Positions 1 through 64,000 of a DNA stretch of 64,000 nt are shown here, one piece after another. The stretch spans positions 448,001 through 512,000 of the forward strand of contig CAVOKF010000004.1 in NCBI GenBank assembly GCA_963696385.1, given 5' to 3'. Numbering within the stretch: the first letter of the stretch is position 1; each line of letters opens with the position of its first letter. A program made the position numbers and the translations under genes. Under the pieces are notes generated by a model. That model searched no databases, was not told the origin of the DNA, and saw nothing but the letters and a program-made list of their open reading frames with translations. The stretch is from an uncultured delta proteobacterium (GTDB lineage: Bacteria > Myxococcota_A > Polyangia > Polyangiales > Polyangiaceae).

Positions 1-1099
1 GAAGCCACCGCAGCAGCCTCACGAGGTCGATGTCCCCGGCCGCGCGGCGCACGATCAGCTCCCCGGCGTCGGAGATCTCCATCGACGCTTCGGCGGTCGC
101 TGCGCCGTCGCCCATCTGGGTGTGGTCGAGTGTGATCTCGGTCCGGCTCGCGGCCGGGTCGAATCGAAGGGTCGCTTCGGCGTGCACCCATGAATCGGCG
201 GAAGCAATCGAGGCGAACGTTTGCTCGATCATCCGCAGATCGAGGGCCGCGGTCACGGCCGATGACGTTGCGTCGACCGTGACCCAAAGCTTCGCCCGCG
301 CGGAGCTCGTATGGACACCCGCCCGTTCGAGCGAGAGCTCCAGGTCGAGGGGAATGGCGGCAGAGCCGAGCCCCACCTGTGCTCGCCACCCTCTCGCAGT
401 CGGCTCCGTCGATTGCGTGGCCAGGGTCGCCGAGATGCCGCGCAGCTCCGCGCGTTCGGACACCTCGCCGAGTTTCGTTCGGACCCAGGCGAGGGTGACG
501 TGATCGACGTCGACCTGGCCGACGGGGGGCGCGGTCCCGAGCCACTTCGAGGCCTGGCGAGAAAGGGGTACCGTGGGGCGGGGAGAGGCGCTCGATCCGG
601 ACGCCATAAGCGCGTCGAAGGATGTCGTGCCCTGTTCGTCGATGACTGCCGTCAGCGTGACGTCGGAGACCACGAGCCTGCCGACCACGGGGCCGCGATC
701 CCGCAGAAGGGATCTCAGAGACCAGTGCGCCTGCACGCGGCCGATCCGGACGAGATCGGGCGCGAAGCGGCGAAGCTGCGCCGGGGACTGCACGACCAGC
801 CCATCGATTTCACCCCCCGAGAGCCATTCGATGCGCGCCGCGCGATAGTCGATCTCGATGCCGGTCGATGCGCGCGCGAGCCCCTGGACCCGGCGCTTGA
901 CCCAGGGCCTGTCGAGGGAATCGAGGAGGATCACCACCGTGACAGCGAGGAACGCGACCAGTCCAACCAGACACGCGAGCGCCCCCAGCACCCACCGTCG
1001 CCAGCGACTCGGTCGCCGGCGCTTTTCGCTCGAGCTCGCGGGCGAAGCGCAACGACGGAGGCGCCTGGCGGCGCGTCCAAGTCCACGTTGTCGCTTCAC
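1..1099 (-). CDS. AsmA/TamB-like membrane-anchored protein, N-terminal part (runs off the window edge)
   Basis: Manual translation from GTG at 1099: basic N-terminus, one TM helix (WVLGALACLVGLVAFLAVTVVILL), then beta-rich sequence (GIEIDYRAARIEWLSGGEIDGLVV). Missing from the ORF track, consistent with running off the edge. Confidence 0.55.
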   Translation of the reverse strand, partial: MKRQRGLGRAARRLRRCASPASSSEKRRRPSRWRRWVLGALACLVGLVAFLAVTVVILLDSLDRPWVKRRVQGLARASTGIEIDYRAARIEWLSGGEIDGLVVQSPAQLRRFAPDLVRIGRVQAHWSLRSLLRDRGPVVGRLVVSDVTLTAVIDEQGTTSFDALMASGSSASPRPTVPLSRQASKWLGTAPPVGQVDVDHVTLAWVRTKLGEVSERAELRGISATLATQSTEPTARGWRAQVGLGSAAIPLDLELSLERAGVHTSSARAKLWVTVDATSSAVTAALDLRMIEQTFASIASADSWVHAEATLRFDPAASRTEITLDHTQMGDGAATAEASMEISDAGELIVRRAAGDIDLVRLLRWL

Positions 1100-1177
1100 G
1101 TGCGATGGTTCCGACACGAGTCAACCAGCGCCTGAGCTTGCGGCGAGTCCGGCCGATCGACAAGCGAAGGCCGACGA

Positions 1178-1783
1178 CTACCCGCCGATCGGTGGAACGC
1201 CGTACGGTACGGCGATGGCATCCCGCTCCGCTTTTCCGGAGTCGACGAAGATGGGGCCTCCGTAGGCAGCGACCACCGTGGAGCCGTCGTTCGCGCTGGC
1301 GTCCACTGGGACGGCGGAATCGAGCTTGGCATCCGGCGGCTCCGCCTTTCCGGAGTCGACGAAGATGGGACCTCCGTCGGCAGCGACCACCGTGGAGCCG
1401 TCGTCGACGCTTGCGTCCACCGGGACGGCAGAATCGAGACGAGCGGGTGCGTCGAGGACGTCGGAGTCAAGGGCCACTCCGGCGTCTACCGGAATCGGGG
1501 CCCCGTAGACAGCGACCACGGTTCCGCCCGACTCGTCCGGGGCACCGTCGTTGTCTCGTTCGGCGGCCGAGAACTGACCTCCACACGCCACGGCGGTTGC
1601 GGAGAGCGTTCCCACTCGCAAGGCATAGAGCGCGGCGCGACTGAGACGCTTGGCCGGCGACAGCGGCGCTTGCACCGCGCGAAAGGACGAGGGCAATTCG
1701 ACCCGGCAAAACGGACAAGCCGGCTCGTTGACTCGAACATGGCGAGCGCAACTGGGGCACGCGGCCAACGGAATCTGGGTCAC
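1178..1783 (-). CDS. Putative spliceotide/RiPP precursor lipoprotein: N-terminal CxxC...CxxC, lipobox-like TAVAC, repeated XYG motifs
   Basis: GTG start overlaps the rSAM TGA (GTGA) after a GGAGG RBS; CPSCARHVRVNEPACPFC; LSATAVAC; motifs VYGAP, ADGGP, AYGGP, PYGVPP. Confidence 0.75.
   Translation of the reverse strand: MTQIPLAACPSCARHVRVNEPACPFCRVELPSSFRAVQAPLSPAKRLSRAALYALRVGTLSATAVACGGQFSAAERDNDGAPDESGGTVVAVYGAPIPVDAGVALDSDVLDAPARLDSAVPVDASVDDGSTVVAADGGPIFVDSGKAEPPDAKLDSAVPVDASANDGSTVVAAYGGPIFVDSGKAERDAIAVPYGVPPIGG
1225..1440. repeat. 114-bp (38-aa) tandem duplication inside the precursor gene
   Basis: LDSAVPVDAS..DGSTVVAA[D/Y]GGPIFVDSGKAE occurs twice at a 114-nt offset. Confidence 0.9.
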
Positions 1784-2997
1784 CCACGACCTCCCTCGGA
1801 CGTCGACTCGACGATGATTTCGAACACACCGTGATCGAACGGCTCTCCCGGGGCTGCCGTGACGGGCGCAATCCGCTCTCGCTTGCCTTCGCGCGCCATC
1901 TCGATCGCGCGGTGATGGCAATAGGGGTTGTTCCCGGGCCTGCCGAGTGTGACGAAGCTCGTCCACGTGCAGCCGCTCATGCACTCCTCGGCGTAGTAGC
2001 AGGTCCTGCAGTAGCCCCACAGATCGTTCAACGTACGGTCTCGCATGTAGCGGAGCGGTTCGCTTCGCTCCCAGATGGCCTCGAGCGATTCGTCGCGGAT
2101 GTTGCCGCCCGTCCAGCGCTCCGTAGGCAGCGACGGACAGCCCTTGATGGCACCGTTGGCCTCGATGCCGAGCGTCGCGCGCCCGGCCCCGCACGATCCG
2201 CCGTGACCCCGCAAGTAGTGCCCTCGAATGATCGACTCGTACGGCCCGAAGTAGCCGATGTTGTTTCCGGGCCAGAACAGGATTCTGAGTGCGTCGCACC
2301 GCTTCTTCAACGCAGCCAGTCGCGGGAACAGTTCGAGCAGATCATAGGGCTGCAGCAGAACGTTCGGCTCGTCGGCGGCGCGGCCCATCGGCACGGTCAG
2401 CTGGATTTGCCAGCCCCGGATCCCCAGGGCGGCCACCGTCTCGAGAATGCCCTCGAGCAGCGGCATCGATAGGCGGTTGATCTGCGTGTTGCACGACACG
2501 CTCAGGCCGCTGTCCTTCAACGCTTGCAGAGCCGCGATCGCCGCCCGATACGATCCCTTGACTCCGCGGAGACGATCGTGGGTCGGCTCGTCGCCGTCGA
2601 TCGAGACACTCGCCCCCTTGAGTCCCGCGGCCTTTGCGCGATCGACGAGCTCGGGCGTGAGCCCGCGGCCCCCGGTCGTCATGGTGGTGGGAATGCCGTG
2701 GGCGCTGGTGGCGCGGACGAGTTCCAGCCAATCCGGTCGCAAGTACGCTTCACCGCCGATCAGCGTGACTTCCTTCACCCCGAGCCGCGCCATCTGATCG
2801 ATGAGATCGAGCGCTTCCTGCGTCGTGAGCTCGTCGGGACGCCCGCGGCCCGCGCGCGAGCCGCAATGCCGGCACGCGAGGTCGCACGCCAGGGTGATTT
2901 CCCAAACCGCGTAGATGGGGCGGAGTCGGCGGTCGATGTCGCGAACCTCGCCGGCCAGAGGCAAGTGCCTCGCTCCGGGCTTGGCGAGCGGCGCCAT
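1780..2997 (-). CDS. Radical SAM/SPASM peptide maturase, splicease (PlpX/PcpX, TIGR03913-like) type
   Basis: VWEITLACDLACRHCGSRAG (CxxxCxxC); GGE motif; SPASM cysteines SCGAG...KGCPSL...CRTCYYAEECMSGC...NNPYCHHR; start taken at ATG 2997. Confidence 0.85.
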   Translation of the reverse strand: MAPLAKPGARHLPLAGEVRDIDRRLRPIYAVWEITLACDLACRHCGSRAGRGRPDELTTQEALDLIDQMARLGVKEVTLIGGEAYLRPDWLELVRATSAHGIPTTMTTGGRGLTPELVDRAKAAGLKGASVSIDGDEPTHDRLRGVKGSYRAAIAALQALKDSGLSVSCNTQINRLSMPLLEGILETVAALGIRGWQIQLTVPMGRAADEPNVLLQPYDLLELFPRLAALKKRCDALRILFWPGNNIGYFGPYESIIRGHYLRGHGGSCGAGRATLGIEANGAIKGCPSLPTERWTGGNIRDESLEAIWERSEPLRYMRDRTLNDLWGYCRTCYYAEECMSGCTWTSFVTLGRPGNNPYCHHRAIEMAREGKRERIAPVTAAPGEPFDHGVFEIIVESTSEGGRG

Positions 2998-3149
2998 GGG
3001 CAGTCCTCGTGGGGGACGCGCCCGCGCCAGTTCCGTCGCGCGTTCGTTCGAATCGAAGGCCACTAGGTTTCCAGAACAGCACGTTCTGGGCCGCGCTACC
3101 ATCCAGCGGAGAGGCCGGCCCTTTTTTGCGCTCGGAACGGCAGACCCCC

Positions 3150-3815
3150 ATGATCCTGGCGAAGGCGGATGGCACAGCGTGGCGCATCGATCGGGTGGCT
3201 GAGAAGCTGGCGCTTCGGGCCAAGCTTCCGGGGGCACGCGTCTTCGATCTCGCGGCGGAGAGCCTTCGCAACGCCAAAATGGCAGGAGTCTCCTCGATGG
3301 GCCGACTCGTTCTCGCTCTGCCCGCCAGTTGGTGCGTGAACAGTCCGGCTCCGTCGACGGTGTTCCGCCGGTGGGTGCTGCCGCCCGAGCGCGAGGTCTG
3401 GGCGTCACTGATCGAGGTTCTCGACGAGCCCCGGACCGGTCCCTTGGAGGTCGAGTCGAGCGATGCGGTGGTGGCGGCCATCCAAGCCCTCGGACCCGAG
3501 GCCTTCGGTGTGGAGGCGATCAGCAAAGTGCTCGCGCTGCTGGTTCCGGAATCCGTGCCCCTCATGCCTCCGGCCGCCCGGCTGTTCGCGCTCGGCGGAC
3601 CACCCGCTGCGAACGCGGGAGCGTTCGTCGAGATGGTCAATTGGTTCGGAAAGGCCGTGCACGAAGGTCGCGCCGAACTCGCCCGATGGGCCCATCAGCA
3701 CGCCGAGGTGCGGTTGAGCGCGGCGCAGGTGCTCGACCGTCTTCTGTGGTTTGATTCGGAGGGGTACCGTCATTTCCCCAGCGTGCCGCTCGACACTCCG
3801 CCCGCCCCGGTTTGA
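3150..3815 (+). CDS. Hypothetical protein, divergent from the rSAM gene
   Basis: Protein-like composition; AISKVLALL...DRLLWFDS; no family recognised. Confidence 0.55.
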   Translation: MILAKADGTAWRIDRVAEKLALRAKLPGARVFDLAAESLRNAKMAGVSSMGRLVLALPASWCVNSPAPSTVFRRWVLPPEREVWASLIEVLDEPRTGPLEVESSDAVVAAIQALGPEAFGVEAISKVLALLVPESVPLMPPAARLFALGGPPAANAGAFVEMVNWFGKAVHEGRAELARWAHQHAEVRLSAAQVLDRLLWFDSEGYRHFPSVPLDTPPAPV

Positions 3816-3854
3816 CGACGGATGGGATGCGCGCGCCCGACGGGGACCGCGAGG

Positions 3855-4715
3855 TCAGGCGCGCTCGAGGCGCACGACAGCGGACCATCGTGCGCTTCCC
3901 ACGTTGCGGGGATCGGGATCGGGAAGAATGCCGAACGGTCGCAGCAGCAGCGGGATCCGCCGCAGCCGCACCGCCTCCCGAAAGGGCAACCGGATATCGA
4001 GCGCCTTCCAACCCATCGTCTCGAAGAAGCCCACGCCTTGCGTAGGAGCAAACTTCATGGGTGCGTGGGCGAGGTGCGCGCCCATGTCCTTGTGCATCAT
4101 GCGCAGGATGGCGGGCGATACGGTGTCGAGCACCCACCAGCGCAGGGTCGGTTGGGCCCATAGGTCTCGACCGAGGTCCCGGACCACCTCTTCATCCAGG
4201 TACACCAGCAGGCCCTCCGTCAAGACAAGCGCCTTCTTGGCTCCTGCTGAGGCGCGCACGAGAAATGCCGATCGCGCGACCGGGTCGGCGAGATCGATTC
4301 GCTCGCGACGGAGCCGACAGCGAGGCTTTTCGCCGGCGAGCAGCCTTTCCTTCTCGTCGATCATGGGCCCGAGATCGGCCTCGACCCAATCGAGCGACGG
4401 CGGCACATCCATGCGGTACGGCCGCGTATCGAGGCCGGCGGCCAGGTTCAGGACGCAGTCACACCCCTGCCGAATCGACGCGGCAATCAAGTCGTCCACG
4501 ATCCAGGTGCGGAGGATCATCGGCCAGCCATTGCGAGTCTGCCTTGGACCGAGCAAGGTCATCGCGCGTCCCCGTTCGCCGGCGAGCCGCGCGGCGTAAG
4601 GGTCTCTGAACAGCGCGTCGGCTCGCGCCGACTCCAGAGCGCGGTAGGCGGCGACCCACCGAGCCGTGTCGGACACGTTTGCGATGAGGGGCGGTGCGGA
4701 CATGGTCGGCGTCAT
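3855..4715 (-). CDS. SAM-dependent methyltransferase, leucine carboxyl methyltransferase (LCM) family
   Basis: VSDTARWVAAYRA..DALFRDPYA, LAAGLDTRPYR, EGLLVYL. Confidence 0.85.
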   Translation of the reverse strand: MTPTMSAPPLIANVSDTARWVAAYRALESARADALFRDPYAARLAGERGRAMTLLGPRQTRNGWPMILRTWIVDDLIAASIRQGCDCVLNLAAGLDTRPYRMDVPPSLDWVEADLGPMIDEKERLLAGEKPRCRLRRERIDLADPVARSAFLVRASAGAKKALVLTEGLLVYLDEEVVRDLGRDLWAQPTLRWWVLDTVSPAILRMMHKDMGAHLAHAPMKFAPTQGVGFFETMGWKALDIRLPFREAVRLRRIPLLLRPFGILPDPDPRNVGSARWSAVVRLERA

Positions 4716-4869
4716 ACTACCCGCATCGGCCCTTGCCGCGCGGGTCCACCGCGGACGCCGATGGGTGGATCGTCGCCACAGGCTGGACCGCGGGTCGCGG
4801 CCAAGATCGGTCTCGGGCCTGGCGAACGGCGTGGTCGCGTCGCCGGCGAGCGCACGACGGGACGACCGA

Positions 4870-5187
4870 TCAGGTGCCGATGGCGAGCCACGAGACATCG
4901 ACGGCCCAGATTTTTGTGTTCAGCCAGGTCTCCGCATGCAATGTGAAACCGCTCCCGGTGATGTCGAGGGCTCGCACGCGGATGCGGGCGTTGTCCTCCC
5001 TGCTCACGTCGAGACCGACCATCCCGATATGAACGACCGGAGGCGCCGAAAAGGATCGGCTAAAGGACACTGGATAACGAAACGCGCGGGCGCCGTTCGT
5101 CGAGGGCTCGAGAAGGGACCATCCTTCGAGCGACGCATCCAGGACGACGACTGCGGACAGCAAGCTGAGCGGAGCAACGTACGACAT
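4870..5187 (-). CDS. Stand-alone H-type lectin domain protein
   Basis: VSFSRSFSAPPVVHIG..LD....N.RIRV....IT..GFTL...TW..TKIW...VSWLAIG. Confidence 0.8.
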   Translation of the reverse strand: MSYVAPLSLLSAVVVLDASLEGWSLLEPSTNGARAFRYPVSFSRSFSAPPVVHIGMVGLDVSREDNARIRVRALDITGSGFTLHAETWLNTKIWAVDVSWLAIGT

Positions 5188-5452
5188 GCGGCCACGTTAC
5201 AAGGAAACCACTCGTGGCTCGAGGGGCAACGCCGCCGGAGCGAACTAGCGTAGGGCACGCAGCCTCGTGACAGGGACCCCCCTCGGGCCTCGAGCGACCG
5301 CGCCGGCCGTGGCGCGGACGCGGGTGCGTCGTAGGCAGTGCGAGTGGCCGTGACCACGATTCGCCGACCGATCCGCGCCCCGTTTACCGGCACCCGAGAG
5401 TTGCGCCGCCTTGGGGAGGGCCGAGCGGCCCCGGTGTTATTCTCTGCGGTTC

Positions 5453-6559
5453 ATGCCGTCGTGCCCGACCTGTGCGACCCCACTCGAGCAGAGTTTCGAC
5501 GTTTTTTTCTGCCACGCATGCCGAGCCTCCCTGCAGCCGCTCGAGACGCTGGCATCCACACTTGCGATGCCAGGGATCGAAGTCACGCCGGATCGCTTCG
5601 CCGAACCCATCGGCAAATGCCCGGCCTGTGTGCACGGGCAGCTGCGCCATGCCCGTATGCTGGGCGAGACGGTTGCCTGCTGCGACGCATGCGCGGAGAT
5701 CTGGCTGACGCGAGCGCAGCTCGCACGCATGCGAGTGCGTGGCGAGCGCGACCGGGCAACGAACGCGTCCCCCGATCTCGTCTCGTACGCCGAGCGCTTT
5801 CGAAAGGCAAACCGGATTCCCTTCGATGAGGTGGCGACCAACCGGTACGCCTACCCCGCGTCGCTCGCCGCGGGAGTCCTCGCGCATATCCTGGGACTGA
5901 GCTTCCTCGTTTGGGGGACCGTCGAGATGTGGTTTCACGAATTGGGACACGCCTTCGTGGCGTGGCTGTCGGGGTTCGTGGCCGTGCCGCTTCCGTTTTT
6001 CACGATGATGCCTCGCGAGGCGCGAAGTGGATGGGTCGTCGCCATCGTTCTGGGTTCGATCGGCGCAATCGCGTACGAATCCGCCATGCGGCGGCTCTGG
6101 GGGCTCGTCCTGTTCGCGGGCGTACTGGCCTCGACGCAGCTCGAACTCACCGTGGTGCTCGACCCCGCACAGGCCCGGCAGTGGGGCATATTCGCCGGTC
6201 AGGCGGGCGCGATCGTCTTGCCGACGTTGGTCATGGTCGCGTTCTACCAACCCATCGGATGGCGTTGGGACTTCTGGCGATACCCGGTGCTCGTGATCGC
6301 GGCGGTCGGCTTCGTGCATGCGCTATTCATATGGATCGGCGTTGCGCGCGGCACGGGGCCCATGCCGCACGGCTCCGCGGTGGGCGACGACTCGGAGGGA
6401 GACATGGAGCGGCTCGTCCGCGAATTCCATTGGACCCAGACGTCGCTCGCGAAGTGCTACGTCGGGCTTTCGGTCACGTGTCTGGTCGTGCTCGGCGCCA
6501 CGTACGTGGTCTTCCTGCGGCGGGCCGCCGCGAAGCTGTCGGCTGGTGGGGGTGACTGA
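5453..6559 (+). CDS. Zn-ribbon-containing membrane protein with an M50-like metallopeptidase motif
   Basis: Four CxxC pairs at the N-terminus; FHELGH within a multi-TM region. Confidence 0.65.
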   Translation: MPSCPTCATPLEQSFDVFFCHACRASLQPLETLASTLAMPGIEVTPDRFAEPIGKCPACVHGQLRHARMLGETVACCDACAEIWLTRAQLARMRVRGERDRATNASPDLVSYAERFRKANRIPFDEVATNRYAYPASLAAGVLAHILGLSFLVWGTVEMWFHELGHAFVAWLSGFVAVPLPFFTMMPREARSGWVVAIVLGSIGAIAYESAMRRLWGLVLFAGVLASTQLELTVVLDPAQARQWGIFAGQAGAIVLPTLVMVAFYQPIGWRWDFWRYPVLVIAAVGFVHALFIWIGVARGTGPMPHGSAVGDDSEGDMERLVREFHWTQTSLAKCYVGLSVTCLVVLGATYVVFLRRAAAKLSAGGGD

Positions 6560-6575
6560 AATCGGATGGCCGCGG

Positions 6576-7940
6576 TCACGGCGCCCGCGCGCAGCGAAAC
6601 CCGTAGTCGATGTCCCGGGTGGGCGGATTGGTGAAATTCCGACTCGAGGCCAGCAAGCCGGCCGTCGCGACGGAGAAGTTACCGCCCCGGACCACGCGGA
6701 ACGAAGTGGGCGAAAGGTAGGCGCAGTTTGTACACGGATCCACATAGGGGGCATAGTCGTCCAGGTTCCACTCATACACCTCACCGGCCATATCGAACTG
6801 GCCCCAGTACGCGGCGCCGAGGATCGTCGTTCCCACCGGCGCGATACCGGATGCGGTGATCGGATAATTGCAATTGTAGATTGCGTACGTGATGCCTGTC
6901 CCCGGGTCCGTCGAACCCCAAGGGTACTCACGCTGCTGACTGCCTCCTGCCGCCGCGTACCCCCACTCCGCCTCGCTCGGCAGAAAGCCGCCGTCCCAGA
7001 TGCAGAATGCGTACGACTCGTACCAGTCCACGCAGTTGATCGGCAGGTTTTCCTGCGTGCCGGCGGTGCTCGTCCACGTCGCACCGCACGGATCGCAGGC
7101 GAGGTTCGCGTCCCAAGTGCTTGCGGCGGCAGGTCCCGTCGCGATTTCCGAGTCCCAGTCCGTGGCGTCCCAGCCCGTTTCGAAGGATCCGGGGCTTTCG
7201 CTGTTCGCCAATCCCGAGCCCCCGTTCAGGTGCGCGTGGAGGCCCGCGCCGTTCGCGGGGGCGGCGCCGGCGCTGCCCGTCACGTAGTTCACGTACTGAC
7301 GGAATCGCCCCACCGTGACGAGGTATTTGTCCAATCGAAAGCCGCTCACGGTCGCTGGGTCGGCTTCGTCCGCGGGACCGCCGTCCGGAGCGACGATCCC
7401 ATCCCCGTTGGAGTCGAGCGGATCGTACGTGCGGTAGAATGCGCCGGGCGAAACCTCGAGACTGGCGCAGCAGCTCTCGCTTCCGCTACCGCCGGGGCCG
7501 CAATCGGTCCTTCCGGGCCCGCCGGGCAGACAGCTCGGGGGCGTCACGGCCCCACCGTCCGCCGAAGGGGCCGAGCAGGATCCGTTCATACACAACGGCA
7601 CGTCCGATCCGCACGCGGCGGGGGTGCTCCATTGGCCGCTCGAGCCGCACGTCTGCACCTCGTTGCCCGAACACTGCGACGCGCCGCTTTCGCAGACCCC
7701 GCCGAGGCCCGCCCCAGGGGCGTCGTTGTCCGCTCCGTCATCCTCGCTCGAGGTGTTCGCTCCCGCATCCGCGGTCGAGCCGGACGCGCTCGATCGGCTC
7801 GAATCCGGCGAGCCGGCATCCGACGTCCGGATACCCGGGCGGGTCGAGTCGAAGGACGCGCTGCCGCATGCGGCCAGGACGAACACGACCGTGAACGCGA
7901 CCGCAATGACTGACGCGGCTTGGCATCCGGCGCCGCTCAT
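6576..7940 (-). CDS. Formylglycine-generating enzyme (SUMF1/FGE-sulfatase) family lipoprotein
   Basis: Lipobox LAAC; FRLDKYLVTVGRF, PINCVDWYE, LPSEAEW, DMAGEVYEW, RGG, GFRCAR. Confidence 0.85.
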   Translation of the reverse strand: MSGAGCQAASVIAVAFTVVFVLAACGSASFDSTRPGIRTSDAGSPDSSRSSASGSTADAGANTSSEDDGADNDAPGAGLGGVCESGASQCSGNEVQTCGSSGQWSTPAACGSDVPLCMNGSCSAPSADGGAVTPPSCLPGGPGRTDCGPGGSGSESCCASLEVSPGAFYRTYDPLDSNGDGIVAPDGGPADEADPATVSGFRLDKYLVTVGRFRQYVNYVTGSAGAAPANGAGLHAHLNGGSGLANSESPGSFETGWDATDWDSEIATGPAAASTWDANLACDPCGATWTSTAGTQENLPINCVDWYESYAFCIWDGGFLPSEAEWGYAAAGGSQQREYPWGSTDPGTGITYAIYNCNYPITASGIAPVGTTILGAAYWGQFDMAGEVYEWNLDDYAPYVDPCTNCAYLSPTSFRVVRGGNFSVATAGLLASSRNFTNPPTRDIDYGFRCARAP

Positions 7941-8070
7941 TCCTATCGGGCACTATCCCGTGAGCCAAGGCCGATCGCAAGGACGGGCACCCGCGAGCGA
8001 GGCCCGTAGCCCGCCAATCGTGGGTACGAGCGCTTGCCCGCGGTCTTTTGGAGGTACGATCGACGCCGAA

Positions 8071-8346
8071 ATGCGCTCTCCAAAGAGAACTTTGCGCGCT
8101 CCGATTTTGCCGATGGATCTCGATCCGTGCACGCTGCCCCGAATCGATGCCGCCGAGCTCGAGCGGTGTCGTCTCGACGCTTGCGCCGTTTCGGATCAGG
8201 TCGGTGAGCACGTCCGCTTCGACGGCGTCAAGGTACACGGTGGTACCCTGAGCGGCACGAGGCTCCCCCGCTGTTCGCGTTCGCGGCCCGTCACTGAAGG
8301 TGGGCGGCGCGGCGCTAAAGCGACCGCGGGTCGCGGCCGCTCGTGA
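8071..8346 (+). pseudogene. Truncated pentapeptide-repeat protein relic
   Basis: LERCRLDACAVS..VRFDGVKVHGGTLSGTRLP pattern stops near 8275; GGAGG upstream. Confidence 0.35.
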
Positions 8347-8827
8347 ACCGCTGGACCGGGCCTTGCCAGATGGCGTCATCGAGTAGTTCGTCGGAAAACG
8401 AGCCATTCGTGTACGTCGACACGGCTCGCCTCCAGAACAACGTTGCGAATGTGTTCTCACGGCGCTGTCGGATTTCCCACCGACCTGGATGCATGGCAAA
8501 TAGGTGGTGGGCGGCTCGCATGCCGACGTGCGCACGGCGATGCCTTCGAAGCACGAAGAACTCGGCCATGTCCCAAACGTCCTCGTCGTTCGAGATCCGG
8601 CTCCCGCGGTGGACCAGCGCGAAGCCAGCGAGATGACCGTCGGCTCGCAGCAGGAATGGGAACCGCCCGGCGTCGCGCCAGTAAGCGTCCAGCGGAGGGT
8701 CGGGGAAGCGGCCGTTGTCGCCCACTTCCGTGCGCAGGATCTCGCTGAAATCGTATGCGTAAAGCTGGAGCAGGTCCTGAAGCACTGGCTGGTCGGAACG
8801 CGCCGCCCGAACGACATGGGTCTGCAT
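8315..8827 (-). CDS. GNAT N-acetyltransferase
   Basis: LLQLYAYDFSE...MAEFFVLRRHRRAHVG...N..A..FW. Confidence 0.85.
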   Translation of the reverse strand: MQTHVVRAARSDQPVLQDLLQLYAYDFSEILRTEVGDNGRFPDPPLDAYWRDAGRFPFLLRADGHLAGFALVHRGSRISNDEDVWDMAEFFVLRRHRRAHVGMRAAHHLFAMHPGRWEIRQRRENTFATLFWRRAVSTYTNGSFSDELLDDAIWQGPVQRFTSGRDPRSL

Positions 8828-9001
8828 GATGGCCAGCTTGTAGCGCAAGATGAACCTGAGGCCCGACGTGCAGGCGATGACGCGGGGCAGGCTTCGAGCG
8901 AAGCCTCGTCTTGCGCGCGTGAGCTCGCGTGATATGGGGCTGGGTTCGCCCCGGACCTTGGCCGATGCGGTGGCACTCTTTTGCGGCAAGATTTGGTCGC
9001 T

Positions 9002-9421
9002 ATGGTCCAAGAACATTTGGCCGGATCCGTTGCGCAGGTGCTGGGGGCCAATGCGAGCTTTTATCGCGCGTTCACCAAGGGTGATTTCGAGGCCATGCGC
9101 GGGCTTTGGGCCGAGAGGAATCCGGTCACCTGCCAGCATCCCCTGTCGCCGACACTCATCGGGCTGGAGGCCGTGCTTGAGAGCTGGAGGCAGATCTTGC
9201 GCGAGCCGCCACCTTTGGCCATGCGCTGCGATGACCCCGTGGTCGATCTCTTGGGCGATGTCGCGCTCGTCTCCTGCTACGAGGGAAACGGCGACCACCC
9301 CGCGCATCTCGTCGCGACGAACGGCTTCGTACGCGAGGTCGACGGCTGGCGGATGATCGATCACCAGGCAGGCCCCCTCGGCCGGGCACGTTCGCGGCCT
9401 CCGGCGCCCACGCTGAACTAA
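9002..9421 (+). CDS. NTF2/SnoaL-like domain protein
   Basis: ANASFYRAF..GD...M..LWA...VTCQHP...ATNGFVREVDGWRMIDHQA. Confidence 0.8.
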   Translation: MVQEHLAGSVAQVLGANASFYRAFTKGDFEAMRGLWAERNPVTCQHPLSPTLIGLEAVLESWRQILREPPPLAMRCDDPVVDLLGDVALVSCYEGNGDHPAHLVATNGFVREVDGWRMIDHQAGPLGRARSRPPAPTLN

Positions 9422-9457
9422 GCGAAGCGTGGATTTCACGGACGGTCGGCCGGACGT

Positions 9458-11011
9458 TTGATACGAAGGCCTTCCCCCTTGGCAACCGCCTACCCTCGAA
9501 CCATCAGCACTTGGACCGGGGCCCGAACGACCGCCGCATGGTCGGTTTTCGTCGCGCTGTATGCCATGTTTTTGTGGGGGGTTGTCCGTCCGCCGACGAT
9601 TCGGGAGTGGAGGCCGGCCGACACGCAAACGATCGCCCGACATCTTGCGGAGCCTGGGGCCAGCATTCTTTACCCTCGTGTCGACTGGGGGGGCGACGGC
9701 CCGGGCTACGTGGAAACCGAATTTCAGCTCTATCCATGGTTGGTCTCGCGGCTTCTGCGAACCTTTGGCGACGTGGAGTGGCCCGGGGAGCTGCTGTCGT
9801 TGCTCGCCACCGCCGCGGCTGCCGGCGTCGTATTTCGCGGTCTCGCCCGCGCTCACGGTCCGTTCGCCGCGGGCTTTGGAACCATCGCGCTGCTCGCGTC
9901 ACCGGCCGTGATTTATACCGCGATCCGCGTCCAACCCGAGGCGCTCTGTCTGCTCCTTTACACGAGCGCCTGGTTCGCCTTTCTCCGCTACGAGTCGTCC
10001 TCTTCGTCCTGGTGGCTGGTGATTTACGCGGCTTTGGGAGCGACGGCGATGCTCGTCAAGCCGACTGCGGCCCAGCTCGGAATCTCGTGCTTTCTTCTGC
10101 TCCTCTTCCGGTCGCCCCACCGGCTGAGAACGTGGGGCCCGTGGCTCGCATGGGCATTCATCCTCTCGGTGCTCGGGCTGTATTTGATCCATGCACGGAG
10201 CATTTACCTGGAGTACGGAAACACCTTCGGAGTTCTTTCCGGCGGCGACTCCAAGTTGCCGAGGCTCGAGCATCTGCTCACTCCGCGGCTCTATCTGAAG
10301 GCGGCCGTCCAAGCCGTGCGTTGGGGTACCGGCGTAGCCGGGGCCGCTGCCATGGCGATCCTGCTCGTCATCCGCAAGAGGATCGAGTGCATCGCGGCAC
10401 TGTTCATCGGCAACGCCGTCTGGACGTTGCTCGCATTGCGATACACGTCGCAGGCGGCCGGCAACCACTATCATATACTCGGCGCCGTACTGGCCGCCCA
10501 CGCGGTCGCACTCGTGGCCGAGGCTGCCCTGCGATCGCCAAAGCGCATCGGCGCCGTCTCCGCTCTGTCGGCTGCGTTGGCCGTGGCACTCGGCGTGGCG
10601 CTGAAGCAGCGCAGCCAAGATCGCAAATCCGAATGGGACGCGCCGGTCGTTGCGGCCGGCGTCGCGCTCGCGGGTCTCACGCGCCCCGGCGATCTCGTCG
10701 TCGTTCGATCGCTCGAGCCACGATACGACTCCTACTGGCGCACGCCCAACAACTACCAAGATCCACGCGTCTTTTACCTCACGCGGACTCACGGCTGGGC
10801 GGTTGCCGCGGACGACGCCGATCCGAGCCCCATCGCGAACGCGAGCCGACGCGGCGCGCGCTATTACGTCGAGCCCATGCCTCGCCCGAAAGGCGGCCCG
10901 TTGGATGCCTGGCTGGCCGACCATTGCGCCCTGGTCACGACCACCGCCTTCGGCGGCCGGGTGTTTGAGCTGGATGGCGCGCGTGACGGAGGTCGTCGGG
11001 GCGTGCCCTGA
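9458..11011 (+). CDS. ArnT/PMT-like (GT39/GT83) membrane glycosyltransferase
   Basis: WRPADTQTIARH, EFQLY, multiple TM helices, LVKP; start codon uncertain. Confidence 0.7.
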   Translation: MIRRPSPLATAYPRTISTWTGARTTAAWSVFVALYAMFLWGVVRPPTIREWRPADTQTIARHLAEPGASILYPRVDWGGDGPGYVETEFQLYPWLVSRLLRTFGDVEWPGELLSLLATAAAAGVVFRGLARAHGPFAAGFGTIALLASPAVIYTAIRVQPEALCLLLYTSAWFAFLRYESSSSSWWLVIYAALGATAMLVKPTAAQLGISCFLLLLFRSPHRLRTWGPWLAWAFILSVLGLYLIHARSIYLEYGNTFGVLSGGDSKLPRLEHLLTPRLYLKAAVQAVRWGTGVAGAAAMAILLVIRKRIECIAALFIGNAVWTLLALRYTSQAAGNHYHILGAVLAAHAVALVAEAALRSPKRIGAVSALSAALAVALGVALKQRSQDRKSEWDAPVVAAGVALAGLTRPGDLVVVRSLEPRYDSYWRTPNNYQDPRVFYLTRTHGWAVAADDADPSPIANASRRGARYYVEPMPRPKGGPLDAWLADHCALVTTTAFGGRVFELDGARDGGRRGVP

Positions 11012-11094
11012 ACCTCCGACGACGGTCTCGCACGGCCGCAGAGCCGCAAAATCGGTTTGGATGACCCGTGCCAATCTCCTGCGTCGCTGGATCC

Positions 11095-13536
11095 TCAAGG
11101 CGGAAGAGACGAGCCGCAGTTTTCCGAGTCGTACAGAAGGTACTTCTCGCGCTTGGTGGCGAACGCCGCGAGCTCGGTGCCGTACGTGGCCACGATGGCG
11201 TCGAGCGGCAAACCCGCGTCGATGGCGCGCATCGCGCCGGGGTGCACGAGAAGCCGATCGAGCTTGGCGAACTCCCACGCGCGCGGGTACAGGCGCCGAA
11301 GCGCGCGGGCGACGGCGATGCCTGTGCGTACCGGCTCGAACTGCGTGCGGTCCGTTACGGTCAAATGCAGGCCGTGACACGGCTTGCGCGCATACGGATC
11401 GCGATCCGGAGTGAATGTCTCGCTGGTAAAGGTCACGCCCGCGAGCAAGTCACCCGCAAGGGCCGCGACGAGGGCGTCGCCGGCGATCCAGGGCGCGCCC
11501 AGGCGCTCGAAGGGTCCGTCCGTGCCCCGTCCGACGGAGAGATTCGTGGCCTCGAGAATTCCGACTGCGGGATAGAGCAAGGCCTCGTCGACACTGCGCA
11601 GGTTGGGCGAGGGATTGACCCAGGCGAGTCCTGTTTCGTCGCCATAGAGTGCGCGCCGCCACCCGCGCATGGGGACGATCGAGAGCGCGACGCCCATGTG
11701 ATCGTCGGCATTGAAGAGCGTAGCCAGCTCGCCCACGGTCATGCCGTGGCGAATGGGCAAAGGATGGTCGTTCACGAACGAGCGCGCGAGCGGCATCAGG
11801 ACGGGGCCGGCGACGTCGACGCCATCGATGGGATTGGGCCGATCGAGAACCACGAAGCGTAGATCGTGCTCGCGCGCCGCCTGCATCGCGCGCCGCATCG
11901 TCGAGGCGTAGGTGAAAAAGCGTGTTCCGACGTCCTGGATGTCGAAGACCAGCGTGTCGACGTCCGCCAGGCTCTCGGCGGTGGGGGCGAAGGCGTCTCC
12001 GTAAAGGCTGAAAACAAGCAGGCCGGTGCGTTCATCTCGCCCGCTGGCGACGTTGCCTTGGCGATCGGCATCCAGTCCGTGCTCCGGCGTGAAGATCGCG
12101 GTGAGTCGTACGCCCGGGGCATTGCGGAGCAAGTCGATCGTCGACTGGCCGTCGCGCGCGCGGCCGCTCGCGTTGGTGATCAGGCCGACGCGCTGCCCGC
12201 GCAGGCGTTCGAAGCCTTCGTCGCGCAGCACGTCGATGCCCGCGAGCACGCCGCCGGATGGCGCGCAGGCGGGGGCCCGACCGACCGCCGGCCCGATGGC
12301 TTGGGCGGCCAGCGTGTTCACGGCGGCGACCAGCGGTTTCGCGTCGCCCTTTCCGTCCGGATGCACGCGGTTGGTGAGCACCACCGTGAAAAGGTCCTTG
12401 TCCGGGTCGATCCAAAGCGCGGTGCCGGTGAAACCGAAGTGGCCGATGGCCCTTGGCGACAGTCCGCGGCCGCGCCAGGCGCTGTCGACGGTCCACCCGA
12501 GCGCGCGGACGCCATGGGGCACGTCGTAGGGGGCGATCATGTCGGCCACGCTGCGCGGCGACAGGATCCGCTTGCCGTCCACCGTTCCGCCGCCGAGGAT
12601 CGCGCGCGCATACAGGGCAAGATCGTCGGCCGTCGAGAAGAGCCCCGCGTGCCCCGCGACGCCTCCGAGCAAAAACGCGCGCGGGTCGTGCACCACCCCC
12701 ACGCGCCACGCGCCGTCCACGAGCTCCGTCCATGCGGCCCGCTTGATTTGGGCCTCTGCGGGGACGAATCGGGTGTCGCCCATTCCGAGCGGCGCGAAGA
12801 TCGCCTCGGCGGCGAAGGACGGCAACTCGCGCGACGTCACCCGCCGCACCACCTCCTCGAGGAGAATGAACCCGAGGTCGCTGTAGATGGACACGGTTCC
12901 CGGCGCCGACCGAACGGGCGCCTTGCACACGCGCCGGATGGCCTCGTCCCGGCCATGTGCGAAATCGTCCTTGGGCGTGTCGGAGGGCAGACCGGAAGTG
13001 TGGAGCAGGAGCTGGCGCAACGTGATGGCCTCTTTGCCGCTCTTGCCGCACTCCGGAACGTACTGCACAAGCCGGTCGTCGAGCCTGATCGCCCCGCGCT
13101 CGGCGAGAATCATGATGCAGGTCGCCGTGGCGATGGGTTTGGTGAGCGAAGCCAGGTCGAACAAGGTGTCGACGGTCATCGCCGCACGTTCCGGCAAAAG
13201 CTCGCGGTATCCGTAGGCACGGCGGAACAAGACGCCGTCGTGGCGGCCCACCAGGATGACGGCGCCGGGCACGTCGTGTGCGGCCGTGGCCTGCGCCACC
13301 CGAGCGTCGATCGCCGCCTCCGGGAGGCCGCTTTCGGTCTCCGGCGTGACGCCGGCCTCGACGAAATCGGTCGCCGTGAACGCGGGGGCGGCAACGAGCG
13401 GCGTCGCGAAAGCGATGGGCGCGGGCGTACGGGCGAGATCCTGGGTCCGTCCGCCGCAAAAGCCCAAGGACATTGCGAGCGGCACCAGTCGCCGGGCGGC
13501 GTGGCACACGTGCCGAGCGAACGGGACGGGGGCCAT
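11095..13536 (-). CDS. Serine hydrolase (beta-lactamase/AmiE-like) fused to exo-beta-N-acetylmuramidase NamZ (DUF1343)
   Basis: FDLASLTK (SxxK), YSD, GHAGLFS, HFGFTG; C-terminal GLITN, PEHG, DIQDVGTRFFTY, DRPNP, SPNL, GRGT. Confidence 0.85.
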   Translation of the reverse strand: MAPVPFARHVCHAARRLVPLAMSLGFCGGRTQDLARTPAPIAFATPLVAAPAFTATDFVEAGVTPETESGLPEAAIDARVAQATAAHDVPGAVILVGRHDGVLFRRAYGYRELLPERAAMTVDTLFDLASLTKPIATATCIMILAERGAIRLDDRLVQYVPECGKSGKEAITLRQLLLHTSGLPSDTPKDDFAHGRDEAIRRVCKAPVRSAPGTVSIYSDLGFILLEEVVRRVTSRELPSFAAEAIFAPLGMGDTRFVPAEAQIKRAAWTELVDGAWRVGVVHDPRAFLLGGVAGHAGLFSTADDLALYARAILGGGTVDGKRILSPRSVADMIAPYDVPHGVRALGWTVDSAWRGRGLSPRAIGHFGFTGTALWIDPDKDLFTVVLTNRVHPDGKGDAKPLVAAVNTLAAQAIGPAVGRAPACAPSGGVLAGIDVLRDEGFERLRGQRVGLITNASGRARDGQSTIDLLRNAPGVRLTAIFTPEHGLDADRQGNVASGRDERTGLLVFSLYGDAFAPTAESLADVDTLVFDIQDVGTRFFTYASTMRRAMQAAREHDLRFVVLDRPNPIDGVDVAGPVLMPLARSFVNDHPLPIRHGMTVGELATLFNADDHMGVALSIVPMRGWRRALYGDETGLAWVNPSPNLRSVDEALLYPAVGILEATNLSVGRGTDGPFERLGAPWIAGDALVAALAGDLLAGVTFTSETFTPDRDPYARKPCHGLHLTVTDRTQFEPVRTGIAVARALRRLYPRAWEFAKLDRLLVHPGAMRAIDAGLPLDAIVATYGTELAAFATKREKYLLYDSENCGSSLPP

Positions 13537-13614
13537 TACGGGCGAGGGTACCAGCCCGCTCGTTGGCCGACGCGAACGCTGGTACGGGACGACGCCAAAC
13601 CCCGCGCGGGTGCC

Positions 13615-14280
13615 TTATTCGCCCGGGCTGGGCCGATCCGGAAGGCCCGTGAAGACGACTCCCGCCCCCTGACTCTTGTAAATGCGGTTCATGTGGATCA
13701 AGACCGGCGTGAGGGATTCGAGGGCGATGGCGTTCACGAGCGGTCCCGCGTCGAGGCCTCGGAGCCCGAGGTCGCGCAACAGACCGATGGTCACCCCCTT
13801 CGCCTGGGCGTCGTCGGCGGCGACGAGCACGTCGCACTCGATCGCGTGCGCCGGATCCGCCAGGTGCGTCGCGCTCACATGGTGGAGCGCGGCCACGACG
13901 GGCGTCGAAGGACCCACGAGCTGTTGGGCCTCGAGCGCCGCCGCCCGACCGGCAGGGAGGTTCACGCGGCTCACCTTCGGCGGCACGAGCGGCACGGTGA
14001 CGTCGACGAGCACCTTGCCGGCCAACGCCTCGGCGATGGCACGGACCGTGTCGCCATGGGCGCCGTAAGGTACGGTGAGCACCACGACTTCGCCCTGGCG
14101 CGCGGCCCACACGTTGTCGCCGCCCTCGACCGCGAGCCCCTGGGCCTCGAGCGCTTCGGCGTGAGCGCGTGCCTTCGACGAATCGCGCGATCCGAGGGCA
14201 ATGCTGTGTCCGGCCCGGCCCCATCGCTGCGCGAGACCGCTACCCAATTTGCCCGTTCCGCCTACAATCCCGAGCCGCAT
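13615..14280 (-). CDS. npdG: NADPH-dependent F420 reductase (F420H2:NADP+ oxidoreductase)
   Basis: [36 protein letters not shown]; cof gene context. Confidence 0.9.
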
Positions 14281-14305
14281 CGGATCTCCAGGGCAACCCC
14301 CTAGC

Positions 14306-15094
14306 ATGATCACCTGCAGCCATCGCCTCGAGGTTATAGCCTTGCCGGGACTGCCGCTCGTCGCACCCGGCGATGACGTCCCTGCGCTCGTGGCGCGCGC
14401 GCTGTCGGCGGCGGGGCTCTCGGTCTCCGACGGAGACGTGCTCGTCGTGACGTCCAAGATCGTGTCGCGCGCGGAGGGCCGCTTCGTCGAGCTGCCTCGC
14501 GTCGAGCCGTCGCCCCGTGCCATCGAGATCGCCCGGCAAGTGCGCAAGGACCCCGGGGCCGTCGAGCTCATCTTGCGCGAGTCCATCGCCGTTTCGCGGC
14601 GCGCTCCCGGCGTCCTCGTGGTGCGGCATCGGCTCGGGTTCGTCGTGGCGAACGCGGGGATCGACTTGAGCAACGCCGTGCCCCCCGATGCGCCGCCGGG
14701 CAGCGGCCCGTGGGCGCTGCTGCTTCCCGAGTCGCCGGACGCTTCGGCCGCGGCCATCCGCGCGAGGATCGAGGCCGAGTCGGGGGCGCGCGTGGGAGTC
14801 GTCATCACGGACTCGTTCGGACGGCCCTTCCGGCTCGGTACCGTGGGCGTCGCCATCGGGGTGTCGGGGTTGCCCCCGGTGTGGGACCGGCGCGGTGAGC
14901 CTGACCTCTTCGGGCGCCCCCTGGAGAGCACCGTCACGGCGCTCGCCGACCAGGTCGCGGCCGTGGCCGATTTGGTGGCCGGGCAGGCCGCGGAACGACG
15001 CCCGGTCCAGCTCGTCCGGGGCCTCGGGTTTTCTCCTTCCGATCGAGGCGCGGGGGCCATCCTGCGTCCGGTCGACGAGGACCTCTACGCATGA
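14306..15094 (+). CDS. cofE: Coenzyme F420-0:L-glutamate ligase (no nitroreductase domain)
   Basis: [36 protein letters not shown]. Confidence 0.92.
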
Positions 15095-16009
15095 AGGTCG
15101 TCGCGCTTTCCGGTGGCGTCGGGGGAGCGCGCCTGCTCGACGGCATGGCGCGCGCCCTGCCGCCCGGAGCGATGACAGCCGTCGTCAACACGGGAGACGA
15201 TTTCGTGCATCTGGGGCCTGCACGTGTCGCCGGACCTCGACACGGTGATGTACACGCTCGCGGGTCTCGCACACGAAGAGCGCGGCTGGGGGCTGGCGGA
15301 GGAGACGTTCGCCGCCCTGTCCATGGTCAAGCGCTACGGGGGGGCCGACTGGTTCGCGCTGGGTGATCGGGACCTGGCGACGCACCTCATTCGCAGCGAG
15401 GCGCTGCGCGCCGGGGAGTCGCTCTCCGCCATCACCCAGCGCCTACGGCGGGCGCTAGGGATCCCGCACCCGATCTTGCCGATGAGCGACGAGCCCGTGC
15501 GAACGATGATCGAGACCGTGCGCGAAGGGACGCTGCCCTTTCAGGATTGGTTCGTGCGCAGGCGGGCAGAGCCCGCCGTGCGCGCGGTGCACTACGAGGG
15601 CGGACGCACGCCGGCCCCGGGTATCCTCGAGGCCATCGACGCGTGCGACGTCGTGGTCTTCGGACCCTCCAACCCGTACGTCTCGGTCGATCCCATCCTG
15701 TGCCTGGACGGCGTACGCGACGCCGTTCTGCGCAAGCCCGTCGTTGCGCTGAGCCCCATCGTGGGCGGAGCCGCGATCAAGGGCCCGCTGGCGACGATGA
15801 TCCGCGACCTGACCGGACAGGCCGCGTCCGCCGGCGCCGTGGCCCGGCACTACCGCGGGCTGATTCGCGCGATGGTCGTCGAAAGCGGGGACGAGACGAC
15901 CGTCGCGGCGATTCCCGTGCTGGGGACCTCGATCATCATGCGATCCGGTGAGGACCGCATCCGGCTTGCGCGCGAGATCCTCGCGTTCTGCGCCGAGCTC
16001 GTACGATGA
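15091..16009 (+). CDS. cofD: 2-phospho-L-lactate transferase, split by a +1 frameshift near 15211-15216
   Basis: [10 protein letters not shown] and NTGDD in one frame; [23 protein letters not shown] in the next; removing one base restores H[L/W]GLHVSPD. Confidence 0.88.
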
Positions 16010-16620
16010 AGCGGCCCGCCTGGGCCATCGTCCCCGCGAAATCGCTCGTGCACGGCAAGTCGCGCCTTCGCCCCGTGCTCGGTGACGAGGACCGCGCCCT
16101 ATTCGCTCGGCGCCTCCTCGAGCACACGCTCGACGCGCTCAACGGGTGCGCCCTGGACGGTGTGCTGGTCGCGGCGGGCGATGACGACGTGGCCTCCCTC
16201 GCCACCTCGCGGGGGGCTCGGGTATTGCGGGATCGCGGTGAGGGGTCGCTTGCAGACGTCGTCGACCGCGCCCTCGCCGAAGTCGAGTCACGAGGCGCCG
16301 CGTCGGCGGTCGTGCTGATGGCCGACTTGCCCCTGATCCAAGCCGATGACGTGGCGCGCTTGTTCGCGGCCCTGGTCGACCATGACATCGTCCTCGTGGC
16401 GGACCATGTCGGCCACCATACCAACGCGCTCGGGCTTGCCCCACCGTCCGCCATGCCGACGTCGTTCGGGCGTGCGGACAGCTTCGCGGCCCATCGCGCA
16501 ATGGCGCGTGCGGCGGCGCTGCGTGCCATCGTCATCGAAAGCGAGCGCATTGCCTTCGATGTCGACACGCCCGCCGATCACGAGCAGCTCAAGAGGCCTC
16601 GACGGGCAGCCGGAACTTGA
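16006..16620 (+). CDS. cofC: 2-phospho-L-lactate/PEP guanylyltransferase
   Basis: [36 protein letters not shown]. Confidence 0.9.
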
Positions 16621-17854
16621 AGCGCGGGTCGCGCGCGAGTTGGTCGTAGCTCCCGAAGATCCCTGCGGGATCCTCTACGCCGTCGAGACGGTCGTACTCG
16701 TCCGGACCGGGCTCGCGCGGGAAGGTCCGCAGAACCTCGTATCGCGTGCTCCGCTCGATGGGCATGCGCCCTGCGTCGCGGATGGCGCGCCGGATCGCCG
16801 AGGGCGCTTGCAGCTGACCGTACGTGGCTCCGGCCGCGGTCGAGATGCTCTCGTTGATGAGCGTGCCGCCGAAGTCGTTGGCTCCGCACGACAGGAGCCA
16901 CTGGGCTGCGCGCATTCCGTCCTTCACCCATGAAACCTGCAGGTTCCGGATGGTGACGCCCAGCATCAGCCGGGAGATGGCGTAGAGGCGGATCACGTCG
17001 TCGCCGGTCGGACCTGGGCGCAGATCCGGCAACTGTTGCCGCAGCGTCATCGGCGCCTCTTCGTGGACGAATGAAAGCGGCACGAACTCGGTGAAGCCGC
17101 CGGTCCTGCGCTGGATCGAGCGCAACAGATTCAGGTGCTCCATTCGCTCCAGGTCGGTCTCGACGTGGCCATGCATGATGGTCGAGGTCGTGGGCAGGCC
17201 GAGTGCGTGCGCGGTCGTCACCACGTCGACCCACTCGGCGCTCGTGATGCGGCCGGGTGCAATCCGAGCGCGCACGCGATCGTCGAGCACTTCGGCAGAG
17301 GTGCCCGGCAGCGAGCCGAGGCCGGCTTCCTTCATCTCCTCGAGCACTCGACGCAAGGACCATCCGCTCTGGGTAGCGGCGTACTTCACCTCCTCGGGCG
17401 ACAAGGCGTGCACGTGCAGATCGGGCGCCGCCGCCTTCACCGCTCGGACCAGCGCGACGTAGAAACGAGCGTCGACGCCGGGCGCGAGCCCTGCCTGGAT
17501 GCAGACCTCGGTGGCGCCGAACGACTGCGCCTCGAGCGCGCGTCGCACGATCTCTTCGATGGGCAGGAAGTATCCCTCCTCGCTCCGCCGGGTCCGCGAG
17601 AACGCACAGAAGCGGCACGCCTTGGCGCATACGTTGGTGAAGTTGATATTGCGGTTGACGACATAGCCGACCGCTTCGCCGACTTGCGCTCTGCGGAGGT
17701 GATCGGCCACGGAAACGAGCGCAAGCAGCGCGGGCCCGCGTACTCCGCACAAGAGCAGGGCCTCGTCGACACCGAGCTCGACGCCCTCGAGAGCGCGGTC
17801 GAGAACTTTCCGCACGTCGCCCGATACCGCGCGAAATACCCCATCGAGGCTCAT
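16589..17854 (-). CDS. cofH: FO synthase subunit 2 (radical SAM)
   Basis: VVNRNINFTNVCAKACRFCAF, PGTSAEVL, GGFTEFVPL, GANDFGGTL.NESIS. Confidence 0.9.
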   Translation of the reverse strand: MSLDGVFRAVSGDVRKVLDRALEGVELGVDEALLLCGVRGPALLALVSVADHLRRAQVGEAVGYVVNRNINFTNVCAKACRFCAFSRTRRSEEGYFLPIEEIVRRALEAQSFGATEVCIQAGLAPGVDARFYVALVRAVKAAAPDLHVHALSPEEVKYAATQSGWSLRRVLEEMKEAGLGSLPGTSAEVLDDRVRARIAPGRITSAEWVDVVTTAHALGLPTTSTIMHGHVETDLERMEHLNLLRSIQRRTGGFTEFVPLSFVHEEAPMTLRQQLPDLRPGPTGDDVIRLYAISRLMLGVTIRNLQVSWVKDGMRAAQWLLSCGANDFGGTLINESISTAAGATYGQLQAPSAIRRAIRDAGRMPIERSTRYEVLRTFPREPGPDEYDRLDGVEDPAGIFGSYDQLARDPRFKFRLPVEAS

Positions 17855-19008
17855 GACGGACCCGGGTGAGGGGCGAGCCGCGCTTGCACTGCGCGCGTAG
17901 GCGCGACCAGGCGAGGGTCGAGAAAGCCTGGACGATCGACGTAGCGGTCGTAGATGGAGGCGCGGGGAAGCAGCGCGAAGCCGGCGCCGGCACACGCGGC
18001 TCGCAGCGCGTCGAGGTGCGGCCATGGGTGACGCGGGTTGATGTAGTCGGGCGTGACGGGCGATATGCCTCCGAAGTCGTTGAGTCCGGACGCGAGAAGC
18101 CGCTCGGCCGACGCCGGGTTCAGGTTGGGCGGCGCCTGCAACGAAATGTCGCCGTCGAGGATCAGGCGCGCCAGGGCCAGAGTGAGCGTTACCTCGTTGT
18201 CGTCGGGTTCTGGCGCGTGGCTCATGGGCACGCCTGGCACGGCACGAAAGTTCTGCACGATGACCTCTTGCACGTGTCCGTGCCTGCGGTGAGCGTTTCG
18301 GATGGCGAGCAGGCTCTCGACACGCTCGCGCCAGGTCTCGCCAATTCCGACGAGGATGCCGGTGGTGAAGGGGATCCGCAGTCGCCCGGCGCCGTCCATC
18401 ATGGCCAGCCGCTTGTCGGGTCGCTTGTCGGGTGCACGGTGGTGCGGCATCCCCGGCTCGCAGAGGCGAAGGCTCGAGGACTCGAGCATCAAGCCCAAGC
18501 TCACGTTCACTTCCTTGAGGCGCGTCATTTCCGCGTCCGACAGGAGCCCCGCGTTCGTATGCGGCAAGAGCCCGTGGGCCAGGGCCTTCGACCCCGCCCA
18601 AACCAAGTACTCGACCGTGCTGGCCTGGCCCAACGTGGCGAGTGTGCGGCGGTACGCGGAGAACGCCTTCTCCGGCTTGTCGCCGAGGCAGAACAGCGCC
18701 TCCGCGCAGCCACGCTCGCGCCCTACGGCGAGCTGCTGCTCGATTTCGTCGGGCGTCATCGTCCACTCGCCGGGATCGCCCGGCGAGCGGCGGAACGAGC
18801 AATAGTCACAGTGGTTTCGGCACAGGTTGGTGAGCGGCAGAAATACCTTGGGTGAGTAGGTGACGACGCGCCCAAAAAGCGCGTCGCGCACGGCGCAGGC
18901 CGCGGCGCGAATGTCGACGGCGTGGCCGCCAGCCAGCAGGTCGCCGTCGGCGAGTGCGAGTGCCTCGTCATCCGAAAGCGGCGCGGACAGAGAGACGCGT
19001 CGGATCAC
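17851..19008 (-). CDS. cofG: FO synthase subunit 1 (radical SAM)
   Basis: TYSPKVFLPLTNLCRNHCDYCSF, LPHTNAG, PFTTGILVGIGE, QAPPNL, GGISPVTPDYINP; start approximate. Confidence 0.9.
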   Translation of the reverse strand: MIRRVSLSAPLSDDEALALADGDLLAGGHAVDIRAAACAVRDALFGRVVTYSPKVFLPLTNLCRNHCDYCSFRRSPGDPGEWTMTPDEIEQQLAVGRERGCAEALFCLGDKPEKAFSAYRRTLATLGQASTVEYLVWAGSKALAHGLLPHTNAGLLSDAEMTRLKEVNVSLGLMLESSSLRLCEPGMPHHRAPDKRPDKRLAMMDGAGRLRIPFTTGILVGIGETWRERVESLLAIRNAHRRHGHVQEVIVQNFRAVPGVPMSHAPEPDDNEVTLTLALARLILDGDISLQAPPNLNPASAERLLASGLNDFGGISPVTPDYINPRHPWPHLDALRAACAGAGFALLPRASIYDRYVDRPGFLDPRLVAPTRAVQARLAPHPGPS

Positions 19009-19022
19009 GATTGACGTCGCGC

Positions 19023-19427
19023 TCAGCCCATCCCGGCGACGGAAGTCGGCTGGATCTCGTAGATCACGCGCACCTCGCCCGGCTGACCGAAGGGATACTT
19101 GTCTTTGCCCAAGTACTTTTTGGCGAGAAGGTCGATGTTCGCGGCTGCGCCTTCCTCGGTCGCCCGGACAATCGTGCCGCGGACAGCCAGATGCGCGTAG
19201 GGGTTCTCCGGGTCTACGATGGAGAGCGCGACGCGGGCGTTCCGCGTCATGTTGCGGTCTTTGATGCGACCTCGCGCCGTGTTCACGATGAATCGGCCTT
19301 TGTCGTACAGAAACCATACCGGCGTCACCTGCGGCGAGCCGTCGGCCATCACGGTCGCGAGGTGCGCGAGCGCCTTCTTCTCGGTAAGGACGGGCAGAAA
19401 CTTCTCGGGAATCGTCGTGCTTGCCAT
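19023..19427 (-). CDS. PPOX-class F420-dependent oxidoreductase (FDOR-B)
   Basis: AHLATVMADGSPQVTPVW, K.RN...N.RVALSIVDPENPY. Confidence 0.85.
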   Translation of the reverse strand: MASTTIPEKFLPVLTEKKALAHLATVMADGSPQVTPVWFLYDKGRFIVNTARGRIKDRNMTRNARVALSIVDPENPYAHLAVRGTIVRATEEGAAANIDLLAKKYLGKDKYPFGQPGEVRVIYEIQPTSVAGMG

Positions 19428-19518
19428 GGGCTTTGCCTCCGCGAGTTTCGACGACGCACTATAGCCCAGAAGAAGCGCGTCGAGCGCGCTCGCTCCGTCG
19501 ACGCCAAGCGCGTGCACA

Positions 19519-19947
19519 CTACGCCTGCCGCACGAGGTGAACGATGGGGATCACCCGCGTCGTCTTCTCCTGGTACTTTCCGAAATCCGGCATCTGCTGG
19601 GCGATGGCCGTCCAAAGCCGATCGCGCTCGGGCCCCTCCACGGTGACCGCGCGCGCTCGCCACTTGTCGGCGCCGAGCTGGACGCCAACCTCGGGATTGG
19701 CGCTCAAGTTCTTGTACCAAGCCGGGTGCTGCGGCGCGCCCGCCATCGACGCGATGACGAAGGTGTCGTCGCCGTCGAAGAACGGCACCACCGGCACGGT
19801 GCGCGGGTGGCCGGACTTGTTCCCGACCGTCGTGAGAAGCAGGATCTTCCTGCCCCGCATCGTGCTGCCGCGGCGGCCGCCGGACGACTGGTAGAGCCAC
19901 ACGTGACCTTTGACGAACAGTTTGAATAGAAGGTTCACGGCGTGCAT
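19519..19947 (-). CDS. Deazaflavin-dependent nitroreductase-like oxidoreductase (Ddn/FDOR-A)
   Basis: LLLTTVGNKSG..RTVP, AS.AG...HPAWYKNL.ANP, YQ.KT.R.IP. Confidence 0.88.
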   Translation of the reverse strand: MHAVNLLFKLFVKGHVWLYQSSGGRRGSTMRGRKILLLTTVGNKSGHPRTVPVVPFFDGDDTFVIASMAGAPQHPAWYKNLSANPEVGVQLGADKWRARAVTVEGPERDRLWTAIAQQMPDFGKYQEKTTRVIPIVHLVRQA

Positions 19948-20269
19948 CCTTGCAGCCCAGCGGCGCGGCGCCAATAGACACGGTCGCCAGCAAGGTCGCG
20001 GAAATGTCGACCGCGCCGGCTGGGGCCGTGCGGACCGCGCCCAAACGCCCATCGATACGGCGCTGCCGGAGCGAAGATGCCGCCGACCCCGCGCACCGCC
20101 TTCAGGCCCTGCGCAGAGGGTCGCCGGGCTGTTACGTCCGCGCGAGACCCGGTTGGCCGCGGCGCCGCGGCGCTCGCAGAACGCCGGTGCGCGGGTCCGT
20201 TCCGATACGCGAACGGGCCAGCGGTCTCATCCACGTGCCCACCCTACCGTACGAGGGCCGCGCCCTCCG

Positions 20270-21466
20270 TCACTGGCCGGGCTGGTGGATACGGATGAGG
20301 CTCTCTTCGGCAGGGACACCGAGCCGCAACGGAAAACCGTAATGACCGGTGCCCTTGTGGACGTACATGCGATCGGTGCCCCGTGCCCAAAAGCCGTGGT
20401 CTGGAATGCGGATGCCGAACAAGCGCAGCATCGTAAACGAGAGTCCGAGGCTCACGAGCCCCACTTGGCCGCCATGCGTGTGGCCCGCGAGCACGAGATC
20501 GCCGGTTCCTTCGGGAAGATGCCGGAACGCGCCCGGGTCGTGGAGCAATACGATCCGAAGGGCCGCGTTTTTGCGCGGATGGGCGGCCGAGACCGCTGCG
20601 AGATGGCCTTGCCGATCCCGCCAGACGAAGTTCATCCCCACGATCTGCACGAGGCCGACCTGAGTCTCGATCTCGGTCGAGGCATCGACGAGGAGCCGAA
20701 TGCCGTTTTCGCGGAGCGCGCGCTCGACTACGGCCGGCGCTTCGTGGTCGTGATTGCCAAGGCACGCGAAGACCCGCCCCTGGAGCGCCTTCAGCGGACG
20801 CAGCGCCTCGAGCAAGAGGTGGGGATCGTGCTGCGACTCCATCGTGAGAAAATCGCCCGTGAGGAACACCAAATCGGGCTGCGCTTCGACGGCTCGCGCG
20901 GCGATCGCGCGCAGTCGCGCCACGCTCATGAAAGGGCCGAGGTGGGGGTCCGTAATCTGCACGATCCTGAGCGGCCGCGCCTGCCGGTGCGTCCCTCGGG
21001 GATGAGGGCGGAGCCTCATCGCCGCTCGCGGGCCGGTCGGCCCGGCGATGACCAGGTCCACGTCCTCGCGTCGCGTCGATAGGGACTGAAACACGCCGAA
21101 TACGGCGAGCGCGTAGGGCAGCCACGGCACCCACGGATGGAGGCGCAAGGCGATGGCGATCGCCCAAGGCAGCGATAACAGCGTACCCCCGACCATGGCG
21201 GCCGAGGGCCAGCTCAGCAGGATCCGGAAGGGCAGGCTGCGCATACGTGGCCGCGACAGAAACACGAAGTTCGCGTATGCGGCGATGTGGAACGCCGTGA
21301 ACACCCAGAGCAGCGGGCCGGCGCGTGGTGCCATCGCCCAGGCGAGCAGCGAATAGGTCCCGCCGAGCACGCTCACGAAAATCGCGAACCTTCGCCCGCG
21401 ACGCACGAGCGCGGCGAGGACGACGATGGCGAAGGCCACGAGCGTGAGCAGCGGAAACCAGACCAT
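20270..21466 (-). CDS. Membrane-anchored metallophosphoesterase
   Basis: N-terminal TMs; DPHLG, TGD, GNHD, LLHDP, GHTHGGQ. Confidence 0.88.
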   Translation of the reverse strand: MVWFPLLTLVAFAIVVLAALVRRGRRFAIFVSVLGGTYSLLAWAMAPRAGPLLWVFTAFHIAAYANFVFLSRPRMRSLPFRILLSWPSAAMVGGTLLSLPWAIAIALRLHPWVPWLPYALAVFGVFQSLSTRREDVDLVIAGPTGPRAAMRLRPHPRGTHRQARPLRIVQITDPHLGPFMSVARLRAIAARAVEAQPDLVFLTGDFLTMESQHDPHLLLEALRPLKALQGRVFACLGNHDHEAPAVVERALRENGIRLLVDASTEIETQVGLVQIVGMNFVWRDRQGHLAAVSAAHPRKNAALRIVLLHDPGAFRHLPEGTGDLVLAGHTHGGQVGLVSLGLSFTMLRLFGIRIPDHGFWARGTDRMYVHKGTGHYGFPLRLGVPAEESLIRIHQPGQ

Positions 21467-21807
21467 GTGCGGTACCTATCCCAGGTTCGTTTGGCCGGAA
21501 GCGCGAAGCTGAGGGGAACGAGCGGCGACGTCGCTCTCGGACCTCGTCCGAAGATAAGCCCGCTGAAGAGCCGCTTCCGGAGCTCCTCTCGCTGACCGTG
21601 CTCGCATCGAGCAGTCATTTCCCACGCACCCGTGTCGAGCGCGAGTGTCTATCGGTCCGCCCATGGCATTTGTCGTCGCGGACCTCGACCCTTCGCGGCC
21701 GCGTGCCTGCCCCCCGCGCTCCTTCACTGGAAATCCCCGGCGCGATGGGCAGACGCACAGATCGGCGAAAGACGACGAAATCCGTCCGGTTCCCGCGACG
21801 ACGCGCC

Positions 21808-23259
21808 TTACTGCAGGTTCGCGACTTGGCTGCCAGCGAGAAGGAAGGCGCCCACGCCGTAGTCGTTGGTATCGGTGGCGGTTGCCGCCGCTGGGCCGCT
21901 TCCTGTCGGCTGAACATATTCCAGCATACCGGTCGAGTTCACGCTGGCGACGAGCCCATTCCACGCCTTCGTGACCACCGGGAGATACGTCGCAGGATCC
22001 AAGATACCGTTCTTGATGCCCCATGCGATGGCAAACGTCATGAGGCCGGTCCCGCTCGTTTCTGGGTTTGGGAATTCGCCCGCGTCGAGCAAGTTGGATC
22101 GCCAGAGACCGTCAGTGCCTTGCAGGGGAGCCACCGCACCGGCCATGTTCGTCAACAGCGTGGTAAGAGTGCCGTACAGGGAATCGGTCTGTGGCAGGTA
22201 CTCCAAAACCCGAACAGCCCCAGCCATCACCCAGCCGTTTCCGCGCGACCAGTACGTGTCCGAATGGACGAAGGTCGAATCCCGCCAAAAAAGCTGGTGC
22301 GCGGGATCGTAAAGCGCACTTTGAGTGGCCATCCATTCCGTGTCGAGAAAAGTGATGTACTTCGCATCGCCGGTGCCGGCGGCCGAGCCGAGGCGTGCGA
22401 CCAGGCCGGGCGCCATGAAGAGCGCGTCGGCCCACCACCAGGTATTCGCGAACGATGGCAGCGGAGTGGCATCTACGGCGCCAAAGCTCGCTTCGCAACT
22501 TGTCACGTCGCTCGCATTGGCCGTAGGATTGAGAAGATACAAATCGGCGTACACCTGCCCGGGGCTCCACGAGTTGTAGTCCGGCGCCGTGGCAGACACG
22601 GTGATCGCGTACTGGTTTCTGTTCGCCCAGGTCGTCGCATCCGTCAAATACTGCGAATCTTGCGTCGCATGGTAGGCCTCCATGACGCCGATGTAAAAGG
22701 TGCCTTCGGTCCACTGATCCGTCCAGGTCGGATTGGACGGCCCCACGCCGACTTGGTAGGTCTCCGCCTTCTTCATGATGGAAAAGATGGCGGTCTGGTC
22801 GAGGGCGCCAGACGAGGAGGCTGAGAAGCCCCCAGACGAGCTCCCGCTCGACGTTCCGAAGGAGGAACCATCAGACGACGAGCTTGCCGAGCTCCCCGAG
22901 GCCCATTGGACGCTGGAGGACGAGGCGCTCCCCAAAGACGACGAGCCACTCAGCGAACTCGGCGACCCAGCGCCGGACGAGGGCGACCCGCTTCCGGAGG
23001 AGGCACCCCAAGACGAGGCGCTGCTCGCGCTCGAAAAGGAGGTGGCCCCGGAAAACGACCCGGCGCTCGTGCCCGAGGAGGACGGCGCTCCACTCGAGCT
23101 CGACGGCGACCCGGCGTTCGACTCGGAGGAGATAGAGTCTTCTCCCGAGGTCGACGTACGAGGCTGACTTTGAGTCGAGTCAGGGCACCCGACCGCAAGG
23201 CTGCCGATCCAAACGCTCGCCAACAACAGGCGGACATCGAGTCGTCGCGAAATAACCAT
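21808..23259 (-). CDS. GH105/GH88 unsaturated rhamnogalacturonyl hydrolase lipoprotein with Ser-rich linker
   Basis: Lipobox AVGC; WWWADALFM, YWSRGNGW, ETSGT, YGVGAFLLAG. Confidence 0.85.
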   Translation of the reverse strand: MVISRRLDVRLLLASVWIGSLAVGCPDSTQSQPRTSTSGEDSISSESNAGSPSSSSGAPSSSGTSAGSFSGATSFSSASSASSWGASSGSGSPSSGAGSPSSLSGSSSLGSASSSSVQWASGSSASSSSDGSSFGTSSGSSSGGFSASSSGALDQTAIFSIMKKAETYQVGVGPSNPTWTDQWTEGTFYIGVMEAYHATQDSQYLTDATTWANRNQYAITVSATAPDYNSWSPGQVYADLYLLNPTANASDVTSCEASFGAVDATPLPSFANTWWWADALFMAPGLVARLGSAAGTGDAKYITFLDTEWMATQSALYDPAHQLFWRDSTFVHSDTYWSRGNGWVMAGAVRVLEYLPQTDSLYGTLTTLLTNMAGAVAPLQGTDGLWRSNLLDAGEFPNPETSGTGLMTFAIAWGIKNGILDPATYLPVVTKAWNGLVASVNSTGMLEYVQPTGSGPAAATATDTNDYGVGAFLLAGSQVANLQ

Positions 23260-23280
23260 GGGCCGTCCCGGATGTGCGCT

Positions 23281-25719
23281 TCAGTTGGCTTCGAGGCGCA
23301 GATAGTCCCATTCGAGGGCCGCGCCGGAGCCGGTGATGGTAAGCGTGTTCGCGCCGGCCTTGAGGGCGCTCGCGCTGAACACGATCTGTCCGTCCCAGAA
23401 GTAGCCGTGACTGCCCAGCCGGGTGACCGCGTCGCTCGGATTCTGTGGCGAGAGGGTGCCGACCGGCGAACCGTTAACGGCCACCGACAGGCTGCCTCCT
23501 TCATTCGCGGCCAGGGCCACGTACAGGCGCGCCTGACCCGTCGGGGCGCTCGCCACGTTAAAGTTCACGGTCCAGGGCGACGTGTCCATGTACGAGTAGT
23601 TCCAGACCTGGGCATAGTCGTCTGTGCCCACTGTGTACACCACGCCGTTGCCAAAGTTCTTCGCATAGGTCTCAAACGAGGTGGCCCAATCGGTGTAGTT
23701 GATGGCGCCATTGAGAAATTCGTGCGAGTCGCGATCGGGCACGCCGATCTCCCAAACGGTTGTCGCCGTGCGCGGCGGCGTAATGGTCACGGTGCCGAGA
23801 TTCTGCGTTTGCCCTGCGGTGACGGTGATGCTGGCAGTCGGTGTCGTGAACGGGGTCAAAATGCTCGAGTTGGGAATGTTGCCGGCAGCGGTGGTGAAGG
23901 TGCCGGCTGCACCCCGCCCGAATGCCCACAGAGCGTACGTGCCCGGAATGACGTGCGGAATCGTGAAAGACCCATCGCATCCGGTCTTGACCCAGTACTG
24001 ATAGGTGAAAAACTGGGCTTGGGGATCCAGGCCGTCGTCCGGGGCCAAGCCAATCCACATGTCCCCGGGCGACGCGTCGGGGGCACCCGTATCGCCAATC
24101 GTGAGCGCGCCGGTCACCGTGGCACGCCCCGACTCTGACACATAGTTGCCGTCGCCGCCCGCCGGATTCACGAACCAGGAGTAAGGCCACGCAGCCTGTT
24201 CGGCCTTGGCCTGGGCGATGGCGTCAGCAAAAAGCACGCTATTGGCGTTGGCCGTCCCCGCCGGAACACTGTTGTTGTAGTAGAAAAACGGACCGTAGAC
24301 TTTGCTGAGCTGCGTGCCTGCCGGGATGAGCTCGGAAACCTCGTTCTGCGTGTAGTGGCTGCCGCCAAGCATGTTGAGCAGGTCCGGGCCGTTCAACATG
24401 CTCCCCATGAGCTCACGCTTCTTGGGGCCCCCATTGTAATATTCGTTGCTGCCGAGGGCGATGAACATCCCGATGTTCATCGTGCTGGAGCTCCATCCCC
24501 AAGCATCGGTGTCGCCGACGTCTGCGGTCCAGCTGTACTTGCAAACGTAGACGCCGTCCGGTGCCTGCTCCACCTCCTTGGGGGCGCCCGAGACCGCCGT
24601 GCCGTTGACCCAGTCGGTCTCGGTGGTATCCAACCACCCCGTCGCGCCCCCCGTACTGTCCGCCCCGTTGCGCAGGGCATCGAGGCTATTCCAGTCAAAG
24701 ATGGCCCCGTTGTAGACGTTGGATCGCCACTCGCCGCCGTTGGTGGCCGCGTACGCCGCCGCGTGGGTAAGGATGCCTGTAGCGTAAAAACCGCTGCTGC
24801 CGCGCAGCATCGCGTAGTCGATGTCCACGTCCAGGTTGTTGGTGCTGCCCGTTGTGTGAACACGGACCTCCGCCAGGTCCCCGCCGTTGGTCGTGGGATC
24901 GGCAGTCACTGTGCAGGTCCCGTTGCCCGCTTCCAGCTCCCAATAAACCATTCCACCTTCATCGCCTCCGGCGAGCACGTTCGTCCCTGTATAGGTCCAG
25001 GTGCCGATCGTCCCGTCCGCGCAGGTGACGACGATGGACACGATCCCGTTCGACAGCGTGTACGTGCCGTTGCCTTGGGTCGCCGTGACATTAGCTCCGC
25101 CCGGGGTGATCGCCCCGGCCACGTGCGTGCTCGTGGCAGGGCAGGCCGTCTGATACATGCCCGGGTAATCCGTTCCTTGTGCGATGAGCGAACAGGCTCC
25201 CGCGTCGCCCGCCGGCGCGCAGCCGCCCGAGCTGCTCGACGTGCCGCCCGAACTCGTCCCGCTGGAGCTAGAGGAGCTGGAGGCGGAGACTCCCGAGTTG
25301 GAGGAGCCAGAGCCGAAAGAGCTTGAGGCGGAAGAGCCAGAGGTGGGCACTCCCGAGCTGGAGGAGCCAGAGCCGGATGAGCCTGAGGCGGAAGAGCCTG
25401 AAATGGGCACTCCCGAGCTGGAGGAGCCAGAGTCAGAGAAGCCGGAGGCGGGGGCTCCCGAGCTGGAGGAGCCAGAGCCGGAAGAGCCGGAGGTAGAAAT
25501 GTCTGAGCTGGAGGAGCCGGACCCCATGCTCGACGACGACGCGCCGCCCGGGCTCTCGGCGTCGTTCGTTCCGCACCCTTGCGAAGTCACGGCCAAGAGA
25601 GTCCACAAAACCGTGGTGGGCAGGACGCAATGCGTCCGGGCCCGAGGTGAGCCTTCAGCGCGGGTGCAGCGCGCGCCCTCGTGTCGACGCAGAGCGTCAG
25701 TCGTCGTCGGCTTAGGCAT
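23281..25719 (-). CDS. Polysaccharide lyase family 4 (rhamnogalacturonan endolyase) lipoprotein
   Basis: SQGC lipobox; MLRGSSGFY, CKY, EYYNGGPKKREL, SHY, KVYGPF, WPYSW, YQYW, WEIG.PDR, DYLRLE. Confidence 0.85.
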   Translation of the reverse strand: MPKPTTTDALRRHEGARCTRAEGSPRARTHCVLPTTVLWTLLAVTSQGCGTNDAESPGGASSSSMGSGSSSSDISTSGSSGSGSSSSGAPASGFSDSGSSSSGVPISGSSASGSSGSGSSSSGVPTSGSSASSSFGSGSSNSGVSASSSSSSSGTSSGGTSSSSGGCAPAGDAGACSLIAQGTDYPGMYQTACPATSTHVAGAITPGGANVTATQGNGTYTLSNGIVSIVVTCADGTIGTWTYTGTNVLAGGDEGGMVYWELEAGNGTCTVTADPTTNGGDLAEVRVHTTGSTNNLDVDIDYAMLRGSSGFYATGILTHAAAYAATNGGEWRSNVYNGAIFDWNSLDALRNGADSTGGATGWLDTTETDWVNGTAVSGAPKEVEQAPDGVYVCKYSWTADVGDTDAWGWSSSTMNIGMFIALGSNEYYNGGPKKRELMGSMLNGPDLLNMLGGSHYTQNEVSELIPAGTQLSKVYGPFFYYNNSVPAGTANANSVLFADAIAQAKAEQAAWPYSWFVNPAGGDGNYVSESGRATVTGALTIGDTGAPDASPGDMWIGLAPDDGLDPQAQFFTYQYWVKTGCDGSFTIPHVIPGTYALWAFGRGAAGTFTTAAGNIPNSSILTPFTTPTASITVTAGQTQNLGTVTITPPRTATTVWEIGVPDRDSHEFLNGAINYTDWATSFETYAKNFGNGVVYTVGTDDYAQVWNYSYMDTSPWTVNFNVASAPTGQARLYVALAANEGGSLSVAVNGSPVGTLSPQNPSDAVTRLGSHGYFWDGQIVFSASALKAGANTLTITGSGAALEWDYLRLEAN
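25250..25535. repeat. Imperfect 30/60-bp tandem repeats encoding the Ser/Gly linker of the PL4 enzyme
   Basis: Recurring ctcccgagctggaggagccagagcc; protein GSSSSG(V/A)P.SGSS. Confidence 0.8.
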
Positions 25720-25970
25720 GCTCGTTTCAACGCTCCCACACGATTGTAAGTCTGGGCATTAATGCCTGGGCGAGACAAATCGATCCGCCTTCTTTTCGAG
25801 CGGCAGAGGTGGTTCGAGTGTTAAGCGGTGCGCTGGAAGCGGACATTCGTACCGCTATGGGTGATGTGTGCAGCTCGATGGATCTTCCGACCTTCTGAGT
25901 CTTTGTCGGCAGCGAATGGCCGACAGCCATGCGGTACGCTCGTCGGTCCCGTGCTCGGCCGCTCCTGCGA

Positions 25971-26531
25971 TCACGACGTCGTCCATCCGACGCAGGCGCC
26001 GTTCTCGATCTGGATCTGCAAGCCGTAGACGTGCGCCCCCATTCGCCGATATTTCCATGTCTCCTGTGCTTTGGTTTTGTAGACATGGGTCGACACCCCA
26101 TCCGGCTCGCCGAACATCTCGCGGATCATGTCGGCGGTGTCACCCTGCCGCAATTGCTTGGACACGATGCGATTCGCGGCCACCTCGCCGAACCGCTCCC
26201 TGAGATCCCGAACGTATTCGGCTTGCCATGATGCACGCTGGCGCAATACCTTTCTGGTACGCGTAAGCGCGACGTTACGCTTCCCTATCGCGACGATGGT
26301 GGTCACGAGGGCCCCGACGACGAAGGACCCGATAAGGACGCCGGGGCCAAACCGGTTTGCGATCCGCAGGGCCAGTTGGAGCGCGAGCACGACGAGAAAG
26401 ATCTTGCCGATCGCGGGGCCACATCCGCTCGCGTTCGCCGAAGGTCTCGAGATCTCCATTGCGGCTCGGCAGTACGGACATCTCAGGCCGCCGTCGTTCC
26501 GCTCAGACCGGCGGATGCTCTCGATTCGCAT
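25971..26531 (-). CDS. Hypothetical membrane protein (CxxC, 2 TM, C-terminal SmpA/BamE-like motif)
   Basis: CPYC; two hydrophobic segments; GDTADMIREMFGEPD...ETWKY. Confidence 0.5.
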   Translation of the reverse strand: MRIESIRRSERNDGGLRCPYCRAAMEISRPSANASGCGPAIGKIFLVVLALQLALRIANRFGPGVLIGSFVVGALVTTIVAIGKRNVALTRTRKVLRQRASWQAEYVRDLRERFGEVAANRIVSKQLRQGDTADMIREMFGEPDGVSTHVYKTKAQETWKYRRMGAHVYGLQIQIENGACVGWTTS

Positions 26532-26822
26532 TCCCCTCTATCGGCCGGCGCATGGGAAAGTTACCGGGTACCGACGGTCGCTCGGCGCCCGCCCGCTACC
26601 GACGGCTGTCGGCTCTGCCGGCAAAACCTCGCGAGGCCGGCGCTGCCCGATGCCGACCTTCGGTCGCCTCTGCCGCCAAAGCCGCGCGAGGCCGACGCCT
26701 GCCGGATGCGGCCGTTCGGTCGGCTTTGGCGAGCCGGCTGCGCCAAGTGGGTTGTGCAACGCTCGACGACCGCACACTCCGGAAAGAGCCTGCCGGCGAC
26801 GGGACGTCGCGGCGGCGTCTAG

Positions 26823-27592
26823 CCCTACTTTCGCATTCGGGCGGCGAAACAGGTTACGCCGCCTCGTGAATTGCAGCCCGTTTGCGACGTGACGGCATAG
26901 TGGAAAGAAGTGAAGGCATCCAACGTCCAAGCTCGAAGACTTCGATCGCCTGCTTTTGCCACGGGGTAATGTCGGGCGGGAGCAGCCAGGTCGGGCGACG
27001 GCCCATTCCCCCGCCAGTGGCTCTCACCTGCGTTGCCTCAATCTCTGCGAGAGTCTTCATCATCGCTCGCGCTGACTTCGTCGTGCCCATCGCGATCCGG
27101 GCAAGGCTAACGAGCGTCAGGCCGAGCACGGTCGCAAACGTGTGCAGGCGCAGGGAGGTGTCGGCCCATTGGTGCGAGGGTCCCACGGCAACCGCGAGCA
27201 CCATTTCACCAAGGCTCACGCTCTTCGCTCCTCCACTCCAGCCGCACGCACGATTGAGCGTGCCGACGACGTCTAACTGCTCCGCCACCCAGACCAGAGC
27301 CCCAACGTCGCCGATAGGACGTCGGCCCACCGTCCGCAGCTGTGCGAGCTTCACGCTCACGGGCATCTCCGCCGGTCCAAGGATGGCCTGCCGAGAATAC
27401 GACTGCCCGGCGGCTGCGTCCCAGACCGCTTGCGCAGCGATGCGGTAACGGTTGCCATTGACGAGCTTCTCCGTGAAGTGCATTTCTTTCCACTATCCCG
27501 TGTCGCCAGCGATGGAAAGAGAAAACGCCGCAAACGTAAGCCTCCCGTGACGGCAATGCCTCGCTCCGCGTCGCGATTTTGCGAAAGTAGGG
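26823..27592 (-). mobile_element. Internally deleted IS1634-like element with intact TIRs
   Basis: CCCTACTTTCGCA (26823) and TGCGAAAGTAGGG (to 27592), each flanked by CTAG; contains a transposase remnant. Confidence 0.8.
26854..27483 (-). pseudogene. IS1634-like transposase with the catalytic core deleted in frame
   Basis: N-terminal K.VNG.RY...Q.ILG...GDVGAL joined directly to C-terminal P.HQW.D..LRLH.F..VLGL; only 209 aa. Confidence 0.7.
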
Positions 27593-28993
27593 CTAGAACT
27601 GTCCGACGAGCCCGGTGAACCCCGGTGACACCACCGGAAGCACTCGGACCCAGGTCGGTGAGGCCCATCCGGACTCGGATGGCTGCCGCTGCGTCGAAGC
27701 AGTCTCGCGGGTCGCCTGGTGCAGAAGGGCGCGATTGTACTTGGCGGCGTAGCGCTCGGCGTCAGCCTTGCCGAGGACGTGATCCGCCTTCGAACCGTCG
27801 TACCCGAGAATGCCAAAGGTGACGAAACTGACGAGCCCGGAAGCGAGAATCGCCCCACCCGTGATACCAAGGCCCTTGCCAAGACCTGGATTGGTCGGCG
27901 AAGCACACTGCAATTCGTACCCGGTGCCCGAAACAAACATCAGGCTGGAATAATTGCAGTGTGGCACCGTCCCGCGCGCGGGGGCCATCATGGCAAATAC
28001 TTGGGTGCTCTGAGGCGTCGCCAGGGCGAGATAGGCGCCGATGCCGATGAGCGACGCCCCCACAGCGCTGGCGGCGATTCCGTAATCCAGCCAGATCGGG
28101 TTCCGGTTCTTCTTCGCTCCCCGTAGCTCCGTCGATCCGGTCAGGGTTTCATAGCGACGGACAAACTCGTTCTCCGAGATCTCGCCTGGGCCGTCCCTGA
28201 ACACGTAGGCAAACTCGGCGGGCGAGCGGTTGTTCGCCACGACCTGGATCTTCTGCGCGTCGAAGCGATCCTTCGCGGGCCCGGTGAGGTCGTGCTCCGT
28301 CAGGTCGACCCTCGCGGCAGCCCGGTCGCCAAGTACGCTGAGGGACTTCGCCTGGACCCCGTCGGCGATCGTCACGAGTGCGGCGACATAGCCGTAGACG
28401 TAGCGCTTTTGCAGGATCCTCCCCTTGAGAAACCCTCGCGCCGCCTCCGTGAACGGCAGGTCGACGCTCCCTTCGCCGCTACTTTCCACGGCGCTCGCGT
28501 ATACCCCCTGGCCGTAGGCGAGCGCCGAGACGAACCCGTAGCCGCACGTCCCCTTGCCCTTGCAGCAGGCGAGGTATTCGGGCGTAGCCGCCCGCGTCAC
28601 CTGCTTCTCGAGGTCGACCTTGTAATAGAAGTGCGTCGCCGCCTCGGCGTCCTCTTCGAGGCCGAACGTCCGGAGGGCTGCGCGGGCCTTGCCGCCGGGG
28701 GCAAGCTCCTCGGTGTCCTCGAACGTTCGGACAACCGGTTGCTCGGTTTTCTCTCCGAGCTTGTCGCCGCATTCATTCGGACGCAACACCTCTTCGAGCG
28801 AGCGCCCGTTCTCGGGGGTGTCGATGAGGACGCGTCCCAGGAGAGCGTCGTCATCGACCGAGCGCGGAATGAGGATGCTCGAGGGACCGAGGGCGGACGA
28901 AGCGACGGGCGCGAGGGGATGAAAGGGCACCACGTCGCCGCAGGCCATTACGAAGGGCAGAGGGGCGAGGATCGCCCAACCTTGCGCGCGCAT
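27593..28993 (-). CDS. Hypothetical lipoprotein with C-terminal TM segments
   Basis: Lipobox VMAC; myxobacterial-style C-terminus (VLPVVSPGFTGLVGQF); its stop codon lies in the IS target CTAG. Confidence 0.65.
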   Translation of the reverse strand: MRAQGWAILAPLPFVMACGDVVPFHPLAPVASSALGPSSILIPRSVDDDALLGRVLIDTPENGRSLEEVLRPNECGDKLGEKTEQPVVRTFEDTEELAPGGKARAALRTFGLEEDAEAATHFYYKVDLEKQVTRAATPEYLACCKGKGTCGYGFVSALAYGQGVYASAVESSGEGSVDLPFTEAARGFLKGRILQKRYVYGYVAALVTIADGVQAKSLSVLGDRAAARVDLTEHDLTGPAKDRFDAQKIQVVANNRSPAEFAYVFRDGPGEISENEFVRRYETLTGSTELRGAKKNRNPIWLDYGIAASAVGASLIGIGAYLALATPQSTQVFAMMAPARGTVPHCNYSSLMFVSGTGYELQCASPTNPGLGKGLGITGGAILASGLVSFVTFGILGYDGSKADHVLGKADAERYAAKYNRALLHQATRETASTQRQPSESGWASPTWVRVLPVVSPGFTGLVGQF

Positions 28994-29356
28994 CGGTCTG
29001 CCGACGCTTTACACGAGCGCGTGCTCGTCGGCAAATGCCACAGCCTTTGGCTGTAGGTCCGGCGACAAGCGCCATCCCGACTAATTTAGGGTCTTGATGA
29101 ACAATTGGGGGGGCAACGTACCGGACGCCGCTCCCATGGGCCGCGTCATGCAATGTCAAAAGGTCGACTGTGCCGGTGGTTATTTTTGCATCCGGTCGCA
29201 ACGTGGATGTGGCGAGGTGGTCAAGGCAAGGTGGCTCAAAGCCATACCGGACGGCCCGTTGCTCACCGACGGCCGCAATCCGCTGGCACGCCTCCAGATT
29301 CCCGTCGCAGAGGACCGCTTGCGGCCATGCGCAAGGCGAAGAAGGAGCTGGCGAAG

Positions 29357-29944
29357 CTAGAGAAGCGTGCCGCTGGGGGCCGCATCACCATGGCGAAAGG
29401 TTTGCCATTCGTCCACGTTGAGCCGGTAGACGACGTGCCGTCGGCGAGGATCGCCTTCGGGCACACGAGGATGCTCGAACGTCTCGGCAGGTGAGAAGAC
29501 CATCCCGAGGCGGTCCATGACCCGACGGGAGCGCACGTTGTCGGGCGTGGTAACGCCGATGATCTCGCGGAGGCCAACACGCTCGAAGCCATCGCGCACG
29601 GCGGCGCCAGCGGCCTCGCTCGCGTACCCCTGACCCCAGCAATCGAACACGAGCCGCCAAGCGATTTCGACCCCGGACACGATCCCTGCATCGAGATCCG
29701 CCCGCGACAGCCCCACGACCCCGACGAAGGCGCAGTCGCGCGAAACGAGAAAGCGACCGTAGCCGTGGCTCTGCCAGTGAACGACGAGTCGCTCAAGCCA
29801 CCCCTGCGTCGCCTCGCGCAACATGGCGCCGCCGAGATCATTCATTACGCGAGGGTCGGCCCCGAGGGCGGCTAGGAGTTGTAGATCCTCCATACAGACC
29901 GGGCGGAGACGAAGGCGAGGCGTTGCGAGCTCCACGAATTGCAC
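29357..29944 (-). CDS. GNAT acetyltransferase, RimJ/RimL family
   Basis: TPRLRLRP, EIAWRL...WGQGYASEAA, N.RSRRVMDRLGM. Confidence 0.85.
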   Translation of the reverse strand: MQFVELATPRLRLRPVCMEDLQLLAALGADPRVMNDLGGAMLREATQGWLERLVVHWQSHGYGRFLVSRDCAFVGVVGLSRADLDAGIVSGVEIAWRLVFDCWGQGYASEAAGAAVRDGFERVGLREIIGVTTPDNVRSRRVMDRLGMVFSPAETFEHPRVPEGDPRRRHVVYRLNVDEWQTFRHGDAAPSGTLL

Positions 29945-29999
29945 GTTCGGGCCATGCTCTTGCTAACCGGGCGCTGCGGATTCTATCGGACGACCCCTT

Positions 30000-30767
30000 T
30001 CATGTCGCCGGATTCGCGTGCCGGACGTCCCGGGTGAGGACCGCGGCGGCGTGCGCCAGCGCCGAAGGCGTCTGACAGCCGACGATCGCCGGAGCCTCAT
30101 GGAGCAGACCGTCGTTGTCGATGGCCTCCACCATGAACCGAGCGAAGTCCACGCGGCGGGTGATGTTGCTCTCGAGGATGGCGTCACCCACGTGCCGGCT
30201 CCACACCGGCAGGCCCTGGCTCTCGCCCTCCTCGAGCGCGCTGCCTCGCACCACGGTCCAGAGTCGATCGCTCTCGAAGATGCGCTTGCATGCAAGCACC
30301 TGATCTTCGATCTGGCCGTAGCGAACGGCCCGAGCAACCCAGGCGGCGACCTCGACGATCGTCAGGAACAGGCGCGAGTAGCGGTCCTGACCGTCGCGTG
30401 TGATGTGCCACCCGCACGAGAACACAAGGCGGGCGTGCTCGGGGGCGAGATCGAGGACCGCCTGAGCCGTCCTCGAGGCGTACTGATGGACCCCGAGTGG
30501 GACCAGGACGGCGAGCACGGCGTCGCATCCGGCAACGGCTCGGCCGACGACTTCGCGGTCGTCCGTCCTGCCCGCCATCACGGTGATGGCCCCCTCGAAG
30601 CGGGCGAGCTTCCGGACGCTCTGCTCGCGGCAGACGGCGATGACCTCGTAGCCACGATCCAGAGCGTGCTGGACCATGTACTGCCCGAGCTTTCCGGACG
30701 CACCGAGGACGCAGACTCTCCGCGTGAAGCGCAAAGTTTCCGTAGGACTTTCATTCATTTTCGACAT
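30000..30767 (-). CDS. NAD(P)H-binding oxidoreductase (atypical SDR/flavin reductase-like)
   Basis: VLGASGKLG, WTVVRG, RVDFARFMV. Confidence 0.8.
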   Translation of the reverse strand: MSKMNESPTETLRFTRRVCVLGASGKLGQYMVQHALDRGYEVIAVCREQSVRKLARFEGAITVMAGRTDDREVVGRAVAGCDAVLAVLVPLGVHQYASRTAQAVLDLAPEHARLVFSCGWHITRDGQDRYSRLFLTIVEVAAWVARAVRYGQIEDQVLACKRIFESDRLWTVVRGSALEEGESQGLPVWSRHVGDAILESNITRRVDFARFMVEAIDNDGLLHEAPAIVGCQTPSALAHAAAVLTRDVRHANPAT

Positions 30768-30850
30768 CGGAGGCCTCCTCGGCGGGTTGCTACGAGGGCA
30801 ATTTGTGCCTGCACGAACGAATGGGCAATTGGAGAGAACGCATGGGTATT

Positions 30851-30864
30851 ATGCATTTGTGCAT
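30851..30864. promoter_or_regulatory. Palindrome overlapping the lysR start (possible LysR autoregulatory site)
   Basis: ATGCA-TTTG-TGCAT between the divergent lysR and oxidoreductase genes. Confidence 0.35.
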
Positions 30865-31780
30865 GGAATGGCGCGCCATACGCTTCGACTGGAATCACGC
30901 CCGGGCGTTCCTGGTCGCCGCCGAGGAGGGCTCGTTCTCCGCCGCCGGCCGCGTCCTCGGCACCGCTCAGCCGACGATCGGACGTCAGGTCGCGGCCCTC
31001 GAAGAGGAACTCGGTGTCGCGCTCTTCGAGCGAATCGGCAACACGATCAAGCTCACCTCGTCCGGGCTGGATCTGATGGAGCACCTCCGGGCGATGAGCG
31101 CCGCAGCGACGCGCGTCTCGATGAGCGCGGCTGGAAAGGCGCTCTCGATCGACGGGACGGTCTGTATCACGGCAAGCGAGTTGATCGCGGCTCACATCTT
31201 GCCTCCGATCATCGGGCGCATGCGCCGGACCCATCCGGGGATCGAGATCGAGATCATCGCCTCCAACACCGCACGCGACCTTCGGCGTCGGGAGGCTGAC
31301 ATCGCCGTGCGCAATTTCACTCCAACCCAGCCCGATCTTGTCGCCAAAAAGATCGCCGACCGAAGCGCCCGCCTCTACGCCTCTCCGGCCTACCTCGATC
31401 GGATCGGCAACCCGACCTCCCCCGCGGGCCTATCGCACGCTGACTTTTTCGGCTTCGACCGGACCGAGTTGATGATCAAGGGTCTGCGTGCCTTGGGCTT
31501 GGAGCTTACCGTGAAGAACTTCCCGATCATCACCGACAACCATCTAGTGCAGTGGGAGTTGGCCAAGCAAGGGGTCGGCATTTGCATCGTGATGGACGAA
31601 GTGGGCGATGCCGAGCCTCGGGTCCGCCGCGTGCTGCCCGAGCTGCCGCCGATCCCTGTGCCGGTCTGGCTCGCAACGCATCGCGAGCTGAATACGAGCC
31701 GACGCATCCGCGTCGTCTTCGACCTGCTGGCCGACGAGCTCGGTCGGCCGCCCGAGACCCGGAACCGGATCGGCACGTGA
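30863..31780 (+). CDS. LysR family transcriptional regulator
   Basis: FDWN..RAFL..AEEGSFSAA...QPTIGRQV..LEEELGV.LFER; DL.RREADIAVR. Confidence 0.92.
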   Translation: MEWRAIRFDWNHARAFLVAAEEGSFSAAGRVLGTAQPTIGRQVAALEEELGVALFERIGNTIKLTSSGLDLMEHLRAMSAAATRVSMSAAGKALSIDGTVCITASELIAAHILPPIIGRMRRTHPGIEIEIIASNTARDLRRREADIAVRNFTPTQPDLVAKKIADRSARLYASPAYLDRIGNPTSPAGLSHADFFGFDRTELMIKGLRALGLELTVKNFPIITDNHLVQWELAKQGVGICIVMDEVGDAEPRVRRVLPELPPIPVPVWLATHRELNTSRRIRVVFDLLADELGRPPETRNRIGT

Positions 31781-31884
31781 CGGCCTCTCCCGCTCCGCCC
31801 AAGCATCACGTGACCCGAGCCACCGAAGTCGGTCACCTCACGGCACGGCCGCAAGATCTTCGAGGGTACAATCGCCTGCGCCAC

Positions 31885-32665
31885 ATGGACCAGGTCACCG
31901 AGCTCTGCGAGGCCATCTGGAAGGGGGACGCACAGACCGTCGCTCGCCTCGTCTCGCGCATCGACCCGAACGGAGAGGATCGTTGGCACCGAAGGGCACT
32001 GTCGATGGCCGCGCAGTATGGTGACGCAAGGCTCGTGCGGCAGCTCCTCGACCGGGGCGCAGACGTAGACGCGGGTCGCTCTCAGCTTCACGCCGGTCGC
32101 TCACGCGGCGGCGCGGCAACGTCACGAGATCGTGGATCTCCTCCGGGGCGCGGGCGCGGCAATCTCCGTTGTCACGTCCGTATACCTGGGCGACCGCCGC
32201 GCGGTCGCAAAGGCCGATCTCGTCGTCGACGAGGAGGGGACGCCGCTGCTCTTGCACGCTGCCCAGTCGCTGAACGGCGAGATCGTCAAAGACCTTCTCG
32301 ATCGGGGCGCGGACGTCCTTGCAACGGATCGATTCGGCGAGACGGCGCTTCACCGCGTCGCAGACCTTCGGCGCGCGGATGGAGGAAAGGCCGCGCGCGT
32401 TGCGACGTTGCTCATCGAGAGAGGCGCGCCTGTCGATGCCCGGAACCGTGACGCGGTCACACCGCTTCATCAAGCCGTCCGTGCGCGGAATCTTGCCGTC
32501 GTCGAAGTCCTTCTCGATCACGGGGCGGATCCGAATGCCGCTGACAAGCGCGGCTCGACGCCGCTTCAGTACCCCGATTCCATGAAACGGAGGGGTGAGA
32601 CCACCCGATCCCGTCGGGAATATCGCGGAAAACGACCCTTCCATTCCGTGGAATCGGGGTACTAG
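31885..32665 (+). pseudogene. Ankyrin-repeat protein, frameshifted near 32087 and truncated by a MITE
   Basis: Repeats ALSMAAQYG..LVRQLLDRGADV, GETALH, TPLHQAV; two frames; ends at GSTPL followed by MITE-derived QYPDS. Confidence 0.75.
32567..32665. mobile_element. ~100-bp MITE related to the IS630 at 36.6-37.8 kb
   Basis: Imperfect ~29-bp TIRs AGTACCCCGATTCCATGAAACGGAGGGGT / ACCCTTCCATTCCGTGGAATCGGGGTACT; the right end is one mismatch from the IS630 end at 36586-36616. Confidence 0.8.
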
Positions 32666-32722
32666 GGCTCGCCGACCGGTGATCCGGACCGACGCGTCTT
32701 CTCGCGCGCCGGCCGAGACGCC

Positions 32723-33121
32723 TCACGGTGTGGGTGCCGCCGCCTCGCGGGCTCGAAGGCGCGCCAAGAGTTCGTCGAACCTGACCTGCTGCGGACCTCG
32801 CAGCTCGGCGCGGATGCTCTGGTCGACCTTGGCCCTATGGTCGATCAGGGGGTGACCGCAGCGGGCATCCGTCTCGAGCGCGATGGCCTTGGCCTCACGT
32901 CGAGCGTCGTTCAGGAGCGAAGCGATCCGCTCGCGCTGGGTCGCGTCGAGCGAGAGCTGTTTCGTCATGACCTCGAGCCGCCGCTCATCGGTCCGGTCGT
33001 CCAAGAGGTGGGCCATATGCCGCTCCCTGAGGACGGCGAAGACGGCCGCGCCTCCGGCTACCGCGCCGAGGAGGAAGACGGCGACCACGATCAGGTAGCC
33101 CCGCAAGCTGCGCCCTACCAT
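32723..33121 (-). CDS. Spy/CpxP-like periplasmic helical protein
   Basis: N-terminal TM; MTKQLSLDATQRERI...LRGPQQVRFDEL. Confidence 0.65.
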   Translation of the reverse strand: MVGRSLRGYLIVVAVFLLGAVAGGAAVFAVLRERHMAHLLDDRTDERRLEVMTKQLSLDATQRERIASLLNDARREAKAIALETDARCGHPLIDHRAKVDQSIRAELRGPQQVRFDELLARLRAREAAAPTP

Positions 33122-33393
33122 CCGGCGTCCGCCTCGACGGCCGCGATGAGCGCGGCGTCCCAGGCGCGCTCGCTCCGCGCCGCCCAGACCAGACACACCG
33201 CCGCGACGAGCGCGGCGAGCGGCACGAGCCTTCGCGCAGCGCACGACAGATCGCTGCCCCAGTCCCCCCCCGCCGTCTCGCGCTCGATCATCGCGGCGAC
33301 GCGCGCGGCGAGATCGGGCCGCGGGCCCACTCCGCTCGTGGCTTCGCGGAGGCGCTCGAGCCGCGCGTCGCTACTTTCGAGGGTTTCGCTCAC
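33115..33393 (-). CDS. Putative single-TM anti-sigma factor
   Basis: Directly downstream of the ECF sigma; P.PDLAARVAA plus a TM helix. Confidence 0.55.
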   Translation of the reverse strand: MSETLESSDARLERLREATSGVGPRPDLAARVAAMIERETAGGDWGSDLSCAARRLVPLAALVAAVCLVWAARSERAWDAALIAAVEADAGW

Positions 33394-33922
33394 CGGCCGC
33401 CTCCCATTTTCGCAGCGCCGCACGGGCGCGCACAAGGCGCTGTTCGACCGCGCCCTCGCTGCACCCGAGGATCTCGGCCGTCTCCGCGGAGCTGAGCTCC
33501 TCCACCACTTTCAGCATGATGACGACCCGGTGCTCCTCGGGCAACGCCCCGAGCCAGCCCGCCAGCTCCCGCAAGGCGACCCGCGCTTCGCTGTGAGCCG
33601 CGCCATCCACGCCGGCCTCCGCGCCTTCGTTCGCCGGTCTCGGCGGCGCACGTCCTCTTGCGCGCTGCGCGTCGAGCGTCGTGTTGAGCACGATGCTGTG
33701 CAGCCAGGTGCCGACCTTCGAACGCCCATCGAACCTCCGCGCAACGAGCGACCGGTACGCCTTGAGGTACGCCTCCTGCACCACGTCCTCGGCCTCCGCG
33801 ATGCTCCCCAGAAGGCGCGCGCTCAGGCGCACGAAGCGATCCTGCGTGGCTGCGACGATTTTCGGGAACGCGGACGGATCGCCGTCCGAGACAGCAGCGG
33901 CGGCTTTTTCGAGATCGGTCAA
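33371..33922 (-). CDS. ECF RNA polymerase sigma factor
   Basis: AEDVVQEAYLKAY, TWLHSIVLN, LPEEHR..EELS..E.AEILG..V.QRL.RAR. Confidence 0.9.
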   Translation of the reverse strand: MTDLEKAAAAVSDGDPSAFPKIVAATQDRFVRLSARLLGSIAEAEDVVQEAYLKAYRSLVARRFDGRSKVGTWLHSIVLNTTLDAQRARGRAPPRPANEGAEAGVDGAAHSEARVALRELAGWLGALPEEHRVVIMLKVVEELSSAETAEILGCSEGAVEQRLVRARAALRKWEAAGERNPRK

Positions 33923-34105
33923 TGGCCCGCCTCATGGGACACCTACTAGGCCGTTGGACGGTCCGGGCCGCCATCCCCCTACGCAAGAATCGACAGGTCG
34001 CTCTCGTGGCCGCGTCATGCCGGCGGAGCGTCGATGGAACGCAAAGCCCGCGTAGGGAGCCCGCGGCCGCCAGCGTCAGAGGATCGAACACCCAGGAGAT
34101 GTCCC

Positions 34106-34723
34106 ATGAAAGTCGCGTCGTCTCTGTCCATTCTTGCCTTCGTGCCCGTGTTTCTCGCCCTCGACACCGTTTGCTCGCTCGCGTCCGCAGACGATCAAGG
34201 GCCCACCCCCGCGACGGCGCGGGCGTACGCGCGCCTGCTCCAACGCTTCGACTCGAACCACGACGGCCTCTTGCAAACGACCGAGCTGCCGGCGCCGCTC
34301 GATCGCCGGCTCGGAGCGGCCGACTCCGATCACGACGGCGTGATCACGCCGGAGGAGCTTCACCGCTACGGCGTCCAACGGCGCGCGGCCCGGTTTGCGC
34401 GCGCCGACAAGAACGCGGACGGAAAGCTGGATCCGTCCGAGGTCGGAGCGGACCGCTGGGACTACTTGAAGGTCGCGGACGCCGACGGGAACGGGACGCT
34501 CACGCTCGACGAGATCGAGCGCGCCGTGGCGTCCGGCACGCTGCACGGCATGTCGGCGGAGGAGGTCTTTCAGCTCCTCGACCGCAACGGCGACGGGGTG
34601 ATCGATCTCAGCCGGGCCAGGGAACGCGAGCGCGCGCTGCTTGGCCCGGCCGACACGAACCACGACGGGAAGGTGACCTTCGCGGAGCTCAAGGCTTACC
34701 GCGTCGCGATCGGCCGCGATTGA
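34106..34723 (+). CDS. Secreted multi-EF-hand protein
   Basis: Signal peptide; six DxD/NxDG loops (DSNHDG, DSDHDG, DKNADG, DADGNG, DRNGDG, DTNHDG). Confidence 0.85.
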   Translation: MKVASSLSILAFVPVFLALDTVCSLASADDQGPTPATARAYARLLQRFDSNHDGLLQTTELPAPLDRRLGAADSDHDGVITPEELHRYGVQRRAARFARADKNADGKLDPSEVGADRWDYLKVADADGNGTLTLDEIERAVASGTLHGMSAEEVFQLLDRNGDGVIDLSRARERERALLGPADTNHDGKVTFAELKAYRVAIGRD

Positions 34724-34856
34724 GGCGGTCCGGGTTCAGGCCAGGTCGTCCGATGCCGCGGCTTCAAAGCCATTCGTGAGCCGAGCGCCCGCGGATCGAA
34801 CTCGATGTCGTCGTACCGTCAAACGCACGCTTCGGCTACCCGCCGCGCGTCGAACG

Positions 34857-36260
34857 CTACGGCCCCCCCGACTGGGTCGGGTCCTCGATGTGACCGAGAA
34901 AAAGGATAGCCCCGGTGGGCACGTCGACGATGGCCATCAGATAGGGCCGGTTCACAACCATTGGAATGGGTTGCGGTGGTTGCGAGGCGACCCCATCCGC
35001 CCCCGCCACGACGACCGCCGTCGCCGCGGCCGCCTCGACACCCGTTTCCTGCATCGAGACCGTCGCCTTCTGGAGGACGTCGGAGACGTATAGGTTGAGT
35101 CCGTCCGGCGTGTGCGGACACATCCCCGAGAAGTCGGCCTGGACCGGATCGAAGGCCTGAGTCATTCCCATGGCCTTTAGCGCCGTTGCGAGAGAGAAGG
35201 TCGGTGAAGTGAAGGTGACCTTGGGCACCGAAATCGCGACGAGCGCGTACGAGGCCGGCAGAACGAGCGGGGGCGCACTCACGGCCAGGCCGGCTTCGTA
35301 CGTCGCGAGGGCGACGCCCGGATGCGGGACCGCAATGACCACCGACAGTTGACCGGCGAGCGGCAGCCCGGCAATTTGCGCCTGGCCGTCGTCGACGTAC
35401 GGCACCGACTCGGTCTGGTTCATGAAGCTCGGCGAGACCGTCAGGCCGTCGGCGCGCACGAACAATCCGGTAGCCGTCGCCGTGGAATCGAAGACGCTAG
35501 ACCACGGAAACTTCAAGTGCAAGGCGTTGACGAGCACCATGCGCGTGAGGCTGCTGAGCGCACCGACCGGCAGCAGGTCGTTGATCTTGTCGTCGGTCTC
35601 GGAGCTCACCCAGGCGTTGATCGTGCCGGTCGCTTGGACCCACTGATTAACGAAGTCTTGCAGGTGTACGCCCGTGCCGTAGCTCGTCGCGAGGATCGAT
35701 AGGAACGGAGCCGCCCACGGGTAGGTCTCTTCGCCCCAGACGGAGTTGACGACCTCCAGTTGGTAGTTATCGGCCGAGGCGTCTGTCTCGTCTTGTTGCT
35801 CGTTGGCGATCGCGGTCGGTCCACGCGACGCGAGGGCTTGGCTCAGGGCATTCTGCCCGTCGAAAATCGACGTGCCGCCGTCGGCGTCGAAGTGCAGGGC
35901 GGTAGCCATCTGTGTCGCGGTCGGCCCCACCGCTCCCGCATACGCCATGACCAACGCCAGTGAGGCACTCAGAGGCGATGTGAGCAGATTGCTCGCTCCC
36001 GCGTCCGAGTCCACTTCGGAATACAGATTCAAGGCAAACGCATTGTTGGCGGCCACGGCGGCGTCCAACGCGGCGGCGGAGACTTGGGCGGCCGGGACGC
36101 GCACCGCATCCGCCTGGTCCACGGTGGATTCCGCCCCTCCGTCACGGGTCGGTACCGAAGGCGACGCGTCGGGGGACGATGCCGACCCTGCGGACGAGCT
36201 GCACCCAGGGAGTGCCAAAAGAACGCCGACGGATAGCGAAAGAACAGCCGATCTCAACAT
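34857..36260 (-). CDS. Serpin family lipoprotein
   Basis: Lipobox LPGC; NNAFALNLY, SPLS, LVNALHLK..W, hinge ETGVEAAAATAV, NRPY..ILFLG. Confidence 0.92.
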   Translation of the reverse strand: MLRSAVLSLSVGVLLALPGCSSSAGSASSPDASPSVPTRDGGAESTVDQADAVRVPAAQVSAAALDAAVAANNAFALNLYSEVDSDAGASNLLTSPLSASLALVMAYAGAVGPTATQMATALHFDADGGTSIFDGQNALSQALASRGPTAIANEQQDETDASADNYQLEVVNSVWGEETYPWAAPFLSILATSYGTGVHLQDFVNQWVQATGTINAWVSSETDDKINDLLPVGALSSLTRMVLVNALHLKFPWSSVFDSTATATGLFVRADGLTVSPSFMNQTESVPYVDDGQAQIAGLPLAGQLSVVIAVPHPGVALATYEAGLAVSAPPLVLPASYALVAISVPKVTFTSPTFSLATALKAMGMTQAFDPVQADFSGMCPHTPDGLNLYVSDVLQKATVSMQETGVEAAAATAVVVAGADGVASQPPQPIPMVVNRPYLMAIVDVPTGAILFLGHIEDPTQSGGP

Positions 36261-36588
36261 AGGCTGAGGCCACGCACGGTCCGTGCCACGTCGCCGGCAT
36301 CGGCCGCTTGCCAGCCGTCCTCCCGCGGCATCGCTCCGGGCCGCGTGCCAACCTGCGCCACCGCGATCGATGCGTCTCAAGCTCCTCGGAGAGTCTTTGT
36401 TCGCACCCATCGGCCCACACGGCAACGGGCGCTCCCGGATGGTCTTTCGGAAGTCCGCGTTCGGCCCAGCCGCGCCAAGGTGTCATCGGATCGAGCCAGC
36501 CGATGACGAAGGGCGCTCGAGCCATCGTCAGCATTGGTGCCAATGGGGGCGTGGGGAGCGTCGCGCTCCTCGAGGCGTGAGAGGACTA

Positions 36589-37783
36589 GTACCCCGATTC
36601 TACGGAATGGAAGGGTAGAGGCGGCGCAGCTTGATGCGTGCGTCCGCCGTGGTGAAGCGCCAGTTGACCTTGCGGTCGGGTCGCGAAGCCTGCCACGCGG
36701 AGACGATCGTGTGGAGCGCGCCGATGCTGCCGACGCGCTGGTCGAGACACTGTATCGATAGGGTCGAGAGGAAGATTTCGGCGACGTTGAGCCAACTGCC
36801 GTGCTTGGGGGTGTGGTGAACCTCGAACCTCTCGACCAGACGACGAGCCTCTTTGGGCGCGAATGCTTCGTACAGGCACGAAAGATCGTGGATGTTGAGG
36901 TTGTCCATGACCAAGACGATGACGGTCGCGGTTGCGTAGGTCTCGTCGGACAGGCGGGCTAAGAAATGCGCCATGTCGACGGCCGTGCGTCGCTCGGTCA
37001 CTTCGACGACGGATTGCCCGGTCAGCGGTTCCACGGCAGCGAAGATGTTGGCTGTGCCGCACCGCTTGTATTCGTCATCGACGCGGGCCGGTGTGCCGGG
37101 GCTCGCAGGAACGGGCTGGCGGGTGTGCTCGAGCAACTGCTTGCTGGTCTCGTCGAGACAGACCTGCGGCCGGTCCGGATCATAGGGTCGATGGTAAACG
37201 TCGAGCACATCCTCCATGCACTTTACGAACGCCGCGTTTTCCTCAGGCGGAATGCAGAAGCGCTCTACAAGCCAGGGCTTGATTTCGTTTTTTTTAGACC
37301 GCGCTGGACCGTGCTCGGGCTGACGGAGTCGAACACCTTCAGCTCGACGAGTCGGTCCGCGAGAAGCGAGATGGTCCACCGTGCCCGCCCTGCGGGCGGC
37401 TCACTGCAAGCGATCTGAACCAGCCGCGCCTCCGAGGCCCCGTCGAGCTTTCGCGGCCGCGACGGGGTGTCTTGGGGCTTGCGCTCCAGGCACGCTTCGA
37501 CGCCGCGCTCGCAGCAGCGCTTGCGCACGCGCTCCACCGTGACGAGCCCGGCCTCCAAGTCGTCCGAGATTTCCTGATCGGTCAGCCCTTCGTCGGCTTT
37601 CAGCAAAATGCTTGCGCGAAGCCTTTTCAGGCCCGAGACGCGCTCACGCTTCACGAGCTGCGTCAGCGCCGCCCGCTCGTCCACCGTCAGATTCACTACG
37701 TAGCGCTTTTTCATGGCCCACCATGGAGCACGCCCTCGTCGCCATGGAAAGCAAAACCCGTCGCGTCAATGGATTCGAGGTAC
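36589..37783 (-). mobile_element. IS630-family insertion sequence
   Basis: TA duplication (36587-36588 and 37784-37785); ends GTACC[C/T]CGA[T/A]TC; two overlapping transposase ORFs. Confidence 0.9.
36600..37714 (-). CDS. IS630 transposase, orfA/orfB joined by a probable -1 programmed frameshift at A8C (~37288-37296)
   Basis: orfA HTH (RPRKLDG..EARL..ACSEPP.GRARWT); orfB DDE motifs DETSKQL, DNLNIH, HGSWLNVAE. Confidence 0.88.
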
Positions 37784-39654
37784 TAGGCCCGCATCGACGT
37801 CATTCGCCGCTGCGCGAGGACCGCCGTTCCCGTGAGCCCCGCGATGACCGACCCCGTAAGCACGCCGAGCTTCGCGACCCCCGCTTCGTCGGGCGACAAA
37901 GCGCGATCAGCCATTAGGAGCGCAAGGGTGTCCCCCACGCCGCACAGGCAGGCAGCACCGATGAACTGGCGCAACGTCACGCCCTTGAGCGGGGTCGCTA
38001 GCCCCGTCGACACCGCGATGGCGGAGGCGACGAGGACCCCAATGGGCTTGCCGGCGACGAGCCCGAGCACCGTTCCGGCCAGGATGTGGAGCCGCTCGGG
38101 TGACGACAGCTGGATGGCGAAGCTCACGCCCGTCGCGGAGAACGCGAATAGTGGCAGCACCACGTACGTGCTCCAGGGCCCGACGGCCCGTTCTATGCGC
38201 TCGGCCGGCGAGAGCAGCCGCTCGGCGGCCGCCGATAGGTTGCTCGCCGCCCACTCCCACACGGGCTCGGCCTCCAGCCGCGACGTGTCGCTGTTCCGTG
38301 GCCGCGCCGCTATCTCTGCTTGATCGAGGGCGGCGAGTGCGGTGGCCGCTTGCGCCAGGAGCGGCGCGGGGGCGGGTGGGGGGCGCGCGGGGACCGCCAG
38401 CGCGACCACCACCCCCGCGAGAGCGGCGTCGACGCCCAACGCGTGGAGCGACAGCCACATCGCGACGGTGGCGAGCACGTAGGGCCATCTCGCGTAGACG
38501 CGTGCGCGATTCAACGCGAAGAGCGCGAGCAAGCTCGCTGAGACCGCCGTCGCATAGACCATGGCAATCGCGCCCGGAAAAAACAACGCGAGCGTCAACA
38601 CCGACAGCACGTCGTCCGCGACGGCGAGCGCGGCGACGAACACGCGGAGACTCGGCGGGACGCGGTCCCCGAGGAGAGCGAGCAAGCCGAGCGAGAACGC
38701 CACATCGGTCGCCGTAGGTATCGGCCATCCGCGCGCTGCTCCGCCCCCATTGAGCGCGAGGTAGATGAGCGCGGGGGCTACGACCCCGCCCATCGCAGCG
38801 ACGAGCGGAAGGAGCGCCGCGCGCCGGCTCGTCAGAGCTCCCACCGTCATCTCCCGCCGAATCTCGAGGCCTACGATCAAGAAGAAAAGCGTGAAAAGCC
38901 CCTCCGAGAGCCACTCGCGCGTCGTCAGCGAGAGCAAGCTCCCCACGGGCCCGATGCCGAGCTGGGCGTTCATGGCGCGCTCGTAGAGCGGCGCCAGAGG
39001 CGTATTCGCGCAGATGATCGCGAAGAGCGCAGCCAAGAGCAGGATGAGAGCTCCCGATGTCGGCAGGCTCGCGAACACGCGCGCGGAGCGATGCACGCGC
39101 GCGGCGACAGGACGCTCGAGAGACTCGAACATCGAGTGATAGTCCCAGGCACCGTCATAGCGGAGCCCGTCCACGAAGAGCGTGGGCGTTCCGGTCACCC
39201 CGTTCTCGCGGCCGTCCTCGACGTCGCGCTCGACGCGCGCGCGCATGGGCTCGGAGTCGAGGTCGCCTTCGAAGCGGCTCGGGTCGAGGCCGATCGCCTT
39301 GCCGAGCCGTAGAAGTTCGATACGCCCGATGGGGAGCTCGTGATCGAAGATCGCGTCGTGCATCTCGAAGAAGCGCCCTTGAAGCGCCGCGGCCTCGGAC
39401 GCCCGCGCCGCGAGATGGGCGCCGGGGTTCGCGTGCTCGTTCGGAAAGTGACGGAAGACGTAGACCATCCGATCGCCGAGCACCTCGCGAAGTTGACGCA
39501 TCACCGGGCGAAGGCGTCGACAGTAGGGGCAAAGGAAATCCTGGTAGCTAACGACGAACACTGCCTCGTCGCTCCAGGAGCCGCGAACGTGATCGTTCTC
39601 GGGGTCGACCCCCCGGAGGAGCCGAAGCTTCGGTGCGTTCGAATCGTGCGCCAT
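37783..39654 (-). CDS. nhaA: Na+/H+ antiporter NhaA with an N-terminal DsbA/thioredoxin domain
   Basis: CPYC, RHFP, GTPT; NhaA motifs FF..VGLEIRRE, GWPIPTATDVAF, ALAVADD, GKPIG, AKLGVL.GS. Confidence 0.85.
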   Translation of the reverse strand: MAHDSNAPKLRLLRGVDPENDHVRGSWSDEAVFVVSYQDFLCPYCRRLRPVMRQLREVLGDRMVYVFRHFPNEHANPGAHLAARASEAAALQGRFFEMHDAIFDHELPIGRIELLRLGKAIGLDPSRFEGDLDSEPMRARVERDVEDGRENGVTGTPTLFVDGLRYDGAWDYHSMFESLERPVAARVHRSARVFASLPTSGALILLLAALFAIICANTPLAPLYERAMNAQLGIGPVGSLLSLTTREWLSEGLFTLFFLIVGLEIRREMTVGALTSRRAALLPLVAAMGGVVAPALIYLALNGGGAARGWPIPTATDVAFSLGLLALLGDRVPPSLRVFVAALAVADDVLSVLTLALFFPGAIAMVYATAVSASLLALFALNRARVYARWPYVLATVAMWLSLHALGVDAALAGVVVALAVPARPPPAPAPLLAQAATALAALDQAEIAARPRNSDTSRLEAEPVWEWAASNLSAAAERLLSPAERIERAVGPWSTYVVLPLFAFSATGVSFAIQLSSPERLHILAGTVLGLVAGKPIGVLVASAIAVSTGLATPLKGVTLRQFIGAACLCGVGDTLALLMADRALSPDEAGVAKLGVLTGSVIAGLTGTAVLAQRRMTSMRA

Positions 39655-39846
39655 GGCGGGGTGGCTTCGTACCACGTGGACCCGCATCGCGAGGCTCCTC
39701 GCCGCGGCGTGAGTCAGCGGGAAGTGCTACGTGACGCCGAACCTCCGCGGGCAGGCGCCGCACGAAACCTGTTCCTGAGGAAGGCCGATAGGGATTGGCA
39801 CGACCCGCGGCAATCCTCATGGCCGATGAGTTGGCCATGCCCCTTG

Positions 39847-41196
39847 TCAGTCTGCGGATGCGTCTGTCACAACGATTCCACCGTCAACCGGCGTCCCGAT
39901 TGCGCCGGGGACCGCCATAACTCCTCCGAGCGACGACGGGGTCGTGATGACCTCGACCGGTGTCCACTCGTCAGTCCCCGCCGCGTAGGCGAACCGGTCG
40001 ATGACGTTGGTCGTCAGGTGCCCCGAGGTGAAGAGCTCCGTGCCATCCGGGCTGAATGCGAAAGCGACTGCGCCGGTGGCTCCGAAGCTGTCTTTGGCCG
40101 TCAGTGCCCCGCCCGCGCCGATGGTGAACCGGTAGACCGAGTTGACGTCGACCGCGGCGACATAGAGCTCGCTGTTTTCGACGGCCATGTAGAACAGGCG
40201 CGGCGCCGAAGAGACCGTCGCCGCGACCGTGACCGTCCCGCTGGTGAGTACGTATTGGCGGATGGTGCTGTCGGTCACGCCGCCCGATGTGGCGTAGATC
40301 GAATTGCCGTCCGGGGCCACGGCGAGGCCCTGAGTGGGCGCATTGCCCAAGGTCCCATTGGCGACGGCGTTGTCCCCGTTGTCGAAGGTGAACCGAGAGA
40401 TCGCCGGACCACCCGTCGGGGTGACGCCGTTGGTCTCCGCGAAGTTGGCGGCGAACAGCTCGCCCGTGGTTGGGTGAAAGACGAGCTCGCCGACCTCGTT
40501 CAGGCCGTTGCCGGTGATCGTTCCGTTCGGCGTGATGGCTCCGCTCACGGGGTCGTATTTGAACCGCGAGATGCTTCCGGCCACGCCACCCGGTGCGATG
40601 TTTCCGAAACGATTGCCAACGAAGATCTCGGAGGAAGTGGCCCGGAACGCCAGGCCGATGGGATCGGAAACGAGGCTCTGGTCGATCCCAGCGACCGCGA
40701 CTGGAGGTGCGCCGCTGCCCGCGACCGTGAAGCGCAGCACGCCTTCCCAGAGGTTCTGCGCGATGGTGGGGCCGGGAGGGCTCTCGGTGACGAATAGCGA
40801 GTAGCCCGTGATGCCGCCGTCGCCGGCGTCAACCGGGGTCGTGGCGTCGGCGACGCCGCCGTCGCCCGAGCCTGCACCGTCGCTCTGCGCGCTGTCGCCC
40901 GAGCCAACGTCCGTCGCTTGTGCGCCGTCCGACATCGGCCCGTCCCCGACGGTGGCGTCGGGGACGCCGCCATCGCCCGAGCCTACACCGTCGCTCTGCA
41001 CGCTGTCGCCCGAGCCACCATCCGTCGCTTGTGGGCCTTCCGGGCCCCCGCCATCCGGCGAGCCGGCGTCTGGGGTGCTGGCGTCTGGCCCGCCGCCCCC
41101 GCCGCTGGAGCTGCAGCCCGCAAGCGTCACGGCTGCCGAGAGTGCAAAGCCCGCGGCGCTCATCCGAGTTATTCCGTATCGAATCAACATGTTCAT
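39847..41196 (-). CDS. Beta-propeller (lactonase/YncE-like) lipoprotein
   Basis: Lipobox LAGC; DAG-rich linker; blades DPIGLAF, TQGLAVAPDG, AFAFSPDG. Confidence 0.7.
   Translation of the reverse strand: MNMLIRYGITRMSAAGFALSAAVTLAGCSSSGGGGGPDASTPDAGSPDGGGPEGPQATDGGSGDSVQSDGVGSGDGGVPDATVGDGPMSDGAQATDVGSGDSAQSDGAGSGDGGVADATTPVDAGDGGITGYSLFVTESPPGPTIAQNLWEGVLRFTVAGSGAPPVAVAGIDQSLVSDPIGLAFRATSSEIFVGNRFGNIAPGGVAGSISRFKYDPVSGAITPNGTITGNGLNEVGELVFHPTTGELFAANFAETNGVTPTGGPAISRFTFDNGDNAVANGTLGNAPTQGLAVAPDGNSIYATSGGVTDSTIRQYVLTSGTVTVAATVSSAPRLFYMAVENSELYVAAVDVNSVYRFTIGAGGALTAKDSFGATGAVAFAFSPDGTELFTSGHLTTNVIDRFAYAAGTDEWTPVEVITTPSSLGGVMAVPGAIGTPVDGGIVVTDASAD
40850..41040. repeat. 111-bp (37-aa) imperfect duplication in the lipoprotein linker
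   Basis: QATD.GSGDS.QSDG.GSGDGGV.DAT occurs twice. Confidence 0.75.
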
Positions 41197-41289
41197 TTCT
41201 TTCTAGGGTCGCCGCGCCTCACCAAGAGAACGCCAAGGATGCTCACGTAACCGCATTCGTACCCAGCCGTCCAGCGTCGGGAACGCGGC

Positions 41290-41803
41290 TCACATCCCGA
41301 GGAGATTCAGCCCGAGCGTTACGAGGCCGGAAAAGAGCATGAACGTGGCCAGCCGTGTCGCCTTCTTCGCCGTGGGCTCACCCGCATCGCGCAGCGCTTT
41401 CGTTGCCGCCCGCCAGTAGAGGTAGGTGCCAAGGACCACCAGGGCCAATTCGAGCGAAGCGGACGCTACGGGAATGCGCCACAAGCCGAGGCCGAGTCGC
41501 GGAAGGTTGCACGCATTGCCGGGCAGAAGAGGCATGTCGGCGCGATGGACCAACAGGTCCAGCACCCAGTGCGCGAAAGCACGGCCCCCGCGAGCACTGC
41601 GCCGTTGCGCCCACCCCAAAACCACGCGGCCGCAAGGCCGAACGTTACCGCGATGACCAAGGCACCGAGCAGCGAATGCGTGTAATCGGCGTCGATGATC
41701 CCCTCGCCGTACCCGGGATGCGGCGCGGCATCAGCGACCAGAGCGGGACCTGGGGCTCGCGCGACTTCACCACGGCCGCAAACCCGAAGTGTCCGGCGAT
41801 CAC
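41290..41803 (-). pseudogene. Degraded membrane-bound metal-dependent hydrolase-like gene
   Basis: Pieces in three frames: IAGHFGFAAVVKSREPQVPLWSLM / ADYTHSL / HWVLDLLVHRADMP. Confidence 0.65.
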
Positions 41804-42408
41804 GATCGTACCGGCCTCGCGGATTCGGCCATGGGAGTCGGGAGTCGAGCATGCCGACGACGCCCACGAAAAGAACCACACCGAGGATGAACGACATGGG
41901 ACCCTCACCTGAATCAGGACGCTCAAAGCGTACGTGTCGGTTCGAGGACTACCCGGCGGAACGACCTTACCTCGCTCAGGCGATTCGCCGCCCGAGATTC
42001 AGAGCGCGCCGACCGTCAGGGCGCGCGCTCAGGGTTTCGGTCCCATCCTTTTTCTGATCCCTCCCCTTGCAGCGGAAGCCATGCGTCCGCAGTTTACGTC
42101 GGACGTGGGGTTCGGACGCTCCGATCCCATCGTTACGACGCAGCGCGGCCCGAGACGCAACGATTGGGACATGAAGGAGGCGTTGTCGTGGGGCAATATT
42201 CACATTTCGACCGGAGGCGAAACGCGCCCGTCCGCGGGGCTTCGCAGCCGTCACGCTTTTCATAGGTGCCCAAGCCAAGACGCGATCGTCGGCCACGCCA
42301 CTCACGAGCGCGGCATCGTCGTCGTCGATTCTCGAAACGCCTCCGCTCTCCGAGGTCTCGTGGACCGACGAAGAAGCCCCGCAAATTCTCGAGAGGGACG
42401 TCGACCAC

Positions 42409-42846
42409 GTGCTTGCCACGTGGCACCAAGTGGTCATCGTGGTTTGGCGCCGCGAGACGACACCGCACGCCATCGAACGGCTGGGTCGGGCTCTTTGTGC
42501 CCTGAAAGACGCCACGGGCCATGTGCCGGGGCTCTTCATGATCGTCGAGGAAAACGCTCCGCTGCCATCTGGCGAGGCGCGCGCGGTCAGCGCCGCCGTG
42601 CTGCGAAAGATGCCGCTCGCGTTCTCCGTCGTGACGTTCGAAGGCGTCGGCTTCCGCGCCGCGGCGGTCCGCGCGGTGGTCGCAGGGATCTCGCTTCTTG
42701 CGAAGGTGCCCTATCCGCACAAATCCTTTGGCTGCATCGAAGATGCTGCAATCTGGGTCGCGATGCATGGCGGGCAGGGCAAAGCCTCGGTAGGGAGCAA
42801 GGCTCTCACGGTCGCTGTGCACGGCGCCCAGCGAGCGCATGGGTAG
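42409..42846 (+). CDS. Myxobacterial STAS/SEC14-like hypothetical protein (start uncertain)
   Basis: WHQVVIVVW...P.GEAR...EGVGFRAAAVRAVV...F..IEDAAIW. Confidence 0.5.
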   Translation: MLATWHQVVIVVWRRETTPHAIERLGRALCALKDATGHVPGLFMIVEENAPLPSGEARAVSAAVLRKMPLAFSVVTFEGVGFRAAAVRAVVAGISLLAKVPYPHKSFGCIEDAAIWVAMHGGQGKASVGSKALTVAVHGAQRAHG

Positions 42847-42937
42847 GAGTCGCGCCATACCCGGTCGGGCTCGCGGTTTGCCGGGCGTCGATCGAAGTGG
42901 TGAACCCTGAGCGGGCCGGGCGGTATGGAGACAGCAG

Positions 42938-44338
42938 ATGGGCCCTCTCCATAGCTGCATCCTGACCCTCGCGCTGGTGGCGGTCCTGGCGCTCGTACCG
43001 GGCTGCGCACGAAGGCCCTACCTCCACTGGCAGGGTGGTGATGTTTTCGGCGTCTTCGAGGCGGACGGACGATCTCCGTCTCGAATCGACTGCCCTGGCA
43101 CGACGGCGGAACGCTTTGCGTGCTTCGCCGCGAGGGCGCGCGAGCGGGCAGGGGAGAGGAGCGGTGCCCTCGCGGTCGTCACCGGCGACGGCGCGCTTCT
43201 CCAGACCACGACGACGGAGCCCGGGCAAACCGTCCTAACCACGTCAGAGACGCTGTTCCCGCTCCTGTCGGTCACCAAGATGTTCACGGCCGCGACAGCC
43301 GTTTCGCTCGCTCAAGAGGGCATCCTCGATCTGCATCGACCGATCGCGAGCTACCTCCCGGAGCTCCACGCGGACACCGGGCTCGGGCGCGTCACGCTTC
43401 ACCAACTCCTCACACACACAGCCGGGCTCGTGGACGATCCCCACCGCCTCGCGGCGCAGTGTGAGGGCGGCGGCGACCTATCCGACGCCATCGCGCGCGC
43501 GCATCTCGGGGCGGAACCGGGCGCGGTGTACCTTTACTCGAACATCGGCTACGCCCTCGTGGGGCTCGTGGTCGAGCGAGCGACGTCGCGTCCCTTCGAG
43601 GACGTCGTGCGTGAACGCGTACTACTGCCGATGGGGATGACGACGGCGACGTTCAACTTCGCCTCGGTTTGGGTTCGCGGGCATCCCGAGGGCGGTGGCG
43701 GGGGCGGGCGGTGCAGGCTGACGGCTCCAGCCGGAGGGCTGATTGCGAGCGCGCGCGACCTCGCCCGATGGGCGCGCGCGATGAGCGAGCCCGCCACCCA
43801 TCCGCTGGGGCAACGGCTCGTCGAGGCGCTCACGACTCCGTACGTGGAGACCGGTGCGCGCCCTGGCGAGGCCTACGGCTATGGGGTCGCGATGATGAGA
43901 CGCGGGGGCGTATGGGTCTACAACCACAGCGGCGGCATCCAAGACTTCAGCGCGTTCGTGGCCTGGGTGCCCGCAAGACGCTTCGGCGCAGCTGCGATGA
44001 TGAACGCGGCGAACGCGGCGGGGGCCACGCCCTCGGTCGTCGTTCTTCGTGGGCTGAGCGTACTTTTGGACCTGCCCGACGATTGGAGAGCCAACGTCGA
44101 GGGCTCGCCTCGCCCCTTGAGCGCGTACGTCGGCACCTACGTCGATCGCAGGAGCTGGCTCGGTCGTCTGCGCGTCCGGCTCGACGGCACCGACCGGCTC
44201 GCGTTCGACTATCTCGACGGACCGCCGGCGCTGTTGCCGCCCACGTTTGCGTTCCGTTTCGTACCCGGAGACGGACGCGCGAGGTTCGTCGTCACAGGGT
44301 TGGGCGTCGGTGAACGTATCGCGAGTGCAGGCGAGTAG
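42938..44338 (+). CDS. Serine hydrolase (beta-lactamase family) lipoprotein
   Basis: VPGC lipobox; SVTK, LLTHTAG, YSN, HSG. Confidence 0.85.
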   Translation: MGPLHSCILTLALVAVLALVPGCARRPYLHWQGGDVFGVFEADGRSPSRIDCPGTTAERFACFAARARERAGERSGALAVVTGDGALLQTTTTEPGQTVLTTSETLFPLLSVTKMFTAATAVSLAQEGILDLHRPIASYLPELHADTGLGRVTLHQLLTHTAGLVDDPHRLAAQCEGGGDLSDAIARAHLGAEPGAVYLYSNIGYALVGLVVERATSRPFEDVVRERVLLPMGMTTATFNFASVWVRGHPEGGGGGGRCRLTAPAGGLIASARDLARWARAMSEPATHPLGQRLVEALTTPYVETGARPGEAYGYGVAMMRRGGVWVYNHSGGIQDFSAFVAWVPARRFGAAAMMNAANAAGATPSVVVLRGLSVLLDLPDDWRANVEGSPRPLSAYVGTYVDRRSWLGRLRVRLDGTDRLAFDYLDGPPALLPPTFAFRFVPGDGRARFVVTGLGVGERIASAGE

Positions 44339-44783
44339 ATGCCCGCACAAAGCCTGCCAGTCCACGAAGAGCTCAATAGGGACGGCGGTTTCATCGACAA
44401 CGAACGCCCGAAAGGGATCGGCAGGCCTTGCTCGCGCTACTGGCTCACCTTCCCCAAATGCATGGCAGCTCATCGCATCTCATTCCTTTCAGACCTAGCC
44501 TTGCCTCAGCCTTGCCTGGTCGCACTGGGTCGGCTATTCGGCCTATGATCGCCGCTTGGCTCGCACGTGGATCGATTCGCTCTGGTCCAATGCATCGTGC
44601 ACCGCTTCGATCGCCGAGCGCCTGGGGGGTACGCCGGTCCCCGTGAAGACGCAGGCGACCCCCCTCTACCCGTTCGTTCCATCGGGTCCGAACTTCGCCC
44701 TGGCCCTCGACTTCTTCGCTGCGCTCGGCTTCGAGAGGACTTGGGCGTTTGCTGGCATGTCCGCCAAAGGCGCAGCTGAGGCC

Positions 44784-45233
44784 ATGACCGAACGATCTCG
44801 AAAGGCAACGCCGAGACTGACCGTGGTCACGCTCGGCGTCTCCAATGTCGCAAGGTCTCGGCGCTTCTACTGCGAGGGACTGGGCTTCGTGGCGTCGAGC
44901 GCTACCAGCGAGCACATCGTCTTCATTGACGCGGGCGACGTCGTCCTGGGCCTCTACCCGCGCGACCTGCTTGCCGAAGATGCGCAGGTCTCGGCGAAGG
45001 GATCTGGTTTCGGCGGCATCACCCTCGCGCGCAACGTCGGCACGAAAGGCGAGGTCGATGCCGCGATCGACGCGGCGCGAAAGGCGGGCGCCAAGATCCT
45101 CAAGCCCGCGCAGGAAGTCTTCTGGGGCGGCTACTCCGGCTACTTCGCTGACCCCGATGGCCATCCCTGGGAGGTAGCCTACAACCCGCACTGGAAGCTC
45201 GACGGCAAAGGGCGCGTGCTGCTCCCTCGCTGA
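44784..45233 (+). CDS. VOC/glyoxalase family protein
   Basis: TLGV.....SRRFY...LG, FWGGYSGYFADPDGHPWEVAYNP. Confidence 0.88.
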   Translation: MTERSRKATPRLTVVTLGVSNVARSRRFYCEGLGFVASSATSEHIVFIDAGDVVLGLYPRDLLAEDAQVSAKGSGFGGITLARNVGTKGEVDAAIDAARKAGAKILKPAQEVFWGGYSGYFADPDGHPWEVAYNPHWKLDGKGRVLLPR

Positions 45234-45270
45234 CCGCTGCAAGCTTTCACACCTACCGAGGGGAGAGATC

Positions 45271-46482
45271 ATGCGTGTACTGCTGTCATCGGTCGGGACC
45301 CGTGGCGACGTGCAGCCGATCGTCGCTCTCGCCTTGGCGCTGAGTGACCTCGGTCAGGAGGTCCGGCTGTGCGTCCCCCCCAACTTTGTCGAGTGGGCTC
45401 GCGGCTTCGGCTTCGAAGCGGTTCCGGTCGGCGTTGAGATGCGGCTTCCGGTCCGCAGCGGGGCTCCGGCGGCGCCGCTCATGGCGGAGGAGATCCGACG
45501 CATCCGCGAATCGATGCCGGATCTGATCGCCGACCAGTTCGACGTCGTCGGCGCCGCAGCGAACGGGTGCGATGTGATTCTCGGCGCGAATGCGCACCAG
45601 TACGCGGCACGGACGATCGGCGAATTGCGTCGAATCCGCTACGTGACCGCCCTCTACGCGCCGGTGACTATCCCCTCGCCGGATCACGCGCCACCGCCCG
45701 CCCCCGGCGAGAAGTGGGCACTCGGAGATGCTGCGACCAACGCGCATCGCTGGGCTGAAAATGTCCGCGCCTGGAACGACCGCGCGCTTGAGCGCGTCAA
45801 CCACAACCGCGCGCGGCTCGGGCTGACGCCCATCGACGACGTGCTTCGCTACAACCTGACCGGCGCTCCGTGGCTTGCCGCCGACTCTGTCCTGGCCCCG
45901 CTCCCGACAACTATAGGGGTTGACGTCTTTGCGACCGGCGCTTGGGTTCTCGCGGATTCGACCCCCGTGGCGCCAGAGGTCGAAGAGTTTCTGGCTAGGG
46001 GAGAGCCGCCGATCTATCTCGGCTTCGGCAGCATGCCCGCCCCCGAGGGCGCGAGCCGCGTACTTCTCGACGCAGTGAGAGCAGTGGGGCGCCGGGCGAT
46101 CCTCTCGCGGGGCTGGGCGGAGCTCGATTTGATCGATGAGGCGCCGGACTGCATCGTGGTTGGCGACATCAATCACCAAGCACTGTTTCCGCGCGTCGCG
46201 GCTGTCGTTCATCACGGTGGGGCAGGTACGACCGCTTGCGCCGCTCGTGCCGGAGTACCGCAGGCGGTGGTGCCGATGTTCAGCGACCAGTTCTATTGGG
46301 CCAGCCGCGTCCGCGCGCTCGGGATCGGCACGAGCGTTGTGGGACCCCTCGCCACCGAAACCCTGGCGACAACGCTACGAGCGGTACTGGAGCCGGAGTT
46401 CGCCTCGCGCTCTCGGTGCCTTGCGCAGCAGCTCCGATCGGATGGCGCAATGGTTGCCGCTCGGCGACTTGTGAGCCTGTAG
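45271..46482 (+). CDS. GT1/GT28-type glycosyltransferase (Gtf/Rgt-like)
   Basis: MRVLLSSVGTRGDVQP, GFGSM, HHGGAGTT, DQFYWA. Confidence 0.88.
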   Translation: MRVLLSSVGTRGDVQPIVALALALSDLGQEVRLCVPPNFVEWARGFGFEAVPVGVEMRLPVRSGAPAAPLMAEEIRRIRESMPDLIADQFDVVGAAANGCDVILGANAHQYAARTIGELRRIRYVTALYAPVTIPSPDHAPPPAPGEKWALGDAATNAHRWAENVRAWNDRALERVNHNRARLGLTPIDDVLRYNLTGAPWLAADSVLAPLPTTIGVDVFATGAWVLADSTPVAPEVEEFLARGEPPIYLGFGSMPAPEGASRVLLDAVRAVGRRAILSRGWAELDLIDEAPDCIVVGDINHQALFPRVAAVVHHGGAGTTACAARAGVPQAVVPMFSDQFYWASRVRALGIGTSVVGPLATETLATTLRAVLEPEFASRSRCLAQQLRSDGAMVAARRLVSL

Positions 46483-46700
46483 TCGTTCAAAAGCGGAGCG
46501 ACTTGTGGACGCCGGACGCCGATTACGACCATGTTGCGCATGGTCGAAGAACCGTAGCCATCGGTCGCGGTCATAGTGTGGCAAGACCGCATAACGCCCC
46601 CCCGAAGGCGCGTCGCGGCGCTCGCCGCGCGTCGCGTTCCTGACCCCTGGCGCGCGGCCTGGCACTCTGGCGGCCGTCGGCGGTATCGTGCGTCGCCGAC

Positions 46701-47072
46701 ATGGCCATCTTCCACATCCTCGGCCGCGACGAATGGCAGCGCGCCGCGACCGCCGGGACGTATGCGCCCGCCGGCCTCGCGAAGGAGGGATTCATTCACT
46801 TCAGCACGGAGCGCCAGCTCTTGCGGACAGCCGATCGTTTCTTTGCGGGTCGGGACGACCTCGTCGTGGTTTCGGTCCGCGAGGACCGCCTGACCCGTCC
46901 TCTTCGATTCGAAGTTGCCCACGGCGAACCCTTCCCGCATGTGTACGGCGCTCTCGATCTGGATGCCGTGGTCGAGGTCGTGACATTGCCGTTGGTGAAC
47001 GGTCGCCACGAGATCCCGCAGGCGTGGGCGGGGCGACGCCTCTTCGTGCGGGCCCCTGTGGACACGGGGTAA
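46701..47072 (+). CDS. DUF952 family protein
   Basis: IFHI....W, EGFIHFST, FPHVYG. Confidence 0.85.
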   Translation: MAIFHILGRDEWQRAATAGTYAPAGLAKEGFIHFSTERQLLRTADRFFAGRDDLVVVSVREDRLTRPLRFEVAHGEPFPHVYGALDLDAVVEVVTLPLVNGRHEIPQAWAGRRLFVRAPVDTG

Positions 47073-47221
47073 CGATGAAACTGAGCTGGGCGCCCCTGCC
47101 GAGTACTAGACCTGGGCTTCGGGCCCCTCACGAGATCCCCGCGGACGACGCGCGGACGAGCGGCGGACCCGACGATGCGCGCGAATGGTCCTCGGTCCCT
47201 CCAAGGAAAAGAGCAATACCC

Positions 47222-47992
47222 ATGCCGACGTGGAACACCGAACAGTATCTGCGCTTCGTCAACGAACGCACCCGTCCGTGCCGTGACCTGGTCACCGCGA
47301 TTGCCGTCGAAGCGCCGCGCCGGATCGTCGACCTCGGATGCGGGCCGGGAAACAGCACTGCCGTGCTGGCAGCCCGCTGGCCGGCGGCGGAAATTACCGG
47401 CCTCGACAACTCGGAAGCCATGATTACCGAGGCCCGACGGAATGCGCCGAACGTCACCTGGCTGACGGAAGACATCGGGGCATGGACCAGCGACACGCCG
47501 TACCCCATTGTCTTCTCCAACGCTGCGCTCCAATGGGTCCCCCATCACGAAGTTCTCTATCCGCGGCTCCTCGGATTGACTGCGCCGGGAGGCGCATTCG
47601 CCGCTCAAGTACCGTGCAACTTTCGCGCGGAGGCTCATGAGGCAATGCGCGCGATGGCCGCACTGCCCGTATGGCAATCCTATTTCAAGGGCGGTGTCGG
47701 CGAATGGCATGTCCACCCCCCTTCTTTCTACTACGACGTGATGGCCCCACACGCGACGCGGCTCGACATCTGGGAGACCGAGTATCTCCACGTCATGGCG
47801 GGGCCTTGGGCCATCGTTGAGTGGTACAAGGGTACCGGCCTCCGCCCCTTTCTCGATCGCCTTCCGGACGAAAGCGTGCGCAACCGGTTCTTGGCTGAGT
47901 ATCTCGAGGCCGTGACTGCTGCCTATCCTGCGCAGCCCGACGGCCGCGTGCTGTTTCCGTTCCGGCGGATGTTCATCATCGCGTACCGCTAG
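47222..47992 (+). CDS. tam: Trans-aconitate 2-methyltransferase
   Basis: W...QYLRF..ERTRP..DL, DLGCGPGNST, NAALQW, GTGLRPFL, FPFRR.F. Confidence 0.88.
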   Translation: MPTWNTEQYLRFVNERTRPCRDLVTAIAVEAPRRIVDLGCGPGNSTAVLAARWPAAEITGLDNSEAMITEARRNAPNVTWLTEDIGAWTSDTPYPIVFSNAALQWVPHHEVLYPRLLGLTAPGGAFAAQVPCNFRAEAHEAMRAMAALPVWQSYFKGGVGEWHVHPPSFYYDVMAPHATRLDIWETEYLHVMAGPWAIVEWYKGTGLRPFLDRLPDESVRNRFLAEYLEAVTAAYPAQPDGRVLFPFRRMFIIAYR

Positions 47993-48000
47993 AGCAATGG

Positions 48001-48552
48001 GTGAACTATAAACTTTCGGCCATGCTCGATTTCAGGACGACTGTTCGCAGTATGGCGGCGGTGCTTCTGGTCGCATGTGCGTGCGACAAGCCCACTTCGA
48101 CGATCGCCGAGACAGCGGCCCCGTCCGCGAGCGGGGTCGCACCGGCGATCGCGACCCCCGCCGCGATTCCAAGGTCATGGCCCGTCGCAAGCGCGGCGGC
48201 CCAGGCTGGGGCCGACGTCGCGTCGCCGGACGCAATTATCGCGCAGCACGTACTCGTCGTCTACAAGGGCGCCAAGCGTGCGCCCAAGGGCGTGACCCGA
48301 ACGAAAGGCCAAGCGCGAGCGCGCGCCCAGGAGGCGCTCGACCAGATTCGTTCGGGCAGCCCGTTCGACGAGGTCGTCAAAGCCTTTTCGGACGACACGG
48401 GATCGGTCGACCGCATGGGAAGCCTCGGCAAGTTCCACAAGGGCGACATGGATCCGACCTTCGGCGCCGCCGCGTTCGCTCTTCGGGTCGGCCAGGTGAG
48501 CGACATCGTCGAAACCCCCTTCGGCTTTCATGTCATCAAGCGAACGCAGTAA
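48001..48552 (+). CDS. Parvulin-type peptidyl-prolyl isomerase (lipoprotein-like)
   Basis: QHVLV.YKG, FSDD, G.LG.F, VETPFGFHVIKR. Confidence 0.88.
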   Translation: MNYKLSAMLDFRTTVRSMAAVLLVACACDKPTSTIAETAAPSASGVAPAIATPAAIPRSWPVASAAAQAGADVASPDAIIAQHVLVVYKGAKRAPKGVTRTKGQARARAQEALDQIRSGSPFDEVVKAFSDDTGSVDRMGSLGKFHKGDMDPTFGAAAFALRVGQVSDIVETPFGFHVIKRTQ

Positions 48553-48785
48553 GCGCTTTGTGTCTGAATTCGCCGCAAACGAGCATCGGACTCCGCGCGT
48601 CCCTTCTCCCGGTCCCGCGCGGAGAACGAGCCGGATCGCGCTGCGTTCGCGAACGACGTTGCTGGCGGTCGTCGCGGCGGACCTGTCCTCGCGGAGCCTA
48701 TCATGATGCTTCGATGGATCACCCACGGGCCCGTCGCCGTGAAGACTTTCGGCGGCAAGAAGCGCGTACGAGGGGGAGCGTGACC

Positions 48786-49400
48786 ATGCGCGTCGGTCTT
48801 CAAGGTTGGGGTTCGGAGGGTGACTTACGACCGCTCATCGCGCTCGCTGCCCGTCTCCGCAGGAGCGGCCACGAAGCCAACCTGGTGCTCACGCCGGTGG
48901 ACGGCAAGGACTACCGTCCGCTTTGCGAATCACTCGACGTTGCGCTGAAGGTCGTGCCCGAGCGGATGGCGGTCACGCTTCAGCAGCTCGTGCGCGGCGC
49001 GAAGAGCAAAAACCCGACGAAGCTGAGCAATGCCGTGCTCGACTTGACGTTTTATCCATACATCGAAGCGATGTACGCGGCCTCGCTCGACTTGTGCGCC
49101 AGCTCGGATGTCGTGGTCGGCGGTTCGTCGTGCTGGCAGCTAAAGGCGGCGAGTCTGAACGCGAAGGTCCCGTTCGTCGCCCTCGACTTCGTTCCGGGCA
49201 TTGTTCCGTCGCGCGAGGTCCCTCCCGCCATCTTCCCCTCATGGCCCTGGCTCGCTCGACCCGCGTGGGCGCTTCTGGGTGTCATGTTCGACATGGCATT
49301 TCGCGAAGCGCCTCGAGTGTTCTTTGCCGAGAAGGGCCTCCCGCCCATCCGCCATACGATCCCTGACGTGATCTTCTCTGACCACCTCAACCTTCACGCA
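48786..49400 (+). pseudogene. GT1 glycosyltransferase N-terminal half only
   Basis: MRVGLQGWGSEGDLRPLIALA; similarity ends near LNLHAS; no HHGG donor-binding domain follows. Confidence 0.6.
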
Positions 49401-49630
49401 TCGGGATCTCGGCGCCGGAGCGGGAGGAGCGGCTCGTCAGCGGCGCCATGGCGCGTGGAGAGCCAGACGACGTCCGGGTCGATGCTTGCGCACGACGAGA
49501 TCCGCCTGAAGACCGAGGAACGACTCGATGAGCGTCATCGCGGCAAGTCGATCTCCTTCGTCGTCGTGATCGAAGAGGCCTCGTTTCGGAATATTCGTCG
49601 CACCATCCACCGCTCAGTGGCGACGCGCCT

Positions 49631-50077
49631 CTACCCCGCGGCGAGCGGAAGCTGCGCCGCTGGCCCCTGCCGTAGCGGTGCCCCTATGCTCAGGTCGCAC
49701 GGGCCCGCGCTGGGCAATCGCCGACTCTCAGGGCGCAGCGCCCAAGAGCTCGCGAGGATGCAGATGAGGACGATGGGCGCGATGACGTGGAACGCACCCC
49801 CCGCGTTGGCTGCCGACGCCACGACGGCGCCAGAGAGGTCTATGAAGATGCCGGCGTAGGCCAACTCCTTCACGAGCCGTAGGCCGGGCGCAAGCAGTGT
49901 CATGGCTCCGAGCACCTTCCAAACACCGAGCAATACGATGAAGTGCAGCGGGTAGCCGAGGGCCGTCATCCCTTCGACGGTTTGCGGCACCCGTAAAACT
50001 TGCGCGACGCCGCCCGATCCGATGCACAGCGCGATAAACGCGGTGCAGATCCAGTACGCAATCGATTTCCCCTTCAT
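49631..50077 (-). CDS. DoxX-like membrane protein
   Basis: YWICT, LGYP, LGVWKVLG, LVKELAYAG. Confidence 0.85.
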   Translation of the reverse strand: MKGKSIAYWICTAFIALCIGSGGVAQVLRVPQTVEGMTALGYPLHFIVLLGVWKVLGAMTLLAPGLRLVKELAYAGIFIDLSGAVVASAANAGGAFHVIAPIVLICILASSWALRPESRRLPSAGPCDLSIGAPLRQGPAAQLPLAAG

Positions 50078-50472
50078 GGTCGACGCTCCTTTCCGAAATC
50101 AAACCCAGGTCAGCTTTGCCGGCGATCGAGGGTGGCACCGAGATGGTCGAGCCCGTCACCGTGCTTGACGGTATCGTGAACCTCCCTCCACATCCCTTCA
50201 GTCATCCCTAATGACGAACGACAGAAGTTGAATGTGACCGACTCATCCCGGAGTCACGCGATTCGAGGACAACCGGCCCCCGTCTTGGCTGCTTCGCCGA
50301 CCCGCCAAAGCTAGGTCGGCCACGAACCGCAGCCGTTTGGCGCCGCAATGCTGCAAAGGTGGGTGCTTCATGGGCAAGGGAAGACCAGGAAAGCGTCGTT
50401 TTTCTTCAAGACGCGGACGCGCAAGGGGCGTACGCAATGAAGCATGGACGCTAGGCGGAGAAAGGCCTCACG

Positions 50473-50988
50473 GTGCCGTTGAACGTTTATGACGCTTCGG
50501 TAGGAGTGTTCCTGCGCGGCCTGACGAGCCTGAAGGTGCTCCTCACGAAGGGCGAGGCGCACGCGATCGCCACGGGGATGGCACCCGCGGAGCTGCTGGG
50601 CGCCGAGCTGGCGACCGGCATGTACGGCCTGACGTTGCAGGTGCACTGGGCGGCGCAAGGCGCGCAGATGGCCCTGGACCGGCTGGTCGGCGCGACGCCC
50701 GCGCCTCCCGTACCCGCCGACCCAGTGAAGAGCTTCGCGGAGCTGCATGGGCTCGTGGATGCGGCGCTCGCGCGTCTCGGCACCGTGGACGGAGCGGCGC
50801 TCGAGGCCGGCCTCGAGCGTACGATTGAGATCGCCCATCGCGGAAGCATCACGCGGTACACGGGGACGCAGTTCCTGCAGCAGTTCGCGGTGCCGAGTTT
50901 TTTCTTCCACCTCGTCGCTGCGTATGCGATCCTGCGGCACAAAGGCGTCCCGCTCACGAAGGGCGACTTCCTCGGACCGCAGGGATAG
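50473..50988 (+). CDS. DUF1993 family protein
   Basis: M..L..QV, P.FFFH...AYAILRH.GVPL.K.DFLG. Confidence 0.85.
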   Translation: MPLNVYDASVGVFLRGLTSLKVLLTKGEAHAIATGMAPAELLGAELATGMYGLTLQVHWAAQGAQMALDRLVGATPAPPVPADPVKSFAELHGLVDAALARLGTVDGAALEAGLERTIEIAHRGSITRYTGTQFLQQFAVPSFFFHLVAAYAILRHKGVPLTKGDFLGPQG

Positions 50989-51044
50989 CGAGCCTCGGCC
51001 GAGGCCGGGCACCGGGTCCCGTCACGCTTCGGAGGGCGGCGACT

Positions 51045-51156
51045 TCGATCCACATTGTCGGGCGCGACGAATGGAAGCGTGCCGAGACCGCCGGGACGTA
51101 CGCTTCCGCGGGCCTCGCGACCGAGCGATTCATCCACTTCAGCAAGGACCGCCAGA
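51045..51156 (+). pseudogene. Degenerate copy of the 5' end of the DUF952 gene
   Basis: Aligns by eye with 46704-46817 (cacat..gcgacgaatgg..accgccgggacgta..ggcctcgcga..gattcat.cacttcagc). Confidence 0.7.
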
Positions 51157-51278
51157 GGCGGGCTTCGCGGCGAACTTCCGCTTCTCCTTCGTGAACGGAT
51201 TGACCAAGAACAAGCGTCTGTCGGGGCCCGCGAGCTTACTCCGTGGCGGCAACCCGCCGCGTCGCACGCAATTCACCA

Positions 51279-51304
51279 TTGACAACCAATAAGTAGTGCC
51301 TTAT
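51279..51304 (+). promoter_or_regulatory. -35 TTGACA with an ATAAG-N6-CTTAT palindrome (probable ArsR autorepression operator)
   Basis: TTGACA at 51279; ATAAG-TAGTGC-CTTAT at 51289-51304, just upstream of the arsR ATG. Confidence 0.6.
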
Positions 51305-51307
51305 GTG

Positions 51308-51628
51308 ATGAGCGTGCAGGAGGCCCTTGTTTTCCGCGCTCTGGCCGACCCAAGCCGCCGAGCCATCTTTGAACGTCTGACTCACGGCGAGGCAGCGGTG
51401 AAGGACATCACCAAGCGCCTCGACATTTCCCAGCCCGCCGTGTCGCAGCACTTGGCTGCTCTCCGCAACGCTGGCCTGGTGACCGAGAGGCGTGACGGGC
51501 GGCTCGTCTACTACAGGGTCGAGCCCAAAGGGCTGCGACCTCTCGTCAACTGGATCGCCCAGTACCAAGCCTTCTGGCGGGACCGCCTCCACCAATTGCA
51601 AGACTTGCTCAAGGAACTGGATGAATGA
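51308..51628 (+). CDS. ArsR/SmtB family transcriptional regulator
   Basis: FRALADPSRR.I, ISQPAVSQHL..LR.AGLV. Confidence 0.9.
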   Translation: MSVQEALVFRALADPSRRAIFERLTHGEAAVKDITKRLDISQPAVSQHLAALRNAGLVTERRDGRLVYYRVEPKGLRPLVNWIAQYQAFWRDRLHQLQDLLKELDE

Positions 51629-52065
51629 ACGCCCAAGCCGAGACCCAATCGATCTCTGTGACGTACGACCTGCCGCAGTCCCCTCCAAAGGTCTGGCGTG
51701 CCCTCACTGAGTCAAGCCTCCTCGCGTCCTGGCTGATGCCCAACGACATTCGCCCTGTTTTGGGTCACGTCTTCACCTTCACCGCCCAACCGATGCCCGG
51801 TTGGGATGGCATCGTTCATTGCAAGGTGTTGGAGGTCGAGCCGGAGAAACGGCTGCGCTACTCCTGGTGCGGTGGGCCTGCGTCATCTCGGCTTGAAACC
51901 GTCGTGGCCTGGACCCTTGTTTCTACCGCTTCCGGCGGAACTCTGCTCGCCTTGGAGCACTCCGGATTCTTGCCCTCGAATGAATTCGCATTGGACGGGA
52001 TGGGCAGGGGATGGCAGGGCAGGATTGCTGACCGTTTGCGTGACGCGCTGTCCCGCTCCACCTGA
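51625..52065 (+). CDS. SRPBCC/AHSA1 domain protein
   Basis: KVWRALT, WLMPND, RLRYSW, LEHSGF; overlaps the arsR stop. Confidence 0.88.
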   Translation: MNAQAETQSISVTYDLPQSPPKVWRALTESSLLASWLMPNDIRPVLGHVFTFTAQPMPGWDGIVHCKVLEVEPEKRLRYSWCGGPASSRLETVVAWTLVSTASGGTLLALEHSGFLPSNEFALDGMGRGWQGRIADRLRDALSRST

Positions 52066-52161
52066 TCCGGTGCGTAAGAACAAACCATGGCTCCGCCGGT
52101 CCTGAGCGACCTCGTTGTCACTTCATCTGCGCTTCGCCCAGGGAGCCAGACGGAGGGCCTG

Positions 52162-52917
52162 ATGGAGACTCGCCAGCGGACGATCGCGGTGAATGGTGCG
52201 GACCTTTACGTCGAGGAGCGTGGCAACGGCGAGCCGCTCCTGCTGCTGCACGGCATGATCGGCACGAGCGGCGACTGGCGGCACGTGTTCGACCTCGACG
52301 AGCTGGCACGACGGTTCCGCGTGGTCACGCCAGATGCAAGGGGCCACGGGCGCTCGACCAACCCAGGTGGCGAGTTTGCCATCGCGCGCTGCGGCCGGGA
52401 TGTCCTGGCGATCCTGGACGCCCTCGGGATCGATCAGACACGGGCCATCGGCGTGAGCCTCGGCGCGAAGACCCTTCTGCATATCGCCACGAAGGCACCG
52501 AACCGCGTCGCCGCCATGATCTTGGTGTCCGCGACGCCTCGCTTCCCGGAGGCGACGAGAGCCCTATTTCGAGCCGCCGCTCAGCAGCAGCACTCACCCG
52601 AGGAATGGGCGAGGATGCGCGCCCTTCACGTTCACGGTGACGAACAGATCGCGCGGCTCTGGGGCCTCCCCGCGAACTTCGCCGGCGACACGGCCGACAT
52701 GAACTTCACGCCCGAACAGCTCGGGGTCATCACGGCAAGGACGCTGATCGTCACCGGCGACCGCGACCCGTTCTACCCGGTCGAGCTGGCGGTCGAGTTG
52801 TACCGTGGCGTCCCGAGCGCGTCGCTCTGGGTCGTGCCCGACGCCCTGCACGGCCCAATCTTCCTGGCGCAACGAGAAGCGTTCGCTGAGGAAGCGAAGC
52901 GATTCTTCGGCCGGTGA
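52162..52917 (+). CDS. Alpha/beta hydrolase
   Basis: LLLHG, DARGHGRS, GVSLG, GDRD, H. Confidence 0.88.
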   Translation: METRQRTIAVNGADLYVEERGNGEPLLLLHGMIGTSGDWRHVFDLDELARRFRVVTPDARGHGRSTNPGGEFAIARCGRDVLAILDALGIDQTRAIGVSLGAKTLLHIATKAPNRVAAMILVSATPRFPEATRALFRAAAQQQHSPEEWARMRALHVHGDEQIARLWGLPANFAGDTADMNFTPEQLGVITARTLIVTGDRDPFYPVELAVELYRGVPSASLWVVPDALHGPIFLAQREAFAEEAKRFFGR

Positions 52918-52970
52918 CCGACGACGAGGTGGCACGACGCCGGCACCGTAAGGGACCTGTGCGGTCGTGG

Positions 52971-54215
52971 TCACGGACCGTCGGCATCGGTCCGCAGGTC
53001 GCCCTGCGTCATGCAGGATGTGTCGGCGCTCGGAGAGAGGATGCCGCTCACCGTGGCCGTGCCGCCCGCCGAGTTCAGTCGAATGCGTCCAGTACCCCCG
53101 CCTCCGCCGCCGGAGTTCGTCATCGCAACGCTCTGACCGGGCGACCCGTTGATCGTGCTCGCGGCGCCCCCGTTGCCGCCCGCGGCTCCGCTACCGCTGG
53201 CGGTTCCTCCGGCTGCGGGCGTCGCGTCGGCCGTGGCGTCCGCGCCCCCGTTGCCGGAGTAGTCGCCGCCTCCTCCTCCGCCGTTCGCCGCGAGGGTGCC
53301 GGCGACCGTCACGGCGGTTGCCTCGAGGAGGATGGCCCCTCCACTTCCCCCGCCCCCCGCGTTCTGATCGGAAGCGAGCCCGCTAATGGGCCCCCCCTGG
53401 CCGCCGACCGTGATGGATCCGCCGCTGTTTAGCGTGAGCGTGTCGGCTGCCGTGATTTGAATCGCGCCACCGCCCGCGCCGCTGCCCACCGTTCCGCCTC
53501 CACCAGCCGAACCACCGACGAGCGGACGAACGGCTGCGTTGCCGTATGCCAATCCAACAGCGGTCTGCCCCCCGCCGAGGCCGCCGAGGCCACAGTAGGA
53601 ACCTCCCGAGCCGCCGACGTCGGCCGACCCCGAACCGGCAGCGCCTCCGCCACCCCCCATACCGTTCGCGTTAGACGCCGCCGGGCCGGCACCACCCGGG
53701 CCGACGCTGAGACCGGCCGAGCTCGCTACGATGGCTCCAAACAGAGTCGCGTCCGAAAGCGAGACCAAGACGAGCGGGACACCCCCCGTTACCGTGATCA
53801 CGCCCGTAGACTGAACCGCCAGCGATTGGACCACGACAAGATTCACGGTGCTTCCATCCGGTTGGGTCACGGCCTCGATCGGACTCGAAAAACAGTCCTG
53901 CGCCGGCGACGCTGCATCCGTCTGGATGGAGCAGGCGCCCGATTCGTTTTCGGCCTGCGCCTGCGCCGTGACCGCGGCAATCTCCGCGAGGCTCACGTTC
54001 GAGGGTTGAAAGGAAAGCGTGGCCCCGGCTCCGCTGCTTCCGGCGTCCGGCGTCCCCCCGCTTGGAGTCGTGGACCCACACGCGGCCACAAGAGCGAGCC
54101 CACCTGGAACGAGCCACCGAGCAGGGCTCGCGTCCGAGCGACGGGCTCTCGCCCCCGTGCCGAAATCCTCGTCGATCGTAGCTTCGATGTGCGTCGTATT
54201 CACCTTCATGCGCAT
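52971..54215 (-). CDS. Glycine-rich lipoprotein
   Basis: LVAAC lipobox; GGGGSGGAILLEA, ANGGGGG, GGGGTGRIRLN. Confidence 0.7.
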   Translation of the reverse strand: MRMKVNTTHIEATIDEDFGTGARARRSDASPARWLVPGGLALVAACGSTTPSGGTPDAGSSGAGATLSFQPSNVSLAEIAAVTAQAQAENESGACSIQTDAASPAQDCFSSPIEAVTQPDGSTVNLVVVQSLAVQSTGVITVTGGVPLVLVSLSDATLFGAIVASSAGLSVGPGGAGPAASNANGMGGGGGAAGSGSADVGGSGGSYCGLGGLGGGQTAVGLAYGNAAVRPLVGGSAGGGGTVGSGAGGGAIQITAADTLTLNSGGSITVGGQGGPISGLASDQNAGGGGSGGAILLEATAVTVAGTLAANGGGGGGDYSGNGGADATADATPAAGGTASGSGAAGGNGGAASTINGSPGQSVAMTNSGGGGGGTGRIRLNSAGGTATVSGILSPSADTSCMTQGDLRTDADGP

Positions 54216-54704
54216 TTTCCCTTCCAGGGCTCCTGCTTCGAGGCCGTCGCCATCGTACGGCCCACCGCATCATCCCCGTTACGTGAGCCAATCCCGGATA
54301 AGCGCCCCAAATGCCCCCATCCACGCATCGATGGCCAGATCCCACGACATCGAGGTCGAGGTCGCGAGTCGTTGACTACCCGTCGCCATCGAGAGACGCG
54401 GCGGACGCGGGTCTATGAAAGGTCTTGGAGGCGGGACGCTCGGTCTTCGCGCGCATCGTGACTCGTGCGCGATGAGGATACGAACATCGCCTCCCGTCGA
54501 ATCAGGGTATCGTCATGAACCCCGAGCGCCGAGCGCCTGCGCGGGCTCCGACCCCAAAGGCGAGTGGGTGGGTCGACATGCTCGTCGACGGATTCGCGCC
54601 GTAGCTTCCGACGCCCGCGACCTCAAGGTCGACCGGGCCGAGCGCCGAAGCCTCTCGCGCCATAAGGACGAACGTGCCGCACAGGACCTGTGCCCTCGGT
54701 CATC

Positions 54705-56174
54705 TCAGCGGCGCGGCCGCGGTGCTCGGGGATGCCATGTCGCGAGGTCGATCACGCGCCGCCCGAGAACGGAGCCGCAGCCCATGTCCGTCGCGAAGCC
54801 CACCTGTCCGTTCTGTCGGTCGATGATCGTGACGAAAGAGGACAGAAACGCGTCACCAAGAATCGCTCCACCCTGCATCGTCCCGCCGTCGCCCACCGCC
54901 AAGCAGAACTGCCCTTGGCCGGCGTCAATGAGATACGACTGCGTCGGACTGACGGTAAGCGTAAGGTCCTGTGCCCCTGCCACGCTACTCGGTAAGTTCA
55001 AAGCCATAGTGGGAAGCGCGGCGTCCACGGCCGCCGCCGTGGCCCCGTTGGACTGCGCGCAGCCGTTTGCTTTTAGGGGCGTCCGCCCGAACAGCGAAGT
55101 GTACCCGCTCGACGTGTTGATGGCCTCAAGGATGGCGCTGAAGGCCTTTGTGGGGAGGTAGAAAAGGCTCGTACCCGTGTCCACGATCGGGCTCTCGAAG
55201 TCTGCCGCTTGCAGCCCGAGGCTCGTCCCCCCCATCAGCACGTCGTCCACGTTGATGGCATAATACGGAGTCGTCTTCCCCAGCGGGATAAGCGGGGTGT
55301 ACTGCACTGGCGACGCGGCTGCCGACGGGTCGAAGCCGCCGAGCCACAGTGTCCCACGGGATGCACAGAGCTCGAACGCCAATACGGGCGAGACTCCAGC
55401 CGAAGTCTCCTGGGCGAAGTAGGTGTCCGTCCCTTTCAATTCTAGCAGAGTGGATCCGAGGCCAAGAATTCCTTGAAATTTCGCAGAATTGAAAAATTGG
55501 CGATCGGACTGAATCGACATGAGCTCGAGCTGCACGCTCGGCGAGCCGTATCCCAGGCTCACGGTATCCTGGAAGATCTCCCCCGCCACCGAACTGCCAT
55601 CCCCGTAGGCAGAGGAGGCCGTCCTGTGCAGATCGGTCGCCGTAGACGATGGCTGGTAGAGAGGAGAGACGCCGGCCGCAGTGCAGTTCGTACAGCCCTG
55701 GCCGGCGACGGCGGAAGTGGCCGAGCCGGTGTCGATATCCATCGCGAACGTCTGATCTCCGACGGTCACTTGGGCCGTGTAGTAGGTCCCGTCCGGCGTC
55801 GATAGAGGGATCGCGGCGAGAGAAACGCTGGCTTCCATCGGCGCGTCCAGCACGCCTGTTTCGAACCCCGGCGCCGCGGTATCCCCGGGGGCGTCTTCGC
55901 CTCCCTCGGGAGCGCTCCCGTCCACCCTTGCCCCGAACTCGCTCGGTGATGTGCCGCCGTCATGGCTCCCAGCGCTGTTGCTAGGACTGGCGCTGCCGCG
56001 ACCGGCCGTGTAGGTGGTGCCCACCGAGGCCGAGCTACTCGCGCCCCCACCGCTGCCTCCTGCCAAGTCCGCATCGTTTCCGGAGCACGCCGCGAAAATC
56101 ACCGTCAGGGTGGCCAGTGACCAAATCGATGTCGCCTGGGCCGTTCCCGCGTGGCAAACCTTCGAGGTCGTCAT
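54705..56174 (-). CDS. Pepsin-like (A1) bilobed aspartic protease lipoprotein
   Basis: FAAC lipobox; DIDTGS and IVDTGT; flap YGDGS; GILGLG; ILGDAFL. Confidence 0.9.
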   Translation of the reverse strand: MTTSKVCHAGTAQATSIWSLATLTVIFAACSGNDADLAGGSGGGASSSASVGTTYTAGRGSASPSNSAGSHDGGTSPSEFGARVDGSAPEGGEDAPGDTAAPGFETGVLDAPMEASVSLAAIPLSTPDGTYYTAQVTVGDQTFAMDIDTGSATSAVAGQGCTNCTAAGVSPLYQPSSTATDLHRTASSAYGDGSSVAGEIFQDTVSLGYGSPSVQLELMSIQSDRQFFNSAKFQGILGLGSTLLELKGTDTYFAQETSAGVSPVLAFELCASRGTLWLGGFDPSAAASPVQYTPLIPLGKTTPYYAINVDDVLMGGTSLGLQAADFESPIVDTGTSLFYLPTKAFSAILEAINTSSGYTSLFGRTPLKANGCAQSNGATAAAVDAALPTMALNLPSSVAGAQDLTLTVSPTQSYLIDAGQGQFCLAVGDGGTMQGGAILGDAFLSSFVTIIDRQNGQVGFATDMGCGSVLGRRVIDLATWHPRAPRPRR

Positions 56175-56655
56175 GTGTCCTTTCGGGGAGTGCGGCCCGA
56201 GCGAGTTCGAACGGGTGGACGTAACGGCTATCTACCAGTGGCATACGGTGTGCGGTCTGTCGATCCATTCGCAGGTGAATCGCGGGTGAATTCGCCTTTT
56301 CTGTTGACGTGGCACAATTATGCCACCCGCACGGTTCCGGCGGTGCGGCGAAGAGAAAAGCGTCCTCGGGGCGGAATGGTGGCGACCCTGCTGTTACCCA
56401 GTCGCCAGTAGGCCTTGGTGAGTGGCCTATCCCGCGGGTGTGCATTGTGGCGTTGATGAGTCTGCGCTCTCACCTACCGGCCGCCGCCCACGTCGGACCG
56501 TATCCCGAGGAGCAAGCCTACGCGCTTTCGTTGTGGAGCCCTTGGGTGACCTCTCGCGGCTCCTCTCGCGGCTCACGCCACCGTGGTCCGCGACCAGCGG
56601 TCGTGTTATTGCCCGCCATGCGAAAGCGTCGCGCGCCTTGAAGACAGTCTCCTTG

Positions 56656-57324
56656 ATGGACGACGTGCCCTTCGACGTCACGCGGCTCGACGCCGCCGAG
56701 CCGTCGCGCGTCGTCCTTTTCGCTGTCGGCGCTGGTGGAAATCCCAACAGGCACCTGCCGCTCTTCCGGACACTCGCCGACGGCGGATGCACCGTCGTCG
56801 CACCCCATTTTGAGCGCCTCATCTCTCCAATCCCGACTGAGACTCACTTGCTCCTACGCGCGCGACGGCTGCGCCGCGCCCTCGATTCCGTCGTGCTCCC
56901 CGGGCTGCCGGTCGCGGGCGTCGGGCACTCGATAGGCGCGACGATCCTCCTCGCACTCGCCGGCGCTGCGGGATGGACGCTCGCCGGGGAGCGCCTGGCG
57001 ATCGCGCATGACCCTCGTCTCGCGCGCCTCGCGCTTTTCGCGCCGGCGACAGACTTCTTCCGAACGCCCGGCGCGCTCGACGAAGTACGCGCGACGATCT
57101 TCGCGTGGGCCGGAACGAACGATAGCATCACGCCTCCCACGCAGGTGGGGCTCTTGAAACAAGCGAGCGGCGCACGCGTCGAGGTGCGGATCATAGAGGG
57201 CGCCGGCCACTTCTCGTTCATGAACACCCCGCCGCCACAGACGTCTGATCCGCTCGCCGACCGCGACGCGTTTCTCACGAGCCTCGCGGCGGACGTTTGC
57301 CACTTCGTGACGGCCGAACCATAA
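56656..57324 (+). CDS. Alpha/beta hydrolase
   Basis: GHSIG, D, GAGHFSF. Confidence 0.75.
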   Translation: MDDVPFDVTRLDAAEPSRVVLFAVGAGGNPNRHLPLFRTLADGGCTVVAPHFERLISPIPTETHLLLRARRLRRALDSVVLPGLPVAGVGHSIGATILLALAGAAGWTLAGERLAIAHDPRLARLALFAPATDFFRTPGALDEVRATIFAWAGTNDSITPPTQVGLLKQASGARVEVRIIEGAGHFSFMNTPPPQTSDPLADRDAFLTSLAADVCHFVTAEP

Positions 57325-57710
57325 ATCGAGCCCATGGTCCTGGCGGGGGAACGATGCCGGCCCGACCGCGTCCCGCTCTACCCGGGAGAGTTTTTAGCGG
57401 GCCACGCGGGCAATCCAATAAGCCGGAATCTTGAGGCAGAGGCGGCCACGCATGCCCCTCGTTCGTGCGCCACTCGGGCGTGACGATGGTCGCGATGCAC
57501 GCGAGCTCCGTCTGGCCGTAGGCCCGGTACATCGCGGCGCTGACGCACGAAGGCTCGCAACCGAAAAGCGGTGATCGAGCTTCACCGCATTCATAAGCCG
57601 GTGGGCCCGGGGCCTTATCGTGACGAGGACGAAACGACGACTCCCGATGCGAAGGCTCCGAGTGATTGACACCGGGGGGTGTGGGAGGCAAATAAAGGAG
57701 GCCCTGCCCG

Positions 57711-58442
57711 ATGACGCCGCCGATCCACGAGACCGCTCCGCCTTCCAAGCCCGTTTGCGCCGTCGTGGGGGTAGGCCCGGGCAACGGCGCCGCATTCGCA
57801 CGCCGCTTTGCGGAGGAAGGCTATGCCGTGGCGCTTCTCGCGCGCAGCGCCGCATTCGCGAGTGATCTGGCGGCCACCCTGCCGGACGCCCGATCCTACG
57901 GCTGCGACGTTTCCGACGCGATCTCGGTCGAGGCCGTGTTCGCCGCGATTCGGCGCGACATGGGCGAGGTCGACGTAGTCGTGTACAACGCCGGTAGTGG
58001 CGCGTGGGGTTCGGTCGAGGAAGTGAGCGCCGCCGACTTCGAGGCGAACTGGCGCGTCAATGCGCTCGGAACGCTGCTGGTCTGCCAGCAGGTAATTCCC
58101 GCGATGAAACGAGCCGCGCGCGGCACGATCGTGATCGTCGGGGCCACCGCCTCCCGCCGCGGCGGACCGCGGACCGCCGCTTTCGCGCCTGCCAAAGCCG
58201 CTCAGCGCAGCCTGGCGGAGTCGATGGCGCGGAGTCTCTGGCCTGCGGGAGTCCATGTTGCGGTCATCATCATCGACGGCGTCGTGGATCTGCCACGCGC
58301 GCGCGAGCGAATGCCCGACAAGCCCAATAGTTTTTTCGTGGAGCCCGATGACGTCGCCGACACGGCGTTTCGCCTCTCGCAACAGAGGCGTTCCGCGTGG
58401 TCGTTCGAGGTGGAGGCGCGCCCCTTCGGCGAGTCCTGGTAA
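57711..58442 (+). CDS. Short-chain dehydrogenase/reductase
   Basis: VGVGPGNG, YNAG, GATASRRG, AK.AQRSLAESMAR. Confidence 0.88.
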   Translation: MTPPIHETAPPSKPVCAVVGVGPGNGAAFARRFAEEGYAVALLARSAAFASDLAATLPDARSYGCDVSDAISVEAVFAAIRRDMGEVDVVVYNAGSGAWGSVEEVSAADFEANWRVNALGTLLVCQQVIPAMKRAARGTIVIVGATASRRGGPRTAAFAPAKAAQRSLAESMARSLWPAGVHVAVIIIDGVVDLPRARERMPDKPNSFFVEPDDVADTAFRLSQQRRSAWSFEVEARPFGESW

Positions 58443-58493
58443 ATTCGTCGAGCCCGACGAGGTCGCCGACACGGCGTTTCGCCTGCCTCAGCA
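58335..58493. repeat. ~50-bp imperfect direct repeat of the SDR 3' region placed just after its stop codon
   Basis: 58335-58383 versus 58444-58492 (ttcgt.gagcccga.ga.gtcgccgacacggcgtttcgcct). Confidence 0.8.
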
Positions 58494-58928
58494 CGGACGA
58501 GGGCGGTCCGGCCGTCCGGTACGAGCCGCCGTTTGTCGCGGATCATCATCGAACGCTGCGAGCGACCAGGCGATTTCGAGTGCCTCGTGACGTCGGCATG
58601 CACATCCTCGTTCACTTCTTCGGCTCCCGAGAGCGAAGAAAAAACATGGCCGCTACAACGACCAGGACGACGAGGATAATCGGTTTCACGCCTCAGGCCC
58701 CATGCTGGCGATTCTACGCGGTCTGTGGCGGACGGGGAAGGGCGGCCGTTCATCTGTCGAGCGGACGATCCCTCGTGCAGCGGAGCGAAGAGCTTGCTCG
58801 GAAGGCCTCACTCGGTGCCCAGCCACGCTTCCGCCTCGGGCGGATCCGGGCGACTTGGCTCGCCGACCGCACCAAGCCGTCGGGGCGGGGGCCCATGGGC
58901 CAGGACGAGTCCGGCGCGCGGCGACGGG

Positions 58929-59351
58929 TTATCTCGGACGCCCTCGCGGATAGGAGGGCAGGGCCGGATCGAGGACGCCCCAAGGAACTGCGGAGTCCGT
59001 CCAGATTCGCAGGGTAGGCCGGACGGGGCTGGGGTCGTCCAAGCTGCCCGCCTTGACAAACACGTACTCGGGGTGCGCGGGCGACGACGTGAAGAGTGGC
59101 GAGCCGCACTCCGGACAAAACGAACGAGAGACGAGATTGCCGCTGTCGCCTCGCTTCGTGAACTGCTTCACGTCACCCCGTTCGATGTGGAATCGGTTGA
59201 CGTCGAGGCGGACGCCCACGTTGAACGCACTGCCGGTTACGCGGCGGCAGTCCGCGCAATGGCAATAGTTGGCCGGCCCGACCGGACCGTCGAAACGGTA
59301 TCGGACGGCGCCGCATAGGCAACCTCCAAGAACGGGAAATGCAGGGATCAT
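58929..59351 (-). CDS. GFA (CENP-V-like) family protein
   Basis: GGCLCGAVRY, CHCADCRR, FCPECGSPL. Confidence 0.9.
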   Translation of the reverse strand: MIPAFPVLGGCLCGAVRYRFDGPVGPANYCHCADCRRVTGSAFNVGVRLDVNRFHIERGDVKQFTKRGDSGNLVSRSFCPECGSPLFTSSPAHPEYVFVKAGSLDDPSPVRPTLRIWTDSAVPWGVLDPALPSYPRGRPR

Positions 59352-59578
59352 GCGTGTGTGCTTGCGGCCCGAGACTACCCGATTCGGCCCGGTCGGGGGG
59401 ATCCGGGATCCCCACGGATCCGGACGTGCGCAACAGCGGTTCTCGACGATTCCAAGTGCTGGCCTGCACGACTGCGTCGAGTCGGCGAGTACCTTGCTGA
59501 CGGTTGCGAGTCTCGCGCGCGGAGTCAGGGGCCCGCGGCTCTCGCAAATCTTGACGGACGGCTGTACACGCACCTGCC

Positions 59579-62515
59579 ATGCGTCGCGGGCGGCATCGCT
59601 CCCCAGCTACCGGGACAGCCACGGGCAAAGGCGCCCGCGAGCCTGACTTCGTCGAGATTACTGGGGCGCGCGAGCACAACCTGGCCGTCGCGTATCTCGC
59701 CATCCCGAAGCGGCAGTTCGTGGTCTTCACCGGGCCCAGCGGATTGGGAAAATCCAGCCTCGCGTTCGACACGCTCTATGCGGAGGGGCAGCGCCGCTAT
59801 GTCGAGACCCTGAGCGCCTACGCGCGCCAGTTCCTCGGACAGCTCGAACGTCCCAAGGTAGACCATCTCCGGGGTCTTTCGCCGACCATCGCCATCGAGC
59901 AGAAGAGCGCTTCGAACAACCCAAGGTCCACCGTCGGCACCATCACCGAGATCTACGACTACTTGCGTGTCCTCTACGCAAAGCTCGGCCAACAGCGCTG
60001 CCCTTCGTGCGGCAAAAAGGTCGCCGCCGAGGGCCCGCAATCGGTGACGCGCGAGATCCTGGCCTTGCCCGAGGGAACGAGGATCACGGTCTTGGCACCC
60101 CTTGTCGTCCACCGTAAGGGCGAGTTCAAGGAACTCTGGGACGAGCTACGCGGGCGCGGCTTCGTGCGGGTGCGGCTCGACGGGCGGGTTCATCTCCTCG
60201 ACGCATTGCCTGCGATCGACAAAAGGAAGAAGCACAGCGTGGAGCTCGTCGTCGATCGACTCGTCGTGCGGGCGGCCGAGCGCGCGCGCCTCGCGGAGGC
60301 TGTGGAGCTCGGCCTCCGCGAGGGCAAAGGCAGCCTCATTGTCGAGCGCGCCGACGGCGGGGAGCAGACGTCGTTCAGCGAGGCGCGCGCGTGCTGTGGC
60401 GTTGCGTTTCCGCAGCTGTCGCCGCAGAGCTTCTCTTTCAACTCGCCGTTGGGCATGTGCCACTCGTGTAACGGCCTTGGTCAACGCGAGGTCGTCGACG
60501 CTCGCCTGGTCATCCCTGACCCTTCCCTGTCCATTCGCCACGGCGCGATCGCCCCCTGGGCTGCGGCTATGGCGCGGGGCGAGGGGTGGACGGCAAGGAT
60601 CGTCGACGGCGTCTCGCGCGCATTCGATGTCGACCTGGACGTGCCGTGGGAAAAGATCCCCAAAGCGAAGCAGAAGCTCGTGCTCTATGGCGTCGAGGGT
60701 CAGAAGATCGCCGTTCGCTGGGGCAAGGAAGGGGACCTAAACAGCGGCACCTGGGGGATGCGTTACGAAGGCATCATCAAGAACCTCGAGCGCAAATTCC
60801 ACGAGACCGATTCCGATGCCGCCCGCGACCTTTATCGCCGCTATCTGCGTGTCCAGCCATGCGAGTCGTGCGGGGGACGGCGGCTGCGGCGCGAGAGCCT
60901 GGCGGTCTTCGTCAGCGGCAAGACGATCGCGGACGTGACCCACATGACGGTGGCCGACGCTGCTGCCCACGTCGCGACGCTCAAGCTATCGCCCTCCGAG
61001 AAGGCGATTGGCGAGGGAGCGCTGCGCGAGGTCCAGAGCCGCCTCAAGTTTCTCCTCGACGTGGGGCTCGAGTACCTCGCGCTCGAGCGCGGCGGGCCGA
61101 CTCTCTCGGGTGGCGAGGCGCAGAGGATACGGCTCGCGAGCCAGCTCGGCAGCGAGCTCTCCGGGGTCATGTACGTGCTCGACGAGCCAAGCATCGGCCT
61201 TCACCCGCGCGACAACGCGCGACTCATCGCGACCCTCCGTCGGCTGCGCGACCTCGGCAACACCGTCATCGTGGTAGAGCACGACGAAGAGACCATCCGG
61301 GCGGCGGACCACGTGGTCGACTTCGGGCCCGGCGCTGGGCATATGGGCGGCAAGGTCACGTTCGAGGGAACGCCCGAGGGGCTCCTCTCGAGCGCGAGTC
61401 TGACGGGTGAGTACCTTGCTGGCAGGCTGCGCATCGAGCTGCCTCGCGAGCGCCGAGCGCCGCGCGCGTGGCTCGAGGTGAAGAAGGCGCGCGAGCACAA
61501 TTTGCGCGGTATTGACGTCCGGTTTCCCCTCGGCGTGCTTACCGCGGTGACGGGTGTGAGCGGCGCGGGCAAGAGCTCGCTGGTCAACGGCATTCTGCTG
61601 CCGGCCCTCGCGCGCTTGCTCCACGACAGCGCTGCCCCCGTGGGCGACCATGGAGAGATCCTCGGCCTATCCGCCCTCGACAAGGTCATCGCCATCGACC
61701 AGCAGCCCATCGGGAGGACCCCGCGCTCCAACGCGGGCACCTACACGAAAGCCTTCGACGCGATCCGCGGCGTGTTCGCGGAGCTCGCCGAGGCACGCAC
61801 CCGCGGATGGGACGCCGGTCGGTTCAGCTTCAATATGAAGGGGGGACGTTGCGAGACGTGCGCAGGGGGCGGGATGGTCAAGGTCGAGATGCACTTTCTC
61901 GCCGACATCTGGGTCCCGTGCGAGGCATGTGGCGCCAAGCGCTACAACGCCGAGACGCTGGACGTCAGGTTCAAGGGCAAGTCCATCTACGACGTGCTCG
62001 AGTCTAGCGTCGACGATTGCCGGGAGCTCTTTCGTGCGTTTCCCGCGCTGTCGCGCATCTTGGGCACGCTCGGGGAGGTGGGGCTCGGCTACATGAAGAT
62101 CGGTCAACCGGCGACCACTTTGAGCGGGGGTGAGGCTCAGCGAGTGAAGCTCAGTCGCGAGCTCGGCAAGGTGCAGACGGGCCGTACCCTCTATGTGCTT
62201 GACGAGCCGACGACCGGGCTGCACTTCGACGACATCAAGAAGCTCCTCGCGGTGTTGCAGCGGCTGGTCGACGCGGGCAATAGCGTGGTCGTCATCGAGC
62301 ACAACCTCGACGTCATCAAGTCGGCGGATTGGGTCATCGACCTCGGACCCGAGGGGGAGCGAGGGGCGGCCTGCTCCTTGCCGAGGGGACACCGGAGACG
62401 GTGGCTTCTTGTGAAGAGTCGTACACGGGTCGCTATCTCGCGCGGCTCCTCACGCGCCGGCGAGCGGCCGGAAGAAAGCCGCGAAAGCCGACGAAGGCTC
62501 GGTAAGTCGTCTTGA
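59579..62515 (+). CDS. uvrA: Excinuclease ABC subunit A; 1-nt deletion near 62353-62357 (corrected end 62505)
   Basis: [25 protein letters not shown], two LSGGEAQR, Zn fingers; the canonical [13 protein letters not shown] tail is in the -1 frame. Confidence 0.95.
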
Positions 62516-62563
62516 TGAGGCTGAATGGATTCGATTGAAGCGCACGATTTGTCGTCGCCTTCG

Positions 62564-63310
62564 TCACAGCTCTTGGCGCGTCGGCCGGAACAGGATCTCG
62601 TTGATGTCCACGTCCTCCGGCTGGTTGATCGCGAAGGCCACGACCCGTGCGAATGAGTCCGCCGGGATCGCATACGCCTCGTAGAACTTGTGGATGTTGT
62701 CGGAGACGTCCTTCTCGGTGATGCTGTCCGGCAGCTCGGTGGCCACCGCGCCCGGCGAGATCACCGTCGTGCGAATGTTGTAGGGCTTCACCTCCATACG
62801 AAGGCCCTCGGAGATCACGCGCACGGCGTACTTCGTGGCCGAGTAGACGGCGCCACCGGGATTGACCTTGTGCCCGGCCACCGACGACACGTTGATGATG
62901 TGCCCCGCCTTCTGCTGCTTCATGTGGGGCAGCGCTGCCGCGATGCCGTAGAGCACGCCCTTGATGTTCACGTCGATCGTGCGGTCCCAGTCGTCGATCT
63001 TGAGGCGCTCCAGCGGCGAGTGCGGCATCAAGCCTGCGTTGTTGAGCATTACGTCGATGCGACCGTAGGTCTGCACGGCTGCCTCGACGAGCTTCTTCAC
63101 TTGTTCGTGTTGCGTTACGTCCGTCGGCAGGGCAAGCGCCTTGCCACCCCGGCCGCTCAGGTCCTTCGCGAGCGACTGGATGCGCTCGAGACGGCGGGCA
63201 CCCAGGACGACCAGGGCCCCTTCCGCCGAGAGATGCCGGGCTGCCGCTTCGCCCAGCCCGCTGCTCGCGCCCGTGATGACGACGACCTTTCCTTGAATGT
63301 TGGTGCTCAT
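62564..63310 (-). CDS. SDR oxidoreductase (YdfG-like)
   Basis: [17 protein letters not shown]. Confidence 0.92.
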
Positions 63311-63463
63311 GCTTGGCGCCCTCTACAGGTGACGATACACAGTCGATGGACGTGAACATGCGCCTTCCGCGCCTCGACGGGAAGGCGCATGAGCCTCACG
63401 GGCCGCAGAGGAGATCGTCACGCTCCGGCAAAGGCGCCGCGACCAACCGGCGCAGGGGTTGCC

Positions 63464-63919
63464 ATGGACGGAATCGTGATAAACCTAAAAGGCGTGAAAC
63501 CGCGTCGGTTCGATCGGGGCATCCTCACGGCGCTGGCGGCGGTCGTTCTCGTCGTGGCGGTGTTCGCGGCATCCGCCCGAAAGGCGACTGCCAGCCACCG
63601 CGCGACGACGCCCGGCCAGGGTGACGGAGCGGCGACGAGCGGACCTCCGCCGGACGGCAAGTACGAGAACGTAACGGTCGAGGGACGCATCGTTCCGATG
63701 ATTCACCTGATGAACGGCGGCTCGATCGTGCTCGTCGACACGGACGGCGCCAAGCCGCGGACGTGGGAGGAGCAGTACAAGCGCAAGGGCGAGATGCCGA
63801 ACGGCACGTTCGACATCCACAAGACGAACGTAAACGGGAATGACACGTTCGCCGACGATCCTGTCGACCGAAAGGGTCGCTGGGTCATCGACAGCAACGC
63901 GAACATCCGCGCGTTCTAA
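63464..63919 (+). CDS. Hypothetical secreted/membrane-anchored protein
   Basis: N-terminal hydrophobic helix followed by a soluble domain; no family recognised. Confidence 0.5.
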   Translation: MDGIVINLKGVKPRRFDRGILTALAAVVLVVAVFAASARKATASHRATTPGQGDGAATSGPPPDGKYENVTVEGRIVPMIHLMNGGSIVLVDTDGAKPRTWEEQYKRKGEMPNGTFDIHKTNVNGNDTFADDPVDRKGRWVIDSNANIRAF

Positions 63920-64000
63920 GCGCCGCGCGCCTGCCGACGCGCCGCGACGAGAATCCGTAGCGCTTCGACTGGATCGTCGCTGGACGCAAGGACGACCGGC

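Follow-up and report, generated by a model that had tools for sequence, protein, structure and literature searches.

The window analyzed here, a stretch of 64,000 nucleotides from an uncultured bacterium, carries eight contiguous genes (positions 13615 to 19947, in the order fno, cofE, cofD, cofC, cofH, cofG, FDOR-B, and FDOR-A) that we interpret, with a probability of about 0.8, as a chromosomal and functional coenzyme F420 module of a Polyangiaceae-type myxobacterium. This module would be old, conserved in part of the phylum, and not recently imported from one of the classical F420 lineages. The NCBIfam cut-offs are passed by seven of the eight genes (Table 1), the exception being cofD, which is split in the assembly, and Pfam assignments are concordant for all eight. 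These matches bear out the coordinates and content given in a preliminary description of this DNA, which had reported eight F420 genes contiguous over 6.3 kb, with CofG and CofH separate, unlike the actinobacterial FbiC. CofG and CofH are indeed encoded by two ORFs, with no FbiC-type fusion, and the translation of each contains a CxxxCxxC motif.

Table 1. Genes of the F420 cluster and the frame-breaking position in cofD (coordinates within the window; profile scores in bits, followed by the cut-off)
Feature	Position	Strand	Product and profile matches
fno	13615-14280	-	NADPH-dependent F420 reductase, 221 aa; TIGR01915, 178.9 (149.8); PF03807
cofE	14306-15094	+	F420-0:L-glutamate ligase, 262 aa, stand-alone; TIGR01916, 260.3 (180.65), profile positions 1-242 of 244
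cofD	15091-16009	+	2-phospho-L-lactate (or enolpyruvyl) transferase, two frames; TIGR01819, 247.2 (257.45), C-terminal 261 aa only
extra base in cofD	15210-15216	+	run CTGGGGCC; one letter omitted at 15211 in metagenome contigs
cofC	16006-16620	+	guanylyltransferase activating the C3 acid, 204 aa; TIGR03552, 144.9 (105)
cofH	16589-17854	-	FO synthase radical SAM subunit, 421 aa; TIGR03551, 452.4 (374.1); PF04055, PF19288
cofG	17851-18996	-	FO synthase radical SAM subunit, 381 aa, GTG start; TIGR03550, 408.1 (213.35)
FDOR-B	19023-19427	-	PPOX-class F420-dependent oxidoreductase, 134 aa, directly upstream of cofG; TIGR03618, 100.2 (79.05)
FDOR-A	19519-19947	-	Ddn-like deazaflavin-dependent reductase, 142 aa; TIGR00026, 101.6 (46.35); PF04075, 128.8

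Profile matches cover all parts of the pathway, namely, the FO synthase (CofG/CofH), CofC, CofD, and the gamma-glutamyl ligase CofE. The genes are tightly packed: the 3' end of cofH overlaps that of cofC, and the stop codon of cofG overlaps the start of cofH. The sole Pfam family matched by CofE is PF01996, the C-terminal nitroreductase domain being absent, and Fno is 96% identical to its counterpart in the closest relative, locus L005. A signal scan detected no promoter-like sites and three terminator-like sites (3.2 expected), and an Rfam search returned no matches.

Going by the known roles of these protein families, CofG and CofH would make the deazaflavin FO, starting from tyrosine and an intermediate of the riboflavin pathway, and CofC would use GTP to activate a three-carbon acid, predicted to be 2-phospho-L-lactate (2-PL) or phosphoenolpyruvate (PEP) and not 3-phosphoglycerate (3-PG). 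CofD would then couple the activated acid to FO, and CofE would append glutamates. Fno is predicted to reduce F420 with NADPH, and the two small FDORs may use F420H2 on quinones or other unsaturated compounds, either endogenous or foreign. It is from the sequences that we infer both the actual production of the cofactor and the identity of the FDOR substrates.

The cofD gene scores below the TIGR01819 cut-off because one extra base near position 15211 moves residues 1 to 41 to another frame. In that shifted frame, these residues match profile positions 1 to 36, and the C-terminal 261 residues cover positions 43 to 300; the two pieces form one continuous frame in relatives, and the intact L005 orthologue scores 304.1 bits (cut-off, 257.45). 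In the alignment to L005 and L006, this is the sole frame-breaking indel inside any cluster gene. The metagenome check of cofD covered 4 of the 20 listed runs (X1, X5, X7, and X10, from four different studies; the other 16 were not counted as habitat evidence), and in all four the contigs lack the letter at 15211, at full depth in each. The break is therefore an assembly error, not a mutation, and cofD is intact in nature. The broken cofD implied by the phrase “repaired cluster” in the preliminary description is this assembly error; a real break is contradicted by the four runs. A dead pathway, in which cofD is a true pseudogene and the cell makes either FO only or nothing, would fit the two frames in the sequence as given. 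However, such a scenario is extremely improbable in view of the metagenome contigs, the continuity of cofD in relatives, and the end-to-end profile matches of the other seven genes. In addition, a search of the genome for photolyase domains came back empty; FO is therefore not produced to serve as a photolyase antenna, and an enzyme of this kind that could use FO alone is missing.

The archaeal pathway, with its cofC, cofD, cofE, cofG, and cofH genes, is the 2-PL route, and the mycobacterial fbiA, fbiB, fbiC, and fbiD genes, along with FbiE of Thermomicrobium, represent the PEP route via dehydro-F420-0. The cluster resembles the archaeal pathway in its split CofG and CofH, its stand-alone CofE without a nitroreductase domain, and the Gly residue at the specificity site of CofC, but differs from it in having a bacterial host and in the clustering of the genes with fno and FDORs; 2-PL may or may not be present in this cell. 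It shares with the mycobacterial and Thermomicrobium route the same chemistry up to F420-0 and the FDOR-A and FDOR-B enzyme classes, which are best known from mycobacteria. Unlike that route, however, it lacks the FbiC fusion and the nitroreductase domain of FbiB, and a stand-alone FbiE was not found in this genome.

Indeed, an FbiB-C/FbiE-type dehydro-F420 reductase was not found anywhere in the genome, where the best match to TIGR03553 scores 30.4 bits against a cut-off of 249.55 and is an ORF that looks BluB-like, so that one step is unaccounted for if CofC uses PEP. With the PEP-route reductase missing and CofE stand-alone, the product might be a variant cofactor, such as 3PG-F420 or unreduced dehydro-F420, rather than classical F420. 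Among solved structures, CofC scores best against the 3-PG enzyme 7p97 (72.7 bits, versus 46.9 for FbiD of Mycobacterium tuberculosis [Mtb]) from the 3PG-F420 pathway of Mycetohabitans rhizoxinica (PMC8764529), a route that requires no reductase, and the H145-equivalent residue of CofC is also a His. However, the diagnostic Ser162 of the Mycetohabitans enzyme is replaced in the window CofC by a Gly, which aligns with G163 of Mtb FbiD, and the Ser or Thr required for 3-PG use is thus absent. In that work (PMC8764529), Ser at this position marks 3-PG use, Gly enzymes preferred 2-PL or PEP, His alone (the T152H variant) gave no 3-PG use, and dehydro-F420 is described as less stable. We accordingly regard a variant cofactor as quite unlikely and favor classical F420 as the product.

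FDOR-B adjoins cofG in each of the close named loci whose sequence extends upstream of cofG (13 of 13). It was considered as the missing, essential dehydro-F420 reductase and rejected as a general step of the pathway, since homologues were found in only 20 of the 33 cof-positive family genomes and it does not adjoin cofG in the examined loci of families f2 and f45. FDOR-B may have a clade-specific role. If an undescribed enzyme forms the linker, two proteins whose genes travel with the cluster would be candidates: FDOR-B, with its fixed place upstream of cofG in the window clade, and a short-chain dehydrogenase encoded between cofC and cofH in the sister family f2.

Besides Fno, only three predicted F420-dependent enzymes were found in the genome. 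FDOR-B has its best PDB match in 3f7e (64.2 bits), FDOR-A matches 8d4w, 3r5z, 7kl8 (Ddn), and 3h96, Rv1155 is also among the PDB matches of the two FDORs, and the third predicted F420-type enzyme (TIGR03666, 112.9 bits) is encoded on another contig. The 10 luciferase-like genes all belong to FMN types, and no FrhB-like domains were found in the genome. The host thus differs from mycobacteria, with three FDORs in the genome instead of dozens and no F420-type luciferase-like enzymes. Three predicted client enzymes are a thin reason to retain a six-gene pathway, which counts against the reading proposed here. The preliminary description had called the cluster self-contained, and this is nearly so: genes for synthesis, recharging, and use are all in place, but the third enzyme lies elsewhere and a dehydro-F420 reductase was not found. 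Within the host family (151 genomes sampled), the occurrence of both FDORs is tied to the F420 biosynthesis genes. FDOR-A (PF04075) is present in 23 of these genomes, 22 of which are cof-positive and the remaining one 57% complete, whereas FDOR-B homologues are present in 21, of which 20 are cof-positive and the exception is the same incomplete genome.

The host, as judged by its sequence relatives, is an uncultured Polyangiaceae-type myxobacterium represented by a metagenome-assembled genome (MAG), in line with the earlier supposition of a probable myxobacterium. Fifteen of 25 related loci, with CofH identities of 76 to 96%, are titled Polyangiaceae, Myxococcales, or delta-proteobacterium, and the full gene order is kept in most of them. 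The left flank of the cluster, 4.1 kb of non-F420 sequence, is syntenic with L005 at 92.8% nucleotide identity, and the closest named relatives are titled Polyangiaceae.

The F420 cluster is not rare in the host family or the phylum, with cofD found in about 33 of the 151 family genomes and 116 of 401 phylum genomes, and CofH in 31 and 116, respectively. Among the genomes that have the cluster, G086 is complete, with 12.3 Mb on a single contig. The core layout, fno-cofE-cofD-cofC facing cofH-cofG, recurs in family f2 as well as in f1, and f45 has it without fno; the six-gene arrangement is common to three families of the phylum. Long open frames in the phylum's second CofH class had raised the option of a fused FbiC; this was rejected, as cofG and cofH are adjacent but separate genes in different frames in all five genomes examined.

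Within the host family, the distribution is patchy: only one of the 19 genomes closest in RpoB (full-length matches with at least 87% identity; partial matches were left out) has the cluster, and G060, a 97%-complete genome of the same genus, lacks both cofD and CofH. UvrA was tried as a host marker and dropped, as same-genus genomes match it at only 52 to 53% and other genera at up to 77%; the window UvrA being a patchy paralogue, RpoB was used instead. At the family level, CofH agrees with RpoB: both trees separate f1 from f2, f36, and f45, and in the CofH tree a branch with 99/99 support has f1 on one side. Within the family, the two conflict, with an AU test p value of 0.0044 against holding G000, G013, and G089 together, and identity to the window is uncorrelated with RpoB identity (rho = -0.02; n = 17, leaving out 13 of the 30 CofH-positive family genomes, which had no full-length RpoB match). 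Inheritance has therefore not been purely vertical, and the patchy presence combined with the incongruence makes exchange or loss of the cluster among family members probable, with the module apparently retained in only a minority of them. As the genomes are MAGs, part of this conflict could come from mis-binned contigs. The check for horizontal transfer by Cof phylogenies proposed at the outset thus gives, for CofH, incongruence within the family and concordance between families.

The same data bear on the idea of a mobile genomic island that reached the host recently from another phylum. The patchy distribution, including its absence from G060 and from 18 of the 19 nearest genomes, would be compatible with such an origin, and the right flank past position 20172 is not common to the window and L005. 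In the wider CofH tree, from which L019 and L028 were left out (coverage of 0.62), seven Acidobacteriota rows sit inside the group that holds the sequences of the host family. However, there is no tRNA in the 64-kb window, a scan of 47 flanking ORFs revealed no integrase, and the sole transposase is 16 kb away. The GC content of the cluster (0.687) is within 2 standard deviations of that of the other 6.3-kb stretches of the window (mean, 0.665; standard deviation, 0.013). The syntenic left flank, the well-supported placement of f1 on one side of a branch, and the low identity (only 57 to 58%) of the closest non-myxobacterial sequences also argue against a recent import, and a tree in which all non-myxobacterial rows form one group is not rejected by an AU test (P = 0.47). 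Lacking an adjacent tRNA or integrase and having ordinary GC, the cluster is not a classical genomic island, and we consider a recent arrival from another phylum very unlikely, preferring a resident module of the family. The “transferable module” of the preliminary description survives in only a weak sense: the patchiness and the within-family conflict between CofH and RpoB speak for it, and the features just listed, along with the layout shared by three families and the family-level agreement, speak against it. Separately, a transfer between Acidobacteriota and Polyangiaceae, to which the tree nesting points, is no more than a possibility, since the AU test (P = 0.47) allows the non-myxobacterial rows to stay together.

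The enzymes encoded in the cluster are ordinary members of known families, but myxobacteria have not been previously described as F420 producers. In agreement with the preliminary description, which knew of no biochemical proof, no publication on F420 biosynthesis in myxobacteria came up in our literature searches, although earlier listings (Ney et al. 2017 with its supplements; Table 4 and Fig. 5 of a 2021 review of F420) may include a delta-proteobacterial genome. Many phyla are listed in that 2021 review (PMC8498797), with neither Myxococcota nor Deltaproteobacteria mentioned in its text, which also poses as an open question why nonactinobacterial producers make F420. The operons of the alphaproteobacteria Paracoccus denitrificans and Oligotropha carboxidovorans, taken here second-hand (Ney et al. 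2017, as cited in PMC8498797), resemble the window in the Gram-negative host, the clustering of CofC, CofD, and stand-alone CofE with fno, and the small number of F420-dependent enzymes. They differ in that the window cluster has two FDOR genes attached and separate CofG and CofH, whereas Proteobacteria are stated there to have a fused FbiC.

The genes are present in roughly a quarter of the sampled family genomes and three in ten of those of the phylum. In a bolder version, which we consider rather unlikely, Myxococcota would be a large and overlooked group of F420 producers (~3 in 10 sampled species) that form the lactyl linker without any known dehydro-F420 reductase, pointing to an undescribed enzyme or an undescribed bacterial source of 2-phospho-lactate. 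The present case adds to the standing problem of the lactyl moiety in bacteria without FbiB or FbiE. The very small client set (three FDORs, versus dozens) renders the physiological question tractable; under the bolder version, the three FDOR clients would make this the simplest system for learning the purpose of F420 in Gram-negative soil bacteria. Myxobacteria are producers of natural products, and F420-dependent tailoring steps may therefore matter for genome mining. The host lineage itself turns up in soil, wetland, and peat metagenomes.

Profile searches with NCBIfam and Pfam models found all eight genes at positions 13615 to 19947, bearing out the eight-gene F420 cluster of the preliminary description. 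Seven of the eight pass the curated NCBIfam cut-offs, with the profiles matched nearly end to end; this F420 module is real, intact, and conserved, and is made of known enzyme families. By their coordinates, successive genes of the cofE-cofD-cofC series overlap stop to start, as do cofG and cofH in that order; the convergent cofC and cofH overlap at their 3' ends, and ~25 bp separate the divergent fno and cofE. The window is GC-rich (~0.67), and its real genes are consequently overlain by numerous spurious ORFs.

Genes of the F420 cluster, in window coordinates
Gene	Position	Strand	Product
fno	13615-14280	-	221 aa
cofE	14306-15094	+	262 aa
cofD	15091-16009	+	two frames in this assembly
cofC	16006-16620	+	204 aa
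cofH	16589-17854	-	421 aa
cofG	17851-18996	-	381 aa
FDOR-B	19023-19427	-	134 aa
FDOR-A	19519-19947	-	142 aa

The N-terminus of CofD (41 conserved residues) is in frame from the ATG at 15091 and the remainder lies one frame over; in relatives, the two halves are contiguous in a single frame. Alignment to L005, the closest related locus, and to L006 shows this break to be the sole frame-breaking indel within a cluster gene. Public metagenome contigs from four runs of four studies were compared over 14300-16700, and one letter at 15211 is absent from the contigs of all four, at full depth in each (depths without the extra letter, 12.1/12.1, 6.4/6.4, 4.3/4.3, and 2.6/2.6); one of these runs (X1) may be the window's own source, and the remaining three are independent of it. 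The break is therefore a misassembly of a run of G, and the natural cofD is unbroken. In L005, the uninterrupted CofD orthologue reaches 304.1 bits (cut-off, 257.45). At 16665-16666, the window has GC where contigs of three of the four runs have TG (the fourth has no cover there); TG changes CofH residue 397, which varies among relatives, from Ala to Gln, and the mismatch reflects either strain variation or another assembly error. In the MAGs carrying loci L019 and L006, several cof genes match in fragments only, pointing to frame errors there as well.

NCBIfam and Pfam profile searches found no nitroreductase domain in CofE, and nothing in the genome matches the C-terminal model of FbiB better than a BluB-like ORF at 30.4 bits. 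In an alignment to solved structures, CofC has a Gly at the position of Mtb FbiD G163 and of S162 in the 3-PG enzyme, and a His at the H145-equivalent position. Hasan et al. (2022; PMC8764529) describe Ser at the former site as diagnostic of 3-PG tolerance and 2-PL and PEP as indistinguishable by in vitro CofC assays. A lactyl linker is therefore predicted. In the sister family f2, genome G445 encodes a short-chain dehydrogenase (PF00106, 137 bits; L079:7484-8290, minus strand) between cofC and cofH, and G308 has a gap of similar size there; this enzyme may be a candidate for forming or reducing the linker.

Genome-wide, PF04075 and TIGR03618 (over its cut-off) each detect a single protein, the FDOR-A and FDOR-B of the cluster, respectively. 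The nearest solved relatives of these F420-dependent oxidoreductases are mycobacterial and Nocardia Ddn/FDR-A proteins, and MSMEG FDR-B and Rv1155. A third F420-dependent enzyme is predicted outside the cluster, on another contig of the host genome (G000:C1:293100-293447), where a protein of the Rv2061-type PPOX class matches TIGR03666 with 112.9 bits (cut-off, 84.9). A histidine kinase gene adjoins it. Genome-wide searches found neither an FrhB-like domain nor a photolyase. They also found no luciferase-like enzymes of the F420 type, since the 10 PF00296 genes all belong to the SsuD, SfnG, NtaA/DmoA, or MsnO8 types. Within the family, 22 of the 23 genomes with FDOR-A and 20 of the 21 with FDOR-B homologues are cof-positive, the lone cof-negative case being the same 57%-complete genome for both. 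FDOR-B lies directly upstream of cofG in 13/13 close named loci with sequence there; since it is missing from 13/33 cof-positive genomes, it looks like an accessory client rather than a pathway step.

The host genome (6.94 Mb, 8 contigs) is 96.4% complete. Scanning named genomes with CofH gave 25 loci: 15 with 76-96% CofH identity (10 Polyangiaceae, 2 Myxococcales, and 3 "uncultured delta proteobacterium" MAGs), one delta-proteobacterial MAG at 67%, 7 Acidobacteriota and 1 Aminicenantes at 46-58%, and one "Proteobacteria bacterium" at 57%. The left flank (9456-13539; 4.1 kb, no F420 genes), which encodes a PMT_2 glycosyltransferase and a beta-lactamase/NamZ fusion, shows 92.8% DNA identity to L005, Polyangiaceae by title. 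The fusion protein (11098-13536, minus strand; 813 aa; 92% in L005) joins a serine beta-lactamase-fold domain to exo-beta-N-acetylmuramidase NamZ domains, and in L005 a 2.3-kb stretch absent from the window (L005:7783-10126) separates its gene from fno. The metagenome contigs compared, from soil, wetland, and peat, carry the stretch at identities of at least 99%.

In the host's family, cofD exceeds the cut-off in 29 of 151 sampled genomes, and four more (G000, the host, and G118, G055, and G090) have a clear cofD that is split, truncated, or slightly lower-scoring, for a total of about 33/151, from which six genomes with matches below 35 bits only were excluded; CofH is found in 31/151. Across the phylum sample, CofH is present in 116/401 genomes, and cofD likewise in 116/401 at E <= 1e-40, with 111 above the cut-off. 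The gene is nearly fixed in some families (18/23, 11/11, and 8/8) and absent or nearly so in others (0/34, 0/9, and 1/29). Families f1 (the host's) and f2 share a core of fno-cofE-cofD-cofC facing cofH-cofG; an f45 locus has the same core minus fno, and the stretch there stops at a contig end. Phylum CofH sequences form two classes by identity (54-64% and 43-50%). In the first, cofD is adjacent, and in the second it lies elsewhere; cofG and cofH are separate in both (5/5 examined in the second). In the family member G101, a 194-aa ORF (L089:8026-8610, minus strand) sits between cofG and cofH.

The F420 module is widespread in its phylum, which has yet to be described as producing the cofactor. 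Our full-text literature search turned up no account of F420 biosynthesis in myxobacteria, though earlier tables or supplements may list such a genome. A 2021 review (PMC8498797) names Acidobacteria, Firmicutes, Nitrospinae, Rokubacteria, Tectomicrobia, Dadabacteria, Chloroflexi, and Alpha/Betaproteobacteria, and its running text contains no occurrence of "Myxococc," "Deltaproteobacteria," or "Polyangi." A 2025 paper (PMC11876861) that describes a myxobacterial lanthipeptide cluster with an Fno-like gene states that this feature had not been reported in myxobacteria for secondary-metabolite biosynthesis.

The compact layout had earlier been taken to suggest a transferable module. The cluster does not qualify as a classical mobile island: there is no tRNA in the 64-kb window, a scan of 47 flanking ORFs revealed no integrase, and GC is ordinary (0.687 versus 0.665, sd 0.013, for other 6.3-kb stretches). 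The sole transposase, IS630-like (36603-37714, minus strand; two overlapping frames, DDE_3 and HTH_32), lies 16 kb away. Paired RpoB and CofH trees of 23 genomes (18 f1, 3 f2, 1 f45, and 1 f36) both set f1 apart from the other families (RpoB, 100*; CofH, 99/99*, with f2 at 100/100*), and therefore the window's CofH belongs to the family's own gene pool. Within the family, the history is not vertical but patchy and phylogenetically restless. Among 19 genomes with full-length RpoB at least 87% identical, only G013 has the cluster, and a 97%-complete genome of the same genus lacks it. RpoB identity is no guide to how similar a genome's CofH is to that of the window (rho -0.02, n=17; 13 CofH-positive genomes without a full-length RpoB match were left out). 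RpoB groups G000 with G013 and G089 (100*), whereas CofH groups G000 with G013 and G033 (100/99*), and the CofH data reject the RpoB grouping (lnL difference 28.8, p-AU 0.0044). Three causes could each account for this pattern: gene exchange within the family, ancient paralogy followed by differential loss, or MAG contigs placed in the wrong bin. In a wider CofH tree (55 rows), seven Acidobacteriota rows are nested among the family's sequences; their separation is not rejected by the AU test (p=0.47).

Elsewhere in the window, a 978-aa UvrA (59579-62512, plus strand) is an accessory paralogue, with same-genus matches at 52-53% and matches in other genera of the family at 70-77%. Eukaryote-like proteins are encoded at 4873-5187 (H-type lectin), 34034-34720 (EF-hand protein), 34860-36425 (serpin), and 54708-56174 (pepsin-type aspartyl protease). 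A radical SAM/SPASM protein gene (1783-3408, minus strand) lies beside a leucine carboxyl methyltransferase-family gene (3858-4898, minus strand), and the two may form a peptide-modification pair.
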